Source of the DNA: a virus
Lineage: Duplodnaviria > Caudoviricetes
Reading direction: 5' to 3' (one strand)
IMG/VR virus record: IMGVR_UViG_3300033121_001410
Coordinates: 6,679-70,678 of that record
Length of the DNA: 64,000 bases
In this document: positions 1 to 64,000 of the stretch, piece after piece
Numbering within the stretch: the stretch's first letter is position 1
How the letters are laid out: the number at the start of each line of letters is the position of its first letter
Program-made: the position numbers and the translations under genes
The notes under the pieces: model-generated
Databases searched by the model: none
Told to the model about the DNA's origin: nothing
The model's input: only the letters and a program-made list of their open reading frames with translations

Positions 1-1
1 A

Positions 2-3000
2 AAGCCTGATTTCATTGTTATGACTGGAGATTTTTTTCACACCAAAAATACCGGATTAACAAATGAAGTGGTAGAACGAATGGCTTGGATGTTTCGCTCT
101 CTAGAAGAGATAGCGCCTGTTCGTTCAATATTGGGAAATCATGACGGCTCTCTAAAAAATGAACAAAGAGAAGATGCCATTACTCCTATTTTTACTGCTA
201 TTGGCGACAACAAAAACAATATTTTATATAAAAAGTCTGGCAATTATATTGATTGTTATGATTCAAACATTAATTGGTGTGTATTTTCATGTTTTGATAA
301 AGACGCATGGAACGAGGTTAGTCCGCTAGAAGACAAGATTAATATCGCACTTTATCATGGAAGCATTACTGGATGTATTGTTGGCAACAATCACAGTATG
401 TCTTCTGGCGAAGAAAGCATTTCAAGGTTTTCTGAGTATGATTTTGTGTTAATGGGAGACATTCACAAGCAACAATATATGTCTTTCAGGAAAGATAGAT
501 TTGGCACAGAAAGACCAAACAGTGGATATCCTGGCTCTTTCGTTCAACAAAACTTTGGCGAAGACGAACAAAAAGGATTTCTTGTTTGGGATATAAAGTC
601 AAAAGATGAATGGACAGTGGATTTTATTCAGGTTGAAAACTTTCAGCCATATATTTCTATCAATTGGTCATCAAATCCAAAAACAACCGTAGATAAACTT
701 CTTAATTTAAGAAAAGCACTTTCAAAAAAAATACATCCAGGTAGCCGCATAAGAATATTATCAGAAAAAAATATTTCTAAAGCAGAAAGAGAGATATTTG
801 AAAAGATTCTTAAAGATGAATATTCTATTGAAGAAGTTGTTTATAAAACAGAAGAAATAGCTAACACAGATAAAATTACTGCTGGCGGTATTTCTATAAC
901 AAAAGACAAATTAAAGAACAATTCAGAAACAATAATTGAATTATATAATGAATATATTTTACAAAACAAAAAGAAAAATAATGTATCAAGCGAACAAATA
1001 AAAATCGCGGAAGAAGTTATAAAAACATATATTCAAAAAATTGAAGAAGAACAGCCAGAAGAGGTTGCCAGAAATGTTTTTTGGGATCTTAAAAAATTGG
1101 AGTTTGATAATGTGTTCCGATATGGAACAGAAAACATTGTTGATTTTGCAAAATTAAATGGAATTGTTGGTTTATTTGGAAACAACAGAATTGGAAAAAG
1201 TTCTATTGTTGGAGCATTAATGTATGGTTTGTTTAACTCTACAGATCGTGGTTCTATGAAAAATGCCCACGTAATTCGACATGGCGAATCAGAATGTAAA
1301 GTAAAGATTCAATTTGAATCAAATGATGAACAATACTTTATAGAAAGAATAACAAAGCTAGAAGAATCTAGTAAAAAGAAAGCCGTAGAAGAAACAAAGA
1401 CAAGTACGGATTTGGATTTTTATAAAATTGATAAAGATAATAATGTTGTTCGGTTAAATGGTGATGATAGAATCATGACCGACAAGAGGATACAAAAAAC
1501 AATTGGAACAGATGAAGATTTTCTTATTACCTCTTTGTCATCACAAGGAGAAATAAATAGATTCATTAATGAGGGAGCAACAAAAAGAAAAGAGTTGTTG
1601 TCAAGGTTTCTTAATTTAGATATATTCAATTCTTTGGCAAAGATTGCAAAGGCCGATTTAAATGAATATAATGCTTTATCGAAAAAGTATTCTCAAATTA
1701 ATTTTGATTTAGAAATAAAAAATCTTGAAAAATCAATTCAAGAAAAAACTTCTTTACTGGTTGTAATTGAAGATAAAATTAAATCATTAGAAGATGATTT
1801 GGATAAAACCAAAAAAGAACTTGTTATTTTTGAACAAAAGCATAATTTCGATACGATTCGAGTTCTTGAAAGAGAGCTTAATATTAAAGAAATTGAATAT
1901 GATAAGGTTAAAAATGAATATGTTCAAACCGAAAAAGAAATCAGTGATCTTAATAAAAAGCACAATGAAAACAATGCAAAACTTACATTGTTGAACATGG
2001 CAGAATTGTCAGAAAAAATTGAAAAGGCGCAGGCGACAAGAATGTCAGCAACTGAGATTAATTCTCAGTTGGGAGTTGAAAAGCATACCTTAGACGCTCA
2101 AGAAAAATCAATTAAAAAACTTGACATTGTTCCATGTGGCGATTCTTATCCTACATGTGTCTTTATAAAGGATTCGCATGAAAACAAGAAGATAATTGAT
2201 GAACAAAAAAATAAAGTAAATGAATTAACTGAAAAACTAAATGAATATCAAAATATCATTAAAGAGTTTGTTGATTCTAAAACAATAGAGAAGTTTAAAG
2301 AAGCAAAAATACTAACAGAAGAACAGAAAAATGTTGAAAACAGAATAAATGTTTTGAATGAGAGGTTGAGTTCTAAAAACCTTTCTAAGATTTTAGATGA
2401 AAAAAATAAATTGTTGAAAAATCTAAATGATGAAAAATCAAAGATTAATTCAAAGGATGCCGAAAGAAAAGAAGAGTTGACAAACTCCTACAAGGAATTG
2501 TCATCGGCTATAAAATTACATGATTCTGAGAAATCCTCAATTCTTGTTTCTCTTGGGTCCATGAATGAAAAAAAGAGTCAATTTATTCAAAACAAGAATG
2601 AAATGAATGAAATTATTGAAAAAGTAAACATTCAACAAACAATATATAACGCATTTTCAAAAACAGGCATACCAACAATGATTCTCGAATCACAATTGCC
2701 AGCTATTAATCAGGAAATTGAAAAAATACTTGCTGGTGTTTCTGATTTTGGAGTTGAACTTAAAACATCATCAAGCTCTAATGCAATGGATATTTATATA
2801 ACACATAATGATACAAAGAGAATAGTAGAGACTGCATCTGGAATGGAAAAAATGTTTTGTTCGTTGGCTATTCGAGTTGCTTTGTCAAATCTATCATCTT
2901 TACCAAAGTCAAATATATTCATTATTGATGAAGGCTTTGGAGTTTTGGATGAAAACAATATAGACTTATGTTTACAAATGCTTCAAACTTTAAAAAATTA

Positions 3001-3106
3001 TTATAAAACAATTCTAATAATTTCTCATATATCAGAAGTTAAGGAAGTTGTTGATCATATTATAGAAATAAAAAACAACGGAAAATATTCATATGTCTCA
3101 AATTGA
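2..3106 (+). CDS. Fused Mre11/SbcD nuclease - Rad50/SbcC ATPase (T4 gp47+gp46-like), 5'-truncated by window edge
   Basis: Frame open from nt 2 (KPDFIVMTGDFFH). Phosphoesterase motifs GDFFH, GNHD, YHG, GDIH; Walker A GNNRIGKS; long coiled coil with CGDSYPTC; signature ASGMEK; Walker B FIIDEGFG; H-loop IISH. Confidence 0.92.
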   Translation, partial: KPDFIVMTGDFFHTKNTGLTNEVVERMAWMFRSLEEIAPVRSILGNHDGSLKNEQREDAITPIFTAIGDNKNNILYKKSGNYIDCYDSNINWCVFSCFDKDAWNEVSPLEDKINIALYHGSITGCIVGNNHSMSSGEESISRFSEYDFVLMGDIHKQQYMSFRKDRFGTERPNSGYPGSFVQQNFGEDEQKGFLVWDIKSKDEWTVDFIQVENFQPYISINWSSNPKTTVDKLLNLRKALSKKIHPGSRIRILSEKNISKAEREIFEKILKDEYSIEEVVYKTEEIANTDKITAGGISITKDKLKNNSETIIELYNEYILQNKKKNNVSSEQIKIAEEVIKTYIQKIEEEQPEEVARNVFWDLKKLEFDNVFRYGTENIVDFAKLNGIVGLFGNNRIGKSSIVGALMYGLFNSTDRGSMKNAHVIRHGESECKVKIQFESNDEQYFIERITKLEESSKKKAVEETKTSTDLDFYKIDKDNNVVRLNGDDRIMTDKRIQKTIGTDEDFLITSLSSQGEINRFINEGATKRKELLSRFLNLDIFNSLAKIAKADLNEYNALSKKYSQINFDLEIKNLEKSIQEKTSLLVVIEDKIKSLEDDLDKTKKELVIFEQKHNFDTIRVLERELNIKEIEYDKVKNEYVQTEKEISDLNKKHNENNAKLTLLNMAELSEKIEKAQATRMSATEINSQLGVEKHTLDAQEKSIKKLDIVPCGDSYPTCVFIKDSHENKKIIDEQKNKVNELTEKLNEYQNIIKEFVDSKTIEKFKEAKILTEEQKNVENRINVLNERLSSKNLSKILDEKNKLLKNLNDEKSKINSKDAERKEELTNSYKELSSAIKLHDSEKSSILVSLGSMNEKKSQFIQNKNEMNEIIEKVNIQQTIYNAFSKTGIPTMILESQLPAINQEIEKILAGVSDFGVELKTSSSSNAMDIYITHNDTKRIVETASGMEKMFCSLAIRVALSNLSSLPKSNIFIIDEGFGVLDENNIDLCLQMLQTLKNYYKTILIISHISEVKEVVDHIIEIKNNGKYSYVSN

Positions 3107-3404
3107 TACAGGCAACAACAAAATAAAAATAATGCACGGCGGTAAGGTTGTAATAATTGAGCCGGAAAACAAAGACTATATAGTTCCATTGTTTTGTCCA
3201 TTGTGCTTATTCCCCATGAAAACATTAGACGACTCGATTACTTATAAAAAACACAAGTGTTGTTTTAAATGCGAAATGAGATGGTCTTCAAACCCAAGTG
3301 GCGACTGGTCAAATGGATGGAGGCCATCTGAAAATACCGATGGATGGAAAGAGTATTTAGAAGAAAGAAAACTGCTTGGCAGACCAATTTTTAATTTAAA
3401 ATAG
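3093..3404 (+). CDS. Hypothetical protein with Cys-rich Zn-binding motif
   Basis: 103 aa, CPLC...CCFKC; overlaps upstream stop. Confidence 0.7.
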   Translation: MSQIDTGNNKIKIMHGGKVVIIEPENKDYIVPLFCPLCLFPMKTLDDSITYKKHKCCFKCEMRWSSNPSGDWSNGWRPSENTDGWKEYLEERKLLGRPIFNLK

Positions 3405-3429
3405 CATAATTAAAAAAGAAGGTTTAAAA

Positions 3430-3831
3430 ATGACTGTAAAAGATTATAAAAAGTTCAATGAGTTATCAAAAGTTTTTAATGAAACTTTTGGTGCGCAAAA
3501 TAAATTAGATAAATCTGTAAACACAGAAATGGTTCGTACTAAATTAATAAACGAAGAAAAAATGCAAGCTTTTTATATTTGTATTGTTAATTTACAAACA
3601 GAAAATATGTGGAAAGAATTAGAAAAAAAGAATGTAGACGATGCCTTGGAAGTAATGAGGCAATATTTTAAAAAATGCGTTGAAGAATATAAGAAAAACA
3701 CAGGAAAAAATATCAATTTTACAATAGATTCAAAAACAGTTCGATACGATGTTGAGTTTTTAAATTATAATATACTTAGGACAAATAGAAGCGCATATTT
3801 TAGAGTATATTGTGATGTCGATATTAAGTGA
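3430..3831 (+). CDS. Hypothetical protein
   Basis: 133 aa ORF, AAGG upstream of ATG, tight packing. Confidence 0.7.
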   Translation: MTVKDYKKFNELSKVFNETFGAQNKLDKSVNTEMVRTKLINEEKMQAFYICIVNLQTENMWKELEKKNVDDALEVMRQYFKKCVEEYKKNTGKNINFTIDSKTVRYDVEFLNYNILRTNRSAYFRVYCDVDIK

Positions 3832-4495
3832 AAAAACAGCAGATTTCATAGAAAATAATTTTTATTTTACAAATCCATCTAATTTCTCAAAATCAAGAAA
3901 GTTAAACAAAGAACAATTACAGATACTTGATGCAGTAAGCAATAATAAAAAAGTAATATTATTTAAAGAAAGGCAAATTGGAGCATCCACATTTGCCTTG
4001 TTTTATTGTGTATATCAAGCATTGAAGAACAACAACCATAAATGCATATATGTATCACATTCTCAGGTAATGGCAAGAACGTGGCTTAGTAGAATACAAA
4101 CATACGATATTGTAAAAAACAACACCTCTCATTCGTTTGCTGATGTTTTGACGTTTAAAAACGGATCAAGAATATATTTTACAAATATTGAATCAACAAT
4201 GATTCAAAATAATCCATGCAATTTGGTGATTCTTGATGAGTGTTCATACACAGGGGACATACAAACAGTAGTAGATGTTTTGCAGCAAAACGAACATACA
4301 AGTACAGAAATAATATTTTTTAATTCATATTTGAACAATGGATTAGCATCTACACTAGAAAATACGCATAATGAGATAATATTTACAAATATATTCAATT
4401 TTAAATGTACACATAAAATGTTGCCGGTATACATGTCATTAAAAGATGAATTGTTTAAAGAATCAAATTATTCATTTGATTATATTTGTAGGTAA
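3812..4495 (+). CDS. Terminase-like ATPase domain protein (no nuclease domain)
   Basis: KERQIGASTF (Walker A-like, cf. KSRQLGLST in neighbour), FKNGSRI, LVILDEC (Walker B); ends without RNase H-like domain. Start GTG 3812 or ATG 3815. Confidence 0.7.
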   Translation: MMSILSEKTADFIENNFYFTNPSNFSKSRKLNKEQLQILDAVSNNKKVILFKERQIGASTFALFYCVYQALKNNNHKCIYVSHSQVMARTWLSRIQTYDIVKNNTSHSFADVLTFKNGSRIYFTNIESTMIQNNPCNLVILDECSYTGDIQTVVDVLQQNEHTSTEIIFFNSYLNNGLASTLENTHNEIIFTNIFNFKCTHKMLPVYMSLKDELFKESNYSFDYICR

Positions 4496-4498
4496 TTT

Positions 4499-5092
4499 AT
4501 GGCTTCAAGTAAACAAAAAATTAAAAGAACACAAGAGCAAGCTCAAGAAATAATAAAATGCGGAAAAGATCCTGCTTATTTTATAAAGAAATATGTAAAA
4601 ATATCTCATCCTGTTAATGGTCTTGTCCCATTTGAAACATTCCCGTACCAAGATGATTGCTTAGAGATGTTTCAAAAACATCGCCTTGTTATAACAAACA
4701 AATCAAGACAGTTAGGTTTGTCTACAATATCAGCCGCATATTCTTTATGGTTGGCGTTGTTTCATAGAGAAAAAAACGTTGTTGTTATTGCTACCAAATT
4801 AGCAACAGCACAAGAGTTCATGACAAAAGTCAAAACTATGTTGGATTCATTGCCACCATGGCTAGTAATGCCTGATTTGGTTGGAGAATCAGTAAAGTAT
4901 TTACATTTTTCTAATGGATCAAGAATTAAGGCAATCCCAACTTCAAAAGATGCAGGCCGTGGATCCGCCGTGTCTGTTTTTATTATCGATGAATGTATTG
5001 CTTCGGACAGCATCATTACAATTAGAAATAAAAATACTGGCGAAATTAAAAATATCGAAATATCTTCTCTTTATGAAAAACAATATAAATAA
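4499..5092 (+). CDS. terL: Large terminase N-terminal fragment fused to split-intein N part
   Basis: CGKDPAYFIKKYVKI, PYQ, KSRQLGLST Walker A, FSNGSRI, AGRG, Walker B FIIDE, then 32-aa intein-like tail and stop. Confidence 0.95.
   Translation: MASSKQKIKRTQEQAQEIIKCGKDPAYFIKKYVKISHPVNGLVPFETFPYQDDCLEMFQKHRLVITNKSRQLGLSTISAAYSLWLALFHREKNVVVIATKLATAQEFMTKVKTMLDSLPPWLVMPDLVGESVKYLHFSNGSRIKAIPTSKDAGRGSAVSVFIIDECIASDSIITIRNKNTGEIKNIEISSLYEKQYK
4994..5089 (+). mobile_element. Split intein N-fragment (IntN, 32 aa)
   Basis: CIASDSIITIRNKNTGEIKNIEISSLYEKQYK: intein block A (C1, hydrophobic strands, IxxLY) directly after Walker B DE. Confidence 0.88.
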
Positions 5093-5115
5093 TTTTATTA
5101 TATATTTTATAGTTC

Positions 5116-5144
5116 TTGAAATGTTGTTTTAAGTATGTTATAAG
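5116..5144 (+). promoter_or_regulatory. Sigma70-like promoter upstream of the nuclease and downstream terL half
   Basis: TTGAAA-17 nt-TATAAG with TG extension. Confidence 0.55.
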
Positions 5145-5194
5145 AATGACATTCTATAAAGATAACACTTAAAAAATAAGGAATTATAATTATT

Positions 5195-7051
5195 ATGCCA
5201 AAACAACGAGAAATATTATCACAAAACATAACATTTGATTGTAAATTGTGTGATAAAGCTGCAATGAAATCAACAGGGTTTTCTAACCATGTAAATAGCA
5301 TGCATGTAAAAAAGGGCCATATTTCTTCATTAGAAGAATATTACAATGTTCATATTAACATTCTTTGGGGAAACAATAAAAACACATGCAATCATTGCGG
5401 GAAAGAAACAAAGTTTGTATCTATATTTGAAGGCTATCAAGAGTTTTGTTGTCATAAATGCTCCGTATCAACAGAAGAGCATAAATTATTGATGACTTCT
5501 AGAATAAAAGAGGTAATGTTAGAAAAATATGGAGTAGAACATAGTAGTCAATTACCAGGATTCTCGGATAAAATTAAAAAAACTAAACTTAAACGATATG
5601 GTGATGAAAACTATGTCAATCCTTTAAAAGCAAAAGAAACCGTATTAAAAAAATATGGTGAAGATTGTTATACTAAAACTGAAGAATATAAACAAAAATT
5701 AAAAAATACATGTTTAGAAAAATATGGCGTGGAACACTTTACGCAAAATGAAGAAGTGAAAAGAAAAATAAGAGAAACAAATCTTGAACGATATGGAGTA
5801 GAAATAGCAACTAAAAACGAAGACGTGAAAAGAAAAACAAGAGAAACGGTAATGATAAAATATGGTGTTAAGTCTTCTCTAAATCTTTATCATGCTCGTG
5901 AAAAAATGAAAAAATATAAAAATGATGCATTTACAGATAAACTTACAGGATTTATATTCCACAACGTATCTTTAGTTGACGCTGAAAAAAGAATATTTAA
6001 ATGTAAAATATGTAATGATGAGTTTGTATTCTATGACAATATAACCCTTGCTAAAAATCAACCATCAAGATTTCCTCATTGTAAAAAATGCAAACCAGTC
6101 GGAAAAAATCCAAGAAACTCATTAATACAGCAAGAAATAAATGGGTTTTTAATTGATTTATGTAAAATTGATCACTCAACATTTCATTTAGATTATAAAG
6201 GTTTTTTTGATGATTCAAATAAAGAATTAGATTTTTATTTTCATGATAAAAAAGTAGCAATTGAAATTAATGGAAATTATTATCATGCTGAGATTATTGG
6301 GAATAAAGATAAAAATTATCATATAAATAAAACTCTAATTTGTGAATATAAAGGAGTACAACTAATCCAAATCTTCTCGGATGAATGGAATGATAAAAAA
6401 GAAATAGTAAAAAATAGAATTAAAAATATTTTGGGATATAATGATGTCGCCAATAAAATAGGAGCAAGAAAATGTGTAGTTAAAAAAATAGATTCAAATA
6501 CTGCTAATGAGTTCATGAATAATAATCATCTTCAAGGTAGTGAAAAATCGAGTACCGTTCGATATGGAGCATTTTATAATAATGAATTAGTTGCATGTAT
6601 GACGTTTGGTTCTGAACGTATTTCCCTTGGAAGTAGAAGATACAATCAAGATGGATATTATGAGCTATTAAGATTTTGTACAAAAATAGGATATTCTATT
6701 TCTGGCGTGGCGGGAAAATTATTTTCCCAATTTGTTAAAGATTATAACCCAAAAAATATTATTTCTTACGCAGATAGAAGATGGTCTAGCTCAGCTATAA
6801 AAGATACAGTATATACAAAACTTGGATTCAAAGAAATAGGTCGTTCCGAACCAAATTATTATTATTTGCTTCGAGAAGATAATTATAGAAAGAGATTTAA
6901 TAGGTTTAAGTTTAGAAAATCTGAATTAAACAAATTATTATCTCAATATGATCCAAGTATTTCCGAGTGGGAAAATATGGTAAATAATGGACATGATCGT
7001 ATTTGGGATTGTGGGACGATAAAATATGAGTGGGCAAATAGAGAATTATAA
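5195..7051 (+). CDS. Free-standing putative homing endonuclease (Zn fingers, KYG repeats, Vsr-like nuclease, GNAT-like C-terminal domain)
   Basis: CxxC/HxxxH motifs; six (K/R)YG repeats; ELDFYF..KVAIEINGNYYH (Vsr/EDxHD-like); C-terminal ELLRFC...ISYADRRWS..VYTKLGF. Confidence 0.8.
   Translation: MPKQREILSQNITFDCKLCDKAAMKSTGFSNHVNSMHVKKGHISSLEEYYNVHINILWGNNKNTCNHCGKETKFVSIFEGYQEFCCHKCSVSTEEHKLLMTSRIKEVMLEKYGVEHSSQLPGFSDKIKKTKLKRYGDENYVNPLKAKETVLKKYGEDCYTKTEEYKQKLKNTCLEKYGVEHFTQNEEVKRKIRETNLERYGVEIATKNEDVKRKTRETVMIKYGVKSSLNLYHAREKMKKYKNDAFTDKLTGFIFHNVSLVDAEKRIFKCKICNDEFVFYDNITLAKNQPSRFPHCKKCKPVGKNPRNSLIQQEINGFLIDLCKIDHSTFHLDYKGFFDDSNKELDFYFHDKKVAIEINGNYYHAEIIGNKDKNYHINKTLICEYKGVQLIQIFSDEWNDKKEIVKNRIKNILGYNDVANKIGARKCVVKKIDSNTANEFMNNNHLQGSEKSSTVRYGAFYNNELVACMTFGSERISLGSRRYNQDGYYELLRFCTKIGYSISGVAGKLFSQFVKDYNPKNIISYADRRWSSSAIKDTVYTKLGFKEIGRSEPNYYYLLREDNYRKRFNRFKFRKSELNKLLSQYDPSISEWENMVNNGHDRIWDCGTIKYEWANREL
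5516..5910 (+). repeat. About six tandem 19-23 aa repeats in the endonuclease
   Basis: LEKYGVEH, LKRYGDEN, LKKYGEDC, LEKYGVEH, LERYGVEI, MIKYGVKS units mostly followed by K..ET/KT; end coordinate approximate. Confidence 0.75.
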
Positions 7052-7400
7052 AAATATATCAGAATGGGAAGTATTAACTCCAACCGGATTTAAGTCTTTT
7101 GACGGTATAAAAAAAGTTAAAAAAGAATACAGTATAAAACTAATAACAGAAACAGGCAAAGAAATAACGTGTTCTGGCGGACATCAATTATACATACAGC
7201 GAAACATTAAAGATCTTCAAGAAGAAATGTTTGCGTTTGCAGATACAATAGAGCCTTTAATAGACAAAATAAAAAACAAAGAAAACATATTCGAAACAAT
7301 AATTTCTATAGAAAAAACAGAAGAACAGTGTGAATTATATGATCTTGTTAATGTAGATGACGGATATGAATATTATGCAAATGATCTATTAAGTCATAAT
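7026..7400 (+). mobile_element. Split intein C-fragment (IntC, 125 aa)
   Basis: Own ATG; WEVLTPTGF, ITCSGGH (block B), LYDLVNV (block F), YANDLLSHN/C (block G, +1 Cys). Confidence 0.9.
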
Positions 7401-10400
7401 TGTGCGCACATTGAAAACTTTGGTGATTTGTGGACAGGTTTGCAACCAACATTATCTTGTGTCGTTGGTGATACGTTAATTTTAACAGATAATGGGTTTG
7501 AAAAAATTGAAGATTATCATAAAGGGTATAATATTGGAGATTATTTTGATTTAAAAATACCAATCTATGGAAAAAATGGAATGGAAGAAACGTCGCATGG
7601 TTACGTTTCTCCTGAAAGTGATACTTTAATAATAAAAACAAAACACGGCCATATGGTAGAGGTTACATTAAAACATCCTCTTTATATACAGAACACAGAG
7701 ATATCAGAAGGTGGCGAAATGATACAGGCCAAAAAGTTATCTCTTGGAGACAAATTGAGAATACAAATAGGCATGAAGTGTTATGGTAAAAAATCGTTAT
7801 CAGAAACCGATGCAAAAAATATTGGAATATATCATGGTAATAAATTACTTGTAGATAACAAATTAGATGTTCCAAATGATATACTTAGCGCAAATAAAAA
7901 AACGTTTGATTGTTTTATGAAAGGCTTATTGAAAACAGGTGCAAAAGAAAATAAAGAAACGATAAATGACAAATTGTTTACAATATCCACGGTAAGTGAA
8001 ATATTTGCTAGAAAATTAAACTTATTATTACATAACGATGGATATAAATCAAATATCATAGAACAGTATAATTTATATACAATTAATATCCCATTCAAAG
8101 AAACAAATAATGAAGAGTTTTATTGGGATGAAATTGTTTCAATAACGCCATCAAAAAACAAAACATATGATTTTACAGTTCCAAAAACTCATTCATTTTT
8201 ACAAAACGGAATACTTGGATCAAATACTGGAGGTTCTGCAATATTAATATCATCTCCACTCGGGGTTGGTAATACATTTCATAGTATTTGGTCAAAAGCC
8301 ACAGATAATAACTTTAATCCAGAAGACAGAAAAGGAAATCAAGAAGGATCAAACAAGTTTTATGCTATAGAGCTACCATGGACAGTTCATCCTGAAAGAG
8401 ATGAAGAATGGTATGAACAACAATGCGCTGAATTAATGAACGATCCCAGACGTATTGCCCAAGAACTTTTGTGTTTGACACCTGAAACATTAATAACAAC
8501 AAAAGCTGGTGTTAAATCAATTTTTGATATAAAAATTGGCGATGAAGTATTAACCCATAATGGAAGATATAGAAAAGTAACTAAAAAGTTTGAAAGAGAC
8601 TTTGATAATCAAAATGAAAAAATATATCAAATATCTACTCCTGGTAATCGTGGTACTAAAATAAATATAACCGAAAATCATCCTTTGTTTGGATATTTTT
8701 GGGAAAATAAAAAATATGATTTACGAGGCATTTCTAAAAAGAAATATCTTGAATATGCAGAAAACAATGACAAAAAAATAAACTCATATCCTTTATCTTT
8801 TATTTCTGGCAATACAAATCTGAGTACAAAACATTTTTCTAATTTAATTCATCCAAAGTTTAATTTAAATGAGTTTTTATACGAACAAAACAAACATATA
8901 GATTTATATGAAATGTGTAAAAACAAATTAAAAATCAGTTTAATTGATGAAGAAAATATTAAATATCATAGACAAAAAGGTAGTACGAAAAAACATATTG
9001 ATATAGATTATGATTTTGGAAGATTTCTTGGTTTGTTCTTGTCAGAAGGCTGCATAGACAAAAGAAGAGTTTCGTTTGCATTTCATCATGATGAAATGGA
9101 TACCCTTGGTTTATTTGTTAAAAATTATTTTAACAAATATAATATTCTTTATCATGATAATAAAAGGTCTTATTCTAAATGCTATACAATTACAACATCT
9201 AATAAGTTCGTTATAGAACTTATAAAACAATATATAAATGGAAAATATAGTTTAGATAAAACAATAAATATGGATTTAATTGCAAGAACAAATATAGATG
9301 TAATAAAAGGTTTGTTGGCGGGTATTTTTGAAGGTGATGGCAGTCATCCTGTAAATGGAAACTATACAAATAAAATGAATCTTGTTTGTGTAAATGATAA
9401 TTTATTATCTCAAGTAAAAACACTGTTAACTTCCTTTGGCATATATGCAAGAATAGGATATTGGAATAACAAACGTTCATATTTATCTTTTGATGGAATC
9501 AATTCAATATCAGTCAAACATCGAAACATTAAAGATATTTTAGAAAATTATTCATCTAAGGATTTTGAAAAAAACACATCAAGAACATATTTTTCTGATC
9601 GTTTTGGTTTTTTTGGAAAAATACAATATAAAGAAATAAATTACACAGGAAAAGTGTATAATATTGAAGTCGAAGAAGATAATAGTTATGTTGTTGATAA
9701 CTGTTTAACAGTTCACAATTGCGGTTTCAATGCTTCTGGAAATAATTTCATTGAAAACGCTACGCTTGATTATTTGAGAAACAATATAAAAACTCCGATA
9801 GCGAAATATGGTCCAAATAATGATATGTACATTTGGGAATATGCGAACTCAGGGGATAGATACATAATTTCTGCTGACGTAGCAAGAGGAGATGCAGATG
9901 ATTATTCTGGCATGTATGTTATAAATGCCAATACAAATGTTTGCGTTGCTGAATATAAAGGAAAAATGCCGCCAGATAGATATGCAGAGTTTTTGGTAGA
10001 TGTTGCAAAAAAATACAACAATGGATTTATTGTAAATGAAATAAACAATGTAGGAATAGCAACCTCTTATGCCTTAAAATCAACAAAATATCCAAATATT
10101 TATTATGAGAAAATGTTTAACGGATCTTTGATATGCAACAATCCACCAGAAGTTGTTGGTGATTTGGTTCCTGGATTTAACACAAATGCAAAATCTAGAA
10201 ATGAAATATTGGTGAAGTTTGAAGCATCAATAAGAAATAAGGAAATACAGATATTTTCTGAAAGACTTATTAAGGAACTAGATACCTTTATTTGGGATGG
10301 CAAAAAGGCAAAAGCAATGAAAGGATACAATGACGATCTTATCATGGCTCTTGCAATAGGTGTTAACTTTATTGAATGGGGCAAAAAAAATAATTATGAA

Positions 10401-10595
10401 GGAAGCGCAGTTGCCATGGCTATGTTACAAGCAATGTCAAAAGATTCTAGAAGTTCTGTTCAATTTGGATGGGGCAATTCAGGACAAGATTTGCCTATGC
10501 GTGGCGGTTGGGGCAATGCCAATCAAAATCCAAGCCCGGCACAACAAAATAGATTTGGCAACTATGATTGGTTTATTAAACTAATAGAAAAATAA
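7026..10595 (+). CDS. terL: Large terminase C-terminal fragment precursor: IntC + two cis inteins + exteins
   Basis: Exteins CAHIENFGDLWTGLQPTLS, TGGSAILISSPLG...IAQELL, CGFNASG...ISADVARG..DDYS..E..NxG...NDDLIMALAIG (gp17-like nuclease). Predicted spliced length 165+19+82+291=557 aa. Confidence 0.95.
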   Translation: MSGQIENYKNISEWEVLTPTGFKSFDGIKKVKKEYSIKLITETGKEITCSGGHQLYIQRNIKDLQEEMFAFADTIEPLIDKIKNKENIFETIISIEKTEEQCELYDLVNVDDGYEYYANDLLSHNCAHIENFGDLWTGLQPTLSCVVGDTLILTDNGFEKIEDYHKGYNIGDYFDLKIPIYGKNGMEETSHGYVSPESDTLIIKTKHGHMVEVTLKHPLYIQNTEISEGGEMIQAKKLSLGDKLRIQIGMKCYGKKSLSETDAKNIGIYHGNKLLVDNKLDVPNDILSANKKTFDCFMKGLLKTGAKENKETINDKLFTISTVSEIFARKLNLLLHNDGYKSNIIEQYNLYTINIPFKETNNEEFYWDEIVSITPSKNKTYDFTVPKTHSFLQNGILGSNTGGSAILISSPLGVGNTFHSIWSKATDNNFNPEDRKGNQEGSNKFYAIELPWTVHPERDEEWYEQQCAELMNDPRRIAQELLCLTPETLITTKAGVKSIFDIKIGDEVLTHNGRYRKVTKKFERDFDNQNEKIYQISTPGNRGTKINITENHPLFGYFWENKKYDLRGISKKKYLEYAENNDKKINSYPLSFISGNTNLSTKHFSNLIHPKFNLNEFLYEQNKHIDLYEMCKNKLKISLIDEENIKYHRQKGSTKKHIDIDYDFGRFLGLFLSEGCIDKRRVSFAFHHDEMDTLGLFVKNYFNKYNILYHDNKRSYSKCYTITTSNKFVIELIKQYINGKYSLDKTINMDLIARTNIDVIKGLLAGIFEGDGSHPVNGNYTNKMNLVCVNDNLLSQVKTLLTSFGIYARIGYWNNKRSYLSFDGINSISVKHRNIKDILENYSSKDFEKNTSRTYFSDRFGFFGKIQYKEINYTGKVYNIEVEEDNSYVVDNCLTVHNCGFNASGNNFIENATLDYLRNNIKTPIAKYGPNNDMYIWEYANSGDRYIISADVARGDADDYSGMYVINANTNVCVAEYKGKMPPDRYAEFLVDVAKKYNNGFIVNEINNVGIATSYALKSTKYPNIYYEKMFNGSLICNNPPEVVGDLVPGFNTNAKSRNEILVKFEASIRNKEIQIFSERLIKELDTFIWDGKKAKAMKGYNDDLIMALAIGVNFIEWGKKNNYEGSAVAMAMLQAMSKDSRSSVQFGWGNSGQDLPMRGGWGNANQNPSPAQQNRFGNYDWFIKLIEK
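7458..8225 (+). mobile_element. Cis intein 2 of terminase (256 aa, degenerate LAGLIDADG)
   Basis: CVVGDTLILTDNG...VTLKHPL...TYDFTVPKTHSFLQNGILGSN/T. Confidence 0.88.
8472..9719 (+). mobile_element. Cis intein 3 of terminase (416 aa, LAGLIDADG endonuclease)
   Basis: CLTPETLITTKAG...ITENHP...FGRFLGLFLSEG...LLAGIFEGDG...VYNIEVEEDNSYVV...TVHN/C. Confidence 0.93.
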
Positions 10596-10616
10596 GATAC
10601 AAACAGTTTTTCCGTA

Positions 10617-10625
10617 TGCTATACT
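10617..10625 (+). promoter_or_regulatory. Extended -10 promoter, likely leaderless
   Basis: TG-C-TATACT ending 6 nt before ATG 10632; no SD. Confidence 0.5.
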
Positions 10626-10631
10626 TGAGAC

Positions 10632-11468
10632 ATGGAAAAAGAACCAGTTATATTGTTTAGAAAAGGCATTGCAGAAACATCGGAGCATGATGTTGCTAGC
10701 AAATATTTTAATGTTTATGATAATCGTACAAAAATACCAGACAACTCAATTGTTTTGGGACGATATTCAGTATTGCCTTTTTATAAAGAACTTGAAGAAG
10801 ATTTAGAATATAAAAATTGCACTTTGATTAATTCATATAGACAACACAGATATATCGCAGATATATCAAATTGGTATTTGGATTTTGAGGATATTACACC
10901 AAAAACATGGTTTGAATTAAATCATGTTCCAAGTAATGCTGGGCCTTTTGTTCTTAAAGGCGAAACTAATTCAAAAAAGTTTAATTGGAAGACACATATG
11001 TTTGCCGAAAACAAAACAGAAGCAAGTAATGTATACGGCAGACTTTTACAAGATTCTTTAATTGGAAACCAAAGAATATGTATAAGGCAATATGTTCCCC
11101 TTAGAGCCTTCACAAAAGACTTCTCAGGGCTTCCGATAACAGAAGAGTACAGGTTCTTCATATTGAATGGCAAAGTCGTTTCTGGGGCGTTCTACTGGGC
11201 TTCTCATGAAGAACTACTTCAAGAGCACAAGGACATAAACCCTGACAATGTTCCACGAGAGTTTCTTAATGATATAATTGATAGAATTGGGAAAAACTCT
11301 AATTTCTTTGTGGTAGATATAGCAAGAACAGAAAAGCCATATTCTACAATGGAAAAACAACAAGAATGGATTGTGGTGGAGTTTAATGATGCACAATCAA
11401 GTGGACTATCCATGTGTGATCCTAATATTTTATATAGAAATATGAAGATGGTAATTAATGAAAAATGA
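10632..11468 (+). CDS. ATP-grasp ligase (R2K/DUF4343-like)
   Basis: FVLKG, IRQYVPL, EEYRFFILNG, FFVVDIA, WIVVEFND. Confidence 0.75.
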   Translation: MEKEPVILFRKGIAETSEHDVASKYFNVYDNRTKIPDNSIVLGRYSVLPFYKELEEDLEYKNCTLINSYRQHRYIADISNWYLDFEDITPKTWFELNHVPSNAGPFVLKGETNSKKFNWKTHMFAENKTEASNVYGRLLQDSLIGNQRICIRQYVPLRAFTKDFSGLPITEEYRFFILNGKVVSGAFYWASHEELLQEHKDINPDNVPREFLNDIIDRIGKNSNFFVVDIARTEKPYSTMEKQQEWIVVEFNDAQSSGLSMCDPNILYRNMKMVINEK

Positions 11469-12267
11469 TGAAATAATTCAATTGTATAATCAAACTAAAA
11501 GTACATATAAAACTGCCGAGATTCTTGGCATTGATAAAAATTATGTTTATAGATTTTTAAAATCTATTAATTATAAATTGGACGGAACTACTGGCCCAAG
11601 ACAAGAAAACAAAATATCAATAAATGAAGAGTATTTTTCTAAAATTGATACTTCTGAGAAAGCTTATTGGTTGGGGTTTATAGCAGCCGATGGGTGCATT
11701 AGAAAACAAAAAAGCGGAAGCTATATGTTAACTTTTTATTTGTCTGAAAAAGACGCACAACAAATAATCGAGTTTAAACAAGCCATCAATTCTAATCATA
11801 ATATATCTATTAGAAATAAAGAAAAAAACAAAGTGGTGGGGTTAACGATTGTTCGTAAAAAATTAACTGATGATTTGATGTCTTTGGGAATTGTTCCAAA
11901 CAAAACATCAACCCCTTTTTATATTCCTGAACAGTTTACAAGCGACTGGCTTCGTGGTTTGTTTGATGGTGATGGATCTTTCTGGGTTAGGAATCGTAAG
12001 AATCAAATAAATCTAAAAAAACAAATCGCTTTTTCTTTTTCATGTTCAACTATAGAGCAAGTTAACCAAATAAAAGATATTTTTATCCAAAATAATATTT
12101 TTGGAGGAACGATATATAAAGCAACAGAAAACGGATATCACTTTACTTTTGAAGGAAATAAAAAAATCGCTAAAATAGCAACTTTAATTTATGGTAATAA
12201 TTCCATGCCAAGGATGGAAAGAAAATATAATATTGTGAAGCATCTTCTTGATGATAAAGTATTTTAA
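11458..12267 (+). CDS. Free-standing LAGLIDADG homing endonuclease
   Basis: N-terminal HTH-like segment; AYWLGFIAADG and WLRGLFDGDG; RKY near C-terminus. Confidence 0.9.
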   Translation: MKNDEIIQLYNQTKSTYKTAEILGIDKNYVYRFLKSINYKLDGTTGPRQENKISINEEYFSKIDTSEKAYWLGFIAADGCIRKQKSGSYMLTFYLSEKDAQQIIEFKQAINSNHNISIRNKEKNKVVGLTIVRKKLTDDLMSLGIVPNKTSTPFYIPEQFTSDWLRGLFDGDGSFWVRNRKNQINLKKQIAFSFSCSTIEQVNQIKDIFIQNNIFGGTIYKATENGYHFTFEGNKKIAKIATLIYGNNSMPRMERKYNIVKHLLDDKVF

Positions 12268-12274
12268 TATCAAA

Positions 12275-13015
12275 ATGACTAAAGTTTATGCGCAGAAGAA
12301 CAAAGATGGCGAATGGGCTAGCGTTCCTGTCTTTGTTGCTGTAAAGGGTTTCTCAGAACGCGGGTATGAAGTAATTCCATATTTGTTTGAAGATATGGAT
12401 AAAATACCCATTACAAGGGAAGATATCGTTGTTGGAGGCATTCAATGTATTAGAAAAGCATTGAACGCATTTGGCGTGGATCCTATAACGTATTCTATTC
12501 CAAATGATAATCTTTTGAAATATTGTAATAGAGCATTTAAAATTATTACCATAGAAGAACTTAATAAAATTGTGTGCTCAGGCTCTTTTAAAAAGTTTTT
12601 TGTTAAGCCATACAAGGAACATAAATTGTTTAATGGACATGTTGTTTCTGAATACAAAGATTTGTTTAAAACAATGCACGTTTCAAAACAACACGAAATT
12701 GTTTATTCTGATTATGTTGATTTTGTAAGTGAGTATAGAATATTTTTAACCCATGGAGAAATTGTTGGAATGAGCCATTATCATGGAGATCCATTAGTTT
12801 TTCCTGATTCTGACACTGTAAAATCTTTAACAAAAGATGCTTATAACACATATAATTTGGACGGGTTTTCTGTTGATGTAGGAATTACATCAGATAATCA
12901 AACACTGTTAATAGAAATAAATGATGGATTTTCTCTTGGGGCCTATGGATTAAATTATTACATTTATTCACATTTGATTGAAGCAAGATGGAAACAATTA
13001 ATTGCTGATAAATAA
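12275..13015 (+). CDS. ATP-grasp ligase (R2K clade)
   Basis: FFVKPYKEHKLFNG, SEYRIF, FSVDVG, LLIEINDGFSLGAYG; start moved to ATG 12275. Confidence 0.78.
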   Translation: MTKVYAQKNKDGEWASVPVFVAVKGFSERGYEVIPYLFEDMDKIPITREDIVVGGIQCIRKALNAFGVDPITYSIPNDNLLKYCNRAFKIITIEELNKIVCSGSFKKFFVKPYKEHKLFNGHVVSEYKDLFKTMHVSKQHEIVYSDYVDFVSEYRIFLTHGEIVGMSHYHGDPLVFPDSDTVKSLTKDAYNTYNLDGFSVDVGITSDNQTLLIEINDGFSLGAYGLNYYIYSHLIEARWKQLIADK

Positions 13016-13034
13016 ACATTCTTTATAAAACAGG

Positions 13035-13062
13035 TTGACATCTTTTATTTTTCATGTATACT
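13035..13062 (+). promoter_or_regulatory. Sigma70-like promoter for tRNA pair
   Basis: TTGACA-16 nt-TATACT, 10 nt before tRNA-Thr. Confidence 0.7.
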
Positions 13063-13072
13063 TAGGAAATAT

Positions 13073-13143
13073 GCCTAGTTAGTTAAATGGAATAACCCCG
13101 CCCTTGTAATGCGGAATCGCCAGTTCAATTCTGGCCCTAGGCT
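13073..13143 (+). tRNA. tRNA-Thr(UGU)
   Basis: Acceptor GCCTAG/CTAGGC, anticodon loop CTTGTAA, T-arm GCCAG-TTCAATT-CTGGC; no encoded CCA; single mismatches in two stems. Confidence 0.85.
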
Positions 13144-13145
13144 AT

Positions 13146-13219
13146 GATGGATTAATATAGCGGTAATATGGCATCCTTCCAAGTTGCACTCATCGGTTCG
13201 AACCCGGTATCCATCACCA
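13146..13219 (+). tRNA. tRNA-Gly(UCC)
   Basis: Acceptor GATGGAT/ATCCATC, loop CTTCCAA, T-arm ATCGG-TTCGAAC-CCGGT, encoded CCA. Confidence 0.88.
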
Positions 13220-13243
13220 TTTTTAACAAAATTATTTAAAAAT

Positions 13244-13849
13244 TTATATGTGGTAATTTTTACAATTATTAAAATGCCATCTGTACATAGTTGTACCACC
13301 TTGTTTTCCGCAATGTGGGCATGTCAAAATTTTTTGACATATTCCTTTTCTTGCTTTAGACATTTTGTTTTTTGTTTCTTGAGTAAGTTTCTTTCCAAGA
13401 TTTGCTTTTGATAATTTTTCTCTATGTTCTTTGGATTTTTTTATTCCTTTCATAGATTTAGACATTTTGTCTTTTAATTCTTTTGAATATTTTCTTCCTT
13501 TGTTCGCTTTTGAAAGTTTTTGTTTTGTTTCCTCTGTAAGAGGTTTAAGTTTTTTTCCTTTATTCCACGGAACCTCTCTGGTTTTGCCACCTGTTCCACC
13601 TTTAGCTAAATTATATCCAATTTTTTTATTAGTCGATTGATAAAATTCAATCCAAAATATTTCTCTAATATTTAAAATTTCTATGGTTTCGCAAACTTCT
13701 ATTGTTTCTTTTATAAAATTTTCTTTTCCATATAATTTTATTGCCTGTTTTAACAGTTTTCCACTTCCAAAATATTTTTCATTGTTTTTGCTATCTTTGC
13801 CAATATAAATTTTATTATTAATTTTATTTGTTATTTTATAAATAATCAT
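13244..13849 (-). CDS. GIY-YIG homing endonuclease with NUMOD3-like repeats
   Basis: IIYKITNKINNKIYIG, YFGSG, RE.FWI, GYNL, repeated EETKQKLSKANKG-type units; start may be further upstream. Confidence 0.9.
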   Translation of the reverse strand: MIIYKITNKINNKIYIGKDSKNNEKYFGSGKLLKQAIKLYGKENFIKETIEVCETIEILNIREIFWIEFYQSTNKKIGYNLAKGGTGGKTREVPWNKGKKLKPLTEETKQKLSKANKGRKYSKELKDKMSKSMKGIKKSKEHREKLSKANLGKKLTQETKNKMSKARKGICQKILTCPHCGKQGGTTMYRWHFNNCKNYHI

Positions 13850-13891
13850 TGCTACTATTTTATCCATTCGCATGTATAATTATTAAACAAT

Positions 13892-14239
13892 ATGAAAATG
13901 AAACAAGTAATAATAATAAGAAAAGATTTAAAAATGAGACGCGGAAAAGAAATTGCACAGGGTTGCCATGCTGCTATAGATGCATATCTACAAACTTCTA
14001 AAGAAGACATTGAAAAATGGAATCTTGGCGGACATAGAAAAATATGTGTTGGAGTAAACTCTCTAAAAGATTTAGAAGAATGTTATGAATCTGCAAAAAA
14101 TAAAAACATTCCATGTTCTTTCATTGTTGATAATGGATTAACAGAGTTTGGTGGAGAGAAGACCCCAACAGCCGTAGCTATAGGGCCAGCACAAGATGAA
14201 ATTGTTGATCAAATATCAGGAAAGCTACAGTTATTATAA
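13892..14239 (+). CDS. pth2: Peptidyl-tRNA hydrolase, PTH2 type
   Basis: KQVIIIRKDLKM..GK..AQ.CHA, KICV, DNGLTEF, TAVAIGP. Confidence 0.92.
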   Translation: MKMKQVIIIRKDLKMRRGKEIAQGCHAAIDAYLQTSKEDIEKWNLGGHRKICVGVNSLKDLEECYESAKNKNIPCSFIVDNGLTEFGGEKTPTAVAIGPAQDEIVDQISGKLQLL

Positions 14240-14242
14240 GTT

Positions 14243-14623
14243 ATGACTCTTTTTAGAGAAAAAAACGAACAATTTCAAATAAATGAAGATTTTGAAAAAA
14301 ATCCTATTTGTTGTGGGTATTCATTAGATGATGACAATTGGGATATTGATCCTAGTTCGCAAATGGAGTGGACATATTCTTCTATTCATAAAGAAAATGA
14401 GTATTCGGATTGTGGGAAGATAGAAATACTTGTGGCAACAAATTGGCTTGTTTGTAGAACCGCAGATGGATTAAAAGAATTACAGCAATGGCATTTTAGT
14501 TTTAAACATTTTTCAATAGATTCCGTGTGTACAGAAATAAAACATACATCTTGTTATTTTGAAGATATCAAGATATTTGAAAACAGTGTAAGAAAACTAT
14601 TCCCCGAATACGTTAAAAATTAA
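14243..14623 (+). CDS. Hypothetical protein
   Basis: 126 aa, starts 3 nt after pth2 stop. Confidence 0.65.
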   Translation: MTLFREKNEQFQINEDFEKNPICCGYSLDDDNWDIDPSSQMEWTYSSIHKENEYSDCGKIEILVATNWLVCRTADGLKELQQWHFSFKHFSIDSVCTEIKHTSCYFEDIKIFENSVRKLFPEYVKN

Positions 14624-14637
14624 TGGTAAATTATTTT

Positions 14638-15246
14638 TTAAAGTTTGCTATCGATTATAGATTTAATTATATTAAAATAAAACATAGCTTTTTGTTCTTT
14701 AAAATTTTTCATTTGACATGTATCAATGATACATAATTCTATTTGTTTCTCTAAACATGCTTGATATTTTCTACTATCGTTGTTTTGAATTGATTCTAAT
14801 TTATCTTTTCCATAAATTGGCTCATAGTGAAATATACCATTTAACTCAACAGCAAAAGATAAAGATGGTATATAAATATCTAGTTCAGAATTGATGGCAT
14901 CCTTTCTGTTAAAATGCATCTCTAAGTTTGGATAATTTTTTTGTAATTTTTCGCGTATCCAAATTTCTAATTTAGAAACTCTAGTTCCGCTAATTTTATG
15001 TACATTATTATATTTTGCAGCGCAACTTTTCGTGCAAAAATTATTTTTACTTATTTGAGAAGGTATTTTTTTAAATCTTTTAAAGCAATTTTTACATTCT
15101 ACATGTAGTTTTTTACTGCGAAAATTATTTCTGCATGAACAAGAACAGAAAAAATGTTTTGTTTTATTTCTTATGTTGGTTTTAAAATCACGACTATTTC
15201 TGGTAAAATTTTTATTACAAAAATCACAATTTATATTATAATTCAT
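14638..15246 (-). CDS. Putative homing endonuclease (Cys-rich Zn motifs + Vsr-like nuclease)
   Basis: Start reassigned to ATG 15246 (MNYNINCDFC); CxxC...FCxxxC twice; ELDIYIP..AVELNGIFHY. Confidence 0.78.
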   Translation of the reverse strand: MNYNINCDFCNKNFTRNSRDFKTNIRNKTKHFFCSCSCRNNFRSKKLHVECKNCFKRFKKIPSQISKNNFCTKSCAAKYNNVHKISGTRVSKLEIWIREKLQKNYPNLEMHFNRKDAINSELDIYIPSLSFAVELNGIFHYEPIYGKDKLESIQNNDSRKYQACLEKQIELCIIDTCQMKNFKEQKAMFYFNIIKSIIDSKL

Positions 15247-15319
15247 TATAATAAATATGGCGAAATTCGAAAATAAGTTTTCGAATCTCTTATTTACCTC
15301 CAATGAAAAGGATAAAACA

Positions 15320-15931
15320 ATGAGTGAAGTTACAATTGAACAAATAAAGTCTTTGAGAGTAAAAACTGGGTTGAGCATCAATCTCTGTAAAGAGGCTTTA
15401 CAAAAAGCCGATGGAGATGAGCGAAAAGCAATTGACATTCTTGAAAAAGAATGCAATGCATCAATTCGCAATTCGACCAGAACGGCTTCAAAGGGCATTA
15501 TAAAGGCATATGAGCACAATGGTTCTTGCCTTGGAGTGCTTGTTGAGATCAATTGTGAAACTGACTCTGTGGCAAAGAACGAAGAGTTTCGTGAGTTTGC
15601 GTTAACAGTTGCAATGCAAATTGCCTCTATGAATCCAGAATATGTGTCAGCAAATGATGTCCCAACAGATGAAATAAATCGTAAACGTGAAGTTTTCAGT
15701 TTTCAACTTGAAGAAGAAATGAATCAAACCGGAAAAAGAAAACCAGAACAAGCGATTCAATCTATCATTGATGGAAAAATCAACAAATGGAAAACTGAGG
15801 TTTGTTTGATGAATCAAGAGATTTTTTCAAGCACAAATAAGCAAACCGTTGAACAATTGTGCAATCTGCTTTCTGTAAAGTTCGGTGAAAAAATCGTTAT
15901 TAAACGTTTTACAAGATATGAAATTGCATGA
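15320..15931 (+). CDS. tsf: Translation elongation factor Ts (short type, 203 aa)
   Basis: IKSLRVKTG...CKEAL..DGD..KAIDIL; GVLVEINCETD.VAKN; AMQIASMNP; DGKINK; GEKIVIKRF; GGA upstream of ATG 15320. Confidence 0.93.
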   Translation: MSEVTIEQIKSLRVKTGLSINLCKEALQKADGDERKAIDILEKECNASIRNSTRTASKGIIKAYEHNGSCLGVLVEINCETDSVAKNEEFREFALTVAMQIASMNPEYVSANDVPTDEINRKREVFSFQLEEEMNQTGKRKPEQAIQSIIDGKINKWKTEVCLMNQEIFSSTNKQTVEQLCNLLSVKFGEKIVIKRFTRYEIA

Positions 15932-16749
15932 GCAAAAAAGATATAGATAAAAATATTCTTTATAGCGTTCTTAATCCAACGCAAGATTTTAAACATAGAA
16001 TGAACTTTTATGTACTAGAATCTTGCGTTGATTATTTCAAACAAGAACAAAGCAAGCATGCATTAGAACAAAAAGAAATATGTATCAAATATAATTTTGA
16101 TGACTCTATCTTTATTACAGAAGAAGCAAAGAATTACATAGACAACGTTCTAATTTGGTTTAATGAAAATGTTTTTAATAAAAAAATAGATAATTTTATG
16201 CAATTATCGCAAGCCCTAGAAAATGATATGATTATCATTAGGCCATATCAAGATACTTATAAAATAATTGCAGCCAGTGTTTGTTTTCCTTCAAATTGGG
16301 ATGTTGGAGAAAAGGTTGGATTGACAATTAATGAATCTCATATGATTGTTCCAAAATTAAACGAACAATTGCAAGACAAAATAAACAAAGGATTGAAATT
16401 AATATCAGACAATAAGTCTTATAAGAGATATAATCTAGGGCTCGCGGCTTCAAATGTTCTGAATCAACATCCAAAGTTAAATAGTGTAAAAAGGCTTGGG
16501 GCCAGTGAAATCAACTCATTAAATGATGTCTATTATAGACTTGAAGAACAAGTTTTTATGAAGATACCAAATACAGATGGTATCTTGTTTAATATAAAGA
16601 TCATAACAGATACAATAGAAAGCATATCGGATGATTATGAATTAATTCTCGGCCTTAAAAAATGGCTGGAAACAATGGATGTTAATATAGCAGAATATAA
16701 AAGTTTAAAGTCATCAAAGCAAAAAATAATCGATCTTTTACACGAATAG
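15928..16749 (+). CDS. DUF3445 / heme-dependent oxidative N-demethylase alpha-like protein
   Basis: ENDMIII..AASVCFPSNW..EKVG..SH..VP.LN; R.EEQ...IP....ILFNIK; ATGA-coupled to tsf. Confidence 0.7.
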   Translation: MSKKDIDKNILYSVLNPTQDFKHRMNFYVLESCVDYFKQEQSKHALEQKEICIKYNFDDSIFITEEAKNYIDNVLIWFNENVFNKKIDNFMQLSQALENDMIIIRPYQDTYKIIAASVCFPSNWDVGEKVGLTINESHMIVPKLNEQLQDKINKGLKLISDNKSYKRYNLGLAASNVLNQHPKLNSVKRLGASEINSLNDVYYRLEEQVFMKIPNTDGILFNIKIITDTIESISDDYELILGLKKWLETMDVNIAEYKSLKSSKQKIIDLLHE

Positions 16750-16759
16750 AACATTCACT

Positions 16760-16787
16760 TTGACAATAATTAAGACTCAGCTATACT
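16760..16787 (+). promoter_or_regulatory. Sigma70-like promoter for tRNA-Met
   Basis: TTGACA-16 nt-TATACT. Confidence 0.7.
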
Positions 16788-16799
16788 GAGTTCAGTTGA

Positions 16800-16877
16800 T
16801 GCGGGATAGAGCAGTCCGGTATGCTTGCAAGGCTCATAACCTTGAGGTCGCAGGTTCAAATCCTGCTCCCGTTACCA
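16800..16877 (+). tRNA. tRNA-Met(CAU), initiator-like
   Basis: TGCGGGA/TCCCGTT with 1:72 mismatch, GAGCAG D-arm, CAAGG-CTCATAA-CCTTG, GCAGG-TTCAAAT-CCTGC, ACCA. Confidence 0.92.
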
Positions 16878-16928
16878 AATATCGTCTCCTTGTTGTTGTT
16901 GTAAAAAAAAGTCCTTAGAAATAAGGCA

Positions 16929-16955
16929 GGGGGATATGGTATCCCCTTTATTTTT
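16929..16955 (+). terminator. Intrinsic terminator after tRNA-Met
   Basis: GGGGATA-TGG-TATCCCC followed by TTTATTTTT. Confidence 0.65.
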
Positions 16956-17004
16956 CAATACCAAATATTGGTATTTAATATTAAAATCAGGAGTATATAA
17001 TAAA

Positions 17005-17223
17005 GTGAGTAAAGATAGAACAGATCATGTAGAATTAACTGGTACAGTAATTGAATCAAACACTGGCATTTTTAAAGTCAAGCTTGATTCTGGTAATGTT
17101 ATCACAGCACGACCATCTGGCAAGATTCGCCAAAATAAAATAAATGTGGTGGTTGGGGACAGGGTAAAAGTAGCATTATCGCCATATGATTTAAACAATG
17201 GTATGATAAAAATCAGATTGTAA
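17005..17223 (+). CDS. infA: Translation initiation factor IF-1
   Basis: GTG start after AGGAG; 72 aa; GTVIE, SGKIR, VGDRVKVALSPYDL. Confidence 0.93.
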   Translation: MSKDRTDHVELTGTVIESNTGIFKVKLDSGNVITARPSGKIRQNKINVVVGDRVKVALSPYDLNNGMIKIRL

Positions 17224-17271
17224 AATATTTTTAAATTAAACATTATATTTAATAAGGTTTAATTTACTTTT

Positions 17272-17304
17272 GGGACTTCATCTAGTTTGAAGTTCCGATT
17301 TTTT
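17272..17304 (+). terminator. Intrinsic terminator after infA
   Basis: GGGACTTCA/TGAAGTTCC stem (one G-U) then T run. Confidence 0.55.
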
Positions 17305-17315
17305 GTTGAGGTATT

Positions 17316-17564
17316 ATGAAAGCAAACAAGTCTAATTCACGAAAGTTTAACAAAGGTGATGTTGTATTCCTAAAAGAAGGATATTATTACATTTACCAGG
17401 CATGGTCTTTGGAGCGAGGATATCCAATAGCACACAGGCCAATGCATGTAAAGCCAAACACCCCCTGTAAGTTTGTAAAAAACAGCCCAGAGGGTCCATC
17501 CTATAAAATTGTAGAAACCCCAAGCGGCGAACATCTTGAAGTTTTGACAGCCATGATTAATTAA
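17316..17564 (+). CDS. Hypothetical protein
   Basis: 82 aa, GAGG SD. Confidence 0.7.
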   Translation: MKANKSNSRKFNKGDVVFLKEGYYYIYQAWSLERGYPIAHRPMHVKPNTPCKFVKNSPEGPSYKIVETPSGEHLEVLTAMIN

Positions 17565-17591
17565 TGGTTAATACTTTTATCAATAATATTT

Positions 17592-17960
17592 ATGATTATT
17601 GATAAAAGGTGTTTTATGTCAACTAAGTTCCTAAAAGAAAATGGCAAATACTATGTGATTATAGACAATAAATGCCATGAAATCACAGAGTTTGTGGAAG
17701 AAGAGATAAAAAACAGAGAAAGAGTAAATCATCTTTTGTCTGATTATTTCAATAATATGTCTAAAGAACAAACATATGAATTGATTGAAATAAAAACAAA
17801 AATGAATACGCTAAAGAAGCATCTGAATGAGATCATAACTAAATCAAACAAAGTTGTTGATGATTGGGCAAAGACTGGCAATGTTCATGGTTCTGTAATA
17901 TCATTAAGACAACAACTTGCTGTTACTAAGCGTTGGGCCGACCAAATTAATTTTAATTAA
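17592..17960 (+). CDS. Hypothetical protein
   Basis: 122 aa; alternative start 17616 after AAGG. Confidence 0.65.
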   Translation: MIIDKRCFMSTKFLKENGKYYVIIDNKCHEITEFVEEEIKNRERVNHLLSDYFNNMSKEQTYELIEIKTKMNTLKKHLNEIITKSNKVVDDWAKTGNVHGSVISLRQQLAVTKRWADQINFN

Positions 17961-17980
17961 AAGTTTACAATAAACATTAT

Positions 17981-18016
17981 ACCCTTTTCTTATTAATTTT
18001 AAGAAAAGGGTTTTTT
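17981..18016 (+). terminator. 12-bp hairpin plus T run abutting next ATG
   Basis: ACCCTTTTCTTA-7 nt-TAAGAAAAGGGT-TTTTT-ATG. Confidence 0.6.
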
Positions 18017-18412
18017 ATGATTCCTATTGACAAAGCATCAGACTATTCTAATGAAAAAGTTTATGAATTAAAAGAAAGAATAGCTACATATCATACCGTA
18101 ATTCAATCATTAAACTCCATTATAGACCGTGGAGAAGAATTGATAATAAACAAAGAAAATGAGGATGACAATATTGTTCACATATTCCCGATCATAAAGA
18201 ACATGTACAACAATACAAAAAACAGTAAAATGTCATATTTTCAGATTCAAAGAATCTATGAAGAATGGCTTGATATGTTAAGCTATATAATCATTTCATC
18301 TTCAATGAAGGTTAAATCAAAAAAATATAAAAAACATCTAAAGGAAACTTTAGATGTTTGTTGTACTATCCATGAACCAATGGAAAAGTTTTTTGAAATC
18401 AAATATGAATGA
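18017..18412 (+). CDS. Hypothetical protein
   Basis: 131 aa ORF. Confidence 0.65.
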   Translation: MIPIDKASDYSNEKVYELKERIATYHTVIQSLNSIIDRGEELIINKENEDDNIVHIFPIIKNMYNNTKNSKMSYFQIQRIYEEWLDMLSYIIISSSMKVKSKKYKKHLKETLDVCCTIHEPMEKFFEIKYE

Positions 18413-18414
18413 AA

Positions 18415-18834
18415 TCAGCCTAGACCAGTGTTTGATCCAATAGAGCCTGAGAATCCATAACTTAATTGTAAAGAGCCTGTTGTCGCAGAACCTGTAAGAA
18501 CAGGATAAGTATCTCTAAGGATTCCTGTTAATCCAACCATTAGAGAGTAGTTGACTGTTGCACCTACGCCCATCAAATATAACACATTTGTTTTTATTTC
18601 TGCTGTTAATGATTGGCTTACAGGTATTTCATATCTATTAGTACCGTTTGTGCCATTAAGAGTAAATCCAACGGCCAATGGTCCGCCACCTCTATTTTGA
18701 ATATATAGTTTTGATGTAACATATGGAAAGTCAATTCTCACAGGGGCCGAAGAACCAACATTTGATGAGGTTACCCAAGGATAACCAGAAGCTTGATACT
18801 CTGCTACGTTATTTAATCCAGAACGATATGTCAT
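18415..18834 (-). CDS. Hypothetical, possibly virion structural protein
   Basis: 139 aa, G/S/T/V-rich beta-like composition; TATTTA/TAATTA upstream on its strand. Confidence 0.6.
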   Translation of the reverse strand: MTYRSGLNNVAEYQASGYPWVTSSNVGSSAPVRIDFPYVTSKLYIQNRGGGPLAVGFTLNGTNGTNRYEIPVSQSLTAEIKTNVLYLMGVGATVNYSLMVGLTGILRDTYPVLTGSATTGSLQLSYGFSGSIGSNTGLG

Positions 18835-18896
18835 ATTGTTTTATCCATGTATAATTATACTACATAAATATATAGGTAAAGCAAAAGAGGAAGAAA

Positions 18897-19412
18897 ATGA
18901 TTGAAAATGTAAATAATATTCAAGTTGACAGAATACTAAATGACGTTGGTTCCATGTTTAAAGGCGTTAAATACCATGAACTAGGAATTATATTAGCCTC
19001 AATCGAAGGTTTAGCTTTAATTCATCAACATCATCATTGGACTTCCAAATCTTCAAATTACTATGGAGACCATCTTCTTTTTGAGCGCGCCTACAATACT
19101 GTCAAAGAAGATTTCGACTCCGTTGCCGAGAGAGCAATCGGAATGTCAACAGAGTTACTTACAGAGCCTTCAAAAATACTCGCAGGAGCACACCACTTTA
19201 ACAAAATAATGAAGCAGCATGGTTCAGCTAGTGAACCCGCTGCTATTTCTTATGAAGCGGAAGAGTTTTTTATAGATTTAATTGAAGCCTGTATGGATTC
19301 ACTTGAAGAACAAGGATTATTAACCAGAGGCTTGGAACAAATGCTTGGAAACATTGCCGACAAGCACGAAGGTTTAATTTATTTGTTCAAACAAAGAATC
19401 AAACAATCTTGA
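18897..19412 (+). CDS. Dps/ferritin-like protein
   Basis: HQHHHW...YGDHLLFE..Y....DFDSVAER...ADKHE ferroxidase-like pattern; GAGGA SD. Confidence 0.75.
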   Translation: MIENVNNIQVDRILNDVGSMFKGVKYHELGIILASIEGLALIHQHHHWTSKSSNYYGDHLLFERAYNTVKEDFDSVAERAIGMSTELLTEPSKILAGAHHFNKIMKQHGSASEPAAISYEAEEFFIDLIEACMDSLEEQGLLTRGLEQMLGNIADKHEGLIYLFKQRIKQS

Positions 19413-19746
19413 GACAGTCTCCAAGAAACCATCCAATTCCTTGATAGTGATCAAGTTGAATTGGATAGAGATGAATTAAATCTATACCAAGGGCTGGTGG
19501 AACATCTTTATATTCAATAAATTGACCACGTTGTCCTCGTAACGATGCATCTTTAATAACACCAGTAGAGCCTGACTTTACTCCACCAACACGTTCAAAC
19601 ACAACACCGCCAGATGAATCTGTTAAAACATTTCCTGCTGCGTCAAGCTTTGGTCTATACACAATAATCATTTCTTGACCACTATGTTGTTCAAATAAGC
19701 TGCTTCCGTTGATTGGTTTTACCATTACTCTATCATTTATTGCCAT
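19399..19746 (-). CDS. Hypothetical protein downstream of groEL
   Basis: ATG 19746 after GAGGAG, overlaps groEL stop; starts MAINDRVMVKP. Confidence 0.7.
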   Translation of the reverse strand: MAINDRVMVKPINGSSLFEQHSGQEMIIVYRPKLDAAGNVLTDSSGGVVFERVGGVKSGSTGVIKDASLRGQRGQFIEYKDVPPALGIDLIHLYPIQLDHYQGIGWFLGDCLKIV

Positions 19747-22462
19747 CTTTATTCTCCTCATTAATAATAACACAATTGCAAGTTAACATAAGACCAACAA
19801 CCGAAACAGCGTGTTCAAGAGCCAATCTTGTTACTTTAACTGGATCAATAACGCCAGTTTCAATTAAGTTTTCATATTCATGCTTATAAGAATTATACCC
19901 AGTTATATTTCTTAAAAATGATACTTGTTTGAATGGATTGTTCCAGTGAAACTTATTTCCTTTGATATCGAAAAGTTCTTGTTCGTTAAATGTTTTATTG
20001 AACAATACTATATTGTTTGTAATTAAATGATCAATTACAACATCTGGTGATCTGCCAGTATTTCGAATAATTGTTTTTAGTGGTTCTGCACAAGTGTTCA
20101 TTATAACTTCAACACCAGCCAATTCATCTTGTGTTAAGTCTTTAAACTTGTTTGTTTTTATTAAATTGTCAAGATATCTTGAGGCATAAAACAATGCTGT
20201 TCCTCCACCCGGAACAATTCCTTCTTGAATTGCAGCCATGGTTGCATTTAAAGCATCATCTACACGATCTTTCTTTTCTAAAATCTCAACTTCTGTGCTT
20301 CCGCCAACTTTAATAATTGCTACGCCGCCACTGAGTTTTGCAAGTCTTTCTCTGTATTTGGCGACTCGCATGTCATCAAGAGTCTTATCGTTTTCCAAAA
20401 CGGTTCTTAAATTATTAACTCTTTCTTCAACCAACTTTGCTCTATCAGGATTTTTAGAAGCAATAATTGTTGTATTACCTCTAGAAACAATTACTTTTTT
20501 ACAAGTACCAAGATGTTCTAATTTGACATTCTTTAGAGAAACCTCTGATGAGGTTCCAATAACTTCTCCACCTATAATTGTGCATATGTCTTGCATAATA
20601 TCTACTCTGTGTTCACCAATGCTTGGTGCTTTTATTACACAGATTTTTAAAATGCCTTTTGATTTATTTACAATGCAAGTTTGAAGTGGTTCTGAATCCA
20701 TATCATCACAAATAATCAAAAGCGACGATTGCTTTTTTTGTATTGTTTCAAGAATAGGTAAAATATCTTGAATTGATGATATTCTTTGTGTTGTCATTAA
20801 AACATATGGATTTTCATATTCACATGTTAGTTTTTCTGCATTTGTAATGAAATATGGAGCAAGGTAGCCACTATTAATTTGCATGCCTTCCGTGACTTCT
20901 AGCGTTGTTTTAACACTCTTTGTCGCTTCGACAGCAATAATTCCATCCTTTCCAACGGCTTTAATGGCACTATTAAGAAGAGTTCCGATTTCTCTATCGC
21001 CATTAGCAGAAATGGTTCCAACATTGATTATGTCTTCTTCTTTTTCAACAGCCATGCAACCTTGTTTTAAAAATGATAATGCTACATCTTTTGCCAACTC
21101 CATTCCGTTTTTCATTTGAACGGCTGAGCGGCCTGTAGAAATCATTTTAATTCCTTGGTTTAAAAGCTCATATCCTAAAACTGTAGCCGTGGTTGTATTG
21201 TGTGTAACAATGTGATTATCTGTTATGTATAAATTATCATTATTACTTACTTTAATACATTGCATTTCTGTTTGTTTGTTGGTTAACTTTATATCTTTAA
21301 TCTTGATTCCGTGTTTATATCCTTTTAATTGATATGTTCTATAAATTGACTTAGAACCATAAGCACTATCGGTTTTTCTATCAAGTTTATAAGAATAAAC
21401 TTGAATACCAAGACTTCTACACAATTCGACGAAATCTAAATGAAGTTGCTGGCTTACTGTCCCGTGCTCAAACAAACCTCTTTTATTTATATGTCCATCT
21501 GTATCAATCAATCCATTTAGTAGATTTATTCTATCTTCTACGGAAGAGTACAAATAATTTTTTGGTATAAACTTTGTATCACTTTTTGTTCCAAGTAATC
21601 CAAGTTCCGATAAATCTTTTTTAATCGTTGATTCTATAGCTCTTACTTTTCTTATAATTCTTGTTTTAATATAATTTTTATTATAAACATATGATTTTGA
21701 AATTGCACAATCTTTTGGCAAATTAAGTTTGTTTAAAACATATTCATCGTTAAGACCAAGTGAAATCTCTATATTGTTTCTTTTTTTATTCGTTAGACTG
21801 CCGTCTCCCAATAAAACACCGAGTAAATAAGGGTCAATTGGTAATTCTTTTTTGTTATATTCAACACTTGTTAATGGCAAATAATATTTGTATCTAATGT
21901 TTCCATTTTTGTCTTTGACAAAAGGTTTATTTATTAACATTTCTTTTGTAGTAACAATTTTCTTTTTACCATAACTTGTTGTTATTTCCCACAAATGATC
22001 TTCACAACATTCTACTGTTCTGTTGTCTGATGTAGTTATTTCAATAATATTTTTTATTCCTTTTGGAAATATTCCAATAACCTTTTGCACAGTATTATTT
22101 GTACCACATATTTCGTCACCAATTTTTAATTGACCCATTGTGGTCCAACCATTTGGTGTTAAAACTTTTGAGTACAGTGGCTGCGGTCCATCGCCAGCTA
22201 ATTCGTTGGTTTTTGATGCAATTTCTTTTAACAATTCTGCTCCAACTGATGGGAGTTTGTTTTTCAAATTAATTGATCTTGCTACCGTAACGCCATCTTT
22301 TGTGATTAATGGCGCAGCTTTTTCATTGTCTATAATAACATTTTGTCCGCTTGGACCCATTGTTGAACGAACGGCATCTGAAAGAATCTTGGCTCCTTCA
22401 AGCATTTTCTTTTGTGCCTCCGTACCAAAATGAACTTCTTGATATGTATATTGTTCTGTCAT
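19733..22462 (-). CDS. groL: Chaperonin GroEL with intein
   Basis: TMGPSGQNV, ITKDGVTVA, AGDG/TTTATV, GGVAIIKVG, GIVPGGG, GVIDP.KVTR; spliced length 579 aa. Confidence 0.97.
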   Translation of the reverse strand: MTEQYTYQEVHFGTEAQKKMLEGAKILSDAVRSTMGPSGQNVIIDNEKAAPLITKDGVTVARSINLKNKLPSVGAELLKEIASKTNELAGDGPQPLYSKVLTPNGWTTMGQLKIGDEICGTNNTVQKVIGIFPKGIKNIIEITTSDNRTVECCEDHLWEITTSYGKKKIVTTKEMLINKPFVKDKNGNIRYKYYLPLTSVEYNKKELPIDPYLLGVLLGDGSLTNKKRNNIEISLGLNDEYVLNKLNLPKDCAISKSYVYNKNYIKTRIIRKVRAIESTIKKDLSELGLLGTKSDTKFIPKNYLYSSVEDRINLLNGLIDTDGHINKRGLFEHGTVSQQLHLDFVELCRSLGIQVYSYKLDRKTDSAYGSKSIYRTYQLKGYKHGIKIKDIKLTNKQTEMQCIKVSNNDNLYITDNHIVTHNTTTATVLGYELLNQGIKMISTGRSAVQMKNGMELAKDVALSFLKQGCMAVEKEEDIINVGTISANGDREIGTLLNSAIKAVGKDGIIAVEATKSVKTTLEVTEGMQINSGYLAPYFITNAEKLTCEYENPYVLMTTQRISSIQDILPILETIQKKQSSLLIICDDMDSEPLQTCIVNKSKGILKICVIKAPSIGEHRVDIMQDICTIIGGEVIGTSSEVSLKNVKLEHLGTCKKVIVSRGNTTIIASKNPDRAKLVEERVNNLRTVLENDKTLDDMRVAKYRERLAKLSGGVAIIKVGGSTEVEILEKKDRVDDALNATMAAIQEGIVPGGGTALFYASRYLDNLIKTNKFKDLTQDELAGVEVIMNTCAEPLKTIIRNTGRSPDVVIDHLITNNIVLFNKTFNEQELFDIKGNKFHWNNPFKQVSFLRNITGYNSYKHEYENLIETGVIDPVKVTRLALEHAVSVVGLMLTCNCVIINEENKDGNK
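21197..22186 (-). mobile_element. Class-3 intein (330 aa, LAGLIDADG) in GroEL
   Basis: Starts PQPLYSKVLTP; EDHLW (block B Trp), MQCIKV (block F Cys), VTHN/T (block G Thr); LLGVLLGDG and LNGLIDTDG. Confidence 0.92.
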
Positions 22463-22463
22463 A

Positions 22464-22928
22464 TTAACTATCCATTATTTCATCATCTGTTGCAGTGACC
22501 ATTTGCCTAAGTCTGTCTTTTAATGTAGATTCCTTATTAACAGGTTCAGGGCTTGTCTCAAAATAATCTTCTAAAGAATCGTTTTGTTTAGATGGTTTTT
22601 GAACAACTGATTCTGTACCAGTTTTTCCATACCAATCTTTTGTTTTTGCATTTGTTGTCTGTATTAATTCTTCAATGAAATTGTTAAAATTGCCACGAAG
22701 CATATTTGCTAATTCATCCAAAGAAAGATATATATCTTGTTTAAAATCTGACGTATCAACTATCTTGTTATTTTTTTCAGAACCAAATCTGATTTTCCAA
22801 GATGTTGAGCATCCGTTTAAAGATTCAACAACTACTTTTTCAATAACAATCCCAGGAATAACAGTATTGTTTTTTTCAGATAAAACATATACTATTTTGC
22901 CTATTTGAAAATCTCTTTTGCTGCTCAT
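22464..22928 (-). CDS. Hypothetical protein
   Basis: 154 aa, 1 nt from groEL start. Confidence 0.7.
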   Translation of the reverse strand: MSSKRDFQIGKIVYVLSEKNNTVIPGIVIEKVVVESLNGCSTSWKIRFGSEKNNKIVDTSDFKQDIYLSLDELANMLRGNFNNFIEELIQTTNAKTKDWYGKTGTESVVQKPSKQNDSLEDYFETSPEPVNKESTLKDRLRQMVTATDDEIMDS

Positions 22929-23119
22929 TGTTGTCTATTGTTTAATTTGTTAATGAACTCTTCTGTTAAAACCAATATTGTTTCTCCAGTAGATTTTCTG
23001 TCATATGGAGTAACATCAATGTTTTCAATCATTTTACGCAACTTTGATTCATCTTGATATCCACTATATGTTTTTACCATATACATTATTTTTTCAACTA
23101 CGCTTGCATGTAATTTCAT
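22925..23119 (-). CDS. Hypothetical protein
   Basis: 64 aa, ATGA overlap with next gene. Confidence 0.6.
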   Translation of the reverse strand: MKLHASVVEKIMYMVKTYSGYQDESKLRKMIENIDVTPYDRKSTGETILVLTEEFINKLNNRQQ

Positions 23120-23128
23120 TTTAAAACC

Positions 23129-23512
23129 TCATTTACCCTTACTTTTCTCTTTAAGAGATTCAATGTTTTTGTTAACTTTGTCTAAGATTTGTTTTCCTTT
23201 TTCTTGAGCCTTTTTCAATGGCTCCATGCCAATTGCTACTCGAACAGCATCATTTAACTCTGGAGGTAATTTTTCTTTTAAAAGTTCCAAGTCAACATAT
23301 TTGTGTGGTATTTGGTCAACAATTGAAACTGACTCGCCCTTTGGACCAGGTTCAGTTTCTCCAGTGTGTTTATATTCAAAAATAAATAATACAGGAGGCA
23401 TTTTTTTATTCTCCTGTATTTCAATGTATGGGATTTGTGAAACTGGATTTCCTTGATCGTCTACATCATATAATATTTGCGGAACTTCATATTTTTCATT
23501 TTCTCTTGCCAT
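23129..23512 (-). CDS. Hypothetical protein
   Basis: 127 aa, GGAG SD. Confidence 0.7.
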   Translation of the reverse strand: MARENEKYEVPQILYDVDDQGNPVSQIPYIEIQENKKMPPVLFIFEYKHTGETEPGPKGESVSIVDQIPHKYVDLELLKEKLPPELNDAVRVAIGMEPLKKAQEKGKQILDKVNKNIESLKEKSKGK

Positions 23513-23604
23513 TTTAACTCCATAAGAATCTTTTCTAGATTAAAGACTCTTATAGAAATGTTTTAATTTTTTGATTAAATGTCTAATATGTAAAAGAAAA
23601 TATT

Positions 23605-23865
23605 TCACTCATCATTTTCAAGAATTGAACAATAACTCTCAAATGCATCTTTGTGCGAAACTTTTTTCATGATTTTATGAACTCTTAAAGCGGCTTTTAA
23701 TTCTTTAATGTCAATTTTGTCTTCATATTCTTCAAAAAGTTCTTTTCTTTGCTCGTTCAACAATTCAATTTCGTGCTCTAAAGATTCCAATTTTTCAATA
23801 AAATCTCTTACAATTGGCTTTAGTTCTGTTAATGATGATGGATGAATGTCAACGTCTTTACTCAT
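23605..23865 (-). CDS. GapR/DUF2312-like (T4 DsbA-like) small DNA-binding protein
   Basis: IVRDFIEKLESLEHEIELLNEQRKELFEEY..IDIKELKAALR helical pattern; AGGAG SD. Confidence 0.55.
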   Translation of the reverse strand: MSKDVDIHPSSLTELKPIVRDFIEKLESLEHEIELLNEQRKELFEEYEDKIDIKELKAALRVHKIMKKVSHKDAFESYCSILENDE

Positions 23866-23928
23866 ATTATAACTCCTGTTAGTATATGAGGCATTAGACC
23901 ACGCTTTCGATAATCTTTAAACCTTAAA

Positions 23929-24903
23929 TTATTTGGTTGAATTAATTATATAATTCACCATTGTCTTGGTTCCTGGATTTTGAGCAGCAATTTGCTCAAG
24001 TTGTTTATGGTAAAAATCTTTATTTGTTTTCTTGATTTGTTCCAATGCAGATTTTTCGGCAGTATTATACGCAGCATCGTATTCTTGCTTATTGGCTTTA
24101 AGTTTTTGATCTTTGTCTAAAGAGGTTTTAATTTCATTTTTAATTTTGTCAATAGAGTCTCCAAAAACTTGTTTTAATTTTTGGTCATCTAGTGAGTTTA
24201 CATTATCCAATTCTTTTATTTGGTTAATCCACATAGATGCACCAATGTTTTTTACATCTTTAATGAATTGATTTCCTGATAATTTTTGCATTATTACTGG
24301 ATTGCTTAAAATGCTTGTTGTGGCATCTTCATTTATTATTGATTCATAAAGACCATAGTCTCCATAATCGCCATAAGAATCATATCCGCCACCGCCACCA
24401 CTATGCCATCCGGCATTTGGATCTGTTGGGCGTGGTAAAGCTTGAGTGGCCGCTGAATACTGATTTGCTAGACTGACTATTGAAGGATCTCCACCTGTTA
24501 ATACTTCTAAAGCAGAAAGCCCGACAGACGGTGCGGCCATTAATAATTTTTGACCAAGCATTATCTCAGGCTGCAAGAAAAACAAAAATCCCCACATGTC
24601 TCGATTTTTCATGGCATCCATTACCTGTTTATAAACGGATCCATATCTTTTTTCTATTTCAGCCAATTTTCTTTCTTGGTCTTTCATAAACTGATCATAA
24701 TGGAACTTCATTCTTGGAACGATTAAAGTTGGGATTTGATAAAGAATGCCTTTAACAAGGTTGGCGGTTGAAGCGACAATGTGAGTTCCGGTGGCTTTTG
24801 CTGTTTGAACTATTGTTTTTAATGGATTGAAAACAATATCTGCAACTGTTTCCTCAACTAAAAGATCAATATAATTTTCTATATTTTTATTCTTTTGTGC
24901 CAT
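23929..24903 (-). CDS. Hypothetical, possibly internal head protein
   Basis: 324 aa; ENYIDLLVEE leader, Gly-rich linker, LYES/IINE motifs. Confidence 0.65.
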   Translation of the reverse strand: MAQKNKNIENYIDLLVEETVADIVFNPLKTIVQTAKATGTHIVASTANLVKGILYQIPTLIVPRMKFHYDQFMKDQERKLAEIEKRYGSVYKQVMDAMKNRDMWGFLFFLQPEIMLGQKLLMAAPSVGLSALEVLTGGDPSIVSLANQYSAATQALPRPTDPNAGWHSGGGGGYDSYGDYGDYGLYESIINEDATTSILSNPVIMQKLSGNQFIKDVKNIGASMWINQIKELDNVNSLDDQKLKQVFGDSIDKIKNEIKTSLDKDQKLKANKQEYDAAYNTAEKSALEQIKKTNKDFYHKQLEQIAAQNPGTKTMVNYIINSTK

Positions 24904-25231
24904 TTTTTCTTTCTGTTCTTTCTTTGTTGTATTTCATCAATCCCCAATAACGAGGTGGCCGTTCGTCTTCTGGCTTGTGTAGTTTATTTTCATCTATAAA
25001 TAATTTTGTGTTCAATTTAGTTTCTAAATAATTAATAATTGTTTTGTCAAAATCGTTTATAAAAAACTTTTTGCTGGTTTTGTGCCTTCTTGAAAAGAGA
25101 TTTCTATATTGTATTGGAAAACAATTAATTAGTTCTTTTTTAATTCTAAACCAATCATTTGACGTGTTGCCAACATAAGAGGCAACATAATCTATTTTTT
25201 CAATTAATATTTCTGGTATTTCTTGATTCAT
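24887..25231 (-). CDS. Hypothetical protein
   Basis: 114 aa ORF. Confidence 0.6.
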   Translation of the reverse strand: MNQEIPEILIEKIDYVASYVGNTSNDWFRIKKELINCFPIQYRNLFSRRHKTSKKFFINDFDKTIINYLETKLNTKLFIDENKLHKPEDERPPRYWGLMKYNKERTERKNGTKE

Positions 25232-25360
25232 TGATGTTAATAATTATAAATGAAATTATTGAATGAGATTAAAATATAATATAATAATTAAAAATGTTAA
25301 TTCATTTAGAAAATAAAATTATTATATTATAATAATAAACAGAAATGTAAGGTATTTTGA

Positions 25361-28300
25361 ATGGCAGAAAAAAATCAACAAGATGTATTCTATAAAAGAC
25401 TGACTAGTTTATTCAGGTCTGGACCAGCAATACAAAGAAAAATTAAAGGGCAAGATTACAAAAATTACTATGATAAGTCTTTGTTGCAAAATAATCTTGG
25501 ATACCGTTCAATGTCACCATTTGGCAAAGAATCATCCCCTTTTAGCGTATTAGGCGCATATGGTATTTTAGATAGAATATCAAGATATTCAGAGTTTTGT
25601 TTTCATCCTGAGACTCTTGTTTATACTACTGATGGGGCTTTTACTATAGCTGAGTTATCAGAAAAATATAAAAATGGAGAAATCTTTCATGTTTATTGTT
25701 ATAATCATACAACAAAAAAAATTGATATCTCCACGGCACATCATCCAAGGATTACAAAAGATGGGGAAAATCAAAAATTAATAAAAATAACTTTTGATGA
25801 TGGTGGTCATGTTATTACAACCTTAGACCATAAGTTTTTATTGAGAGATGGTTCATATATCGAAGCAAAAGACCTAGAGGTAAATACAAGCCTCATGCCA
25901 TTTTATATGAGAAAATATACTGGCGATTATCATCAAATATATGAGATAAATAAAACAAATAATAGCTATGGCTGGAAACCAGAGCATGTTATGGTTGCGG
26001 AATATTTTGCTAAACGAAATCTAAATGATGATGAAGTTGTTCATCATATAGATTTCAATCCAGAAAATAACTCAATCACTAATTTGAAAATTATGAATGT
26101 TTATGAGCATAAAAAATATCATGCTCAACTAAACAATAAAAACAAGTTAAATAAACAAAACAAAAATATTTCAAATTATATGAAAAATAACAATCCTGTT
26201 AAAAGAAATGATATAACTTTGGCAAATATTTTTGATACCGCTGTGTCTGTTAATTTTTCATTGAATAAAACAATGAATATATTAAAAGCGGACGCAAATG
26301 TCATCAAAAGACGCTTAAGAGAAGTTGGGTATGAAAACTGGATTAATTTTAGAGAAGACAAAGAATCATTGCAAAAAATTAGAATTGCTTCTAAAATAGT
26401 ACATGAAATGAGAGATATTAATATCGATGATATTCTTAATGAGGCAAAAGTATCAAAAACAATTTATGAAGCTGCATCGAAATTAAATGTAACAGAAAAC
26501 AATATAAGAAGAAAGTTAAAAAGATTTGGATATGGAACTTGGAGTGAGTTAAAAAACAATAAAAAGATTTATAATTCCAATTCAAGTAAACATACCTATG
26601 ATGAAACATTGACATATCAAAAAATATGTGATGCTTTTACCAATGGAATGACAATTAAACAGCTTTCTCAAAAGTTAAACACTACTCCAAATAAAATAAA
26701 AACAAGATTGTCAAACGAAGGACATGAATCTTTTGTTGAATGGAGCAACAATTATCTTAATCATAAGGTTTTAGGCGTAGAATTATTAAAAGAAGAATCT
26801 ATTGTTTATAACATAACAGTAGATGGTGCCCACAATCTTGCAGTTGGTTCTTTAAATCCAAATAATGATAAAAATAAAGATAGACCATATAGCATGGTAA
26901 TTTGCCGCCAAAGTGAAATGGAATATGTCCCTGAAATCGCAACGGCATTAAACATTTATGCTGATGAAACCTGTGCCTCTGACGAAAAAGGACGCGCATT
27001 TCACGTATTTTCGGAAAATCAAGATGTCAGAAGAGAATTAGAAGATTTGTTTTATGATGTTTTAAACGTTGAGTTCAACTTACGTGCATGGACAAGAAAT
27101 CTTGTCAAATATGGAGATTTCTTCTTATTTAACGAAGTATTACCTGAACATGGCGTTGTTCATGCAAGTCCAATTCCAGTCAACGAAGTTGAAAGAGAAG
27201 AAGGTTGGGACAAGGAAGATCCTTATTCTATAAGATTTAGATGGCTTACAAGAGGAAATAAAATACTTGAAAACTGGCAAGTAACTCATTTTAGAATATT
27301 GGGAAATGATTTGTTTTTGCCATATGGTTCATCTGTATTAGAGCCGGCAAGAAGAATCTTCAGACAGTTAATAATGATTGAAGATGCCATGTTAACTTAT
27401 AGAATTGTACGTTCCCCAGAACGTAGAGTATTTTATATTGACGTAGGCAACATCGCACCAAATGACATTGGATCATACATGGAAGCGGCAAAAGCTTCTT
27501 TGCGTTCTAATTCACAAATTGATAGAATGAACGGACGTCAAGATTTAAGATATAATCCAGTAGCTATTGATGAAGATTATTTCATTCCAGTAAGAGGAGA
27601 TGCAAAATCAACAAGAATTGAATCTTTGGCTGGTGGTCAACACGTTTCTGCTACTGAAGACGTAGAATATATACAAAAGAAATTATTTTCCGCGCTACAA
27701 ATACCAAGAGCGTATTTGGGATATGACGAAAGCGTAGGAAGTAAAAGCACGCTTGCTCAAGAAGATGTTCGATTCTCTAGAACAATTAATATTTTACAAA
27801 AAATTATTATTGCTGAATTGAATAAATTAGCAATGATTCATTTGTATGCGAAAGGATTTGACGGAGAAGATTTGATCAATTTTGAATTATTCTTGTCTAA
27901 TCCTTCTTCTGTGGCAGTTCAACAAAAACTAGCATTATGGAATGATCGTTTTGCAATTGCTGGAAAGGCGCTTGAAACAGGAATTGTTGAACAAGAATGG
28001 GTACAAAAAGAAATATTAGGATTTACAACAGAAGAAGTAAACAGGTCAAAAGTCAAAAGAAAAGAAGACAAGTTGTACATGTCTGAATTGGAATCAATTG
28101 CCGTTCAAGCTCAAAAGCCACGAGAATCTACAACTGACGTATTTGATACAACCAATTACAATGTTCCTGGTTCTACTGTTGCAAAAGCTCCTTCTAGTAA
28201 TGCAAATACGCAAGATTTATCTGATCAAGAAATTATTGGAGCAATAAGAAAGTTTGATTATGAAGGAAACATAATCAAATCAGAAACACCACCAGGTGTT

Positions 28301-28678
28301 CCTCCTATTAAAGCAACCCCATATGCTACTCGTGAAAAACGAAATGAAAAGAGAAGGGTTGGAATGGGCGGGAGAGACAATTTATTAAATCCTGATTTTG
28401 CTCGTTCTTTGGATTACAATCGTTCACAATCTCTTTATGATATTACAGATGAAGAATACATGAGTAAATCGATAAAAGAACAAGTAGACGAAGAAGAAAT
28501 CAGAAAGTCTTTAGGAGTAATTCCTGACTTTTCTCATGAAATGAAATCCATTTTCAAGAAAATGGAATCTAAGTTTCCTAGAAAGAAAATGGAGATTTTA
28601 TCAGAGGAAATTGATAAAAAATTAGATGAAGAGTTTGAAAACAAAGACATTCTTGAAGAAATTGATATAAAAATATAA
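25361..28678 (+). CDS. Portal protein (T4 gp20-like) with intein
   Basis: RYSEF/SEMEYVPEIATALNIYADE, KYGDFF, IEDAMLTYRIVRSPERRVFYIDVGN, EDYFIPVR, DVEYIQKKLF.AL.IP; spliced length 667 aa. Confidence 0.95.
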   Translation: MAEKNQQDVFYKRLTSLFRSGPAIQRKIKGQDYKNYYDKSLLQNNLGYRSMSPFGKESSPFSVLGAYGILDRISRYSEFCFHPETLVYTTDGAFTIAELSEKYKNGEIFHVYCYNHTTKKIDISTAHHPRITKDGENQKLIKITFDDGGHVITTLDHKFLLRDGSYIEAKDLEVNTSLMPFYMRKYTGDYHQIYEINKTNNSYGWKPEHVMVAEYFAKRNLNDDEVVHHIDFNPENNSITNLKIMNVYEHKKYHAQLNNKNKLNKQNKNISNYMKNNNPVKRNDITLANIFDTAVSVNFSLNKTMNILKADANVIKRRLREVGYENWINFREDKESLQKIRIASKIVHEMRDINIDDILNEAKVSKTIYEAASKLNVTENNIRRKLKRFGYGTWSELKNNKKIYNSNSSKHTYDETLTYQKICDAFTNGMTIKQLSQKLNTTPNKIKTRLSNEGHESFVEWSNNYLNHKVLGVELLKEESIVYNITVDGAHNLAVGSLNPNNDKNKDRPYSMVICRQSEMEYVPEIATALNIYADETCASDEKGRAFHVFSENQDVRRELEDLFYDVLNVEFNLRAWTRNLVKYGDFFLFNEVLPEHGVVHASPIPVNEVEREEGWDKEDPYSIRFRWLTRGNKILENWQVTHFRILGNDLFLPYGSSVLEPARRIFRQLIMIEDAMLTYRIVRSPERRVFYIDVGNIAPNDIGSYMEAAKASLRSNSQIDRMNGRQDLRYNPVAIDEDYFIPVRGDAKSTRIESLAGGQHVSATEDVEYIQKKLFSALQIPRAYLGYDESVGSKSTLAQEDVRFSRTINILQKIIIAELNKLAMIHLYAKGFDGEDLINFELFLSNPSSVAVQQKLALWNDRFAIAGKALETGIVEQEWVQKEILGFTTEEVNRSKVKRKEDKLYMSELESIAVQAQKPRESTTDVFDTTNYNVPGSTVAKAPSSNANTQDLSDQEIIGAIRKFDYEGNIIKSETPPGVPPIKATPYATREKRNEKRRVGMGGRDNLLNPDFARSLDYNRSQSLYDITDEEYMSKSIKEQVDEEEIRKSLGVIPDFSHEMKSIFKKMESKFPRKKMEILSEEIDKKLDEEFENKDILEEIDIKI
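25598..26911 (+). mobile_element. Intein (438 aa) with HNH endonuclease and C-terminal Gln
   Basis: CFHPETLVYTTDG, TTLDHKF, VVHHIDFNPENNSITNL (HNH), VYNITVDGAHN, ends VICRQ/S. Confidence 0.88.
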
Positions 28679-28744
28679 TTATTTTTTAAAAACACATCAA
28701 ATAAAATCTATTTAGTTTGTAGTGATATATAACAAGGCTTAAAA

Positions 28745-29623
28745 ATGTTGCATCATAATAAAAAAAGAAATACTGGTCTGTTAAATGAGTTTTTTGCACG
28801 CCATATTGCAAAATGCATAGTAGAAAAAAACTATGATGGCGCAAACAAAGCAAAATCGTTGTATACAAAATATTTTGGGAATAATACTGAACTGTCAAAA
28901 GAAAATTATTTGTTCAATGTTTTGTACAATACAACAATTAGAAATAAATCTGTTGCGTCTTCTTTAATGGAAAAAGTAAAACATTCTTGCAGAAAACAAG
29001 ATAATGAAAGGCTTGATAGAGAAAAAACAAAGCTTATTCATGAAATAAATATCAACTTGCAAGATAGGGATTTTTTCTCATATAATGTAAATGATTTTAG
29101 AACACAAGCAACAATACAAGTTTTATTAAATAATTGGAGAGAAAATAAATTAAATGAAAATATCTCTGATATTGCAAAACTTGAAGACTCTTTATTGGAA
29201 CATTTAACAACAGAAAAACCAGAATTGATTAATGAAAACATTTTAGAAATGACAAATAGCGAAGTTGATTCCTTAGTTGTTTCTATAATGACAGAAAAGT
29301 TTAATGAACAATACGCTGAACAACTATCAGAAGAACAAAGAAGAATAATATCATCTTATGTTTTGTGTGAGCACAGCGAAGCTAGAAAAGAGCTTATAAA
29401 ATCATTAGAAAGCATTCGTACCAATACACTTAAATTGATTGATTTTGTCAATGAAAGAAAGAAAGTTGGCACAGAAAGCGTTGATGAACAATTGGGCAAA
29501 AAACTAACTGGTATTAAAAATCTCCTGTTGTCTGAGTATAAAGACACTTCTAGAATTAACGAAAACACAATTACTTTCTATATGAGATTAACAGAAATGC
29601 AAAAGGAACTTGAAAATGACTGA
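28745..29623 (+). CDS. Hypothetical head-module protein
   Basis: 292 aa between portal and protease; HNKKRNTG N-terminus; LNEN/INEN motifs. Confidence 0.75.
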   Translation: MLHHNKKRNTGLLNEFFARHIAKCIVEKNYDGANKAKSLYTKYFGNNTELSKENYLFNVLYNTTIRNKSVASSLMEKVKHSCRKQDNERLDREKTKLIHEININLQDRDFFSYNVNDFRTQATIQVLLNNWRENKLNENISDIAKLEDSLLEHLTTEKPELINENILEMTNSEVDSLVVSIMTEKFNEQYAEQLSEEQRRIISSYVLCEHSEARKELIKSLESIRTNTLKLIDFVNERKKVGTESVDEQLGKKLTGIKNLLLSEYKDTSRINENTITFYMRLTEMQKELEND

Positions 29624-31310
29624 AGAAAATAAACTTTATCTGTTAAAAGAAACCGCTGAGTTCAACTTTGTAAATGAAGTTGATGAAAACGGCAAAAAGA
29701 AAGTGTCGCCATACGGCAACATGATTGTAAAGGGTATTTTGCAAAAGGCAAACACCGTCAATCAAAATGGTCGTATTTATCCAAAAGATGTTTTACAAAG
29801 AGAAATAGAAAACTATAGAAAACTTATCAAAGAAAGACGTGCTCTTGGCGAATGTGTAGATAGAGAGACAGAAATCTATACAAAAGATGGATGGAAATAT
29901 ATTAAAGATATTTCTTCTACAGAAGAAATCTATACTCTTAACCTTAAAAGCAATGAAATTGAACTACAAAAAATTGATAGAAAAATTGAATTAGATTTTG
30001 ATGGAGAATTGGTTTGTATAAAAAATAATCGCAGTATTGATATGGTATTAACCCCAAATCATTCTGTTGTATTTTGGGATAGAAAAGGTGAACAATATAA
30101 ATTGTTAGCTGAATCTGTATCTGAATTGATAAACAAAAACAATTCATTTATTATGCATTCTAAGTTTTCAAATAAGGGCATTTGGAAAGGAAACAATCAA
30201 GAAACATTCACAATACCAGAAACTGATATAACCATGCCTATAAAAACATGGGCAGGTTTGTTTGGTCTTTGGATTGCTGAAGGTCATGTCCATGGTTCAA
30301 AAGGCGCGGTAAAGAAAAAAAATCTTGTAGCAATAACTCAAAAGAAAGAAAATAATATTGATTTAATAAAAGATCTTTTGAGCAAAACTGGCATCGATTG
30401 GAAAGTTAGTATAAGAAAAGATGGGACTCATCAATTTTATATAATTGATAAAAATATTCATTCTTATTTCAAGCAATTTGGCAATTCATCATCAAAGTTT
30501 ATTCCAAAAGAGTTTCTTTCGTGGACACCAGAAGTTCTTGGTGAAATGTTATCTTGGATGTTATTAGGCGATGGTCGTAATCGTCTATCAAGAAATCGAG
30601 AATTAATAAGAGAATATTGTACTGTATCAGAACAACTTTCAAAAGATGTTGAAGAAATATTTTTTAAGATTGGTTCTTCTGCAAAAATTAATAAAAGAGT
30701 TCAAAAAGATTCGTGCATTAATGGCAGAGTTATATCTAAAGATGATCAAAAATTGCTTTACATTGTTTCAGAATGGAAATCAGATCCATATATTTCAAAA
30801 TATGTTTCATCTGAAACAGTAAAATATAATGATAAAGTATATTGTGTCACTGTTCAAAACGGCACTTGGCTCATGAGAAGAAATGGCAAAACTGCCTGGA
30901 CAGGAAATTGTGACCACGCAGAGGAACCAGTTGTTAATTTAAAACACACTTCTCATGTTATTACAGATGTATGGTGGGAAGGCGATGTTGTTATGGGACA
31001 AATTGAAATACTTGAAGGAATGGACCAAGGGCGTCAAGTAAAAACTCTTTTTGAGAACGGAATCAAAGTAGGTATTTCTTCAAGAGCAATTGGTTCAGTA
31101 AAGACAATTAATGGAATCCATTATGTTCAAGATGATTTACAATTAATCTGTTGGGATTTCGTTTCTGAACCTTCAACTCCTGGCGCATTCATGTTTCAAG
31201 AAGCAAGACTATTGTCAAGAGAAGAATTGAGAAAGATACAAGATTCTTGCACAAAAACAGATCGTTTAAATCGAATTGCAAATGAAATATTGGGCATTAA
31301 AAAAATATGA
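29616..31310 (+). CDS. Prohead core protease (T4 gp21-like) with intein
   Basis: GILQKANTVNQNGRIYP, ALGE/CDH, GISSRAIGS, WDFVSEPSTPGAF; spliced length about 212 aa; ATG after AAGGA. Confidence 0.93.
   Translation: MTEENKLYLLKETAEFNFVNEVDENGKKKVSPYGNMIVKGILQKANTVNQNGRIYPKDVLQREIENYRKLIKERRALGECVDRETEIYTKDGWKYIKDISSTEEIYTLNLKSNEIELQKIDRKIELDFDGELVCIKNNRSIDMVLTPNHSVVFWDRKGEQYKLLAESVSELINKNNSFIMHSKFSNKGIWKGNNQETFTIPETDITMPIKTWAGLFGLWIAEGHVHGSKGAVKKKNLVAITQKKENNIDLIKDLLSKTGIDWKVSIRKDGTHQFYIIDKNIHSYFKQFGNSSSKFIPKEFLSWTPEVLGEMLSWMLLGDGRNRLSRNRELIREYCTVSEQLSKDVEEIFFKIGSSAKINKRVQKDSCINGRVISKDDQKLLYIVSEWKSDPYISKYVSSETVKYNDKVYCVTVQNGTWLMRRNGKTAWTGNCDHAEEPVVNLKHTSHVITDVWWEGDVVMGQIEILEGMDQGRQVKTLFENGIKVGISSRAIGSVKTINGIHYVQDDLQLICWDFVSEPSTPGAFMFQEARLLSREELRKIQDSCTKTDRLNRIANEILGIKKI
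29853..30908 (+). mobile_element. Intein (352 aa, LAGLIDADG) in prohead protease
   Basis: CVDRETEIYTKDGW, LTPNH, FGLWIAEG, MLLGDG, VYCVTVQNG..WTGN/C. Confidence 0.92.
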
Positions 31311-31705
31311 AAATGAATAAATCAGAGTTCAAAAAGTATTTAAAAGAATGCGTCGCTGAATTGATTTCAGAAGGCGCGTTTGATAATAAAATTGAAAAGC
31401 TTGTAGAATCTAAAATTAAATCTGGAAAAATAATGATCTCTGAAAATGGTGTAGGCGGCAAGCCAAAACCTTCAAGAGAAGAATTGACGAAAATGTTAGT
31501 TGGAAACGTTGTTAGTCCAGGTTCAAAGTTTGCAGATATTATTTCTCAAACCGCAAGCGAAAGATTGCCAGAAATATTAAATGAACAAGCCGCCCCAAAT
31601 CAAATTGAAGAAGTGGAAGATCAGGAGCAATTAAATGCTTTGGCGGGCGGAAATATGAAACGTTGGGCAATGGCTGCATTTCCTAAAGCAAAATCAAGGG
31701 AATAA
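31307..31705 (+). CDS. Hypothetical head-associated protein
   Basis: 132 aa; LKECVAELISE leader; LVES, ISEN, LNEQ motifs. Confidence 0.65.
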   Translation: MKMNKSEFKKYLKECVAELISEGAFDNKIEKLVESKIKSGKIMISENGVGGKPKPSREELTKMLVGNVVSPGSKFADIISQTASERLPEILNEQAAPNQIEEVEDQEQLNALAGGNMKRWAMAAFPKAKSRE

Positions 31706-31749
31706 TATAAAATAGATAATATTTATGTTTTGAACAATAAGGAATTAAT

Positions 31750-32229
31750 ATGCCTACACATAAGCAAATAAAAGTGGAACCACCAGTCAGAACCTATAAA
31801 TTAGGTAGCTCAGATACAGGCGATCTCAAAACTATTTATCCAGGATCACCAGTAAACGATGGATCATTAACAGATAAGATTGTTGAGACAATGTTTGAAG
31901 ACATGAATCAAGCACCTGTATTATCTGATGGCGGTCATACATTTGGCACAGTAAATAGAGATTATCAAGATGCTCCAAATCTTGAAGAGGTAAAAACAGG
32001 CGGCGGTGGTTTGCCAGGTTCTCCATATGCACCAAACGTTGCTGTAGCTCCTACAGATCCTCATAATCCAAAGGGCATTCCTGCTGCTGGCGCAGAAGTT
32101 ACTCAAAAACGTCAAGGTGGCGGTGGATATGGTGTTGGTAATGGACTTGAATCTCCTAGCAAAACATCAGAAAAAATTGGTAAAAGACGCCTTGGTGATT
32201 TAATTTTCGGGAAATCTACTAAAGAGTGA
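31750..32229 (+). CDS. Hypothetical, likely structural (G/P-rich)
   Basis: 159 aa, AAGGA SD, TATTTA upstream. Confidence 0.65.
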   Translation: MPTHKQIKVEPPVRTYKLGSSDTGDLKTIYPGSPVNDGSLTDKIVETMFEDMNQAPVLSDGGHTFGTVNRDYQDAPNLEEVKTGGGGLPGSPYAPNVAVAPTDPHNPKGIPAAGAEVTQKRQGGGGYGVGNGLESPSKTSEKIGKRRLGDLIFGKSTKE

Positions 32230-32252
32230 ATTAATTAGAAATTGAGGTAAAA

Positions 32253-34442
32253 ATGAGTGAGCTTTTTAAACAAGCAGTGCTAGAAGCACAAAAACTAAAG
32301 GAAGCTGCCGAAATTGATGCAAAAAATAAAGTAATTGCAGCAGTTGCGCCATATATTAAAAAAGTTATTTCAGAACAAGTTTCTGGCGTTAGCGAAAAAG
32401 AACAATTTTTGTTCCAAGAAGAAGAAGCAGATGGAGAAGTTCCGGTTCTTAATTCGTCCGATGCTCCATTGTCTGACAATTCTTCATTGCCAATTACTCC
32501 AATTGGTGGAAACATTTTGGATCTACCAATGCCAGATAATGAAGGAAAAATCACAGTTGATTTTGGACAATTATTTCAAATAGGCAATAAAGAAACTGGC
32601 GGGCCAGTTGTGGCACCATCAGCCGGATCATTATCAACAAGTCCAGAGCAAGCTCCAGTTGCTCCAATAGCACCAGAAACTCCAGTTTCTACAGCGGCTC
32701 CAGTTGCACCAGAAATGCCAGCAGAAACAAATCCTTCTGCTCTAGCACCAGAAGTTGCACCAGTTGCTTCTACAGAAGCTCCTGCACCTTTACCAACCGA
32801 ACCAGAAAGTGAATTGCAACCAGCAGCACAACCACTTGCAGAAAGTGCTCTAGTTGAATCATTTAAAAAAGAAGTTGGATTAGTTGCAGAAAAGATTGGA
32901 TATGTCTATTTTAGAAAATCAATTCCAACTTTAGTAAAAGAATCAATAAAGAGCAAACTATTTACATTATGTGAAAATCTTGATTTATTAGAGGAAAAAT
33001 GCATTATTTCACCAAAACAAGCACGTTTAGCCGAAAATAAATTAGATTTTTTGTATAAAAAACTGGAAGAAGCAAACGAAGCAAATATTTATGAATCAAT
33101 AGAAGGAGACACCATGTCACAAAGACTTGAAGAATTCGCAGCAAAATTATTTGAAGAAGACGCATTAGGACCAGCAACAGCAGACAAAGCTGCTGACCAT
33201 GCAAAAAAAACATCAGGCGTTAAAGACGACGTTGATCTTATGAAAGAAGAATTGTTGGGAGAAGGTGCTCCTGCTTCATCTGCTTTTGGTGATGGTGAAG
33301 AAGCAAAAGGTGCTCAAACCGCAAGCCCAGCAGTACACGACGCTGACGCTCTTGCAAAAGAAAAAGGTGACAATACAATCGCAGAAAGTGCTCCTGCTTC
33401 ATCTGCTTTTGGTGATGGCGAAAAAGCCAAGGGTGCTCAAACCGCAAGCCCAGCCGTTCATGATGCCGGCGCACTTGCTGATGAAGAAGGCGACAATGTA
33501 ATTCTTGAAGTTAGTGACACTGAATTACAAGAAGAAATCCGTAAATTACGTAAAGAATCAATTGCTCGCAAAGTCCGTGCTCTCCGCGAAGGTGCAAAAC
33601 TTGATGACAAAAAAGCTGATGAAGAAGATGTAGGTTGGCAAGAAGGCGAACCAGAAAAGAAAGCTTCAGAAGCACACAAAACAGTTGCCTCAACCAAAGT
33701 AAAAACAGAAGCTAAGGCAATTAAAGAATGTGGCATGGAAGAAGAAGGTTTAGCACATGCAGATGTTGTTGATGTTGATACAGATGCTTCAGACGAAGTA
33801 GAATTAACATTTAAAGTAAACCTTAAAGATCTTGAAGCATTACTTGCTGATGCAGAAGATGGCGAAGCCGAAATTGATTTGAGCGGCGATGTAGCTGGTC
33901 ATGAAGTAGCCGACGACGAAGACGAAATTGAAATCGTTGATGATTCCTCAGAAGAAGAGGGAGAAGAAGGCGAAGAAGAAGAAGAAGAAACAGAAGAAGA
34001 AGGAAAAGATCATTCAAACAAGATGCTTATGGACAAAGAAGCATATATGAATGAAAACAGAAAATCACCAAAGGCTGCAAAGCCTTTGAATGAAGCTCAA
34101 AAGGCTTTAAGTGGGCTTAAAGCACAACTAGTTGAAAGTCAACTTTTGACTGCAAAGGCCCTTTATTTAAACAAGTTCTCGATGAGAGAAGACCTTTCAA
34201 GAAAACAAAAGCAAAAAATTGCTGAGTACCTTGATGGTGCGACCACGCTTGCCGAAGCCAAGGAAACATACGCCAAAATAAAGCGTATCCTTGACGAAGC
34301 ACAAACATCCAAGAAACATTCAGGTTCCTCAGCCAAACCTGTTGGTTCTGGAAGCTCACAAATAATCAAGGAAAACGCTGGTGACAATTTGGTCGAATCG
34401 AGCCGTTGGGCATTATTGGCTGGTATCAAAAACAAAAAGTGA
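32253..34442 (+). CDS. Prohead core/scaffold protein
   Basis: Acidic 729 aa immediately before MCP; N-terminal EAQKLKEAA..AKNK; Pro/Ala-rich and poly-Glu tracts; many (I/L)xE motifs. Confidence 0.75.
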   Translation: MSELFKQAVLEAQKLKEAAEIDAKNKVIAAVAPYIKKVISEQVSGVSEKEQFLFQEEEADGEVPVLNSSDAPLSDNSSLPITPIGGNILDLPMPDNEGKITVDFGQLFQIGNKETGGPVVAPSAGSLSTSPEQAPVAPIAPETPVSTAAPVAPEMPAETNPSALAPEVAPVASTEAPAPLPTEPESELQPAAQPLAESALVESFKKEVGLVAEKIGYVYFRKSIPTLVKESIKSKLFTLCENLDLLEEKCIISPKQARLAENKLDFLYKKLEEANEANIYESIEGDTMSQRLEEFAAKLFEEDALGPATADKAADHAKKTSGVKDDVDLMKEELLGEGAPASSAFGDGEEAKGAQTASPAVHDADALAKEKGDNTIAESAPASSAFGDGEKAKGAQTASPAVHDAGALADEEGDNVILEVSDTELQEEIRKLRKESIARKVRALREGAKLDDKKADEEDVGWQEGEPEKKASEAHKTVASTKVKTEAKAIKECGMEEEGLAHADVVDVDTDASDEVELTFKVNLKDLEALLADAEDGEAEIDLSGDVAGHEVADDEDEIEIVDDSSEEEGEEGEEEEEETEEEGKDHSNKMLMDKEAYMNENRKSPKAAKPLNEAQKALSGLKAQLVESQLLTAKALYLNKFSMREDLSRKQKQKIAEYLDGATTLAEAKETYAKIKRILDEAQTSKKHSGSSAKPVGSGSSQIIKENAGDNLVESSRWALLAGIKNKK
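33261..33506 (+). repeat. Tandem 123-bp (41 aa) duplication in scaffold
   Basis: APASSAFGDGE.AKGAQTASPAVHDA.ALA.E.GDN twice, units start 33261 and 33384. Confidence 0.92.
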
Positions 34443-34471
34443 AAGTAAAAAAAGTAAAGGGAAAAGTTAAA

Positions 34472-36382
34472 ATGGCACAATTTTCATTAAATAAGTTAAT
34501 GCTTGAAGACGTAAAACGTCAATCATTAGGCGCTGATATGCCACGCATTTCATCCAAATGGGAAAAGACAGGCTTGCTTGAAGGTCTTCGTGGAAACGGT
34601 AAAGACACAATGGCTCGTCTTCTTGAAAACCAATGTGTGGAACTCTTGAAAGAATCTAACGGTCTTTCAACTGGTGGTGCAAACCTTGTTTCATCCGGTC
34701 AAGTTGCTGGATTCACAAACGTTGCATTCCCAATCGTTCGCAGAGTTTTCGCTGGCTTAATTGCTAACGAAGTTGTAAGCGTACAACCAATGAGCTTACC
34801 ATCAGGTCTTTTGTTCTACCTTGATTACACATACGGTTCAAACGTAGGTGGAAATGCAGGCGTAAACCTTAGCACCTCAGCAACAGCAGAAACCTATGCA
34901 AAGGGTCAATCAGTTTATAACAATCCAGCCGGCGCAGGAATCCGTTCAGGTTCACTTGCAACTGGTGGTCAATATGACCTTGTTGGAACTGGTTATTCAA
35001 AGGTTCACAAAAACGCTCTTACAATCGCTGGTTCAACAGATGCAGTCGGTTATTGGGCATCAGGATCCATCTGGACCGCTGCTGGCGTAGTCGCTTCTAA
35101 CACCGATTTCGTTGGATACAATGCTCGTTTCGCAGGATTCGACGCAACTGTTTCAACTGATCTTGCAAATAGCGCACTTGATTATTGCTTCGTCCACATC
35201 TCAGCTTCTGAGTTTACCTCAAAGATTGGTGGAGCCGACCTTAATTCAGTTGAACAAATTGCACTTTTCGGTTTCGGTAGCGCAGTAAACAGCGCACTTG
35301 ATTGGGGAGCAGCTTATCAACAAGGTACAAACGTATTAAATCTTCGTAAGTACAATAAGCGTGGTAATTTCAATCCAATCACTGGTATCTTCTCACCAGA
35401 TCCATTCAATGGTTCACATATCCAATTCGTTGTCAAAGTTGCAAACGGCGGAACAGCACCAGCACCAGCAGGTTCAGCTACAACCTCAGTTTCAGCATCA
35501 GCAGCAATTGCAGATTCACTCTCAGTAAACAGCGATGGTTCAACTCTTACAATTCCATCATTCGAAACTGATTTCAACTATGACGCATCACCAAAGATCC
35601 CAGACGTTGACATTAAGATCGAATCAGTCTCCGTAACAGCAACCACACGTAAGTTGAGAGCACGTTGGTCACCAGAAATGGCACAAGACCTTACAGCATA
35701 TTTCAACATCGACGTTGAAGTTGAGCTTACAAACATCTTGTCAGAAATGATCACCCTCGAAATCGATCGTGAAATCCTTAATGACCTTGTTTCACAAGCT
35801 ACTGCTGCAAACTACTACTGGTCACGCGCCATTGGTAAGATGGTTAACAAGTACACTGGTGCAGAAGCACTTCACACCAATGTTCTTTCACCAGGTCCAA
35901 CAGCATACGTAAATGCTCAAGAATGGTATCAAACCTTACTTGAAACAATCACAGATGCTGCTAACACCATCTACAAGAAGACACTTCGTGGTTCAGGAAA
36001 CTTCATTGTAACCTCACCATCAGTCTGCACAATGTTTGAACATCTTAATACCTACAAGGCTTCATTCAAGATCGATTCAGACGGCCAAGTTTCAAATAAC
36101 ATGGCAATTGGCGCAGAAGCAGTTGGTAACCTTAACAACCGTTATGTTGTTTACAAGGATCCATATTTCCCAGAGAACAAGATTCTTATCGGTCTCAAGG
36201 GCAATACCTTCCTTGAAACAGGCTACATCTACGCTCCATACGTACCACTTATCTTGACACCAGTCATTTATGGAACCGAAGACTTCGTTCCTCGACGCGG
36301 AATAATGACCCGATACGGAAAGAAGATGGTTCGCTCCGACTTCTACGCAACAGTCACAGTTATGGACATGAACGTCATATAA
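34472..36382 (+). CDS. Major capsid protein (T4 gp23-like), 636 aa
   Basis: MARLLENQ, FPIVRRVF..LIANEVVSVQPMSLPSG, TRKLRARWSPE.AQDL, EIDREIL, GYIYAPYVPL, RGIMTRYG; ATG 34472. Confidence 0.97.
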   Translation: MAQFSLNKLMLEDVKRQSLGADMPRISSKWEKTGLLEGLRGNGKDTMARLLENQCVELLKESNGLSTGGANLVSSGQVAGFTNVAFPIVRRVFAGLIANEVVSVQPMSLPSGLLFYLDYTYGSNVGGNAGVNLSTSATAETYAKGQSVYNNPAGAGIRSGSLATGGQYDLVGTGYSKVHKNALTIAGSTDAVGYWASGSIWTAAGVVASNTDFVGYNARFAGFDATVSTDLANSALDYCFVHISASEFTSKIGGADLNSVEQIALFGFGSAVNSALDWGAAYQQGTNVLNLRKYNKRGNFNPITGIFSPDPFNGSHIQFVVKVANGGTAPAPAGSATTSVSASAAIADSLSVNSDGSTLTIPSFETDFNYDASPKIPDVDIKIESVSVTATTRKLRARWSPEMAQDLTAYFNIDVEVELTNILSEMITLEIDREILNDLVSQATAANYYWSRAIGKMVNKYTGAEALHTNVLSPGPTAYVNAQEWYQTLLETITDAANTIYKKTLRGSGNFIVTSPSVCTMFEHLNTYKASFKIDSDGQVSNNMAIGAEAVGNLNNRYVVYKDPYFPENKILIGLKGNTFLETGYIYAPYVPLILTPVIYGTEDFVPRRGIMTRYGKKMVRSDFYATVTVMDMNVI

Positions 36383-36406
36383 TATAAAATAACATAATAA
36401 ATCTTA

Positions 36407-36441
36407 AAGAAAAGAGAGGCTTTGCCTCTCTTTTCTTTTTT
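36407..36441 (+). terminator. Intrinsic (bidirectional-type) terminator after MCP
   Basis: AAGAAAAGAGAGGC-TTT-GCCTCTCTTTTCTT 14-bp stem plus T run. Confidence 0.85.
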
Positions 36442-36473
36442 ACATTTTAATAAATTATTTAGTAAACTTTGTT

Positions 36474-37154
36474 ATGAAAACAGACCTAGAAAATTATAAT
36501 TTTAATAAAAATGGAGGAATATATTTTATAAAAAATATTGCAAATAATAGAATATATGTTGGCTCTACTTTGTTTTTTCGTAAAAGATTTTTTGTTCATT
36601 TAAAAAGTTTAAAAAATAATAAACACATTAATTCATTTTTACAAAACGATTTTAATAAATGTGGAGAAAAATCGTTTATATTTGAAATTGTATGTGTTAT
36701 TAAAAACAAAAAAGAAATGTTGTTAAAAGAACAAGAATATATTAACTTGTTTTATGACAATCAAAAAAATTGTTATAATTTTAGAAAAACAGTTATTGAA
36801 GATAGATATCAAAAAAAACAAAAAAACACTACTAATCATGAATTAGATAAAAGATGTAAAAAACGAACAGAAGAACAAAAGAAACAGATGAGTAAAATTA
36901 TACGTGACTTTATAGAAGAAAACCCAGAACATATAAAAAATATTTCTAATAAAATGAAAAACATTTGGGCTATAAGAAATAAACACAAATCATATTGTTT
37001 TATTAAAATTGATACAAATGAAGAAATTGTTGTTTTTGGTTCTTTAAGAGAGTATGCAATAAATAATAATTTAAATTATAAAGCACTTCATCTTTTAGTT
37101 CGCGGAAAACATGAAACATCTCAAGGGTTAAGGTTAAAAAAACCTAATGATTAA
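36474..37154 (+). CDS. GIY-YIG homing endonuclease
   Basis: GGIYFIKNIANNRIYVGS, RF..HL..L..NKH.N.FLQNDFNK, EQ.YI, YN. Confidence 0.88.
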   Translation: MKTDLENYNFNKNGGIYFIKNIANNRIYVGSTLFFRKRFFVHLKSLKNNKHINSFLQNDFNKCGEKSFIFEIVCVIKNKKEMLLKEQEYINLFYDNQKNCYNFRKTVIEDRYQKKQKNTTNHELDKRCKKRTEEQKKQMSKIIRDFIEENPEHIKNISNKMKNIWAIRNKHKSYCFIKIDTNEEIVVFGSLREYAINNNLNYKALHLLVRGKHETSQGLRLKKPND

Positions 37155-37176
37155 GGAGGCTTCGGCCTCCTTTTTT
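37153..37176 (+). terminator. Intrinsic terminator with C(UUCG)G tetraloop
   Basis: AAGGAGGC-TTCG-GCCTCCTT-TTTT. Confidence 0.85.
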
Positions 37177-37201
37177 ATTTGTATTTTTTAAACAAATGAA
37201 C

Positions 37202-37229
37202 TTGCTATTGTTTAAACTTGTGATATAAT
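37202..37229 (+). promoter_or_regulatory. Sigma70-like promoter
   Basis: TTGCTA-16 nt-TATAAT with TG extension. Confidence 0.6.
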
Positions 37230-37233
37230 CTAT

Positions 37234-38931
37234 GTGTCCATGAGTTTAAACAAGAAGAAAATAATAATTCAATTAGATTTTAATTTAAATCAAATAGCAA
37301 CATATAATAGCATTGATGAAGCCGCAAGAAAACTTGGCACATCAAGAACTATTATTTCTAAATGCGTTTCTGGAAAATCTTCACAGTCAAAAGGATATTA
37401 TTTTGTATCTCAAGACATGCTTGAACGTTTTATCCGTGAAAAATCTAATTCCTCTCAATATACGTGCAAGATTTGTAATTTACAGTTAAACAACAATCGT
37501 TCTTTGGCTACTCATATACAAATTACACATGGAATTGAAACGCGGGATTATACAATAAAATATTTATATAATTCCATTGTTCCAGTGTGTAAGCATGAAA
37601 ATTGTAATAATGAACCAAGATACGTAGGGTTTTCATTTCATGAATATTGTAAAGAACATGCAGAAGTTGCAATGAGTATAGGTGGAAAAATTGGAGCATC
37701 TATTACAAACAAAGATGGCGCTTGGAATAAAGGATTAACAAAAGAAACAGATGAAAGAATAAAAAAACAAGCAGAAAACATGCTTGGAGAAAAAAATCAT
37801 TTCTTTGGTAAAAAACACAATAGCGAAACAAAACAAAATCTTAAAGATATAAACACTTTAACAGAACAAGAGTTTATTAAAAGAATAGAAACAAGAAAAG
37901 ATGAGTTTGATTTAAAATCATTATATTTTGAATACATTAATCAAAATAAAAAACTTGTTTTTATATGTAAAAAATGCAACAAAGAAAACCTGTTAAGTTT
38001 ATTTAATTTTTATTCTAGAAAGTCACTATGTGCGAATTGTTTTCCTTCTGGGAAATCAAAAGATGAACTTGAATTATATAATTTTATTAAAGATTTTTTA
38101 ATAACTAATAAAAACTATTCTTGTGATGACATCATTAATGGAGATAGACAAACTATAAAACCAAAAGAATTGGATATTTTAATAAAATCTAAAAACTTTG
38201 CAATAGAATATAATGGCCTTTATTGGCATGGCGAACACGAACATTTAGGAAGAGTAGAAAAAAGAACAATACAGGAAAAGAGTGATCTTTGTAAATCACT
38301 TGGAATACAACTGTTTCATATTTTCTCAGATGAATGGATAAACAACAAAGATTTGATTAAGTCTATGATATTGTCAAAGTTAGGTTATAGTCAAAATAAA
38401 CTATATGCGAGAAAATTAAAAATAAAAGAATTAACAAATGCAGAAGCGAAGATGTTTTTTGATTCTTCTCATTTGTCTGGTCATGTTAGAAGTGAAAAAA
38501 TATTTGCTCTTGTTGATGGCAACAATGAGGTTTTGTGTGCGCTTTCACTTAGAAAACCACATCATAAAAAATATGATTCATATGTTGAAATTGCAAGGTT
38601 TGCAACCAAACCAAATCATCAAATAGTTGGCGGATTTTCAAAATTACTAAATCATTCTATTGTTTGGATAAAGCAAAACAACTATAAAAAAATACTTTCT
38701 TATTGTGATCTTCGACATGGTACAGGAAGAGTTTATGAAGCTTCTGGATTTGTTTACAAGGGCGATTCTGATATATCTTATTGGTACACGGACGGCAAAC
38801 AAAGATACAATAGATTTAAGTTTAGGGCAGATAGTAAGAACGGTAAAACAGAAGAGGATGTTGCGAAAGAGAATAACGTGTGGAAGATTTATGGTTGTAA
38901 AAACAAGATATACGAATATGTTATAAAATAA
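37234..38931 (+). CDS. Putative homing endonuclease (NUMOD1-like HTH, Zn fingers, Vsr-like nuclease, GNAT-like domain); related to 5195-7051
   Basis: YNSIDEAARKLG; CKIC..HIQITH; ELDILI..AIEYNGLYWH; EIARFAT...ILSYCDLRHG..VYEASGF. Confidence 0.8.
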   Translation: MSMSLNKKKIIIQLDFNLNQIATYNSIDEAARKLGTSRTIISKCVSGKSSQSKGYYFVSQDMLERFIREKSNSSQYTCKICNLQLNNNRSLATHIQITHGIETRDYTIKYLYNSIVPVCKHENCNNEPRYVGFSFHEYCKEHAEVAMSIGGKIGASITNKDGAWNKGLTKETDERIKKQAENMLGEKNHFFGKKHNSETKQNLKDINTLTEQEFIKRIETRKDEFDLKSLYFEYINQNKKLVFICKKCNKENLLSLFNFYSRKSLCANCFPSGKSKDELELYNFIKDFLITNKNYSCDDIINGDRQTIKPKELDILIKSKNFAIEYNGLYWHGEHEHLGRVEKRTIQEKSDLCKSLGIQLFHIFSDEWINNKDLIKSMILSKLGYSQNKLYARKLKIKELTNAEAKMFFDSSHLSGHVRSEKIFALVDGNNEVLCALSLRKPHHKKYDSYVEIARFATKPNHQIVGGFSKLLNHSIVWIKQNNYKKILSYCDLRHGTGRVYEASGFVYKGDSDISYWYTDGKQRYNRFKFRADSKNGKTEEDVAKENNVWKIYGCKNKIYEYVIK

Positions 38932-38945
38932 CTATACTTATCTAT

Positions 38946-39743
38946 ATGAGTATAGAAATTAGAAAGCCAAAGTTTGATTTCAACAATGTACCAAAAAATT
39001 GGTATAAAGACAATCCAGTATTAACGGCCTTTTGGAACAGTTTTTCTTTAACATTTCCAGAAGGTGAGAAGTTTTTTGTTAAATCTGTAAAATATTATGA
39101 AGAACAAACATTTGATGAATTATTAAAATCGGATATTAAATCTTTCATTGGACAAGAAGCACAACATGGAAAGCAACATAGGGCATTTAATAAAATGTTA
39201 AAGTCCCATGGATATTCAAGTGTTGATGAATTAGAATCTGTTGTTGTATTTTTGCTAAAAACCGCAAATAAAATATTGACTCCTGAAATGAAACTGGCTG
39301 TCACATGTGCCCTTGAACATTTTACAGCATTGCTTGGGGAGCAATTATTAACAGATGAACAACATCAACTCAATATTGATTCAAGCATTAAAGATCTTTG
39401 GATGTGGCACGCATTAGAAGAAATTGAACATAAATCTGTTGCTTATAATGTTTATATTGAGACCAAGGGCACATATTTCATTAGAATATTAACAATGATT
39501 GTTGTTAGTGCAATTTTAACTTTAGCAATTTTATCTATATGGACAGTAATGTTATCAGATAAAGAAATCAAAAATAAAGATGTTTTTGAGGCGTATGAAT
39601 GTTTATTTTCCTCAGCTAACGGATTATTTCCAAAATTAACAAAACAATATATGGATTACTTTCATCCAAGTTTTCATCCATCTTGGAATAAAGCAGATAA
39701 TCTAATAAAAACCTGGAATGAAAAACTTTATTTTTCCGTATAA
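38946..39743 (+). CDS. Predicted metal-dependent hydrolase (ferritin-like diiron fold)
   Basis: FPEGEKFFV.SV, FIGQEAQH..QH, ALEHFTA, WHALEEIEHKSVAY. Confidence 0.8.
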   Translation: MSIEIRKPKFDFNNVPKNWYKDNPVLTAFWNSFSLTFPEGEKFFVKSVKYYEEQTFDELLKSDIKSFIGQEAQHGKQHRAFNKMLKSHGYSSVDELESVVVFLLKTANKILTPEMKLAVTCALEHFTALLGEQLLTDEQHQLNIDSSIKDLWMWHALEEIEHKSVAYNVYIETKGTYFIRILTMIVVSAILTLAILSIWTVMLSDKEIKNKDVFEAYECLFSSANGLFPKLTKQYMDYFHPSFHPSWNKADNLIKTWNEKLYFSV

Positions 39744-39793
39744 CAATATTTTATATTACAAATATCTATTTATAGAATAAATCGGTGTTATCA

Positions 39794-41296
39794 ATGAAAA
39801 ATATTTCTTTGCAAGAATTAAAATCAATTATAGAAGAAACATTAAAAGAAGAATTGACAAATGTTCCAGAAGAATGTGATTCGGTAGACCAAGAATATTT
39901 TTTGAAAAAAGTTGTTCCAACAATGGATTTAATTAATAAAATAATTAAACCAGATGTTAAAAATGCAAACATTATAGCACTTTCTAAAAGTTGCGAAGGA
40001 CATAAAAAGGCAAAGAAAAAAGATATGAGACATCAATTTTTGAAAACAAAACAAGCTTTTAAAATGAATGAAGAAGATGACCTTGGAAGCGACTCTGATT
40101 CCGGCGATAGTGGTGGTGACTCTTTAATGGAAGTTGCTCCTCCTGGAGAAAAATATGAAAAGATGATAATGGCTATGAAAAAGGCTGGCACGCCAAAAGA
40201 AATCGCGTTTGCAACTGCTTGGAAGGCTTACAATAAAAAACATAAAAAGCATGAATCCGTGAATGAAAGCGAAGAGTTGTGGATGCAATCTGCTGTTTCA
40301 AAACCTGGTGCATTACATAAACAATTAGGCATTCCAGAAGATGAAAAGATTCCAACAAGCCTTCTTAATTCTAAAAAGAAAGAATTGATGAAAAAAGGCG
40401 AAGGAGATAAGAAATTATCTGCTTCTGATAGAAAACTTCTTCAAAGAATAAACTTTGCATTGAATGCCAAAAAAGCAGTTCATGAATCATTTGAACCTCC
40501 TTATGACGAAGATAGAAGGGGAGATTATGCCGACGCTCTTGCAGAGCGTGATGAACGAATGATACATAGTATTATTGACACCATGGCAAATCACATGTTG
40601 CATCATGCAAAACATGGCACTAAGCCAGAAGATTGGGATTCTCTTGATCTTATTGATGATATTTATGATGAATTATCTGATGGCGAAATAGATTTTCTAG
40701 AAGATTCACCTGACCAAATAGAACATTTAAAGAGCGGCGCAATATTTCAAGCCAATCAACAATTGATTAAGGGAATGAAAAAAGATGAATCTGTTTTAGA
40801 AGAAGCGGATTCAATTGAAAATGTTTTAGGATCAAAAGATAATATTTTATCTCACATGACAAAACAATTCGTTGTCAATTATATTGAAAACGATATTCAT
40901 CCAGATGATTTAGACGCAGAAGATTTAATTAATGATTTGTTGGATGATGTTGCTAATAATCCAGTAAAAAACAAACAAGAATATGGATTTGCTCCAGAAG
41001 AGATAAATGCTATCGTTGACAACATTGACGAAGAAGGTAATTTGTCTCCAGATTTATTAAGATTGGTTAAATCTGCAAAAGCGGAGTCTAAAATACAAAT
41101 AGATAATTTCCTTAAAAAATATAAAGGAATTGACTTAACAGAAGCATTTTTACAACATCTTTCAGAATCATCAAAAGATGAACCGGAGAAGATTGATAAC
41201 ATGTTAGCTTTATATTTCTTCAATCATCTTAAAGGACTTAGAGATTATAAACCATTAATGAAACGTGTAATACTTAAAAAGAAAAAAGAAGGTTGA
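39794..41296 (+). CDS. Modular acidic protein, putative internal head protein
   Basis: ELKSIIEETLKEE leader; modules EVAPPG..AFATAWK and WMQSAVSKPGALHKQLGIPEDEKIP separated by xxE sites. Confidence 0.65.
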   Translation: MKNISLQELKSIIEETLKEELTNVPEECDSVDQEYFLKKVVPTMDLINKIIKPDVKNANIIALSKSCEGHKKAKKKDMRHQFLKTKQAFKMNEEDDLGSDSDSGDSGGDSLMEVAPPGEKYEKMIMAMKKAGTPKEIAFATAWKAYNKKHKKHESVNESEELWMQSAVSKPGALHKQLGIPEDEKIPTSLLNSKKKELMKKGEGDKKLSASDRKLLQRINFALNAKKAVHESFEPPYDEDRRGDYADALAERDERMIHSIIDTMANHMLHHAKHGTKPEDWDSLDLIDDIYDELSDGEIDFLEDSPDQIEHLKSGAIFQANQQLIKGMKKDESVLEEADSIENVLGSKDNILSHMTKQFVVNYIENDIHPDDLDAEDLINDLLDDVANNPVKNKQEYGFAPEEINAIVDNIDEEGNLSPDLLRLVKSAKAESKIQIDNFLKKYKGIDLTEAFLQHLSESSKDEPEKIDNMLALYFFNHLKGLRDYKPLMKRVILKKKKEG

Positions 41297-41297
41297 T

Positions 41298-41567
41298 ATG
41301 TCATCAAAAGTATCATTAAAAGAGTTCAAAGAAAAAGTAATTGACATGATTTATGAGATTCTTGAGGAAGAATTAAATAAATCAGAAAATGAAGATTCAG
41401 AAGAAAACAACCAAGAAAAAGTTCAAAAGGCTTTTATTTCTGTTAAAAATACTGGTGATAATGTTTATGGTGATTATGTTAAAAAACCAACAGTAGACCA
41501 TGATCTACCAGAAGAAAATCCTCTTTATAAGAGAATGCCTGTTTATCAACGCGACAGAGAAATCTGA
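41298..41567 (+). CDS. Hypothetical with LKEF..ILEE leader
   Basis: 89 aa, 1 nt after upstream stop. Confidence 0.65.
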   Translation: MSSKVSLKEFKEKVIDMIYEILEEELNKSENEDSEENNQEKVQKAFISVKNTGDNVYGDYVKKPTVDHDLPEENPLYKRMPVYQRDREI

Positions 41568-41569
41568 AA

Positions 41570-41914
41570 ATGAATAATTTGTTAAAAGAATATATTGAAG
41601 AATCCGTTAAGATTCAATTGCACGAAAACGTAACGCAACGTGTAATTGAATATCTTAAAAATGTATTCAATCATATTGAAGATAAAAATACAAATGCTGA
41701 AGTAAAGATGGCGCTCTTGGCTGCCTTAATGATAAAGTTTGGATTTCACAGACAAGATTTATCACGAATCTTAAGTATAAGAGATCCAGAAGTACGAGAA
41801 GTAGAAATAAGAGATTTAGCAGATCGTGCTATGTCTAGAATGAAAGGCGCATCAAAAGAAGATAAAAACATCTTCAATTATTTATATTTTGGAGCAAAGC
41901 CAAAAGTTTATTGA
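41570..41914 (+). CDS. Hypothetical with LLKEYIEE..LHE leader
   Basis: 114 aa. Confidence 0.65.
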   Translation: MNNLLKEYIEESVKIQLHENVTQRVIEYLKNVFNHIEDKNTNAEVKMALLAALMIKFGFHRQDLSRILSIRDPEVREVEIRDLADRAMSRMKGASKEDKNIFNYLYFGAKPKVY

Positions 41915-42468
41915 TTGTATTCGGTAATTTTTCCATCTATTACTTTGTATATTTTGAAGTGAATAGATGGATATTCTTCTTTTAGATTTGATAATTCTTT
42001 AATGCAATCATCTCGATCATCATAATATTCAACATAATCATTTGTCATTTTATTTAAAATAATGAGGTTTTTAACAAATGCGTATTTGTGAATCCCGTTG
42101 TTGTTTCCAAAAGGAATTGCCAATGCATGAATGTTTGTTTCTATTTTGTTTTCTTTTGTAAAGTCATGTATTTTGTTTGGATATTGTCTTGCGCTCAAAA
42201 TATAGGTTGATTCTTGTCCATAAACATTAGATGCCCACTTTAAACGTTTTGTGGTTTTTTCAATTGTTTTATATTCCTTAATGTTATTAAATGATGTAAA
42301 ATCAGGTACATCATCTATCTCTGGTTTATATTTTTCATATTCCTTCGCATCAAGATGAATAATTCTACCATCTTTTTTTTTAATAACAACCTTAGATTCT
42401 GATTTGATTAGCGTATCATCAAAATCAAAAATAAAAATTGGTTTTTTATATTTTAAATCTTCATTCAT
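41908..42468 (-). CDS. HAD-superfamily phosphatase
   Basis: IFDFDDTL (motif I), ILSAR (II), K..F, YYDDRDD (IV); extended -10 6 nt upstream of ATG 42468. Confidence 0.8.
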   Translation of the reverse strand: MNEDLKYKKPIFIFDFDDTLIKSESKVVIKKKDGRIIHLDAKEYEKYKPEIDDVPDFTSFNNIKEYKTIEKTTKRLKWASNVYGQESTYILSARQYPNKIHDFTKENKIETNIHALAIPFGNNNGIHKYAFVKNLIILNKMTNDYVEYYDDRDDCIKELSNLKEEYPSIHFKIYKVIDGKITEYNQ

Positions 42469-42701
42469 GGTATCAGTATAACACACTCTTGGGCATTCTT
42501 ATAGTGCAACATATTATATTTTTAAAGACACGAGGATGCTTTCTAGAGTCTTTTGTCAAAAGAATCAAGCTAGTATACCCAATGACTTTGTGAAGCCTTT
42601 AGAATGCCTTGAAAGGCATATTAATTTAATATTAATTTTATTTATCATAAAAAACCTGTGTTTAATCAAATAATTAATTCTAGTATTGATAAGGATTGTT
42701 T

Positions 42702-43937
42702 ATGTCAACATTTATGACAACTATGAGGCCAACAGTTTGGGGTTATTGGGATTCAGACCCGGCCTTTCAACAAGACGCTGATAAAATGATTACATATGTT
42801 TTCAGAAGCCTTGGTGAAGATGTATTGTCTGTGGAACTTACAAAAAAACAAGTTTGGAAATGTTTTGAAGAATCTGTTTTGGCATTCAATGCTTTGATGA
42901 TTGAATATCAAGCAAAAAGCAATTTAACATCTTTGTTAGGTACATCAACTGGTTCATGGAACTCACAAACGGGTTATTCGACAATTAATTTACAGAACAC
43001 CTATGTTCGACCAACTTTAGAGTTTTTAGTTAGACAAGCAGAGCCATATGCGGCAGAAGTTGGTTTTGGTGGCATTCAAGACACATATTCTGGTTCTATT
43101 ATTTTAACAAACGGCAAACAGGATTATGATATTTATAATGAATTAAAATCAGATGATGGAACAATTTTGGCATTTAATATGCCATCTGGTTCTTCTGGTA
43201 AAATAAAAATACATGAAGTGTTTCACCAAGCACCAATTCAATATGTGTTTAATTCAAATCTTGCATCAAACTTCGTTGCACAAGGTTTACCAGTAGAATC
43301 TTATATTCCAGATACTAGATTCTATGTTTTGCCAGTTTTTGAAGACACTTTGCGAGCAGGAATGTTGGAAGCGGCACAAAGAATTAGACGTTCTCATTTC
43401 TCTTATAAGATATCTGGAAGAAATATTAGATTGTATCCTACCCCAAACAATATGATTCCAGGATATAATGATCGCTTATGGCTTCGTATTGGTTATCCAC
43501 AATCTCCAATTCCTGGCATGACAGATCCCACTAATCCATCTGGGTCTATTCCAGATTCTACATTGGGTGGCGCAAGCAATCCAGGCAATGTTCCACTTGG
43601 TTTAATTGATTATAAGTCTCTTAATCCATGGGCGAGACAATGGATTTTTCAATATACATTGGCAAAAGCAAAAGAATTGCTTGGTTTGATTCGTAGCAAA
43701 ATCAAAGGTCCGCTTCCAATTCCAAATGCAGAATTGCAATTAAATGGCGAAGAATTAATCTCTCAAGCAAGAGAAGATGTAAAAGATTTACTTGTTGGAG
43801 ACAATGGCCTAAAAACAAAATTAGATAATTTGACATATGATAAACTTCAAGAAATGGAAACTGCCAAAGCAGAAAACATAATGAAGCAAATGCAAATGTT
43901 GCCAATGCCACCAGCTTGGTCTATTAAAATGGGATAA
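42702..43937 (+). CDS. Neck / head-tail adaptor protein (T4 gp13-like)
   Basis: LGEDVLSVELT; WIFQYTLAKAKELLG.IRSK....IPNAELQLNGEELI..A. Confidence 0.82.
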   Translation: MSTFMTTMRPTVWGYWDSDPAFQQDADKMITYVFRSLGEDVLSVELTKKQVWKCFEESVLAFNALMIEYQAKSNLTSLLGTSTGSWNSQTGYSTINLQNTYVRPTLEFLVRQAEPYAAEVGFGGIQDTYSGSIILTNGKQDYDIYNELKSDDGTILAFNMPSGSSGKIKIHEVFHQAPIQYVFNSNLASNFVAQGLPVESYIPDTRFYVLPVFEDTLRAGMLEAAQRIRRSHFSYKISGRNIRLYPTPNNMIPGYNDRLWLRIGYPQSPIPGMTDPTNPSGSIPDSTLGGASNPGNVPLGLIDYKSLNPWARQWIFQYTLAKAKELLGLIRSKIKGPLPIPNAELQLNGEELISQAREDVKDLLVGDNGLKTKLDNLTYDKLQEMETAKAENIMKQMQMLPMPPAWSIKMG

Positions 43938-43954
43938 TAATTTAATTATATTTT

Positions 43955-44956
43955 ATGAAATTATTAAAAGAACATATTCAATTATTGATTAATGAGACCA
44001 TAAATGATGTTTTGTTAGAACAAAAAGGCGGGTCTATCATTGATGCATTGCAAAAGGCATCAAATGACTTTATAGATTTTTCTGAGAATGAACAAGAAAT
44101 CCCTACCAAAGAAGAAATTGTTAAACAAGTAAAAAAATTCATGGTTTATAAAAAACAAGCTGATGATAAAGGCAATTTTGTAGAAAAACAATATTGGGAA
44201 AAAGAAATAAAAGATTTGTTAAAATATAATGAATTATATAATCAATATCAAAATGAGGATGATATTCCTGTTAACTTATATCATGCATTAGAAAAAGTTG
44301 CCATGGCTTATGGATTAAAAGAAATTAGTCATGGGTCATCTAGAACGGCTTATGAATTACCTATTGGCGCATACGTACTTAAAATAGCAAGAAATAAAAA
44401 AGGTATTGCTCAAAATGAGCATGAAGTAGAGGTTTATACAAATCCACAAATTAAAGACATTGTTCCAAGAATATATCCAAAATCCGATTTACAAAATTAT
44501 TCTTATTTGATTGTAGAAAAAGTTAATGCATTTTCAACGTATAATGATTTTAAAAAAATAAAGCAATATAGTTCTTCAATTATTGACTTTGTGGCATTGA
44601 GGCCAAACACATGGTTTAGTGATCTGCAAAAAGCTTTAGTTACGGCTGTGAATGTAAAAAATAAACCTGAGAGAGATTTCACAATTGATTATATTTGTTC
44701 ACAAGAGTTTTCAACAAAATATATTTCTCAATATAATTCTTTAAGAATATATGATATGGCAACCATTAAAGATTGTTGTTTGGCATTTAAAGATAAAAAA
44801 TGGATTGATGAGGTTGCAAATCTTATCATTGAAGGAAGTCTAGCATATAATGATGTTTATGCTGAGCATTTTGGCACAACCTCTTCTGGTAGAGTAGTTA
44901 TATTTGATACAGGGCTAAGCGAAGAAATATACGGAAAGCATTATAAAATATGGTAA
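43955..44956 (+). CDS. Minimal protein-kinase-like protein K1
   Basis: SHGSSRTAY (G-loop), VLKIA, QNEHE, YLIVEKV, NDVYAEHFG, VIFDTG. Confidence 0.8.
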   Translation: MKLLKEHIQLLINETINDVLLEQKGGSIIDALQKASNDFIDFSENEQEIPTKEEIVKQVKKFMVYKKQADDKGNFVEKQYWEKEIKDLLKYNELYNQYQNEDDIPVNLYHALEKVAMAYGLKEISHGSSRTAYELPIGAYVLKIARNKKGIAQNEHEVEVYTNPQIKDIVPRIYPKSDLQNYSYLIVEKVNAFSTYNDFKKIKQYSSSIIDFVALRPNTWFSDLQKALVTAVNVKNKPERDFTIDYICSQEFSTKYISQYNSLRIYDMATIKDCCLAFKDKKWIDEVANLIIEGSLAYNDVYAEHFGTTSSGRVVIFDTGLSEEIYGKHYKIW

Positions 44957-45921
44957 AATCTTTGCTAAAAGAAAATATTAAAAGATTTATTGATGAAAGT
45001 GTTCAGCATTTTTTAATGGAAGCGCACGGACAATCTATTATAGATGTATTAAATGATGTAATAGATGAGTTTGATTATAATCAAAATCAAATAGAAGAAG
45101 AAATAGAAAAATTAGAACAAGAGATCGGTTTTACATGGAAAGAAATGCAACAGACATCAGATTATATGCCTTCTGATTATGCTGAACTTTTAGTAAAATA
45201 TAATAAATTGAAAGAAAAACATAAACAAGTTAAAGAAAAAAAATATAATAGCAATATTTTTTCTAAGTTGTTACTCGCTGCACACAATGCAGGTTTAAAA
45301 AGAATTGGAAGCGGGTCTTCGCGTACTGCTTTTGAATTACCAATTAATGCATATGTTTTAAAGTTAGCACTAAACGAAAAAGGCATATCTCAAAATGAAC
45401 AAGAAGTTAAAGGCTATACGAATCCAGCAGTTAAAGACATTGTTCCTAGAATATATCCAAAGTCAGACCTTGAGAATTATTATTTTTTAATTGTAGAAAA
45501 AGTAAAACCATATGATTCTGTTCATGAGTTTAAGTTGGATAAAAAATATAATTTCAGAATCATAAATGTATATGTCGGGGATGGCGGAACTGGATGGAAA
45601 AAATATTTGTTAGATGAAGTAAACAGCCATTTTGAGTTTACTATGAACAAAACTTTTACAGAAAAAGAATTGTGTAGCGGAGAAATAATGAGATATTATG
45701 GAGATATCAACTTTGGAGGCGACATGACTGTTGAAGATGCATGTAATGCATTTAAGGATAGTCATTGGATTGACGAATTGGCTAAATTAATAGAATCAGA
45801 ACAATTAACATCGGGGGATTTGTATGCTGAGCATTTTGGCACAACTTCTTCTGGTCGCGTTGTTTTTTACGATACAGGATTGAGCGAAGACGTATATAAC
45901 AGGTACTATAAACGATGGTAA
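44950..45921 (+). CDS. Minimal protein-kinase-like protein K2
   Basis: GSGSSRTAF, VLKLA, QNEQE, GDLYAEHFG, FYDTG. Confidence 0.8.
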   Translation: MVKSLLKENIKRFIDESVQHFLMEAHGQSIIDVLNDVIDEFDYNQNQIEEEIEKLEQEIGFTWKEMQQTSDYMPSDYAELLVKYNKLKEKHKQVKEKKYNSNIFSKLLLAAHNAGLKRIGSGSSRTAFELPINAYVLKLALNEKGISQNEQEVKGYTNPAVKDIVPRIYPKSDLENYYFLIVEKVKPYDSVHEFKLDKKYNFRIINVYVGDGGTGWKKYLLDEVNSHFEFTMNKTFTEKELCSGEIMRYYGDINFGGDMTVEDACNAFKDSHWIDELAKLIESEQLTSGDLYAEHFGTTSSGRVVFYDTGLSEDVYNRYYKRW

Positions 45922-46895
45922 AATCAATATTAAAAGAACAAATTAAACAAATTATTCATGAAGATGTATCTTTCATGCTTTTAGAAGCATATGGAAAAGA
46001 TATTGTTCAACAATTAAATGATATTGTTTTACAACACAACACAAAAGAATATGATATAAATAATATTATGCACAACCAAGAAACCGTTGATGCTATTAAG
46101 AGAAACTTACAATTTTATAAAAATAAATTAAAAGTAGCAATTGAAGTTGGAAATTACAGATATGAGTTTGAATATTCTAATAAAGTTAAAGAGTTAGAAA
46201 AAAAACTAGAAACTGCTATGTCTGGCTTTGATCCTTTTTATATGATGAGAAAAATAGCCGAAGATAATGGCTTAAAAGAATTAGGTCACGGTTCTTCTCG
46301 CTCTGCATTTGAATTACCTGTTAAATCATATGTTTTAAAAATCGCAAAAAACATCAAAGGTATAGCTCAAAACGAACAAGAGGTTTCTGTTTACACAAAT
46401 CCATCTATATCAAATATAGTCCCAAGAATCTATCCAAAATCAGATTTACAATCTTATTTGTTTTTAATTGTAGAAAAAGTGAGGCCGTTTAAAAACACAC
46501 TTGAGTTTGAAAAAATTAAAAAATACCCAGCAACATTTTTTGTTTTTATTGAAGATTATGGTTTTAATTGGAAATCTGAGGTTTTAAATAAGATTAATAA
46601 AGCACTAGCATCTTATGAAGATATTTCTTTTGAAGACATGTGTAATGGCAATATACCAGAAGGTTATGAAGAGTTATATATGCGAGGAATGTTTAGTAAT
46701 CTTTCTATAACATTTAGAGAAGCCTGTAATGCTTTTAAAGATGAGGAATGGTTAAATGAGGTTGCATCTTTAATGAAGAAAGAAAAATTATTAATTGGAG
46801 ATTTAACACACTACGGTCATCTTGGCGTAACAAGCAATGGAAGAGTTGTTATATTGGATACAGGATATTCTGAAGAAGTTAGAAAACTTTATTAA
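45915..46895 (+). CDS. Minimal protein-kinase-like protein K3
   Basis: GHGSSRSAF, VLKIA, QNEQE, GDLTHYGHLG, ILDTG. Confidence 0.8.
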   Translation: MVKSILKEQIKQIIHEDVSFMLLEAYGKDIVQQLNDIVLQHNTKEYDINNIMHNQETVDAIKRNLQFYKNKLKVAIEVGNYRYEFEYSNKVKELEKKLETAMSGFDPFYMMRKIAEDNGLKELGHGSSRSAFELPVKSYVLKIAKNIKGIAQNEQEVSVYTNPSISNIVPRIYPKSDLQSYLFLIVEKVRPFKNTLEFEKIKKYPATFFVFIEDYGFNWKSEVLNKINKALASYEDISFEDMCNGNIPEGYEELYMRGMFSNLSITFREACNAFKDEEWLNEVASLMKKEKLLIGDLTHYGHLGVTSNGRVVILDTGYSEEVRKLY

Positions 46896-46917
46896 TAAAA
46901 AATTGTAATATAATAAT

Positions 46918-47091
46918 ATGAGTATAAGTGCAACAATGCTTTCTTTAGTTTCTAGAATGGGGGCCGACAAAATATTAAAAGGTTTGGCCGATGCTCTTGA
47001 ATATCAAGCATCTATAGAAAAAGACAGAAGAAAAAAAGATAAACTTTTATATGACGCAAATATTATCAGAAGAACTGCGTCTCGACTATAA
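46918..47091 (+). CDS. Small hypothetical protein (57 aa), absent from ORF track
   Basis: MSISATMLSLVSRMGADKILKGLADALEYQASIEKDRRKKDKLLYDANIIRRTASRL; fills the gap on the coding strand. Confidence 0.55.
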   Translation: MSISATMLSLVSRMGADKILKGLADALEYQASIEKDRRKKDKLLYDANIIRRTASRL

Positions 47092-47160
47092 ATCATAAAA
47101 ATATAACATTTATTTATTTTATCAATATATTTATAATTAACATCAAGGAAAGCAACACTT

Positions 47161-48813
47161 ATGTCTTTTATTAAGAATACAATTGGTAATCGAGGTTTAA
47201 TATCTGAACTTGTTGACAGCAATCCAGAACATGCATTATTTGTTGAAGGGACTGTTGTTAATAGCAACACTGTCCCAAGCTTATCAACCTATAACAAAAT
47301 ATATGTATCACCTACTGGAAATGATACTACGGGTGATGGAAGTTTTAGTAATCCATTTGCAACCCCAGGAAAAGCAGTAGATAAAATATATTCATATCAA
47401 TTGCCTGTTCAACCAAATGGCGCATTTGGTTTTGTAGTGTATATGATGTCTGGCTCTTATTCTACGTGGGCCAATCCTCAATATATGACAACCACTTTTA
47501 CACCAATTGTAAATGGTTATGGTTCTGGATATTCTAATTCAACTGGATCTATTGTGTTTACACCTTATTTTACAACAGGAAATCTTGGGACTGTGAACGA
47601 TGAAAGATTCACAACAATTAGGGGTCCACTAACCCCTGTCGCCGTATCTACCACAGGATCAAGACCAACATATATTTTTGCAACTGGGTCTTTTTCTTCT
47701 ACAGACCAAGATCTCGGTAAAGTAGTCAGAGTATTTAATAATGGAAATGAAGTTTATCGCGGCCTTGTTGCTTTCCAAAAGGTAAATGAAGGCGGAAGAG
47801 ATAAACTTACAATAGCATGTTCAGAGGGAGATGCGTATTTAAACTTCACAAATATTACAGCAAGTATAAATGATAGGATTTATATAACAACTCCATCAGT
47901 TAGAATAAATGATAGTGTTAATATTTCAAATCTTGGAACAAGTGTTCTTTTTACTGGTATTTCATTTTATAAATTATCCCACTATGGAACAAATGGAGAT
48001 ATAGGAACAACTAATTTTTTTGGCTGTTATTTTGGAGATGGTGTTATAGAACAACCATTTGTAAACATTTCTGGGCACGTTGCATTTGGAGATTGGGCAT
48101 TTTATAATTATTCATATTATGAATCAATATATCCAGGATATGGATATAGTGCTTATGCTTTGCCAGACTCAACTGGGCTTTCTATACAAGAGCAAACTTT
48201 GTGGAATGGATGGAACAGTGCATTTATTGGCCCTCCTGGTTATGGTGCTGGGAATACGCGAGGTGCTGGGGTTTTTGGTGGCAATGCAAAATTAAAATAT
48301 TTTGTTGCTAATGGTGATTTCTATGCATTTCAAAATGAAGGAAATAATTTAGAACTTATTTTATATTCTCCAATGATTCGTGGTGGACTAGTTGCAACAC
48401 ATACTTCACTTTTGTTTAGTAGTAATTACCCAACATCTTTGCCAGCCATCTTTACTAACAGAACAATTAACCTTAATACATCAGAAGTTGGAGCAGATAT
48501 TCCAATCATGCTGGAATTAGAAACCGTCTCTAATACACCTGTTATTCTTAATAATGTAAATTACAGAAATGATTATAATGCTTTGATTTTTAAAGCATTA
48601 AATGCAACTAGTGCTTCTAATATAAATCCATTAATTCAAGTTTCAAACACACCATTTTTGAGAATTAATGCCACCTCTTGTACGGCTCATGGTAGTGGAA
48701 GTACATCAGATATCAAAGTAGGCACATTAAACGTAGCATCATTTACAACACTAAACTCCAGTGGTTCAAATGGAATTGTTGACAGTGCAACATTAACAAG
48801 AGTAGGTATATAA
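47161..48813 (+). CDS. Virion appendage / beta-helix-like protein
   Basis: IYVSPTGND.TGDGS.SNPFAT..KA motif typical of pectate-lyase-like beta-helix N-termini; T/S/G/N-rich. Confidence 0.6.
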   Translation: MSFIKNTIGNRGLISELVDSNPEHALFVEGTVVNSNTVPSLSTYNKIYVSPTGNDTTGDGSFSNPFATPGKAVDKIYSYQLPVQPNGAFGFVVYMMSGSYSTWANPQYMTTTFTPIVNGYGSGYSNSTGSIVFTPYFTTGNLGTVNDERFTTIRGPLTPVAVSTTGSRPTYIFATGSFSSTDQDLGKVVRVFNNGNEVYRGLVAFQKVNEGGRDKLTIACSEGDAYLNFTNITASINDRIYITTPSVRINDSVNISNLGTSVLFTGISFYKLSHYGTNGDIGTTNFFGCYFGDGVIEQPFVNISGHVAFGDWAFYNYSYYESIYPGYGYSAYALPDSTGLSIQEQTLWNGWNSAFIGPPGYGAGNTRGAGVFGGNAKLKYFVANGDFYAFQNEGNNLELILYSPMIRGGLVATHTSLLFSSNYPTSLPAIFTNRTINLNTSEVGADIPIMLELETVSNTPVILNNVNYRNDYNALIFKALNATSASNINPLIQVSNTPFLRINATSCTAHGSGSTSDIKVGTLNVASFTTLNSSGSNGIVDSATLTRVGI

Positions 48814-48815
48814 TC

Positions 48816-49016
48816 ATGACAAGACAAGAGTTTTTTTTAAATCTTTTTAATTCTATTTTAGCATCCAAAGATAAAAATATTCGCAATTTTTATCCACCAC
48901 ATAAAATGAATGATGAAATATCGTCTCTTAATCGCATGATCAATTTACGTGTTGAACAAGGCGAAGTAGAAGAAGATATTTATAAAGAAATATTAGCAAA
49001 ATATAGTCTTAGTTAA
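48816..49016 (+). CDS. Hypothetical protein
   Basis: 66 aa, 2 nt after upstream stop. Confidence 0.55.
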   Translation: MTRQEFFLNLFNSILASKDKNIRNFYPPHKMNDEISSLNRMINLRVEQGEVEEDIYKEILAKYSLS

Positions 49017-49057
49017 TATTGGCTCATATATTTATTATAAATAATATGATGTAATAT

Positions 49058-49738
49058 ATGAGCAGATTATTTATAACAAGTCGTGAAATACAAATGATCA
49101 ACGATATCACAAAAGAGTTTGTGAAGGATATTGTTGGTCAATTTGTAATTTATTATCCTGTGTCTACACTAAAGACCCGCATTCATCCAGTGTACGACGA
49201 AGCAGTTAAGAAAATATTTGAAAATCCAATCAAATTAAATGTTCTTGTAAATCAACCGGAAGTTACAAATGCATATAATGTATTCGCAATGGAACAAATA
49301 ACGAAACTTGAGTTCTATGTTCAAGCAAGAGATTTAATTGACAAAGGATTTACTGTCAACGAAGGTGATTATTTCGTATATGGTACACAAGTCTATGAAG
49401 TACAAAACGTCACATTTTTAAACAATATTTTCGGACAAGTTGAATATGAAGTAGGATATAAGGTATTAGGTAAACCAGCACGTATTGGCGAGTTTAATCC
49501 AGAAATGTTTCTTAGTCCGACACATGACAGCAATGATTCTTATCTTGAAAAAAATGTTCAAAGAGAGTTCGTGCAACAAAGAGGACTTGGTGAAACAAAC
49601 GAAGGTGCAACAGGCGATGTTCGTGAAATGTATCAGCGTCTTAAAGAAGACAAGCCAGATATTGCATTGGGTGAAGGACCACGAGAAATTGTTGTGGATG
49701 AAGAAAGTAAGTCATCCAAGTTTTATTCAGATGATTGA
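49058..49738 (+). CDS. Head closure / neck protein (T4 gp14-like)
   Basis: E..KDIVGQ.VIYY, VYDEA, EGDYF, YEVQNV; position between gp13- and gp15-like genes. Confidence 0.7.
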   Translation: MSRLFITSREIQMINDITKEFVKDIVGQFVIYYPVSTLKTRIHPVYDEAVKKIFENPIKLNVLVNQPEVTNAYNVFAMEQITKLEFYVQARDLIDKGFTVNEGDYFVYGTQVYEVQNVTFLNNIFGQVEYEVGYKVLGKPARIGEFNPEMFLSPTHDSNDSYLEKNVQREFVQQRGLGETNEGATGDVREMYQRLKEDKPDIALGEGPREIVVDEESKSSKFYSDD

Positions 49739-49743
49739 TTAAT

Positions 49744-50400
49744 ATGTTAAAAGAATATATCAAATTAATAATTGAACGAGAAAATATTGTAGGTTTTGAT
49801 TTTAATCAATTCAAACAATTAAAAACGTTGCCTGAACAATATGCTTATGCTAAAGATAATTTGAACATTGTAAGTGATGAAGGACAAGGAAGAACAGTAT
49901 TTGATCTTGGGGATAAAGTATTAAAGGTTGCAAAAATATCAAATATAAAGTTTGCCAATGGCGTTTTGCAAAATAAGCATGAATTATCTAAATATAAAAA
50001 ATTAAAAGAAATCGATTTTGTTCCAACAATTTATGATTATGACCAAACAGGAAATTGGATTTTGTCAGAAAAAGTTAGTGGGTTTGATTTAAATGATTAC
50101 GAACGATTGCATCAGTATACTGATTTATATTGGGACGAAATGGAATTAGTGTTTTCTGATTTACTTCAACCTCGTGGTCCGTATACGATTGATCAAATGC
50201 AATATCCAGAAAAGTATCCAGAATTAGAAGATGAAATACTTGATGAAACAGATTTTGGCAACGACTGGAGAAACAATCCTAACATTCAAAAAATATTTAG
50301 CGCAATAAAAATGGGCGTGGGGCAAGAAGAAGTTTTGGTAGTTCCACATTATGGCACAACAGTAGATAATAAATTAGTATTATTAGATTATGGAATATGA
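49744..50400 (+). CDS. Minimal protein-kinase-like protein K4 (possible pseudokinase)
   Basis: DEGQGRTVF, VLKVA, QNKHE, WILSEKV, EEVLVVPHYG (no clear Asp), LLDYG. Confidence 0.72.
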   Translation: MLKEYIKLIIERENIVGFDFNQFKQLKTLPEQYAYAKDNLNIVSDEGQGRTVFDLGDKVLKVAKISNIKFANGVLQNKHELSKYKKLKEIDFVPTIYDYDQTGNWILSEKVSGFDLNDYERLHQYTDLYWDEMELVFSDLLQPRGPYTIDQMQYPEKYPELEDEILDETDFGNDWRNNPNIQKIFSAIKMGVGQEEVLVVPHYGTTVDNKLVLLDYGI

Positions 50401-51158
50401 GAATGAAACTTTTAAAGGAATATATAGAAAATATTGTTAAATCTTATCTTGCTGAGTATAAGAGTGGATTTAATATAAATTACTTTAAATCTATTAAAGA
50501 TGCCAAAGAGATGTTAAAATACGCTGGGGATATGTTGCAAACACTAGGGGTCGGAAGTGGCCGTGCCGCTTTTTTATTGCCAAATACAAACAAGGTTTTA
50601 AAAATTGCTTTAAGGCCGGCAGGAATAGCCCAAAACGAACAAGAGGCATCTGTGTTTACAAATCCACAAACACAAGAAGTTGTAACAAAAATATATGATT
50701 TTGATCCAGAATATAAATGGTTAATATCTGAGACAGCCAGAGAGTTTGTTACAAAAGAAGAGTTTGATAATAAGGTTGGTATAGACTTTGATGCCTTTGT
50801 AGGCGCGATACAATTAGGAATAAATTGGCAAGAAGACATTTCAGACTTCGTTGAAGAAATGTATGACGATAAAACTCCAGGCGAAAGACAAAAAAAGATC
50901 AATGATCTTTTAAATAACAAAGATTTTGTAAATAAAGCTATTGCCATGAAATCTGCAACAAAAACTTCAATTGGAGACATGAGCAGAGTAGAACATTGGG
51001 GATATACATCTGATGGTCGAATTGTACTGTTGGATTATGGCGCTTCTCTTGAAATTGTTAATAAGTTTTATCCAAAAAACAAAGATTTTAATTTGAAAAG
51101 TTTTGATGATCCAACTGTTGATACGCAAATGCAAACAGTTAAGCAGGGCAAAAAATAA
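50397..51158 (+). CDS. Minimal protein-kinase-like protein K5
   Basis: GVGSGRAAF, VLKIA, QNEQE, GDMSRVEHWG, LLDYG. Confidence 0.8.
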   Translation: MRMKLLKEYIENIVKSYLAEYKSGFNINYFKSIKDAKEMLKYAGDMLQTLGVGSGRAAFLLPNTNKVLKIALRPAGIAQNEQEASVFTNPQTQEVVTKIYDFDPEYKWLISETAREFVTKEEFDNKVGIDFDAFVGAIQLGINWQEDISDFVEEMYDDKTPGERQKKINDLLNNKDFVNKAIAMKSATKTSIGDMSRVEHWGYTSDGRIVLLDYGASLEIVNKFYPKNKDFNLKSFDDPTVDTQMQTVKQGKK

Positions 51159-51159
51159 A

Positions 51160-51780
51160 ATGAGTTTGATAATAAAAGAATATATTGATTTAATTGTTGA
51201 AAAGATTTATTCTGTAGACAAAAAAAATCAATTTAAATTAAATGATTTAAAATCTTTAAATAATCTACGTGATATACAAGATTATACCAGAAATAAATTA
51301 AAAAAACTAGGCGAGGGAACTGCAAGAGAAGTATATTTGTTGAACACAGGTAAGGTGTTGAAAATTGCATTAGATAGATATGACACTGAACAAAATGAAG
51401 GCGAAGTGTTTGCCTCTGCAAGATTCGGAGATTTAGTTCCAAGTGTATATGAATGGGATCCCAATTATAATTGGATCATTACAGAATTAGTTAAGCCATT
51501 AGAAAATAATCCAGAAAGTGAAAATATTTTTAAATTAAAATCTGGATTGTCTTTTAATGATTATGATGATTTTATAAAATATCATTCATTTGGAACATCA
51601 AATAAAAAAGAAGAATTAAAAAAATCACGTTTGATGAAAAATGGTTTTATAAAAAAATTAATTGATGCTGATTCGCAAGGATTGGATATATTGGATTCAA
51701 CTAAGCTTTTTCAGTGGGGCATAGATAGCGAAGGAAGATTAAAGTATTTAGACCCAGGATTATCATACTTTGGAGAATGA
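51160..51780 (+). CDS. Minimal protein-kinase-like protein K6
   Basis: GEGTAREVY, VLKIA, QNEGE, LDSTKLFQWG, YLDPG. Confidence 0.75.
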   Translation: MSLIIKEYIDLIVEKIYSVDKKNQFKLNDLKSLNNLRDIQDYTRNKLKKLGEGTAREVYLLNTGKVLKIALDRYDTEQNEGEVFASARFGDLVPSVYEWDPNYNWIITELVKPLENNPESENIFKLKSGLSFNDYDDFIKYHSFGTSNKKEELKKSRLMKNGFIKKLIDADSQGLDILDSTKLFQWGIDSEGRLKYLDPGLSYFGE

Positions 51781-51781
51781 A

Positions 51782-52501
51782 ATGAAGTTAAAAGAGTTTA
51801 TATTATTAGAAACAAAAAAACAACTTATTGAGTCGTTGTTTAAAAATGTAGATTTAAATTATTTAAAATCATCTGACGATCCTGATGAAATGATTGAGTA
51901 TTTAAAATATGAAGCTGGACTTCCATATTATGGCAAAGGATCATCTAGAGTTGTTTTCGGCGTTTCACCTGAAAAGGTCATAAAGGTTGCACACGATCTT
52001 GATAAAGATATCGCTGCTGGGATTGAACAAAATGCAGCCGAGGTAGATGTGTTTACAAATCCTGCTACAAAAAATATTGTAGCAAAGGTTTTTGATTATC
52101 ATCCAGATTTTCTTTGGATTATTTCTGAACGTATTGAACAGTTTCAAGACCCGGTTCAGTATACAAATGAAACTGGGCTTAGTTCTTCTTTTGTTATTCA
52201 ATTTTTAATGCAAATTAAATTATATGGAGAACAAAATGGGTTTGAAAAACTTAAAGAAGAATATGAAAGCGTAAAAGGAAGCACAAGATTGAGAGATAAA
52301 AACTTTGTTAAAAACTTTGAATCTGCTTTTTATGGAAATGGAAAAGAGTTTTTCAACAAATTAAAAGATGTCATGTTGAAAAATGATCTTATGCCAAAAG
52401 ATTTCGGGTATGAACATTTTGGAAAAACAGCAGATGGAGATGTTGTTTTGTTAGATTATGGGTTTACTGGCGCTGTACAAAGTAATTTTTACGGATCTTA
52501 A
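51782..52501 (+). CDS. Minimal protein-kinase-like protein K7
   Basis: GKGSSRVVF, VIKVA, QNAAE, KDFGYEHFG, LLDYG. Confidence 0.8.
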   Translation: MKLKEFILLETKKQLIESLFKNVDLNYLKSSDDPDEMIEYLKYEAGLPYYGKGSSRVVFGVSPEKVIKVAHDLDKDIAAGIEQNAAEVDVFTNPATKNIVAKVFDYHPDFLWIISERIEQFQDPVQYTNETGLSSSFVIQFLMQIKLYGEQNGFEKLKEEYESVKGSTRLRDKNFVKNFESAFYGNGKEFFNKLKDVMLKNDLMPKDFGYEHFGKTADGDVVLLDYGFTGAVQSNFYGS

Positions 52502-52540
52502 AAATATAAATAATAATTTAATTTTGATATATTTATCAAC

Positions 52541-53767
52541 ATGATTAAAGAGCCAAATATAATACGACAAAACATTCCTGCTGGTTCTGATGACGATTTA
52601 GGTCATTTACCATCTGGTTATGGTAATGATGGGGGAACAGAAAGTACAACTTTTTATATTCCTCCATGTGGTATTGAAGATTGTGATGTGGCAATTTATA
52701 GACTCTTTAATGAAACAATAAAATGGTCAAATCGTTCTCTAGCGACATCTGAGGGTGCTGTTGATATTAAAAAACCTCAAGTCATATTTGCCACTGGAGA
52801 AAAGTTTGCGATTGCTAAAAAATTAAGACCGCCAAGAGATAAAAACCAAGTATTAATTTTGCCAGCTATATCTGTTAGAAGAGTTTCAATTGAACAACAA
52901 TCTGATGATATAAATGGTCGAGGCATGAATCAATTTACTGGTGATATTGTCATTAAAAGAAGACTAGCACCAGAAGATACAAATTATCAAAATCTCATAA
53001 ACAAATATGCGTTTAAAAATCTTGATAGAAGTATGTCTTCGAACAGAAAACAAGGAGAAGATGCATATTCTTCTGCTAAAACCGAAGGTGCTTTATTAGA
53101 TCCAGAGTTGGGGAACAATATATTTGAGATTTTTACAATACCTCAACCACAATTTTTCACAGCAAATTATGAAATAATTTTCTGGACATCTTTTACTCAA
53201 CATATGAATTATATGGTTGAAACACTTATGTCATCTTATTTGCCCCAAAGAGGGTTTAGACTTGGAACTGATAAAGGTTATTGGTTTATGGCCCAAGTTG
53301 ACGACAGCATGAAAAGTGCAGATAATTTTGAAGATTTCACGGAAGAAAAAAGAATAATTCGTTATAATTTTAATATATCAGTTAAAGGATATCTTTTGGC
53401 TCCTAACGGTCCTGCAAATATGGTTCCAATTAGAAGATATTTGTCTGCACCAACTGTAATATTTGAAACCTATGAAGCAGGTACTGGCGATATAATAAGG
53501 ACAAGAGACAAAGACGTTCCACCATTATCCTCTGATACAGATAATAGATTTATTTTGTCTGATATTGAACAAGATGAGAATACAAAAATTGAACCTACAT
53601 CTCAACAGAAGTTTTTAGTCAAAAAAGAATACATAAATCCTATTACTGGCAAAAAAACAATTAAATACGTTAAAATATTACAAAGTAATCAAAAAAAAGG
53701 TGAAACATCTTATTATGCATCGGATATTAAAACGTTAGAAGATTTTATGAGTGAAGGAAACAAATAA
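52541..53767 (+). CDS. Tail terminator / sheath stabiliser (T4 gp15-like)
   Basis: LILPAISVRR; PQPQFFTANYEIIFWT...HMNYMVE; immediately before sheath. Confidence 0.75.
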   Translation: MIKEPNIIRQNIPAGSDDDLGHLPSGYGNDGGTESTTFYIPPCGIEDCDVAIYRLFNETIKWSNRSLATSEGAVDIKKPQVIFATGEKFAIAKKLRPPRDKNQVLILPAISVRRVSIEQQSDDINGRGMNQFTGDIVIKRRLAPEDTNYQNLINKYAFKNLDRSMSSNRKQGEDAYSSAKTEGALLDPELGNNIFEIFTIPQPQFFTANYEIIFWTSFTQHMNYMVETLMSSYLPQRGFRLGTDKGYWFMAQVDDSMKSADNFEDFTEEKRIIRYNFNISVKGYLLAPNGPANMVPIRRYLSAPTVIFETYEAGTGDIIRTRDKDVPPLSSDTDNRFILSDIEQDENTKIEPTSQQKFLVKKEYINPITGKKTIKYVKILQSNQKKGETSYYASDIKTLEDFMSEGNK

Positions 53768-53905
53768 TTTTTGTTTGTAAAAAATTATTCTTATAAAATA
53801 GGCAAAATCTTTATGTTGTCACTAAATAATTGAAAAACTCGATGAAAACGCCTTTTTATATCCATATTTACCAAAGAACAGGTATTTATACAAGAGGATT
53901 AAAAG

Positions 53906-56900
53906 ATGGCTGAACAAATATTTAAAGCGCCAGGTTTTTTCGAAAGAGAAATTGATTTAACTGCTCAAACACAAACACCAACAGGTATTCCAGGTGGTGT
54001 CATTGGAACTTCTCAAAAGGGTCCGGCGTTTGTCCCAGTGACAGTAGGCTCATTTCAAGATTATATAACTAAGTTTGGTGATTTAGACCCAAACATGCCA
54101 GCAACATATGCTGTAAATGCATTTTTGAAAAACAGATTTGCCCTAACCTTCATTCGTACATTAGGCGCTGGTTCTAACACCACTGCGGCTCAAATTGATG
54201 CGACAAGAACCAAAGGAACAGTTTACAATGCTGGTTTTCAATTAAGCGGAGCCTTGGTCTCTAACACTGGCGATTTAAGACATAATCAAACAGTTCAATT
54301 TTTGACAGCACGACATGTCGTAAGCAATAATGAAGCTTATGGTATGCCAATGTTCTCTAACAACTCTTCTTATTTTACCACAGGCTCAGCAACCGATGCA
54401 AATCTTGTTCGTGGTGTATTTTTCACAACAAACGATACAAGAATAATGATTGCAAGCTACAATCAAACATATTCAGAAGGCGTACCTGATCTTGCAACAC
54501 CAGACACAAGTGGCAAGTTTAAAATTATCATTTCATCTTCTGCTGGTGCAAGCTATGCAACTACTGATGGATTTGCAGGTATTCGCATTGTAACAGCCTC
54601 ATTGAATCCTTCAAGCACAGATTACTTTGTAAAGGTCTTGAACACAGACCCAACAAAGTTCTCCTCCGAAAAACATCTTGTTTACTTAAACTTTGCAATT
54701 GATGATGAAGTGGCAACTGTTTCAACAGGTTCAAACGCAGTATGTATTGCATCAGGTTCGGTAAATACATCAGCTATATCTGGCGACACATCACTTCCAT
54801 TTAGAAACGCATTCGGTCGTTATGATGCCAGATATACAAGTCCAAAAACACCAAAGATCATTTCACAACCATATGGTCTTACAGAATATGATTTGTTCCA
54901 CTTTGAACCAATCAGCGATGGTGCCTGGGCTAACTCAAATATCAAAGTTTCCATTGCAAACGTAAAAGCTTCAACTGATCCAAAGAATCTTTATGGAACA
55001 TTTGCGGTCGTTGTGAGAAACTTCGCAGATGACGATTTAAATCCAGAAATCTTAGAACAATTTAATGATTGTACATTAAATCCTGATAGCGACAAATATA
55101 TTGCCAAAGTAATTGGCGACAAGAAAGTTTATTTCAACTTCGATGTCGAAAATGAAGAAGATAGAAGATTGGTTACAACAGGCAAATATCCAAATGCTTC
55201 AAAATATATTCGCGTTGTTATGGACAGTGCCGTTGAACAAAAATCAATACCAGCAAATTGCTTACCATTCGGTTTCAGAGGCGTTGAAACAATTAAAACA
55301 AATGCTCTCTTGACAGATGCAACCGCTTCGGTTGGTCTTGTTAGACTTGGCGCATCTGGCGCTCTAGGATCAACTGAGAATCGCCTTTTGAATGCCATTG
55401 TTCCTCCGCTACCATTTAGATTCAAAGTCACCCGAGGGCCTATTACAGCTTCGGCGGGACCAATCGGTATGGCAGGACCAACTGAAGTGGCAGATTCAAG
55501 ATATTATTGGGGCGTAAAGCTTACAAGAAATAATACTGATGTTTTGAATACAAACGTAAACCAAGAATTGAATCCAATTGTTGAATCATATACAAAGTTT
55601 GCAGGTATTAGCAAATTAGACGTTCTTGTTACTGGTTCAGCAGCAGATTCATTCAACAATAACAAGTTCTCCTTGGCGAGAGTTGCTTTGGCAAATGGAG
55701 CCTTGGCAGATGTCACAGCTTCAGTTTCACAACACATGAAATCAACTGCTTATATTCGTGATGGAGTACCAAACCCAAGCGATTATACAATAAATGATGG
55801 TGTCATGACAAGAATTACACTTGCTACAATCTTACAAAAAGATACAGCAACAAACTTCAATCGTTTTACTGAATATAATAAGTTCACAACCATCTTCTAC
55901 GGAGGATGGGATGGTACAAATATTCTTGACAAAGAAGCATCATATATGAGCGACAAAGCTTCTTCAAATGAAGTTGGAGGCGGCTCGAATGCATCATTTA
56001 CATCACCAGGATTTGCAACAAATCAAAACGGAACAGGAATCACAAACAATACGGTATCTAGCTACAGATATGCAGTAAATCTTATAACCGATCCATTTGT
56101 TTCAAATGTTAATTTGGTATGTATCCCAGGACAAAGAGAACCATTTGTTACAGATTATACACTAGACAAGGTTAAAGATTATTCAATGGCAGAATATATC
56201 ATGGATATTCCTGCTTATGATTCAACACAAACCAGAATCTATGATGGCGACAAGACACGATATGTTTCTGTTGCAAAAACAGCAGATGCATTTGAAAGCA
56301 GAACAATTGATAATGAATATGGTGCAGCATACTTCCCAAATATAGTTGTAGATGATACAACAAATAATAAGAGAGTAACCGTACCAGCTTCTGTAGCAGC
56401 GTTGGCGGCTCTTGGATACAATGATAAAGTTGCATATCCATGGTTTGCTCCTGCCGGATTCAACAGAGCTTCATTAGATTTCGTGAAACTTACACAAGCT
56501 AAGATCAAGCAACCAGAAAGAGAAAGGTTGTATTCTTGCAGAATCAATCCAATTGTTAAGTTGCCAGGCGAAAACTACGTGATATTCTCACAACAAACAT
56601 TAGAACAAGCTGGTACCGCAATCCAAAGCTTGAATGTTCAAAGAATGATTATCACAATCAAACAACAAATTACTCAAGCAGGAAATGGAATTATTTGGGA
56701 ACAATTAACTCCTGACCTTCGTGAACGTTGGGTTAATATTGTTAAGACAATATTGTCAACAGTACAAGTTAAAGATGGTATTGAACGCTATGACGTAATT
56801 TGCGATGACAGAAACAATACTGACTTAGATATTCAAAACAACAGAATGAATTGCTCAATCAGAGTTGTTCCAGTTAGAGCCGTTGAGTTTATTTCAATCG

Positions 56901-56941
56901 ACTTCATCATCACAAACAGCGGCATTCAATTTATTAGCTGA
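53906..56941 (+). CDS. Tail sheath protein 1 (T4 gp18-like)
   Basis: FKAPGFFEREID, GPAFVPV, AAYFP, VPASV, PWFAPAGFNR, INPI, LNVQR. Confidence 0.93.
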   Translation: MAEQIFKAPGFFEREIDLTAQTQTPTGIPGGVIGTSQKGPAFVPVTVGSFQDYITKFGDLDPNMPATYAVNAFLKNRFALTFIRTLGAGSNTTAAQIDATRTKGTVYNAGFQLSGALVSNTGDLRHNQTVQFLTARHVVSNNEAYGMPMFSNNSSYFTTGSATDANLVRGVFFTTNDTRIMIASYNQTYSEGVPDLATPDTSGKFKIIISSSAGASYATTDGFAGIRIVTASLNPSSTDYFVKVLNTDPTKFSSEKHLVYLNFAIDDEVATVSTGSNAVCIASGSVNTSAISGDTSLPFRNAFGRYDARYTSPKTPKIISQPYGLTEYDLFHFEPISDGAWANSNIKVSIANVKASTDPKNLYGTFAVVVRNFADDDLNPEILEQFNDCTLNPDSDKYIAKVIGDKKVYFNFDVENEEDRRLVTTGKYPNASKYIRVVMDSAVEQKSIPANCLPFGFRGVETIKTNALLTDATASVGLVRLGASGALGSTENRLLNAIVPPLPFRFKVTRGPITASAGPIGMAGPTEVADSRYYWGVKLTRNNTDVLNTNVNQELNPIVESYTKFAGISKLDVLVTGSAADSFNNNKFSLARVALANGALADVTASVSQHMKSTAYIRDGVPNPSDYTINDGVMTRITLATILQKDTATNFNRFTEYNKFTTIFYGGWDGTNILDKEASYMSDKASSNEVGGGSNASFTSPGFATNQNGTGITNNTVSSYRYAVNLITDPFVSNVNLVCIPGQREPFVTDYTLDKVKDYSMAEYIMDIPAYDSTQTRIYDGDKTRYVSVAKTADAFESRTIDNEYGAAYFPNIVVDDTTNNKRVTVPASVAALAALGYNDKVAYPWFAPAGFNRASLDFVKLTQAKIKQPERERLYSCRINPIVKLPGENYVIFSQQTLEQAGTAIQSLNVQRMIITIKQQITQAGNGIIWEQLTPDLRERWVNIVKTILSTVQVKDGIERYDVICDDRNNTDLDIQNNRMNCSIRVVPVRAVEFISIDFIITNSGIQFIS

Positions 56942-56953
56942 TAGGATTAAAAA

Positions 56954-58024
56954 ATGGATACACCAAGAAGAAAAGTTAAAACAGCAAAATTAACACGAAG
57001 CAATTTGCCTCTTAAAAAAGACAAAGGTGCAAGTTTAGGAGTTGAACCTTTTAAAGATGAACTATCACACATTTCTAGAAGAAGCTCGGCGCCATTTATA
57101 CAAATGTATACAAGAAGTGCAGATGCAACCACTGGTGATGTGGGCGGCATGGCAAAACCAGATTTTATGAAAATCTATATGGATCCAACCGATGAAAGAG
57201 AGTTTGAAAGATTCGCAAGAAAAGCAAATGCAAGTCTAGAAGAACCAATTTCAGAAGACGAACTATATTCAATGTTTGTCGTTGATAGCACTGTAAAATA
57301 CTTAAAAAACAAAGATGTTGAACCAGTTCATCGTGGTGGGCCAGTGTCTTCATATAAATCAATAACTGTTGAAGAAACAGAAGATGAGGCTGGAAATACA
57401 GATTTAGCAAATATAGAAGTAATTTTCGTTTTGATGGGATATACAGAAAAAGAAAAGAACGAAGTATTTGAGAAGTTAAATCATCTTGGTGTTTTAAATG
57501 AAAACTATGATCCAAGTGTAAGGCTTAGAAAATTAGCTGGTTTGATCACAGAAAATTATGCATTAGAAGCTGATGGTGAATATCGCTCACCAACGATTGA
57601 TATTGCTTATGAGGTTGTTTCACCAGAATCAGCAGCAGAAGGCGATGTTGAAGAACGTGGCATTTATGAAGCAGATATTGACATGGCTCCTGAAGTTAAA
57701 GATGAAATTGCATACTCAGAAGCTTTAGTTGACAAAACAATTAAGTTTATTGAAGATTTCAAAAAAAGATCTGGTGGTGATCTTATTGAACCAAGCTCAT
57801 CTCAATTTCATGAAGGTGTTTGGTATACAATATACAACCTTGATTACAAAGAAGGCAAAGAGATGTCATACAGTATTCATTTAAATGGATACAACACAGA
57901 AGAACAAAAGAGAATATATGATTCTGTGAAAGGATTCCACAAGCCATTTGGTTTAATGGAGTTTAAACAATTAGTAATCAAAACAATAAAAGAGGAATAT
58001 CAAAAGGTAAACAAAGTTAAGTGA
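56954..58024 (+). CDS. Hypothetical acidic protein with internal duplication
   Basis: Two related halves ending LMGYTEKEK..VF and LNGYNTEEQ..IY; LNEN/ITEN linker. Confidence 0.65.
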   Translation: MDTPRRKVKTAKLTRSNLPLKKDKGASLGVEPFKDELSHISRRSSAPFIQMYTRSADATTGDVGGMAKPDFMKIYMDPTDEREFERFARKANASLEEPISEDELYSMFVVDSTVKYLKNKDVEPVHRGGPVSSYKSITVEETEDEAGNTDLANIEVIFVLMGYTEKEKNEVFEKLNHLGVLNENYDPSVRLRKLAGLITENYALEADGEYRSPTIDIAYEVVSPESAAEGDVEERGIYEADIDMAPEVKDEIAYSEALVDKTIKFIEDFKKRSGGDLIEPSSSQFHEGVWYTIYNLDYKEGKEMSYSIHLNGYNTEEQKRIYDSVKGFHKPFGLMEFKQLVIKTIKEEYQKVNKVK

Positions 58025-58120
58025 AAACATGTTTGTGGCAAGTATTTTAAAATAAAAATAAAAAAACGCAAAATTGTTTCAATTAATGAATATTTAATCA
58101 ATAATATTTTGGAGTAAGAA

Positions 58121-61102
58121 ATGACAATAAACTTTAAAAGCGCGGGTGTAAACGTAACGGTGACCAACTTAACTGGTCCAACCGCATTAAGTCCTCTTGG
58201 TCTTCCAGCAGGAATTGTAGGTACCTCTGAAAAGGGACCAGCATTTGTTCCTGTGACAGTGCCAACAATGCAAGACTTTATGGTAAAGTTTGGTAAACCA
58301 GTAGATGGTGCTTGCAATGGCCCATTAGCAGTTTCAGAATGGCTTAGAAATGCACAAGCTTGTACGTTCTTAAGAGTTCTTGGAATTGGTGATGGCAATG
58401 CTCGTACAACAAGTGGTCTAAACAAAGGAAAAGTAACAAATGCTGGCTTTGTTGTTGGTGACCAACAACCACAAACAATTTATTCTGGCGCTTTGGGGAA
58501 TAACCAAGAGGCAAATGTCGGTGGAACCCTGGGTAGAACATACTTCCTTGGCGCTTTCATGAGCGAATCAAATGGTTCAACATTCCTTAGTGATGCTGGA
58601 TTATCTGGTGTGGGCGTTCCAATGATTAGAGGCGTTCTTATGGCCGCTTCTGGCGTTATTGTTTCATTGTCAAACTCAGTCGGTGGAGACAATACTGCTC
58701 CAGACGTTACTGCAAACTCAGCAACAGTTAAAGGTTTCCAAACTGGTTCAGTTGTTTTGTCCAGTGGCAAACAAGAGTTCGTAATGTTCTTAAATGGTCA
58801 CAAGGCTGCAAATCTTTCTTACCCAAATATAATCACAGCATCCTTTGATCCTACTGCCCCAAATTACTTTGGCGACATCTTCAATAAAGATCCTTACAAT
58901 CTTGAAAAAGCTGGCTACTGTTTGTATTCTCACTTTGACATTTATCCATCTGTTGCTACAGTAACAGGCGCATCAGCAATTGTTGCCGCATCTGATGGAT
59001 TAGGAAACGAAAGAATTGCATTTGTTATCACTGGTTCACAAACAAGAAACAGTGGAACAATTTATGCTCCAAACTTTGAAAACTTTGAAGATCGCTATAG
59101 AACAGCATTTAGCCCATGGGTTACCTCACAACGATTTGGTGGTAAACCAAAGAATCTTTTCAAGATTCATTCATTAAGTGATGGCTCTGGTCCAAATGAA
59201 CAAGTAAAGATTTCTATTGAAGCAATTACACCTGCATTAAATGGCGTAAATCCATATGGAACATTCGATTTGCTTGTCAGAGATGCAACAGATACCGATA
59301 AGAATAAGAAGGTTCTTGAACGTTGGACTGGTTTAAGCCTTGACCCAAGTTCAAACAAATATGTTGCTCGTGTTATTGGCGACTATCACACATTCTACAA
59401 TCTTGAAGCTTCTACAGACGAACAAAAGATTGTTATTAATGGTGATTATCCAAACGTGTCAAAGTATATTCGCGTAGAAATGGCCGACGAAGTTACAAAT
59501 GGAGAAATGGATCCATCTGCATTACCAATTGGTTTCAGAGGATTGCAACACTTTATGACTTCTGGAAGCGCACCAATGGGCGCATATTCAGACACAGGTA
59601 TATTGTCCAGCACAAACCCATGGTACAAACTTGTTCAACCACCTGTTCCATTTAGATTAAATCTAAGCAAGGGATCTTCACCAAACAACACAGGAGACAA
59701 GGGATTGTATTGGGGTGTTCAATTTGAACAAATCATGTCGGTCACAGAATCCAACTCAACAACTGTGTTCAATGATTCGTTGTTTGGATTCACAAAATAC
59801 TACCCAGATTTCCAAACAGATTGGCAAGATTTCGTAACATACGAAAACGAAGGAACATCGGATACAGCACAAAATGGTATAATTGATGCTGATAGATTCA
59901 ACAACAATTTCTTCTCACTTGATAAGATTAAAGTTGTATATGTTTCATCCTCTAACTTACCAGATTTAAACAATCTTCAACGCTGGTCTTATGTAAGAAA
60001 TGGAAGCATTTCTACAGACACAGTAAACTTTACTCGTGCTCTTACAATGAGCGATCTTTCTGATCCAACCGTAAGACAAGTTTGTAAGTTTACTTTCCCG
60101 CTTCAAGGCGGATTCAATGGAACAAGAATCTTTGATGAAAAATCAAATACATTGTCCAATGAAGCGATTGTTGAAGAAATGAACAATTCCAATCGTGGAT
60201 TCTCACAAGGTCCAACAGTTCAAACATACCAAAAGACATTCAATATCTTACAAGATACCTCGGAGTTAGATATGCAATTGCTTGCAATTCCAGGCATTCG
60301 TCATAGATACTTAACAGATCAAGCTCTCGCAGTCGTCGAGAATAGATTTGATGCAATGTATCTTATGGATATCGAACAAATGGATACAAACAATACAGAT
60401 GTTACAGCAACTACACAAGTTGTTAGCGTTAGAAATACAATCAATAATTTCCAAGAACGAGGAATTAATTCTTCCTTTGGATCGGCATATTTCCCAGATT
60501 GTATTGTTCGCGATACTGTGAATAATGTAATTCGACAAGTTCCACCTTCAGTTATTGCACTTGGAGCATATTCAAAGAATGATGCAGTTGCATATCCATG
60601 GTATGCACCAGCAGGATTTACAAGAGGCGCACTTGAAACAACACAAGAAGCTGCTGTTCAATTGTCAAGAAACAACATGGATGATTTGTATGTAAACAAC
60701 ATCAATCCAATTGTTGCCTTCCCAGGTTCTGACGGTACCGTAATTTGGGGACAAAAAACAATGTTAACCAGCGAATCTTCACTTGAAAGAGTAAATGTTC
60801 GTAGATTAATGCTCAGCCTTCGTCGTCAAGTTAGAAAAGTTGCAAACAGATTCTTGTTCGAACCAAACAAAGAATCAACACTTGAAAGATTCCAACAACT
60901 TGTACAACCAATTCTTAAAAAGATTCAAGACCAAAAAGGTGTTGATCAATATCTTGTAAGAATTGATACTTCAACAACAACACAAGCCGATATTGAAAAT
61001 AAGACAATTCGTGGAAAGATTTTCATCGTTCCAACAAAAACACTCGAATTTTTATCACTCGACTTTACTCTCACCAATCAAGGCAATTTCGAGATTGCTT
61101 GA
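58121..61102 (+). CDS. Tail sheath protein 2 (T4 gp18-like)
   Basis: FKSAGV, KGPAFVPV, SAYFP, VPPSV, PWYAPAGFTRG, INPI, VNVRRL. Confidence 0.93.
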   Translation: MTINFKSAGVNVTVTNLTGPTALSPLGLPAGIVGTSEKGPAFVPVTVPTMQDFMVKFGKPVDGACNGPLAVSEWLRNAQACTFLRVLGIGDGNARTTSGLNKGKVTNAGFVVGDQQPQTIYSGALGNNQEANVGGTLGRTYFLGAFMSESNGSTFLSDAGLSGVGVPMIRGVLMAASGVIVSLSNSVGGDNTAPDVTANSATVKGFQTGSVVLSSGKQEFVMFLNGHKAANLSYPNIITASFDPTAPNYFGDIFNKDPYNLEKAGYCLYSHFDIYPSVATVTGASAIVAASDGLGNERIAFVITGSQTRNSGTIYAPNFENFEDRYRTAFSPWVTSQRFGGKPKNLFKIHSLSDGSGPNEQVKISIEAITPALNGVNPYGTFDLLVRDATDTDKNKKVLERWTGLSLDPSSNKYVARVIGDYHTFYNLEASTDEQKIVINGDYPNVSKYIRVEMADEVTNGEMDPSALPIGFRGLQHFMTSGSAPMGAYSDTGILSSTNPWYKLVQPPVPFRLNLSKGSSPNNTGDKGLYWGVQFEQIMSVTESNSTTVFNDSLFGFTKYYPDFQTDWQDFVTYENEGTSDTAQNGIIDADRFNNNFFSLDKIKVVYVSSSNLPDLNNLQRWSYVRNGSISTDTVNFTRALTMSDLSDPTVRQVCKFTFPLQGGFNGTRIFDEKSNTLSNEAIVEEMNNSNRGFSQGPTVQTYQKTFNILQDTSELDMQLLAIPGIRHRYLTDQALAVVENRFDAMYLMDIEQMDTNNTDVTATTQVVSVRNTINNFQERGINSSFGSAYFPDCIVRDTVNNVIRQVPPSVIALGAYSKNDAVAYPWYAPAGFTRGALETTQEAAVQLSRNNMDDLYVNNINPIVAFPGSDGTVIWGQKTMLTSESSLERVNVRRLMLSLRRQVRKVANRFLFEPNKESTLERFQQLVQPILKKIQDQKGVDQYLVRIDTSTTTQADIENKTIRGKIFIVPTKTLEFLSLDFTLTNQGNFEIA

Positions 61103-61106
61103 AAAA

Positions 61107-61898
61107 TTAACATAATATAAAAAACCGCCAAATATAATTGTTGGCGGTTTTTCTTTTATTATTACAACATTGACTAATTGATGATAATTTAGTATTTGTT
61201 GCAACAGATGCTTCTTTCATATAATTCCATATTTTAATAAGTTTGCCATCTAAACTATATTGAGCAACCATTTTAGAATTACTGTTTTTTATTCCCGATC
61301 TTCTGCCATCTTTTAATTTATCTATTGTTTCTTTTTTTAATGATTTTCCCTTTAGGGCTTTTGAAATATTTTCACAATGTTTTTTAGTTCTTTTGTGGTT
61401 TTTTAATTTTTCTCTTATTTTGTCTTTAGATGATTGTTTTAATTTTTTTCCATGTTTTGGATGAATTGATCCAGAAATCGAGAATGGGTTCCTGGTTTTG
61501 TCTAAAAGTCTTTTGTGTGTATTTTTGTGTATTTTTCTTCCTTTTAATTTTTTTGATATTTTTATTTTTATTTCTTCTGGCATCTTAATTCCGCGAGTTC
61601 CTCGTGCATCTTTGCAAATATTATAACACATTATTTGATTATCATAATATTTTTCTATGTATTCTTTTTCTCTTTCAAATAACAAATCCACATCTTTAAC
61701 AATTTCTAATATTTCAAAAGAAAAATACTCAATCCCACATTTTAAAAAATCATTTTGCATAAACTTATTAGCATGATTTTTATTTCTTATTTTTCTTATA
61801 TGTTCAGCTTTTCTATTTTTAAAACAGATAGTAGAACCTATATATAATCTATTATTTTTTAGATTTTTAATAATATATATGCCAGATATTTTGCTCAT
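61107..61898 (-). CDS. GIY-YIG homing endonuclease with NUMOD3/NUMOD1-like tail
   Basis: SGIYIIKNLKNNRLYIGS, HAN.FMQNDF, RE..YI, YN; VAQYSLDG..IK.W....EAS. Confidence 0.9.
   Translation of the reverse strand: MSKISGIYIIKNLKNNRLYIGSTICFKNRKAEHIRKIRNKNHANKFMQNDFLKCGIEYFSFEILEIVKDVDLLFEREKEYIEKYYDNQIMCYNICKDARGTRGIKMPEEIKIKISKKLKGRKIHKNTHKRLLDKTRNPFSISGSIHPKHGKKLKQSSKDKIREKLKNHKRTKKHCENISKALKGKSLKKETIDKLKDGRRSGIKNSNSKMVAQYSLDGKLIKIWNYMKEASVATNTKLSSISQCCNNKRKTANNYIWRFFILC
61120..61152. terminator. Bidirectional terminator hairpin after sheath 2
   Basis: AAAAACCGCCAA-9 nt-TTGGCGGTTTTT. Confidence 0.75.
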
Positions 61899-61981
61899 TG
61901 TATAATAAACAGTATATAACATGCTGTATTTTATGTTTTTGTTTTCTATTTAATATAGAATTATATTGTAAGGAATGCACC

Positions 61982-62884
61982 ATGACAAAAAGACTTATCA
62001 ATCCAAAATTAATAAAAGAATCACACTTAGACGATTATGACCAATTTGGATACAACAGAGAAGATGATTATGCATCAAGCACTGATATAAACATTGATTT
62101 AGAAGACCATATTATTGATTTAATGGTTGATGTTATGATGGAAAATATTGGAACATCAAGACCAGAAGATTTGAGCCAAGAAGAATTAATGGATGGTTTG
62201 ATTTATAAAAGAATAGGCCAAAAGGTTCTCGATTATCTTGAATCACATCCAGGAAGATTTGAAAACATGGCTGCTGCCGCCGCTAAACATGTAAATGAAC
62301 TTGTTGGAGAGAAATTAAAGACAAAATTATTTGAAAGTGCAAGCTCATATAAAATACTTAAAGAAAATGTTAAATTAATGGAAGCTGTTTTAGAAGACGA
62401 TGATCTTGATCCAGCACAAGCATTAGGAGTAAATCCAAAAGCAAAAACCCCATTCCTTGCAAGAATGTTTGATAAACTTGGATCGATGTTCCAAAAGGGA
62501 ACACAAAAATATGACCCATCACAACAAATTAAAACACCATCAACTGCATTAAACGCACTTGATACCAAGCTTCAAAACGTCAAAAAACTTGAAGGTTCAT
62601 TTAAACAAAATGTTTTACAGCACTCAAATGCTGCACATCGTTATTATGCTGCGATTGTTGATTTACTTGTAGCTTTTGATACTTATCTTGATGGTATTCC
62701 AGAAGAAAAACGTGGCGTATATGAAAGATTAGTATTGAAATCCGTAAAAGGATTCTATAATAATTTTGCATCAGAACTTCAAGCCGCAAAATCACAAATG
62801 GATGCAATTTCATCGGATGCAAACAAATATGGATATGATCTCAAATCCATGATTGATCGCGTTCCAGCACAAAGAATAGGTTGA
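61982..62884 (+). CDS. Hypothetical, possibly internal head protein
   Basis: ATG after AAGGA; LIKES, LFES, ILKEN, LMEA motifs; TATTTA upstream. Confidence 0.65.
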   Translation: MTKRLINPKLIKESHLDDYDQFGYNREDDYASSTDINIDLEDHIIDLMVDVMMENIGTSRPEDLSQEELMDGLIYKRIGQKVLDYLESHPGRFENMAAAAAKHVNELVGEKLKTKLFESASSYKILKENVKLMEAVLEDDDLDPAQALGVNPKAKTPFLARMFDKLGSMFQKGTQKYDPSQQIKTPSTALNALDTKLQNVKKLEGSFKQNVLQHSNAAHRYYAAIVDLLVAFDTYLDGIPEEKRGVYERLVLKSVKGFYNNFASELQAAKSQMDAISSDANKYGYDLKSMIDRVPAQRIG

Positions 62885-62904
62885 GTGTAAACAAATAACT
62901 TATC

Positions 62905-62930
62905 AAAGCCACACAAGTTTGTGGCTTTTT
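62905..62930 (+). terminator. Intrinsic terminator
   Basis: AAAGCCACA-CAAGTT-TGTGGCTTT-TT. Confidence 0.75.
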
Positions 62931-62945
62931 GTTTTAAAAATATCT

Positions 62946-62974
62946 TTGACAAATATTATGTTTCATGTTATCAT
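62946..62974 (+). promoter_or_regulatory. Sigma70-like promoter
   Basis: TTGACA-17 nt-TATCAT with TG extension; AGGAG SD downstream. Confidence 0.7.
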
Positions 62975-62999
62975 TCTCTAATTCACCAAGGAGAACAAC

Positions 63000-63284
63000 A
63001 TGGAAGATGTAGAAGAAACTAAAAGTACAAGAATTGAAACTGGCGCTGTACAGTTTGATGATGATTGGCATGGTATTTTTATTCGTGGAGATAATGCCAT
63101 GTTTTATTCTCTCATTGTAAAACAGGCAGTTGAACAACTGAAAAAAGATAAGTCATATTCAATTATTGACAGGATTCAACTAGAAGCACTTGCAGATTTA
63201 TTGCACAAGTGCGATGAGCGAATTGAAGAAAATAAAACTTTACAAAAAATATCAATAAAAGATGTTGAAATTATTTCCAAATAA
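63000..63284 (+). CDS. Hypothetical protein
   Basis: 94 aa, AGGAG SD. Confidence 0.75.
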   Translation: MEDVEETKSTRIETGAVQFDDDWHGIFIRGDNAMFYSLIVKQAVEQLKKDKSYSIIDRIQLEALADLLHKCDERIEENKTLQKISIKDVEIISK

Positions 63285-63747
63285 TACAAAATATTCTGTT
63301 GCTTCAAAAAAAAGCCAAGGGTGGTTTGGAGCAAAAAGAACATTTGATATTCATACAGGAATAGATATATACGTTCCTGTAGGTACAAAAGTATTGTCTT
63401 TATACGATGGTACCGTTGTTAATATAGAATGGTTTACCGGAGAATATAGCGAACCACCAACTCCATGGTGGTATAATACAATGGCTATATGGGTCAAATC
63501 AGATTATCTTGATGAAACTATTGTTTATGGTGAAATTGAACCATCTGTTGATTTAGGCCAAAAAATCCTAAAAGGTATGGTTGTAGGAACAGTCAAAGAA
63601 GTTTTAAAGAAAAATAAAAATAAAAACTCAACATCAATGTTGCACCTAGAATTATATAAAAACACTCCTAAACAAACAGTTGTTTGGAAACTAAACGAAG
63701 AAAAACCAGAAAATCTATTAAACCCAGAGGGGTTATTAAAAATATGA
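63262..63747 (+). CDS. M23-family peptidase-like protein
   Basis: HTGIDIY.P.GT.V....DG.V, VYGEI, MLHLELY. Confidence 0.72.
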   Translation: MLKLFPNNTKYSVASKKSQGWFGAKRTFDIHTGIDIYVPVGTKVLSLYDGTVVNIEWFTGEYSEPPTPWWYNTMAIWVKSDYLDETIVYGEIEPSVDLGQKILKGMVVGTVKEVLKKNKNKNSTSMLHLELYKNTPKQTVVWKLNEEKPENLLNPEGLLKI

Positions 63748-64000
63748 CATATATTAGATTAAATAAAGACGCAAACAACATAGAAGAAGTAAGAGAATAT
63801 TACACGGATAGAGCAAAACAATTGTTGTTCCACAATATTTCTTGGACTAAAGAAATACTTCCTTTTAAAGACTTGGGCGCTTATACATTTTTTTATGCAT
63901 CATATGCTAAACCGATGGTTAGTTTTTATGTTTTCAAAGACAAAAGAGGACAAAATGCATTTAAGCAGTTTTTAAATGAATGGTGGGAACATAAAAAATA
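63744..64000 (+). CDS. Hypothetical protein, 3'-truncated
   Basis: ATG overlapping M23 stop; frame open to window end (MTYIRLNKDANN...). Confidence 0.6.
   Translation, partial: MTYIRLNKDANNIEEVREYYTDRAKQLLFHNISWTKEILPFKDLGAYTFFYASYAKPMVSFYVFKDKRGQNAFKQFLNEWWEHKK

Follow-up and report, generated by a model that had tools for sequence, protein, structure and literature searches.

A probable fractured terminase gene in a giant T4-like phage, with an atypically split intein at the Walker-B motif and a putative homing endonuclease gene between its halves

How can a phage obtain an intact packaging ATPase when the gene for it is broken in the middle of the catalytic site? An uncultured giant T4-like phage raises this question: its large terminase subunit (TerL) is encoded by two genes, and a third gene, for a nuclease, separates them. 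The source contig is a metagenome-derived fragment, 19% complete by CheckV estimate, of which a stretch of 64,000 nucleotides (the window) was analysed. We propose that terL is a fractured gene, in which a class-1 mini-intein at the Walker-B motif was broken by the free-standing gene of a Hef-type EDxHD endonuclease and the TerL pieces are rejoined by trans-splicing. We put the probability of this reading at about 0.85.

The locus consists of three + strand open reading frames (ORFs; 4499-5092, 5195-7051 and 7026-10595), and the same order is found in a relative, L003 (~70% identical). The first ORF encodes 197 aa. Its 165-aa N-extein (4499-4993) is the N-terminal part of a T4-type TerL ATPase, which includes Walker A and ends with the Walker-B sequence ...VSVFIIDE, and is followed directly by a 32-aa IntN (CIASDSIITIRNKNTGEIKNIEISSLYEKQYK; 4994-5089) that begins with Cys1, contains block A only and runs into a TAA stop (5090-5092). 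The encoded protein matches Pfam Terminase_6N and also phrog_5989, a profile whose alignment continues through the tail. After an intergenic leader (5093-5194) comes the gene for the 618-aa nuclease (5195-7051), and 26 nt inside its 3′ end lies the ATG of the third ORF (7026-10595). This ORF opens with a 125-aa IntC (7026-7400) that holds blocks B (CSGGH), F and G, ends in ...LLSHN and is followed by CAHIENF. Re-reading of the ORFs, tails and junctions bore out the layout given in an earlier, sequence-only reading of this DNA, from the terL N-half ending in DE/CIASD with a 32-aa IntN and a stop at 5092 to the ATG-initiated 125-aa IntC at 7026 with its SHN/C end. Immediately before the first ORF, 3812-4495 encodes a divergent paralogue of the TerL ATPase; it is 23% identical and has no nuclease domain.

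The remainder of the third ORF, also on the + strand, carries the C-extein in three pieces separated by two cis inteins. Piece 1 (7401-7457; 19 aa, CAHIENFGDLWTGLQPTLS) provides Cys+1, the predicted nucleophile of trans-splicing, and is followed by cis intein 2 (7458-8225; 256 aa, CVVGD...GILGSN / TGG). Piece 2 (8226-8471; 82 aa) precedes cis intein 3 (8472-9719; 416 aa, QELL/C...VHN/CGFNASG, continuing as CGFNASGNNF), which contains a LAGLIDADG endonuclease domain, and piece 3 (9720-10595; 291 aa plus the stop) contains the TerL nuclease domain. The predicted mature TerL has 557 aa, with FIIDE-CAHIE at the predicted trans junction. From piece 1 on, the gene of another relative, P0127, reads without interruption (...PTIS-TGGSAIL). 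Cis intein 2 occurs in L003 and not in P0127, and cis intein 3 in neither.

Both tails of the interruption carry the marks of an intein. IntC matches the solved CatC intein (6dsl_B, E=1.3e-12) and gp41-1 (6qaz, E=1.2e-5), and its family profile also matches the VidaL and DnaX inteins. The class-1 catalytic set is complete, with Cys1 (CIASD), the block-B His (CSGGH), the penultimate His, the terminal Asn and Cys+1 (CAHIE); together with the homology to inteins of known structure, this places the pair among class 1 inteins with a Hint domain. When concatenated, IntN and IntC (32 + 125 aa) are colinear over their full length with 12 one-piece inteins (127-167 aa) at the same DE/C site, and the break corresponds to a loop after residue ~30 of these contiguous Walker-B mini-inteins, where lengths differ by 0-40 aa. 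It thus lies between blocks A and B, leaving B, F and G to IntC, as in atypically split inteins. Across about 60 clusters the IntN consensus is C[VI].GDT.I.[VI]RNK.TGE...I.DLY; it is the least conserved segment, 47% identical to that of L003, against 69% for IntC. A PDB search with IntN alone, a very short query, returned no match. Judged by sequence, the resemblance of IntN and IntC to inteins is not due to chance, because IntC matches 6dsl_B and the halves align at full length with contiguous inteins of the same site. The earlier proposal of a fractured terL with an atypically split intein is upheld, and the intein is of class 1, inserted precisely after the catalytic Glu of Walker B and before the adjacent Cys.

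Mapping of the exteins onto T4 gp17 places the split intein between residues 256 and 257 (Walker-B Glu256/Cys257), where uninterrupted relatives read LLIVDEAAFV.. or ..DECAFI... This is not the insertion point of the AceL/GOS/Cat-TerL allele, with the AceL/GOS site placed through the CatC consensus. CatC scored 123.6 bits against split inteins of the C[EDS]FLGS site and 95 bits against the Walker-B set, and its two best single matches were inteins of the C[EDS]FLGS site. That site (CEFLGS) corresponds to about residue 352 of gp17, at the ATPase-nuclease junction, and is the one that cis intein 3 occupies here; the CatC scores agree with the statement in the sequence-only reading that AceL-TerL and GOS-TerL occupy another site, held in this gene by cis intein 3. 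Placement of AceL/GOS-TerL at Walker B was considered and rejected, as 150 IntC relatives sorted by their C-exteins revealed a separate CEFLGS site that CatC fits better. A search of viral contigs for a split locus at the CEFLGS site yielded nothing beyond TerLs without an intein or an unrelated gene. The Walker-B and CEFLGS intein families interleave, at 45-57% identity, and a tree of 154 Hint domains, built by maximum likelihood from 105 columns and with 12 starred forks, recovered clustering by site only, with split and cis forms interleaved. An ordering of events from this tree was rejected, its resolution being too poor.

In the nuclease encoded between the halves, residues 1-250 contain a Zn-finger and DUF7487 'KYGV' helical repeats, residues 255-300 a Cys4 ribbon, residues ~310-413 (6122-6433, + strand) the nuclease domain with D346, E357, H364 and D396, and residues ~420-618 (6452-7048, + strand) a conserved Mom/GNAT-fold domain of ~200 aa. 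Among 46 homologues D346, E357 and H364 never vary, and D396 is conserved in at least 90%; their spacing is 11/7/32, compared with 11/7/28 for D51/F62/H69/D97 of Vsr. A model of residues 292-420 (pLDDT 84) gave I-Bth0305I (3r3p) as top PDB match (E=7e-4, TM 0.75), with Vsr (1cw0) also among the structural matches, and the profile match had E=0.0011. Hef-type phage enzymes belong to the EDxHD family (PMC3239194), and catalytic residues at Vsr-like spacing, combined with a predicted I-Bth0305I/Vsr-like fold, identify this protein as a predicted Hef-type EDxHD (Vsr-like) homing endonuclease, in line with the earlier description of a 618-aa Vsr-like nuclease. Its nuclease fold and catalytic motif are those of the I-Bth0305I/Hef EDxHD family (PMC3239194; 3r3p), but the phage protein is much larger at 618 aa, has N-terminal Zn fingers and DUF7487 repeats in place of NUMODs, and continues into the Mom/GNAT-fold domain after the nuclease domain.

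Candidate signals for separate expression of the nuclease gene are present, none of them significant. The gene had been credited with its own sigma70-like promoter, and a candidate TTGAAA-17-TATAAG is present at 5116-5144, with an AAGGA ribosome-binding site at 5179-5183; however, the 28 promoter-like matches in 3700-7500 compare with 26.0 +/- 5.3 expected, which is not above chance, and the promoter is not confirmed. A T4-late-like TATAAATA at 5084-5091 overlaps the terL-N stop; this motif occurs 18 times in the window versus 10 expected, which is not significant, and neither is the RNA fold of the nuclease leader (z = -1.7).

The arrangement is widespread. In L003, which shares the gene order, IntC is 69% and the nuclease 59% identical. 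TerL N-halves ending in DE/C plus 30-58 aa form about 60 clusters at 90% identity, and 65 of the best 150 IntC representatives are split at the Walker-B site. In four cases the nuclease homologues and the terL halves have a longest contig of the same size, and therefore probably lie on the same contigs. Among cultured phages, the Walker-B split intein is present in 85 records, including Escherichia phage HY03 (Tequatrovirus; exteins IYIDE / CAFIPNF) and 41 Campylobacter phages. GenBank entries label the halves simply as two genes for a 'terminase large subunit'. In Campylobacter phage CP30A the halves lie 25 kb apart on opposite strands, and protein-level joining is therefore the sole workable route there. 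A literature search found no paper that names or characterises a Walker-B split TerL intein. The sequence-only reading had suggested that the split intein may be new; its abundance in public data, with 85 cultured-phage records and a Tequatrovirus among them, runs against this, and the split intein of the window is a further member of a known, common arrangement.

Together, these observations suggest how such a gene could arise and still yield TerL. A class-1 mini-intein would have settled at the junction of the catalytic Walker-B Glu with the Cys after it, and the endonuclease gene would then have broken it within the variable loop after the first ~30 residues. Two polypeptides would be made, TerL(1-165)-IntN (32 aa) and IntC (125 aa)-TerL-C, and, as in AceL, GOS and Cat, the short IntN may dock into a partly folded IntC and complete the Hint fold. 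By the same analogy, Cys1 would form a thioester with Glu165, the N-extein would be taken over by Cys+1 of CAHIE, and cyclisation of Asn125 with an S-to-N shift would give FIIDE-CAHIENF and restore the ATPase active site; removal of the two cis inteins would then leave the 557-aa TerL. That splicing takes place, how fast it runs and in which order the three events follow one another is inferred by analogy with related atypical TerL inteins, for which trans-splicing has been established experimentally (reviewed in PMC11766414). The nuclease would be made separately and would presumably cut element-free terL alleles of co-infecting phages, and repair would copy the nuclease gene along with the intein halves on either side of it.

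Trans-splicing has to be weighed against other ways in which such a locus could work or fail to work. The TerL pieces might stay separate, with the intein halves serving as a non-covalent dimerisation module without ligation, as in Aeromonas phage Aeh1, whose NrdA is split by a homing endonuclease; T4-like phages are known to have split genes whose products function as two polypeptides (cited in PMC2677866 and PMC10448857). Conservation of Cys1, the block-B His, the His-Asn pair and Cys+1, here and across dozens of diverged clusters, speaks against mere docking, because docking has no need of splicing residues, and ~157 extra residues after the Walker-B Glu would probably cripple the ATPase. 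We therefore regard a docking module as unlikely. Even less probable is that the locus owes its form to an error or to decay, with the stop at 5090 arising from assembly or sequencing, or with the role of a decaying terL taken by another copy. The contig is indeed a metagenome-derived fragment, an intact terL may lie elsewhere in the genome and a divergent TerL-ATPase paralogue is encoded upstream (3812-4495), but the identical terL-N protein occurs on seven contigs and the nuclease on four, the order of stop, nuclease gene and ATG recurs in L003 and in independently sequenced cultured phages, and the paralogue is only 23% identical and has no nuclease domain.

Removal of the interruption at the RNA level has precedents, since the homologous Campylobacter phage locus has been so described (PMC3322345) and terL introns exist in other phages such as ICP1 (PMC10448857). 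In 3500-11000, however, no Rfam intron family was detected even at E<=1, the only match being a chance one to U6, and no recognisable group I or group II RNA core flanks the ORF. The nuclease ORF fills the interval and overlaps the IntC ORF by 26 nt, which leaves no room for a 3′ intron core. Moreover, the 32 aa and 125 aa on its two sides complement each other to make up one Hint domain, so that RNA excision would leave an intein and not an intact exon junction, and halves on opposite strands, as in CP30A, do not fit with it either. Excision from the transcript thus appears highly improbable, and joining of the two TerL polypeptides by the split intein stays the preferred reading.

What would trans-splicing at this site offer? 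The sequence-only reading had seen a possible orthogonal pair. Orthogonality to the known TerL split inteins appears doubtful, because the two site families interleave at 45-57% identity; cross-reaction with AceL/GOS/Cat-type halves is plausible, since the families are close kin and GOS and AceL fragments are reported to be interchangeable (PMC11766414). Tentatively, and with the odds on the other side, the Walker-B split TerL inteins may form a large, biochemically uncharacterised natural family, distinct from AceL/GOS/Cat in site and local exteins (DE / CA[FH]), and the 32 + 125 aa pair of the window may be active and not cross-react with the known TerL pairs. If so, protein chemists would gain an additional short-IntN tool; natural split inteins with a synthesisable short IntN are few (AceL-TerL, GOS-TerL, VidaL and PolB16). 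The Walker-B family would offer protein engineering dozens of diverged natural pairs, for which mesophilic, culturable coliphages such as HY03 are easier starting points than the metagenomic pair. For phage biology, the locus adds a further case in which selfish elements have accumulated at the catalytic centre of the packaging ATPase, with a single TerL that would need one trans and two cis splicing events, and of one intein lineage at several TerL sites in one-piece and split forms. The value is practical, not conceptual, because nothing here departs from a known mechanism.

The closest known systems include the atypical TerL split inteins AceL, GOS and Cat (6dsl; Thiel 2014, Bachmann & Mootz 2015 and Stevens 2018, as reviewed in PMC11766414). 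The host protein, a T4-type TerL, and the split after block A are the same, Cys+1 is present in both, and the 32-aa IntN falls within their range of 25-37 aa, whereas IntC has 125 aa here and 104-115 aa there. Along 39 residues of the CatC fragment compared, identity is 54%. The sites differ, Walker-B Glu256/Cys257 with local exteins DE / CAH here against a CatC-type site near gp17 residue 352. In its overall organisation, with intein halves on two same-strand ORFs and a free-standing endonuclease gene between them, the locus resembles the fractured genes of Dassa, London, Stoddard, Schueler-Furman and Pietrokovski (2009, PMC2677866), which carry Vsr-like or GIY-YIG nucleases, occur mainly in phages and include a gp17-like terminase among 27 loci; that terminase locus was named there and later became GOS-TerL, and the text makes no mention of the Walker-B site. 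Unlike those genes, terL here contains two additional cis inteins, and its nuclease carries a Mom/GNAT-fold domain as a C-terminal addition.

The same DE/C Walker-B site is used in the fractured gp17 of HY03, Pseudomonas phage PspYZU05 and Salmonella phage SG1, and in the Campylobacter Eucampyvirinae (CP30A, CP81, NCTC12673 and IBB_35). For one Campylobacter phage, a 2012 paper remarked on the interrupted terL and interpreted it as an intein plus an intron (PMC3322345). In the cultured phages the IntC is 31-41% identical to ours and the IntN has 31-43 aa. In the T4-like coliphages the gene between the halves encodes a different endonuclease (199 aa, phrog_15427), and those of the Campylobacter phages are unlinked, with 25 kb separating them and each on its own strand, whereas those of the giant phage flank the nuclease gene.

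The terL locus is made up of three ORFs in succession on the plus strand (4499–5092, 5195–7051 and 7026–10595). The first encodes terL-N, a 197-aa N-terminal portion of a TerL ATPase of the T4 type (Pfam Terminase_6N; phrog_5989, E=8e-49), which includes the Walker B motif (...VSVFIIDE) and ends in a Cys-initial tail of 32 residues (IntN), with the TAA at 5090–5092; the phrog_5989 profile extends across this tail too. The second encodes a 618-aa nuclease, and the third opens with an ATG 26 nt inside the end of the nuclease ORF and begins with 125 residues (IntC) ending ...LLSHN, followed by CAHIENF of the C-terminal part of TerL. Re-reading of the ORFs and junctions showed that the sequence-only reading had all coordinates and sequence details at this locus correct. 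Immediately upstream of terL-N lies a gene for a 227-aa divergent TerL ATPase paralogue (3812–4495; 23% identity to terL-N), in which Walker A, LVILDEC and a stretch resembling the C-motif are present but a nuclease domain is absent; it may occupy the place expected for the small terminase gene, and the ~70% identical IMG/VR relative L003 carries the same extra gene (2722–3426).

IntN contains block A alone, with Cys1, and IntC contains blocks B (CSGGH), F and G (SHN). IntC matched CatC, a consensus atypical TerL intein of solved structure (6dsl_B; E=1.3e-12), and gp41-1 (E=1e-5). With IntC and the adjoining 19 extein residues as query, a search of 1.84 billion representative proteins yielded 702 matches at E≤1e-3, among them contiguous mini-inteins of 127–167 aa at the identical site (...IDE/CV.GDT...SHN/CA[FH]I...). 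IntN and IntC together align with these one-piece inteins over their full length, and the break falls in a loop that varies by 0–40 residues among them. Canonical split inteins are divided between blocks B and F. The break between blocks A and B, together with the end-to-end one-piece relatives, identifies IntN and IntC, at the level of sequence, as the halves of one atypically split intein. In profile alignments, exteins of halves of this Walker-B type map to T4 gp17 from residue 256. The same element splits IYIDE/CAFIPNF in Escherichia phage HY03 (Tequatrovirus), an insertion point between catalytic Glu256 and Cys257 of gp17 in the established T4 numbering, and intein-free relatives of the window TerL read LLIVDEAAFV... 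or ...DECAFI... there.

Two other explanations of the broken gene, an assembly artefact and RNA splicing, were rejected. The identical terL-N protein occurs on seven contigs and the nuclease on four, and in L003 the genes are arranged likewise (ATPase paralogue, terL-N ending in a 33-aa IntN, 654-aa nuclease, IntC–terL-C), with 76% identity in the N-extein, 47% in IntN, 59% in the nuclease, 69% in IntC and 68% in the C-exteins. The interval between the halves is taken up by the nuclease ORF, which overlaps IntC, and no Rfam intron match was obtained in 3500–11000, even at E≤1. Campylobacter Eucampyvirinae have halves of the same Walker-B family (31-aa IntN, ~100-aa IntC) on opposite strands, 25 kb apart, as in Campylobacter phage CP30A (NC_018861; L001 5854–6570 and L021 2998–4326), where only joining at the protein level is possible. 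This fully unlinked trans arrangement resembles cyanobacterial dnaE.

The nuclease between the halves belongs to a very large family of 2,285 proteins (E≤1e-5) labelled homing endonuclease or Hef-like in PHROGs and GenBank. In an alignment of 46 homologues, D346, E357 and H364 do not vary and D396 hardly varies; the spacing of these four residues agrees with Vsr D51/F62/H69/D97, including the invariant Glu of Vsr-like homing enzymes (Dassa et al., PMC2677866). The family profile matched I-Bth0305I (3r3p; E=0.0011), which was also the top PDB match of the AlphaFold model of residues 292–420 (pLDDT 84; E=7e-4, TM 0.75), with Vsr lower in the list. As Hef-type phage enzymes are placed in the EDxHD family (PMC3239194), these data bear out the description of the nuclease as Vsr-like. 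Unexpectedly, residues ~420–618 (6452–7048) adopt a phage Mu Mom/GNAT acyltransferase fold in the full-length model (pLDDT 88.6; 8bv8, E=5.7e-7); 19 of the 46 homologues match the Pfam Mom family PF25680, and this domain is highly conserved, with ~24 invariant residues including an ADRRW motif. A second, diverged Hef-type paralogue is encoded at about 37924–38841 on the plus strand, within a 571-aa open frame (35% identity over residues 254–579). The sigma70-like promoter proposed for the nuclease gene gained no statistical support, with 28 promoter-like sites found versus 26 expected, and the computed RNA fold of the gene's leader was unremarkable. At 5084–5091, overlapping the stop codon of terL-N, is a T4-late-like TATAAATA; this motif is modestly enriched, with 18 copies in the window versus 10 expected.

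The Walker-B split intein had been proposed as possibly new, a claim that its distribution contradicts: terL-N halves of ~200 aa with DE/C plus 30–58 aa at their end form about 60 clusters at 90% identity, and 85 cultured-phage records carry an IntC homologue. Campylobacter phages account for 41 of these records and T4-like phages of Escherichia, Salmonella, Shigella, Serratia, Yersinia, Aeromonas, Vibrio and Pseudomonas for the remainder; in GenBank such loci are annotated only as a pair of terminase genes flanking an 'endonuclease'. The endonuclease that T4-like coliphages have at this break is another one, of 199 aa, which fits repeated invasion of this loop. Our literature search found no paper naming or testing a Walker-B split TerL intein, and reviews (PMC11766414 among them) list only AceL-TerL, GOS-TerL, VidaL and PolB16 as characterized natural atypical split inteins. 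The site is common in nature; at the bench it is, as far as we could find, uncharacterized.

Grouping the best 150 IntC relatives by C-extein placed one Hint lineage at no fewer than four TerL sites: (a) Walker B, DE/CA[FH]I (65 split, 27 one-piece); (b) .../C[EDSK]FLGS (19 split, 11 one-piece), with exteins mapping to gp17 ~residue 352; (c) four residues upstream of the Walker-B DE; and (d) directly after the P-loop. In the window, site (b) is held by cis intein 3 (8472–9719; QELL/C...VHN/CGFNASGNNF, compare HN/CSFLGSGNNF in P0204). Cis inteins vary among close relatives: the window has both intein 2 (7458–8225) and intein 3, L003 (6001–8349) has intein 2 alone and the relative protein P0127 has neither. 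The split intein and nuclease are present in the window and L003; P0127 shows the IntC half, and its contig probably encodes a nuclease homologue too. IMGVR_UViG_3300029268_000006 (2198–5053) has a further fractured gene, with an atypically split intein related to this one: a P-loop NTPase gene ends ...GETGVGK/C plus ~29 aa and is followed by a 301-aa Vsr-like nuclease gene and an IntC ending SHN/S; the short-IntN lineage is thus not restricted to terminases.

AceL/GOS-TerL were first suspected to sit at Walker B, an assignment dropped since CatC, their consensus, fits site (b) better (123.6 bits, versus 95 bits for the site-(a) profile). The best two single matches of CatC are site-(b) split inteins (57% and 52% identity), and its first extein residues are Cys-Glu; the C-extein +2 Glu mentioned in a review (PMC11766414) likewise agrees with CEF of site (b) and not with CAH of the window. 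The comparison thus supports the earlier view that AceL/GOS-TerL use a site other than Walker B, apparently the one held here by cis intein 3. Orthogonality of the window intein to Cat, AceL and GOS nevertheless seems improbable, at well under even odds: cross-reaction is plausible because, by similarity, inteins of site (a) are intermingled with those of site (b), and fragments of GOS and AceL can reportedly replace each other (PMC11766414). Together, these results confirm the anatomy first read from the sequence; the arrangement, a fractured gene with an EDxHD nuclease and a TerL intein split at an atypical position, is of a kind already known.

Follow-up and report, generated by a model that had tools for sequence, protein, structure and literature searches.

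The DNA analysed here (the window, 64,000 nucleotides) comes from an uncultured giant T4-like phage and is part of a jumbo-phage fragment that is about 19% complete. It carries seven mutually paralogous ORFs, K1 to K7, all on the plus strand, which form two groups, K1-K3 (43955-46895) and K4-K7 (49735-52501), among genes resembling those of the T4 neck. The genes of this region and the copies of a promoter-like 10-mer are the following.

18864, minus strand: exact copy of the promoter-like 10-mer ATATATTTAT
42696..43937, plus strand: gp13-like neck protein (head-tail adaptor); PHROG 211, E 3.9e-6; T4 gp13 in the PDB, E 0.007; syntenic in relatives
43955..44956, plus strand: K1, 333 aa, with leader, N-terminal extension of about 100 aa and kinase-like core; PHROG 4301, E 7.5e-13
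44950..45921, plus strand: K2, 323 aa, overlapping the K1 stop; PHROG 4301, E 2.2e-12
45915..46895, plus strand: K3, 326 aa, overlapping the K2 stop; PHROG 4301, E 1.4e-15
47125-47134: ATATATTTAT, upstream of the 550-aa gene
47161..48813, plus strand: 550-aa protein encoded between the arrays, a possible fibre protein of tail or neck; weak match to PHROG 4577, 'tail protein', E 4.8e-4
49026..49035, plus strand: ATATATTTAT, 23 nt before the start of the gp14-like gene
49058..49738, plus strand: gp14-like neck (stopper) protein, matched at the fold level only
49735..50400, plus strand: K4, 221 aa, start TTG, alternative ATG at 49744; PHROG 4301, E 2.5e-9
50397..51158, plus strand: K5, 253 aa, C-terminal tail of 38 aa; PHROG 4301, E 9.2e-16
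51160..51780, plus strand: K6, 206 aa from ATG 51160; PHROG 4301, E 4.3e-8
51770..52501, plus strand: K7, 243 aa (239 aa from the alternative ATG 51782); PHROG 4301, E 1.1e-19
52527..52536, plus strand: ATATATTTAT, upstream of the gp15-like gene
52541..53767, plus strand: gp15-like tail sheath stabiliser/terminator; PF16724, E 0.0018, sub-threshold in the window copy

An earlier note, made from the sequence alone, had described two tandem arrays of seven diverged kinase-like genes; these are real, co-oriented ORFs of a single family, PHROG 4301 ("unknown function"), which all seven match with E values of 4e-8 to 1e-19. This family is widespread in uncultured jumbo phages, and no Pfam model for it was found in the Pfam copy searched. 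Pairwise identity among the seven aligned proteins is 20-48%, and K2 is 48% identical to K1. The gp13-like stop and the K1 start are 17 nt apart, and stops and starts overlap at K1/K2, K2/K3, gp14-like/K4, K4/K5 and K6/K7. The K6 start is read as ATG 51160, which directly follows the K5 stop, so the listed TTG 51103 is unlikely. In the tree, K1-K3 form a window-specific clade (aLRT 100), while K4, K6 and K7 have orthologues at the related locus L003, at 7893-8579 (50% identity, aLRT 100), 9340-9990 (aLRT 98) and 9992-10702, respectively. K5 probably corresponds by sequence to the remaining one of the four L003 genes (40% identity, a pairing not settled by the tree). Three of the four L003 genes are thus supported positional orthologues, so the paralogues are old and have each been retained.

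Kinase motifs of K proteins—The G-loop Gly and Arg, V-K-A, Q-N-x-x-E, the hinge Glu, a Gly and D-x-G are invariant in the seven proteins. Among about 290 family domains, G57, R60, K72, Q87, N88, E91, D229 and G231 are 99-100% conserved and the catalytic-loop D211 is kept in 95%; the D211-D229 spacing is 18 residues, as in canonical kinases. The motifs listed in the earlier note are therefore present in the set, except that K4 has Glu where the catalytic-loop Asp is expected, a change shared by its L003 orthologue. K1 is complete apart from Ser for the first G-loop Gly, K5 keeps every key residue and K6 has Gln in place of the His that follows the catalytic Asp. This His itself replaces the canonical catalytic-loop Asn in 78% of family members. 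The hinge is Glu or Asp, with Gln in about 5%. Six of the K proteins end 1-13 aa after DxG, as had been claimed for most of them (within about 15 aa), and K5 continues for 38 aa. Mean pairwise identity is 43% in the N-lobe and 33% around the catalytic loop, but drops to 15% in the stretch that links this loop to the hinge, which bears out the suggestion that divergence is greatest there. This stretch is a helical subdomain of 50-86 aa, with five helices in the K7 model, so the K proteins are not bare N-lobe-plus-loop cores and their description as stripped-down cores does not hold.

The AlphaFold (AF2) model of K7 has a pLDDT of 93.7 and its Foldseek matches in the PDB are nearly all kinase-like, with probabilities of about 1; they include MTR kinase, APH(2''), PRPK/Bud32, LicA, AceK, CDK6 and MEK1. 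The best structural match is PRPK, the human Bud32 homologue (VIA-align Z 8.4, middling by the tool's own scale; rmsd 3.8 A, 143 aligned, residues 30-235). The AceK kinase domain also matches K2 weakly, on the catalytic loop, and BFVD matches to K7 include phage proteins annotated as kinases. The protein kinase-like fold foreseen in the earlier note is thus recovered together with conserved catalytic residues, and its proposed likeness to OspG/NleH or Bud32 stands only at the fold level, for PRPK, while OspG and NleH are absent among the listed matches. On sequence and model, the PHROG 4301 family is predicted to consist of atypical, C-terminally truncated protein-kinase-like enzymes, present in the window as diverged paralogues. 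Small-molecule kinases score as high as protein kinases in the fold searches.

Neck module and promoters—The order gp13-like, gp14-like, one to four K genes, gp15-like, sheath, sheath recurs at more than 20 uncultured IMG/VR loci with 25-50% identity, and K copy number among relatives ranges from 1 to 7. Sequence searches with the gp14-like ORF gave no hit; its AF2 model (pLDDT 63.5) has the T4 portal-neck-tail complex chain 9mkb_0 as best match (E 3.7e-5), followed by other neck proteins. PF16724 is matched by 10 of 14 gp15-like orthologues (best E 2.7e-15). The placement of the K genes inside a gp13-gp14-gp15 cluster, as first proposed, is therefore that of a true neck module, though of distant homology. 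Each of the four exact copies of ATATATTTAT in the window closely precedes a gene start, its end being 5-22 nt from the start codon, and the promoter-like copy at 49026 would drive the gp14-like gene plus K4-K7. The K genes are translationally coupled to neck genes and are thus probably made late.

Leader of K proteins—All seven K proteins begin with a conserved leader containing (L/I)xE motifs. By sequence it appears amphipathic, with two or three such motifs, and resembles the 10-residue capsid-targeting sequence of T4 internal proteins; this sequence is given in PMC8442874 and its processing by gp21 is described in PMC5694885 and PMC11690488. Of 123 family members, 117 have [LI]xE within their first 25 aa; the rate there is 0.080 per position, while the remainder of these proteins has 0.011 and the N-termini of control ORFs 0.012. 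The head genes of the window and three non-kinase ORFs with similar leaders are the following.

29610..31310, plus strand: prohead protease of the T4 gp21 type (Peptidase_S77); PF03420, E 3e-21, above cut-off; PHROG 207
34472..36382, plus strand: major capsid protein of the T4 gp23 type; PF07068, E 6.9e-77
39785..41296, plus strand: 503-aa ORF with a similar N-terminal leader; its L003 orthologue has a leader of the same kind
41298..41567, plus strand: 89-aa ORF, its leader similar; L003 has two orthologous copies with related leaders
41570..41914, plus strand: 114-aa ORF with the strict leader pattern at residue 4; its L003 orthologue has a related leader

The strict pattern has eight matches in the 70.7-kb contig, every one at an ORF N-terminus, and the 114-aa ORF is the only non-kinase among them. 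BLAST similarity between its leader and those of K1/K2 is not significant. The enrichment of the leader on non-K ORFs comes from few matches, three N-terminal versus seven internal. Family searches with the 503-aa ORF gave no hit. The protease gene is interrupted by an intein (LAGLIDADG and intein domains), and the major capsid protein has an N-terminal propeptide with several LxE motifs. The capsid-targeting-like leader claimed earlier is thus supported by its resemblance to the T4 sequence, by its presence on unrelated neighbouring ORFs and by an S77 prohead protease encoded in the same phage. Alignments of the kinase-like fold exclude it, most beginning at K7 residues 23-38. It is modelled in K7 as a helix (pLDDT about 80) and, being conserved family-wide as part of the family profile, could also be an N-terminal helix that belongs to the structure of the domain and not a tag for removal. 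Fused 'polykinases' in the family keep (L/F)xE followed by basic residues at their internal junctions, which do not have the extreme N-terminal part of the leader.

The leader, which is like a T4 head-loading tag, and the position in the neck cluster suggest that K proteins may be injected with the DNA. The reading that we prefer, tentatively and at somewhat less than even odds, is that the K kinases are made late, enter the prohead, are trimmed inside it and are ejected along with the genome. The leader would dock them onto the prohead scaffolding core, the gp21-type S77 protease would cut it off at an (L/I)xE site, and the mature kinases would remain in the head until they exit with the DNA. 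We infer the late timing, the packaging, cleavage and ejection, and the existence of protein substrates, as well as any role, such as the one against host defences that the earlier note suggested.

It is possible, if doubtful, that the K kinases are made late, are not packaged and act in the cytoplasm during assembly, where they might shut down host sensors that respond to capsid, portal or terminase proteins, or instead regulate assembly or lysis. The same operon-like coupling with the neck genes fits this, the N-terminal helix would serve the enzyme in a structural or regulatory capacity, as its place in the domain profile and its modelled helix allow, and some phage kinases are known to disarm defences (bioRxiv 10.1101/2024.12.20.629319). 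However, the leader on unrelated neighbouring ORFs and the 7-fold local enrichment of (L/I)xE are left unexplained, and a promiscuous kinase active during assembly would hit the late proteins of the phage itself; T7 inactivates its kinase early.

That the K proteins are small-molecule phosphotransferases or ATPases, acting on a nucleotide signal, a sugar or an envelope precursor, packaged or not, is unlikely. The top fold matches do include MTR kinase, aminoglycoside phosphotransferases, choline kinase LicA and PsiK, as well as PRPK/Bud32, which acts mainly as an ATPase. K proteins lack an activation segment and have His where Asn is usual, and the invariant G-loop Arg and helix-C Q-N pair are unusual for protein kinases. 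Nevertheless, the C-terminal helical substrate pocket that follows DFG in APH and choline kinases is absent from K, the nearest named viral fold neighbours are protein kinases, T7-type included, and Phage_T7_kinase is found on 17% of members in one neighbouring Atlas cluster. Very improbable are non-catalytic kinase-fold parts of the neck or head, such as nucleotide-binding scaffolds: the genes do sit among neck genes and K4 and its orthologue have lost the catalytic Asp, but conservation is complete for the Lys, Glu and DxG Asp and nearly so for the catalytic Asp, which is typical of active enzymes, the variable copy number is unusual for a stoichiometric structural part, and in cultured relatives the gene lies outside the structural module.

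Comparison with known systems—Cultured homologues of K occur in Asteriusvirus and Eneladusvirus (24-29% identity by tblastn), and the RaK2 protein H6X4G3 is matched in BFVD (E 1e-11). These and CBB-like homologues belong to PHROG 4301, and a few of their GenBank records say Ser/Thr kinase. They differ from K in being single copies of 170-195 aa without leader, in keeping the canonical Asp-x4-Asn and in having small hypothetical genes of early-region type as neighbours instead of neck genes. The arrangement in the window is seen in no cultured relative. The statement of the earlier note that it knew of no described system like this must be qualified: C-terminally truncated kinases in phage 'polyvalent proteins', presumably packaged, were predicted in 2017 (PMC5512222) and a counter-defence role is described for the T7 kinase (bioRxiv 10.1101/2024.12.20.629319).

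T7 gp0.7 (T7K) is, like K, a phage-encoded protein-kinase-like enzyme without a normal C-lobe, T7-type kinases are among the K fold neighbours, and this broad counter-defence enzyme is a precedent for wide phosphorylation of host proteins (bioRxiv 10.1101/2024.12.20.629319). It is, however, a single early gene whose product is unpackaged, and K is set apart from it by the motifs GxGSSR and QNxxE and by a His instead of Asn. The sequence link between them is not significant (hhalign E 0.088 over 32 columns), and the T7K PHROG is matched by none of the 74 K family members searched. In T4, IPI-III and Alt likewise have a short N-terminal leader with (L/I)xE at its end, in a phage that also encodes a gp21-type protease, and Alt is an enzyme that modifies proteins and is both packaged and injected (PMC5694885, PMC11690488). 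None of this T4 cargo is a kinase, its genes lie outside the neck module and its cleavage and packaging are proven, where those of K are predicted. The K leader, at about 20-25 aa, exceeds that of T4 in length and is a conserved element of the family.

Iyer et al. 2017 described C-terminally truncated kinase domains that keep active-site residues in phage 'polyvalent proteins' of Verrucomicrobia-Chlamydia and Bacteroidetes (pro)phages, which are marked by Gln in the last N-lobe strand and Glu before strand 2, have stand-alone versions and are predicted to be virion-delivered and to act on host proteins (PMC5512222). K likewise has lost the C-terminal subdomain and kept the active-site residues, but consists of free genes or kinase-only fusions, not mixed multidomain proteins, and has the Glu/Asp hinge in place of their Gln. 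Among PRPK/Bud32 and the other minimal kinases (RIO, OspG/NleH), PRPK resembles K in its small size and absence of an activation segment; sequence identity is 17-19%, and in K the helical subdomain precedes the catalytic loop and the protein ends right after DxG.

In giant phages, some ejected head proteins form families of paralogues that share a propeptide (PMC5694885). If the K proteins are likewise packaged and ejected, they would phosphorylate host targets ahead of any phage gene expression, and the paralogues, most divergent in the helical subdomain that separates hinge from catalytic loop, would differ in their substrates.

Seven co-oriented ORFs encode the K proteins, which are small kinase-like paralogues located in two arrays among the neck genes, as the earlier note had described. 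Each has a match to PHROG 4301, whose annotation is "unknown function" (E 4e-8 to 1e-19), and their pairwise identity is 20-48%. In Pfam, no K protein has a significant match, with only sub-threshold matches to AceK and to an unrelated coiled coil. The motifs that had been named for them are invariant columns of the seven-copy alignment (G-loop Gly and Arg, V-K-A, Q-N-x-x-E, hinge Glu and D-x-G), and divergence does peak between the hinge and the catalytic loop, where mean identity is 15% versus 43% and 33% on either side. The description of a stripped-down core does not hold, since a helical subdomain of 50-86 residues, and not a gap, forms the variable middle. The most likely start of K6 is the ATG at 51160. 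An alternative genetic code (two TGA codons lie inside one match) was rejected; both TGAs belong to the overlap ahead of K4, and every ORF is uninterrupted under table 11. Paralogy, a kinase-like fold, residence in the neck module and a probable catalytic competence are established in silico for the K proteins. The features used below are the following:

18864-18873, - strand, ATATATTTAT, candidate phage promoter element
29610-31310, Peptidase_S77 prohead protease, gp21-type (PF03420, E 3e-21)
43955-46895, + strand, K1-K3
47125-47134, + strand, ATATATTTAT, candidate phage promoter element
49026-49035, + strand, ATATATTTAT, candidate phage promoter element
49735-52501, + strand, K4-K7
52527-52536, + strand, ATATATTTAT, candidate phage promoter element

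The source is a viral contig of 70.7 kb from IMG/VR with GC of about 30%, which CheckV rates as about 19% complete, implying a genome of roughly 370 kb. Megablast against GenBank phages gave no match to the region, and the best cultured sheath matches are only about 30% identical. The contig has a T4-type morphogenesis module with a gp20-type portal, the S77 (gp21-type) prohead protease, a gp23-type capsid protein and two sheath paralogues of about 1000 aa each. The capsid protein propeptide carries LxE motifs, one of which is judged from the sequence to be at the position equivalent to the T4 gp23 cleavage site. The sheath-like paralogues are in tandem (53906-56941 and 58121-61102) with a 356-aa ORF between them, and the pair is kept in most related loci. 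The terminase gene is divided by inteins and homing endonucleases, and such insertions are also found in a GroEL-like gene, the portal and the prohead protease (3812-10595, 19733-22462, 25361-28678 and 29610-31310); free-standing HNH and GIY-YIG genes are frequent in the window. Between portal and protease, at the position of the T4 prohead core genes, there is a 292-aa ORF (28745-29623) with a leader-like stretch near residue 12 that is conserved in the orthologue of a related IMG/VR locus, L018. The gene of a predicted metal-dependent hydrolase (38946-39743; PF10118, E 3e-80) separates the leader-bearing ORFs from the capsid gene region.

The neck genes around the arrays are identified with different strength. 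The gp13-like protein matches PHROG 211 and the PDB gp13 at E 0.007, and the gp15-like protein matches PF16724 in 10 of 14 orthologues (best E 2.7e-15). The gp14-like assignment is based on a medium-confidence fold only (pLDDT 63.5), which comes closest to the T4 portal-neck-tail complex (E 3.7e-5), with neck proteins from other phages next in rank. Neither sequence nor profile searches of the PDB returned anything relevant for the gp14-like and gp15-like proteins. The K genes are tightly packed with these genes: the gp13-like stop is 17 nt from the K1 start, and the pairs K1/K2, K2/K3, gp14-like/K4, K4/K5 and K6/K7 overlap. Most of the gap from K3 to the 550-aa gene is occupied by a small ORF of about 57 aa (46918-47091). 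The 10-mer ATATATTTAT has four exact copies in the 64 kb, each just upstream of a gene start and ending 5-22 nt from the start codon; the genes downstream of three of them are the 550-aa gene and those of the gp14-like and gp15-like proteins. This arrangement fits co-transcription of K4-K7 with the gp14-like gene from the candidate promoter. The T4 late-promoter octamer TATAAATA, present in 18 copies versus 10 ± 3.3 expected, was not relied on, as only those at 49036 and 52505 are well placed. A generic scan for sigma-70 promoters and terminators was uninformative.

Every K protein opens with a stretch of the general form hydrophobic-hydrophobic-Lys-Glu-aromatic-Ile, with one or two further (L/I)xE motifs within about 24 residues. 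The proposed leader similar to the capsid-targeting sequence (CTS) of T4 is present in all seven copies, with two or three (L/I)xE motifs in the first 24 aa. The T4 CTS (sequence in PMC8442874) is 10 residues long and ends in I-A-E; it guides Alt as well as the internal proteins to the core of the prohead, and gp21 cleaves it off (PMC5694885, PMC11690488). Like T4, this phage encodes a protease of the matching gp21-type family (S77). Among 123 family proteins whose N-terminus is intact, 117 carry one or more [LI]xE motifs within residues 1-25. The frequency of the motif per position is 0.080 in this leader region, compared with 0.011 in the remainder of these proteins (7-fold) and 0.012 at the N-terminal ends of 838 control ORFs; the members counted are not phylogenetically independent.

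The leader could be a plain N-terminal helix of the enzyme, because the family members share it and the family profile includes it. Kinase-fold alignments of K7 begin past it, and all eight occurrences of its strict pattern in the contig are at ORF N-termini; the eighth is on a non-kinase ORF of 114 aa (41570-41914). This ORF shows no significant BLASTP similarity to K1 or K2, the leader similarity being too short for BLAST significance. It is the last of three consecutive non-kinase ORFs (503, 89 and 114 aa; 39785-41914) that begin with a K-style leader and match no family, and their orthologues in L003, the closest related locus, begin with such a leader as well. The three ORFs are candidates for further head cargo, and leader enrichment outside the K genes is counted on these three cases. 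The strict pattern is also seen at the start of non-kinase ORFs in two other phage contigs (L043:16194-17252, - strand, 352 aa; L053:11123-11635, - strand, 170 aa).

The family is very large. A profile search of 1.84 billion representative proteins gave 4021 clusters (at 50% identity) at E <= 1e-3 and 2297 at E <= 1e-10, and the Atlas neighbour clusters are 92-100% viral. In 74 IMG/VR loci, many from contigs of 200-460 kb, K copy number within 20 kb is 1-4, so the seven copies here are the largest set seen. Synteny across related phages was borne out in more than 20 loci, in the order gp13-like, gp14-like, K genes, gp15-like, sheath, sheath; in a few loci a single K gene separates gp13-like from gp14-like or lies a few kb ahead of gp13-like. 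A quick tree with SH-aLRT support only, read together with BLAST, makes K4, K6 and K7 supported positional orthologues of three of the four L003 K genes, while K5, at 40% identity and with no resolution in the tree, is the probable orthologue of the fourth. The K4-K7 array is therefore old, with every paralogue retained, whereas K1-K3 arose by a lineage-specific triplication and carry about 100 additional residues at the N-terminus. Homologues in cultured Asteriusvirus and Eneladusvirus are single, short and leaderless, and are found among small hypothetical genes of early-region type. Other metagenomes contain polykinases, which are single ORFs with three or four tandem K-family domains (P0002, at L078:204-2975, P0003, P0004 and P0008). 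Their internal junctions have (L/F)xE followed by basic residues and lack the extreme N-terminal part of the leader, as expected if the first part of the leader targets and the second is cut.

Packaging of the K proteins in the head and their injection is, tentatively, the best single explanation, because a single mechanism would then explain the late context, the modular nature of the leader, its enrichment in (L/I)xE, the S77 protease and the junctions of the polyproteins. Kinases that are made late and act in the cytoplasm are a somewhat less likely alternative; they would share the neck-gene context, and would go with a leader that is only an enzyme helix. Published work on T7 shows that a phage with a promiscuous kinase has to switch it off before its late proteins build up, which, by reasoning only, makes sequestration or a propeptide-masked form attractive for a kinase made late.

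The AF2 model of K7, built from an alignment of 74 family members, has a mean pLDDT of 93.7, with strands and helix in the order expected of a protein-kinase-like (PKL) fold. Foldseek against the PDB agrees with the predicted PKL fold, as the top matches are almost all protein-kinase-like with a probability of about 1; they include MTR kinase, APH(2''), PRPK/Bud32, LicA, PsiK, AceK, CDK6 and MEK1. VIA-align places residues 30-235 of K7 on human PRPK (rmsd 3.8 A, 143 aligned) and then on many kinases; its Z of 8.4 is middling on the scale of the tool, yet nearly all the structures listed share one fold and the alignments span the whole core. In the search of predicted viral structures, uncharacterised proteins from RaK2- and CBB-like jumbo phages score best, and proteins named kinases, T7-type included, rank lower. 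Beside the mixed PDB list stands the reading of the K proteins as small-molecule phosphotransferases, which is improbable.

In K7 numbering, Lys72 is in beta-3 (strand 69-74) and Glu91 in helix C (helix 82-96), and both are 100% conserved in about 290 domains; Gly57, Arg60, Gln87, Asn88, Asp229 and Gly231 are likewise conserved at 99-100%. The DFG equivalent is D-[YTP]-G, with D229 at 100% and G231 at about 100%. Asp211 of the catalytic loop is 95% conserved and precedes Asp229 by 18 residues, the canonical spacing. The Asn position of D-x4-N is His in 78% of members and otherwise Gln, Ser or Asn, while the leaderless cultured homologues retain Asn after the catalytic Asp. The catalytic-loop motif reported for all copies is kept in most; in K4 the Asp is replaced by Glu, and in K6 the next His by Gln. 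Non-catalytic K proteins, a reading that K4 favours and the conserved residues speak against, are highly improbable. Most of the proteins were also said to end near D-x-G, as six copies do (1-13 residues after it), while K5 has a tail of 38 aa; activation segment, APE motif and helices F-I are absent. Nothing follows the DFG motif, which sets the family outside eukaryotic-type kinases. There is no Pkinase match in Pfam, and PDB sequence and profile searches gave only non-significant matches to AceK and SteC (E 0.13-0.44). From the fold model and the conserved residues, the K proteins form an atypical phosphotransferase family that is very probably active.

No sequence link to the T7 gp0.7 kinase emerged. 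In hhalign, the 74-sequence K profile reaches E 0.088 over G-loop and beta-3 only, which is not significant, and none of the 74 members matches the T7 kinase PHROGs; one Atlas neighbour cluster carries PF27024, the T7 gp0.7 kinase family, on 17% of its members. The T7 kinase is made only after DNA entry, whereas the K family may be virion-delivered. Paralogue families of ejected head proteins are known in giant phages (PMC5694885), and a 2017 study predicted truncated kinases within polyvalent proteins that are presumably packaged (PMC5512222). Like the latter, the K family lacks the C-terminal subdomain and keeps the active site, but its hinge-strand residue is Glu (229), Asp (49) or Gln (14) and its architectures are single domains or kinase-only repeats. 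The claim of the earlier note that no such system had been described therefore needs qualification: phage kinases (T7), packaged protein-modifying enzymes (T4 Alt) and targeting leaders (T4 CTS) are known separately, and packaged truncated kinases had been predicted, but the combination appears undescribed in the literature searched, as do the K family itself, its fixed neck-module place and the kinase-only polyproteins.

A fuller scheme for a large uncultured jumbo-phage clade, which is doubtful as a whole, would run from kinase loading to an injected multi-kinase arsenal. A set of specialised kinases would enter the capsid through the T4-like targeting leader, and the prohead protease would take off the leader, perhaps thereby turning the enzymes on. 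In some relatives, the protease would also split kinase polyproteins into single enzymes at the (L/F)xE junctions. The injected kinases would then rewire or disarm the host ahead of any phage gene expression.

Poxviruses and herpesviruses package kinases, and T4 injects the ADP-ribosyltransferase Alt; K proteins that are packaged and injected would be a parallel to these and the first virion-delivered kinase set in a phage. Phage kinases, of which T7 is the known example, were recently shown to be broad counter-defence enzymes (bioRxiv 10.1101/2024.12.20.629319). The old, individually retained paralogues and the fused polykinases suggest divided substrate specificities, which could be mapped by phosphoproteomics. 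If the proposal is true, the leader would be a possible new cargo tag for phage-head engineering, and a function would be given to a very large uncharacterised family.
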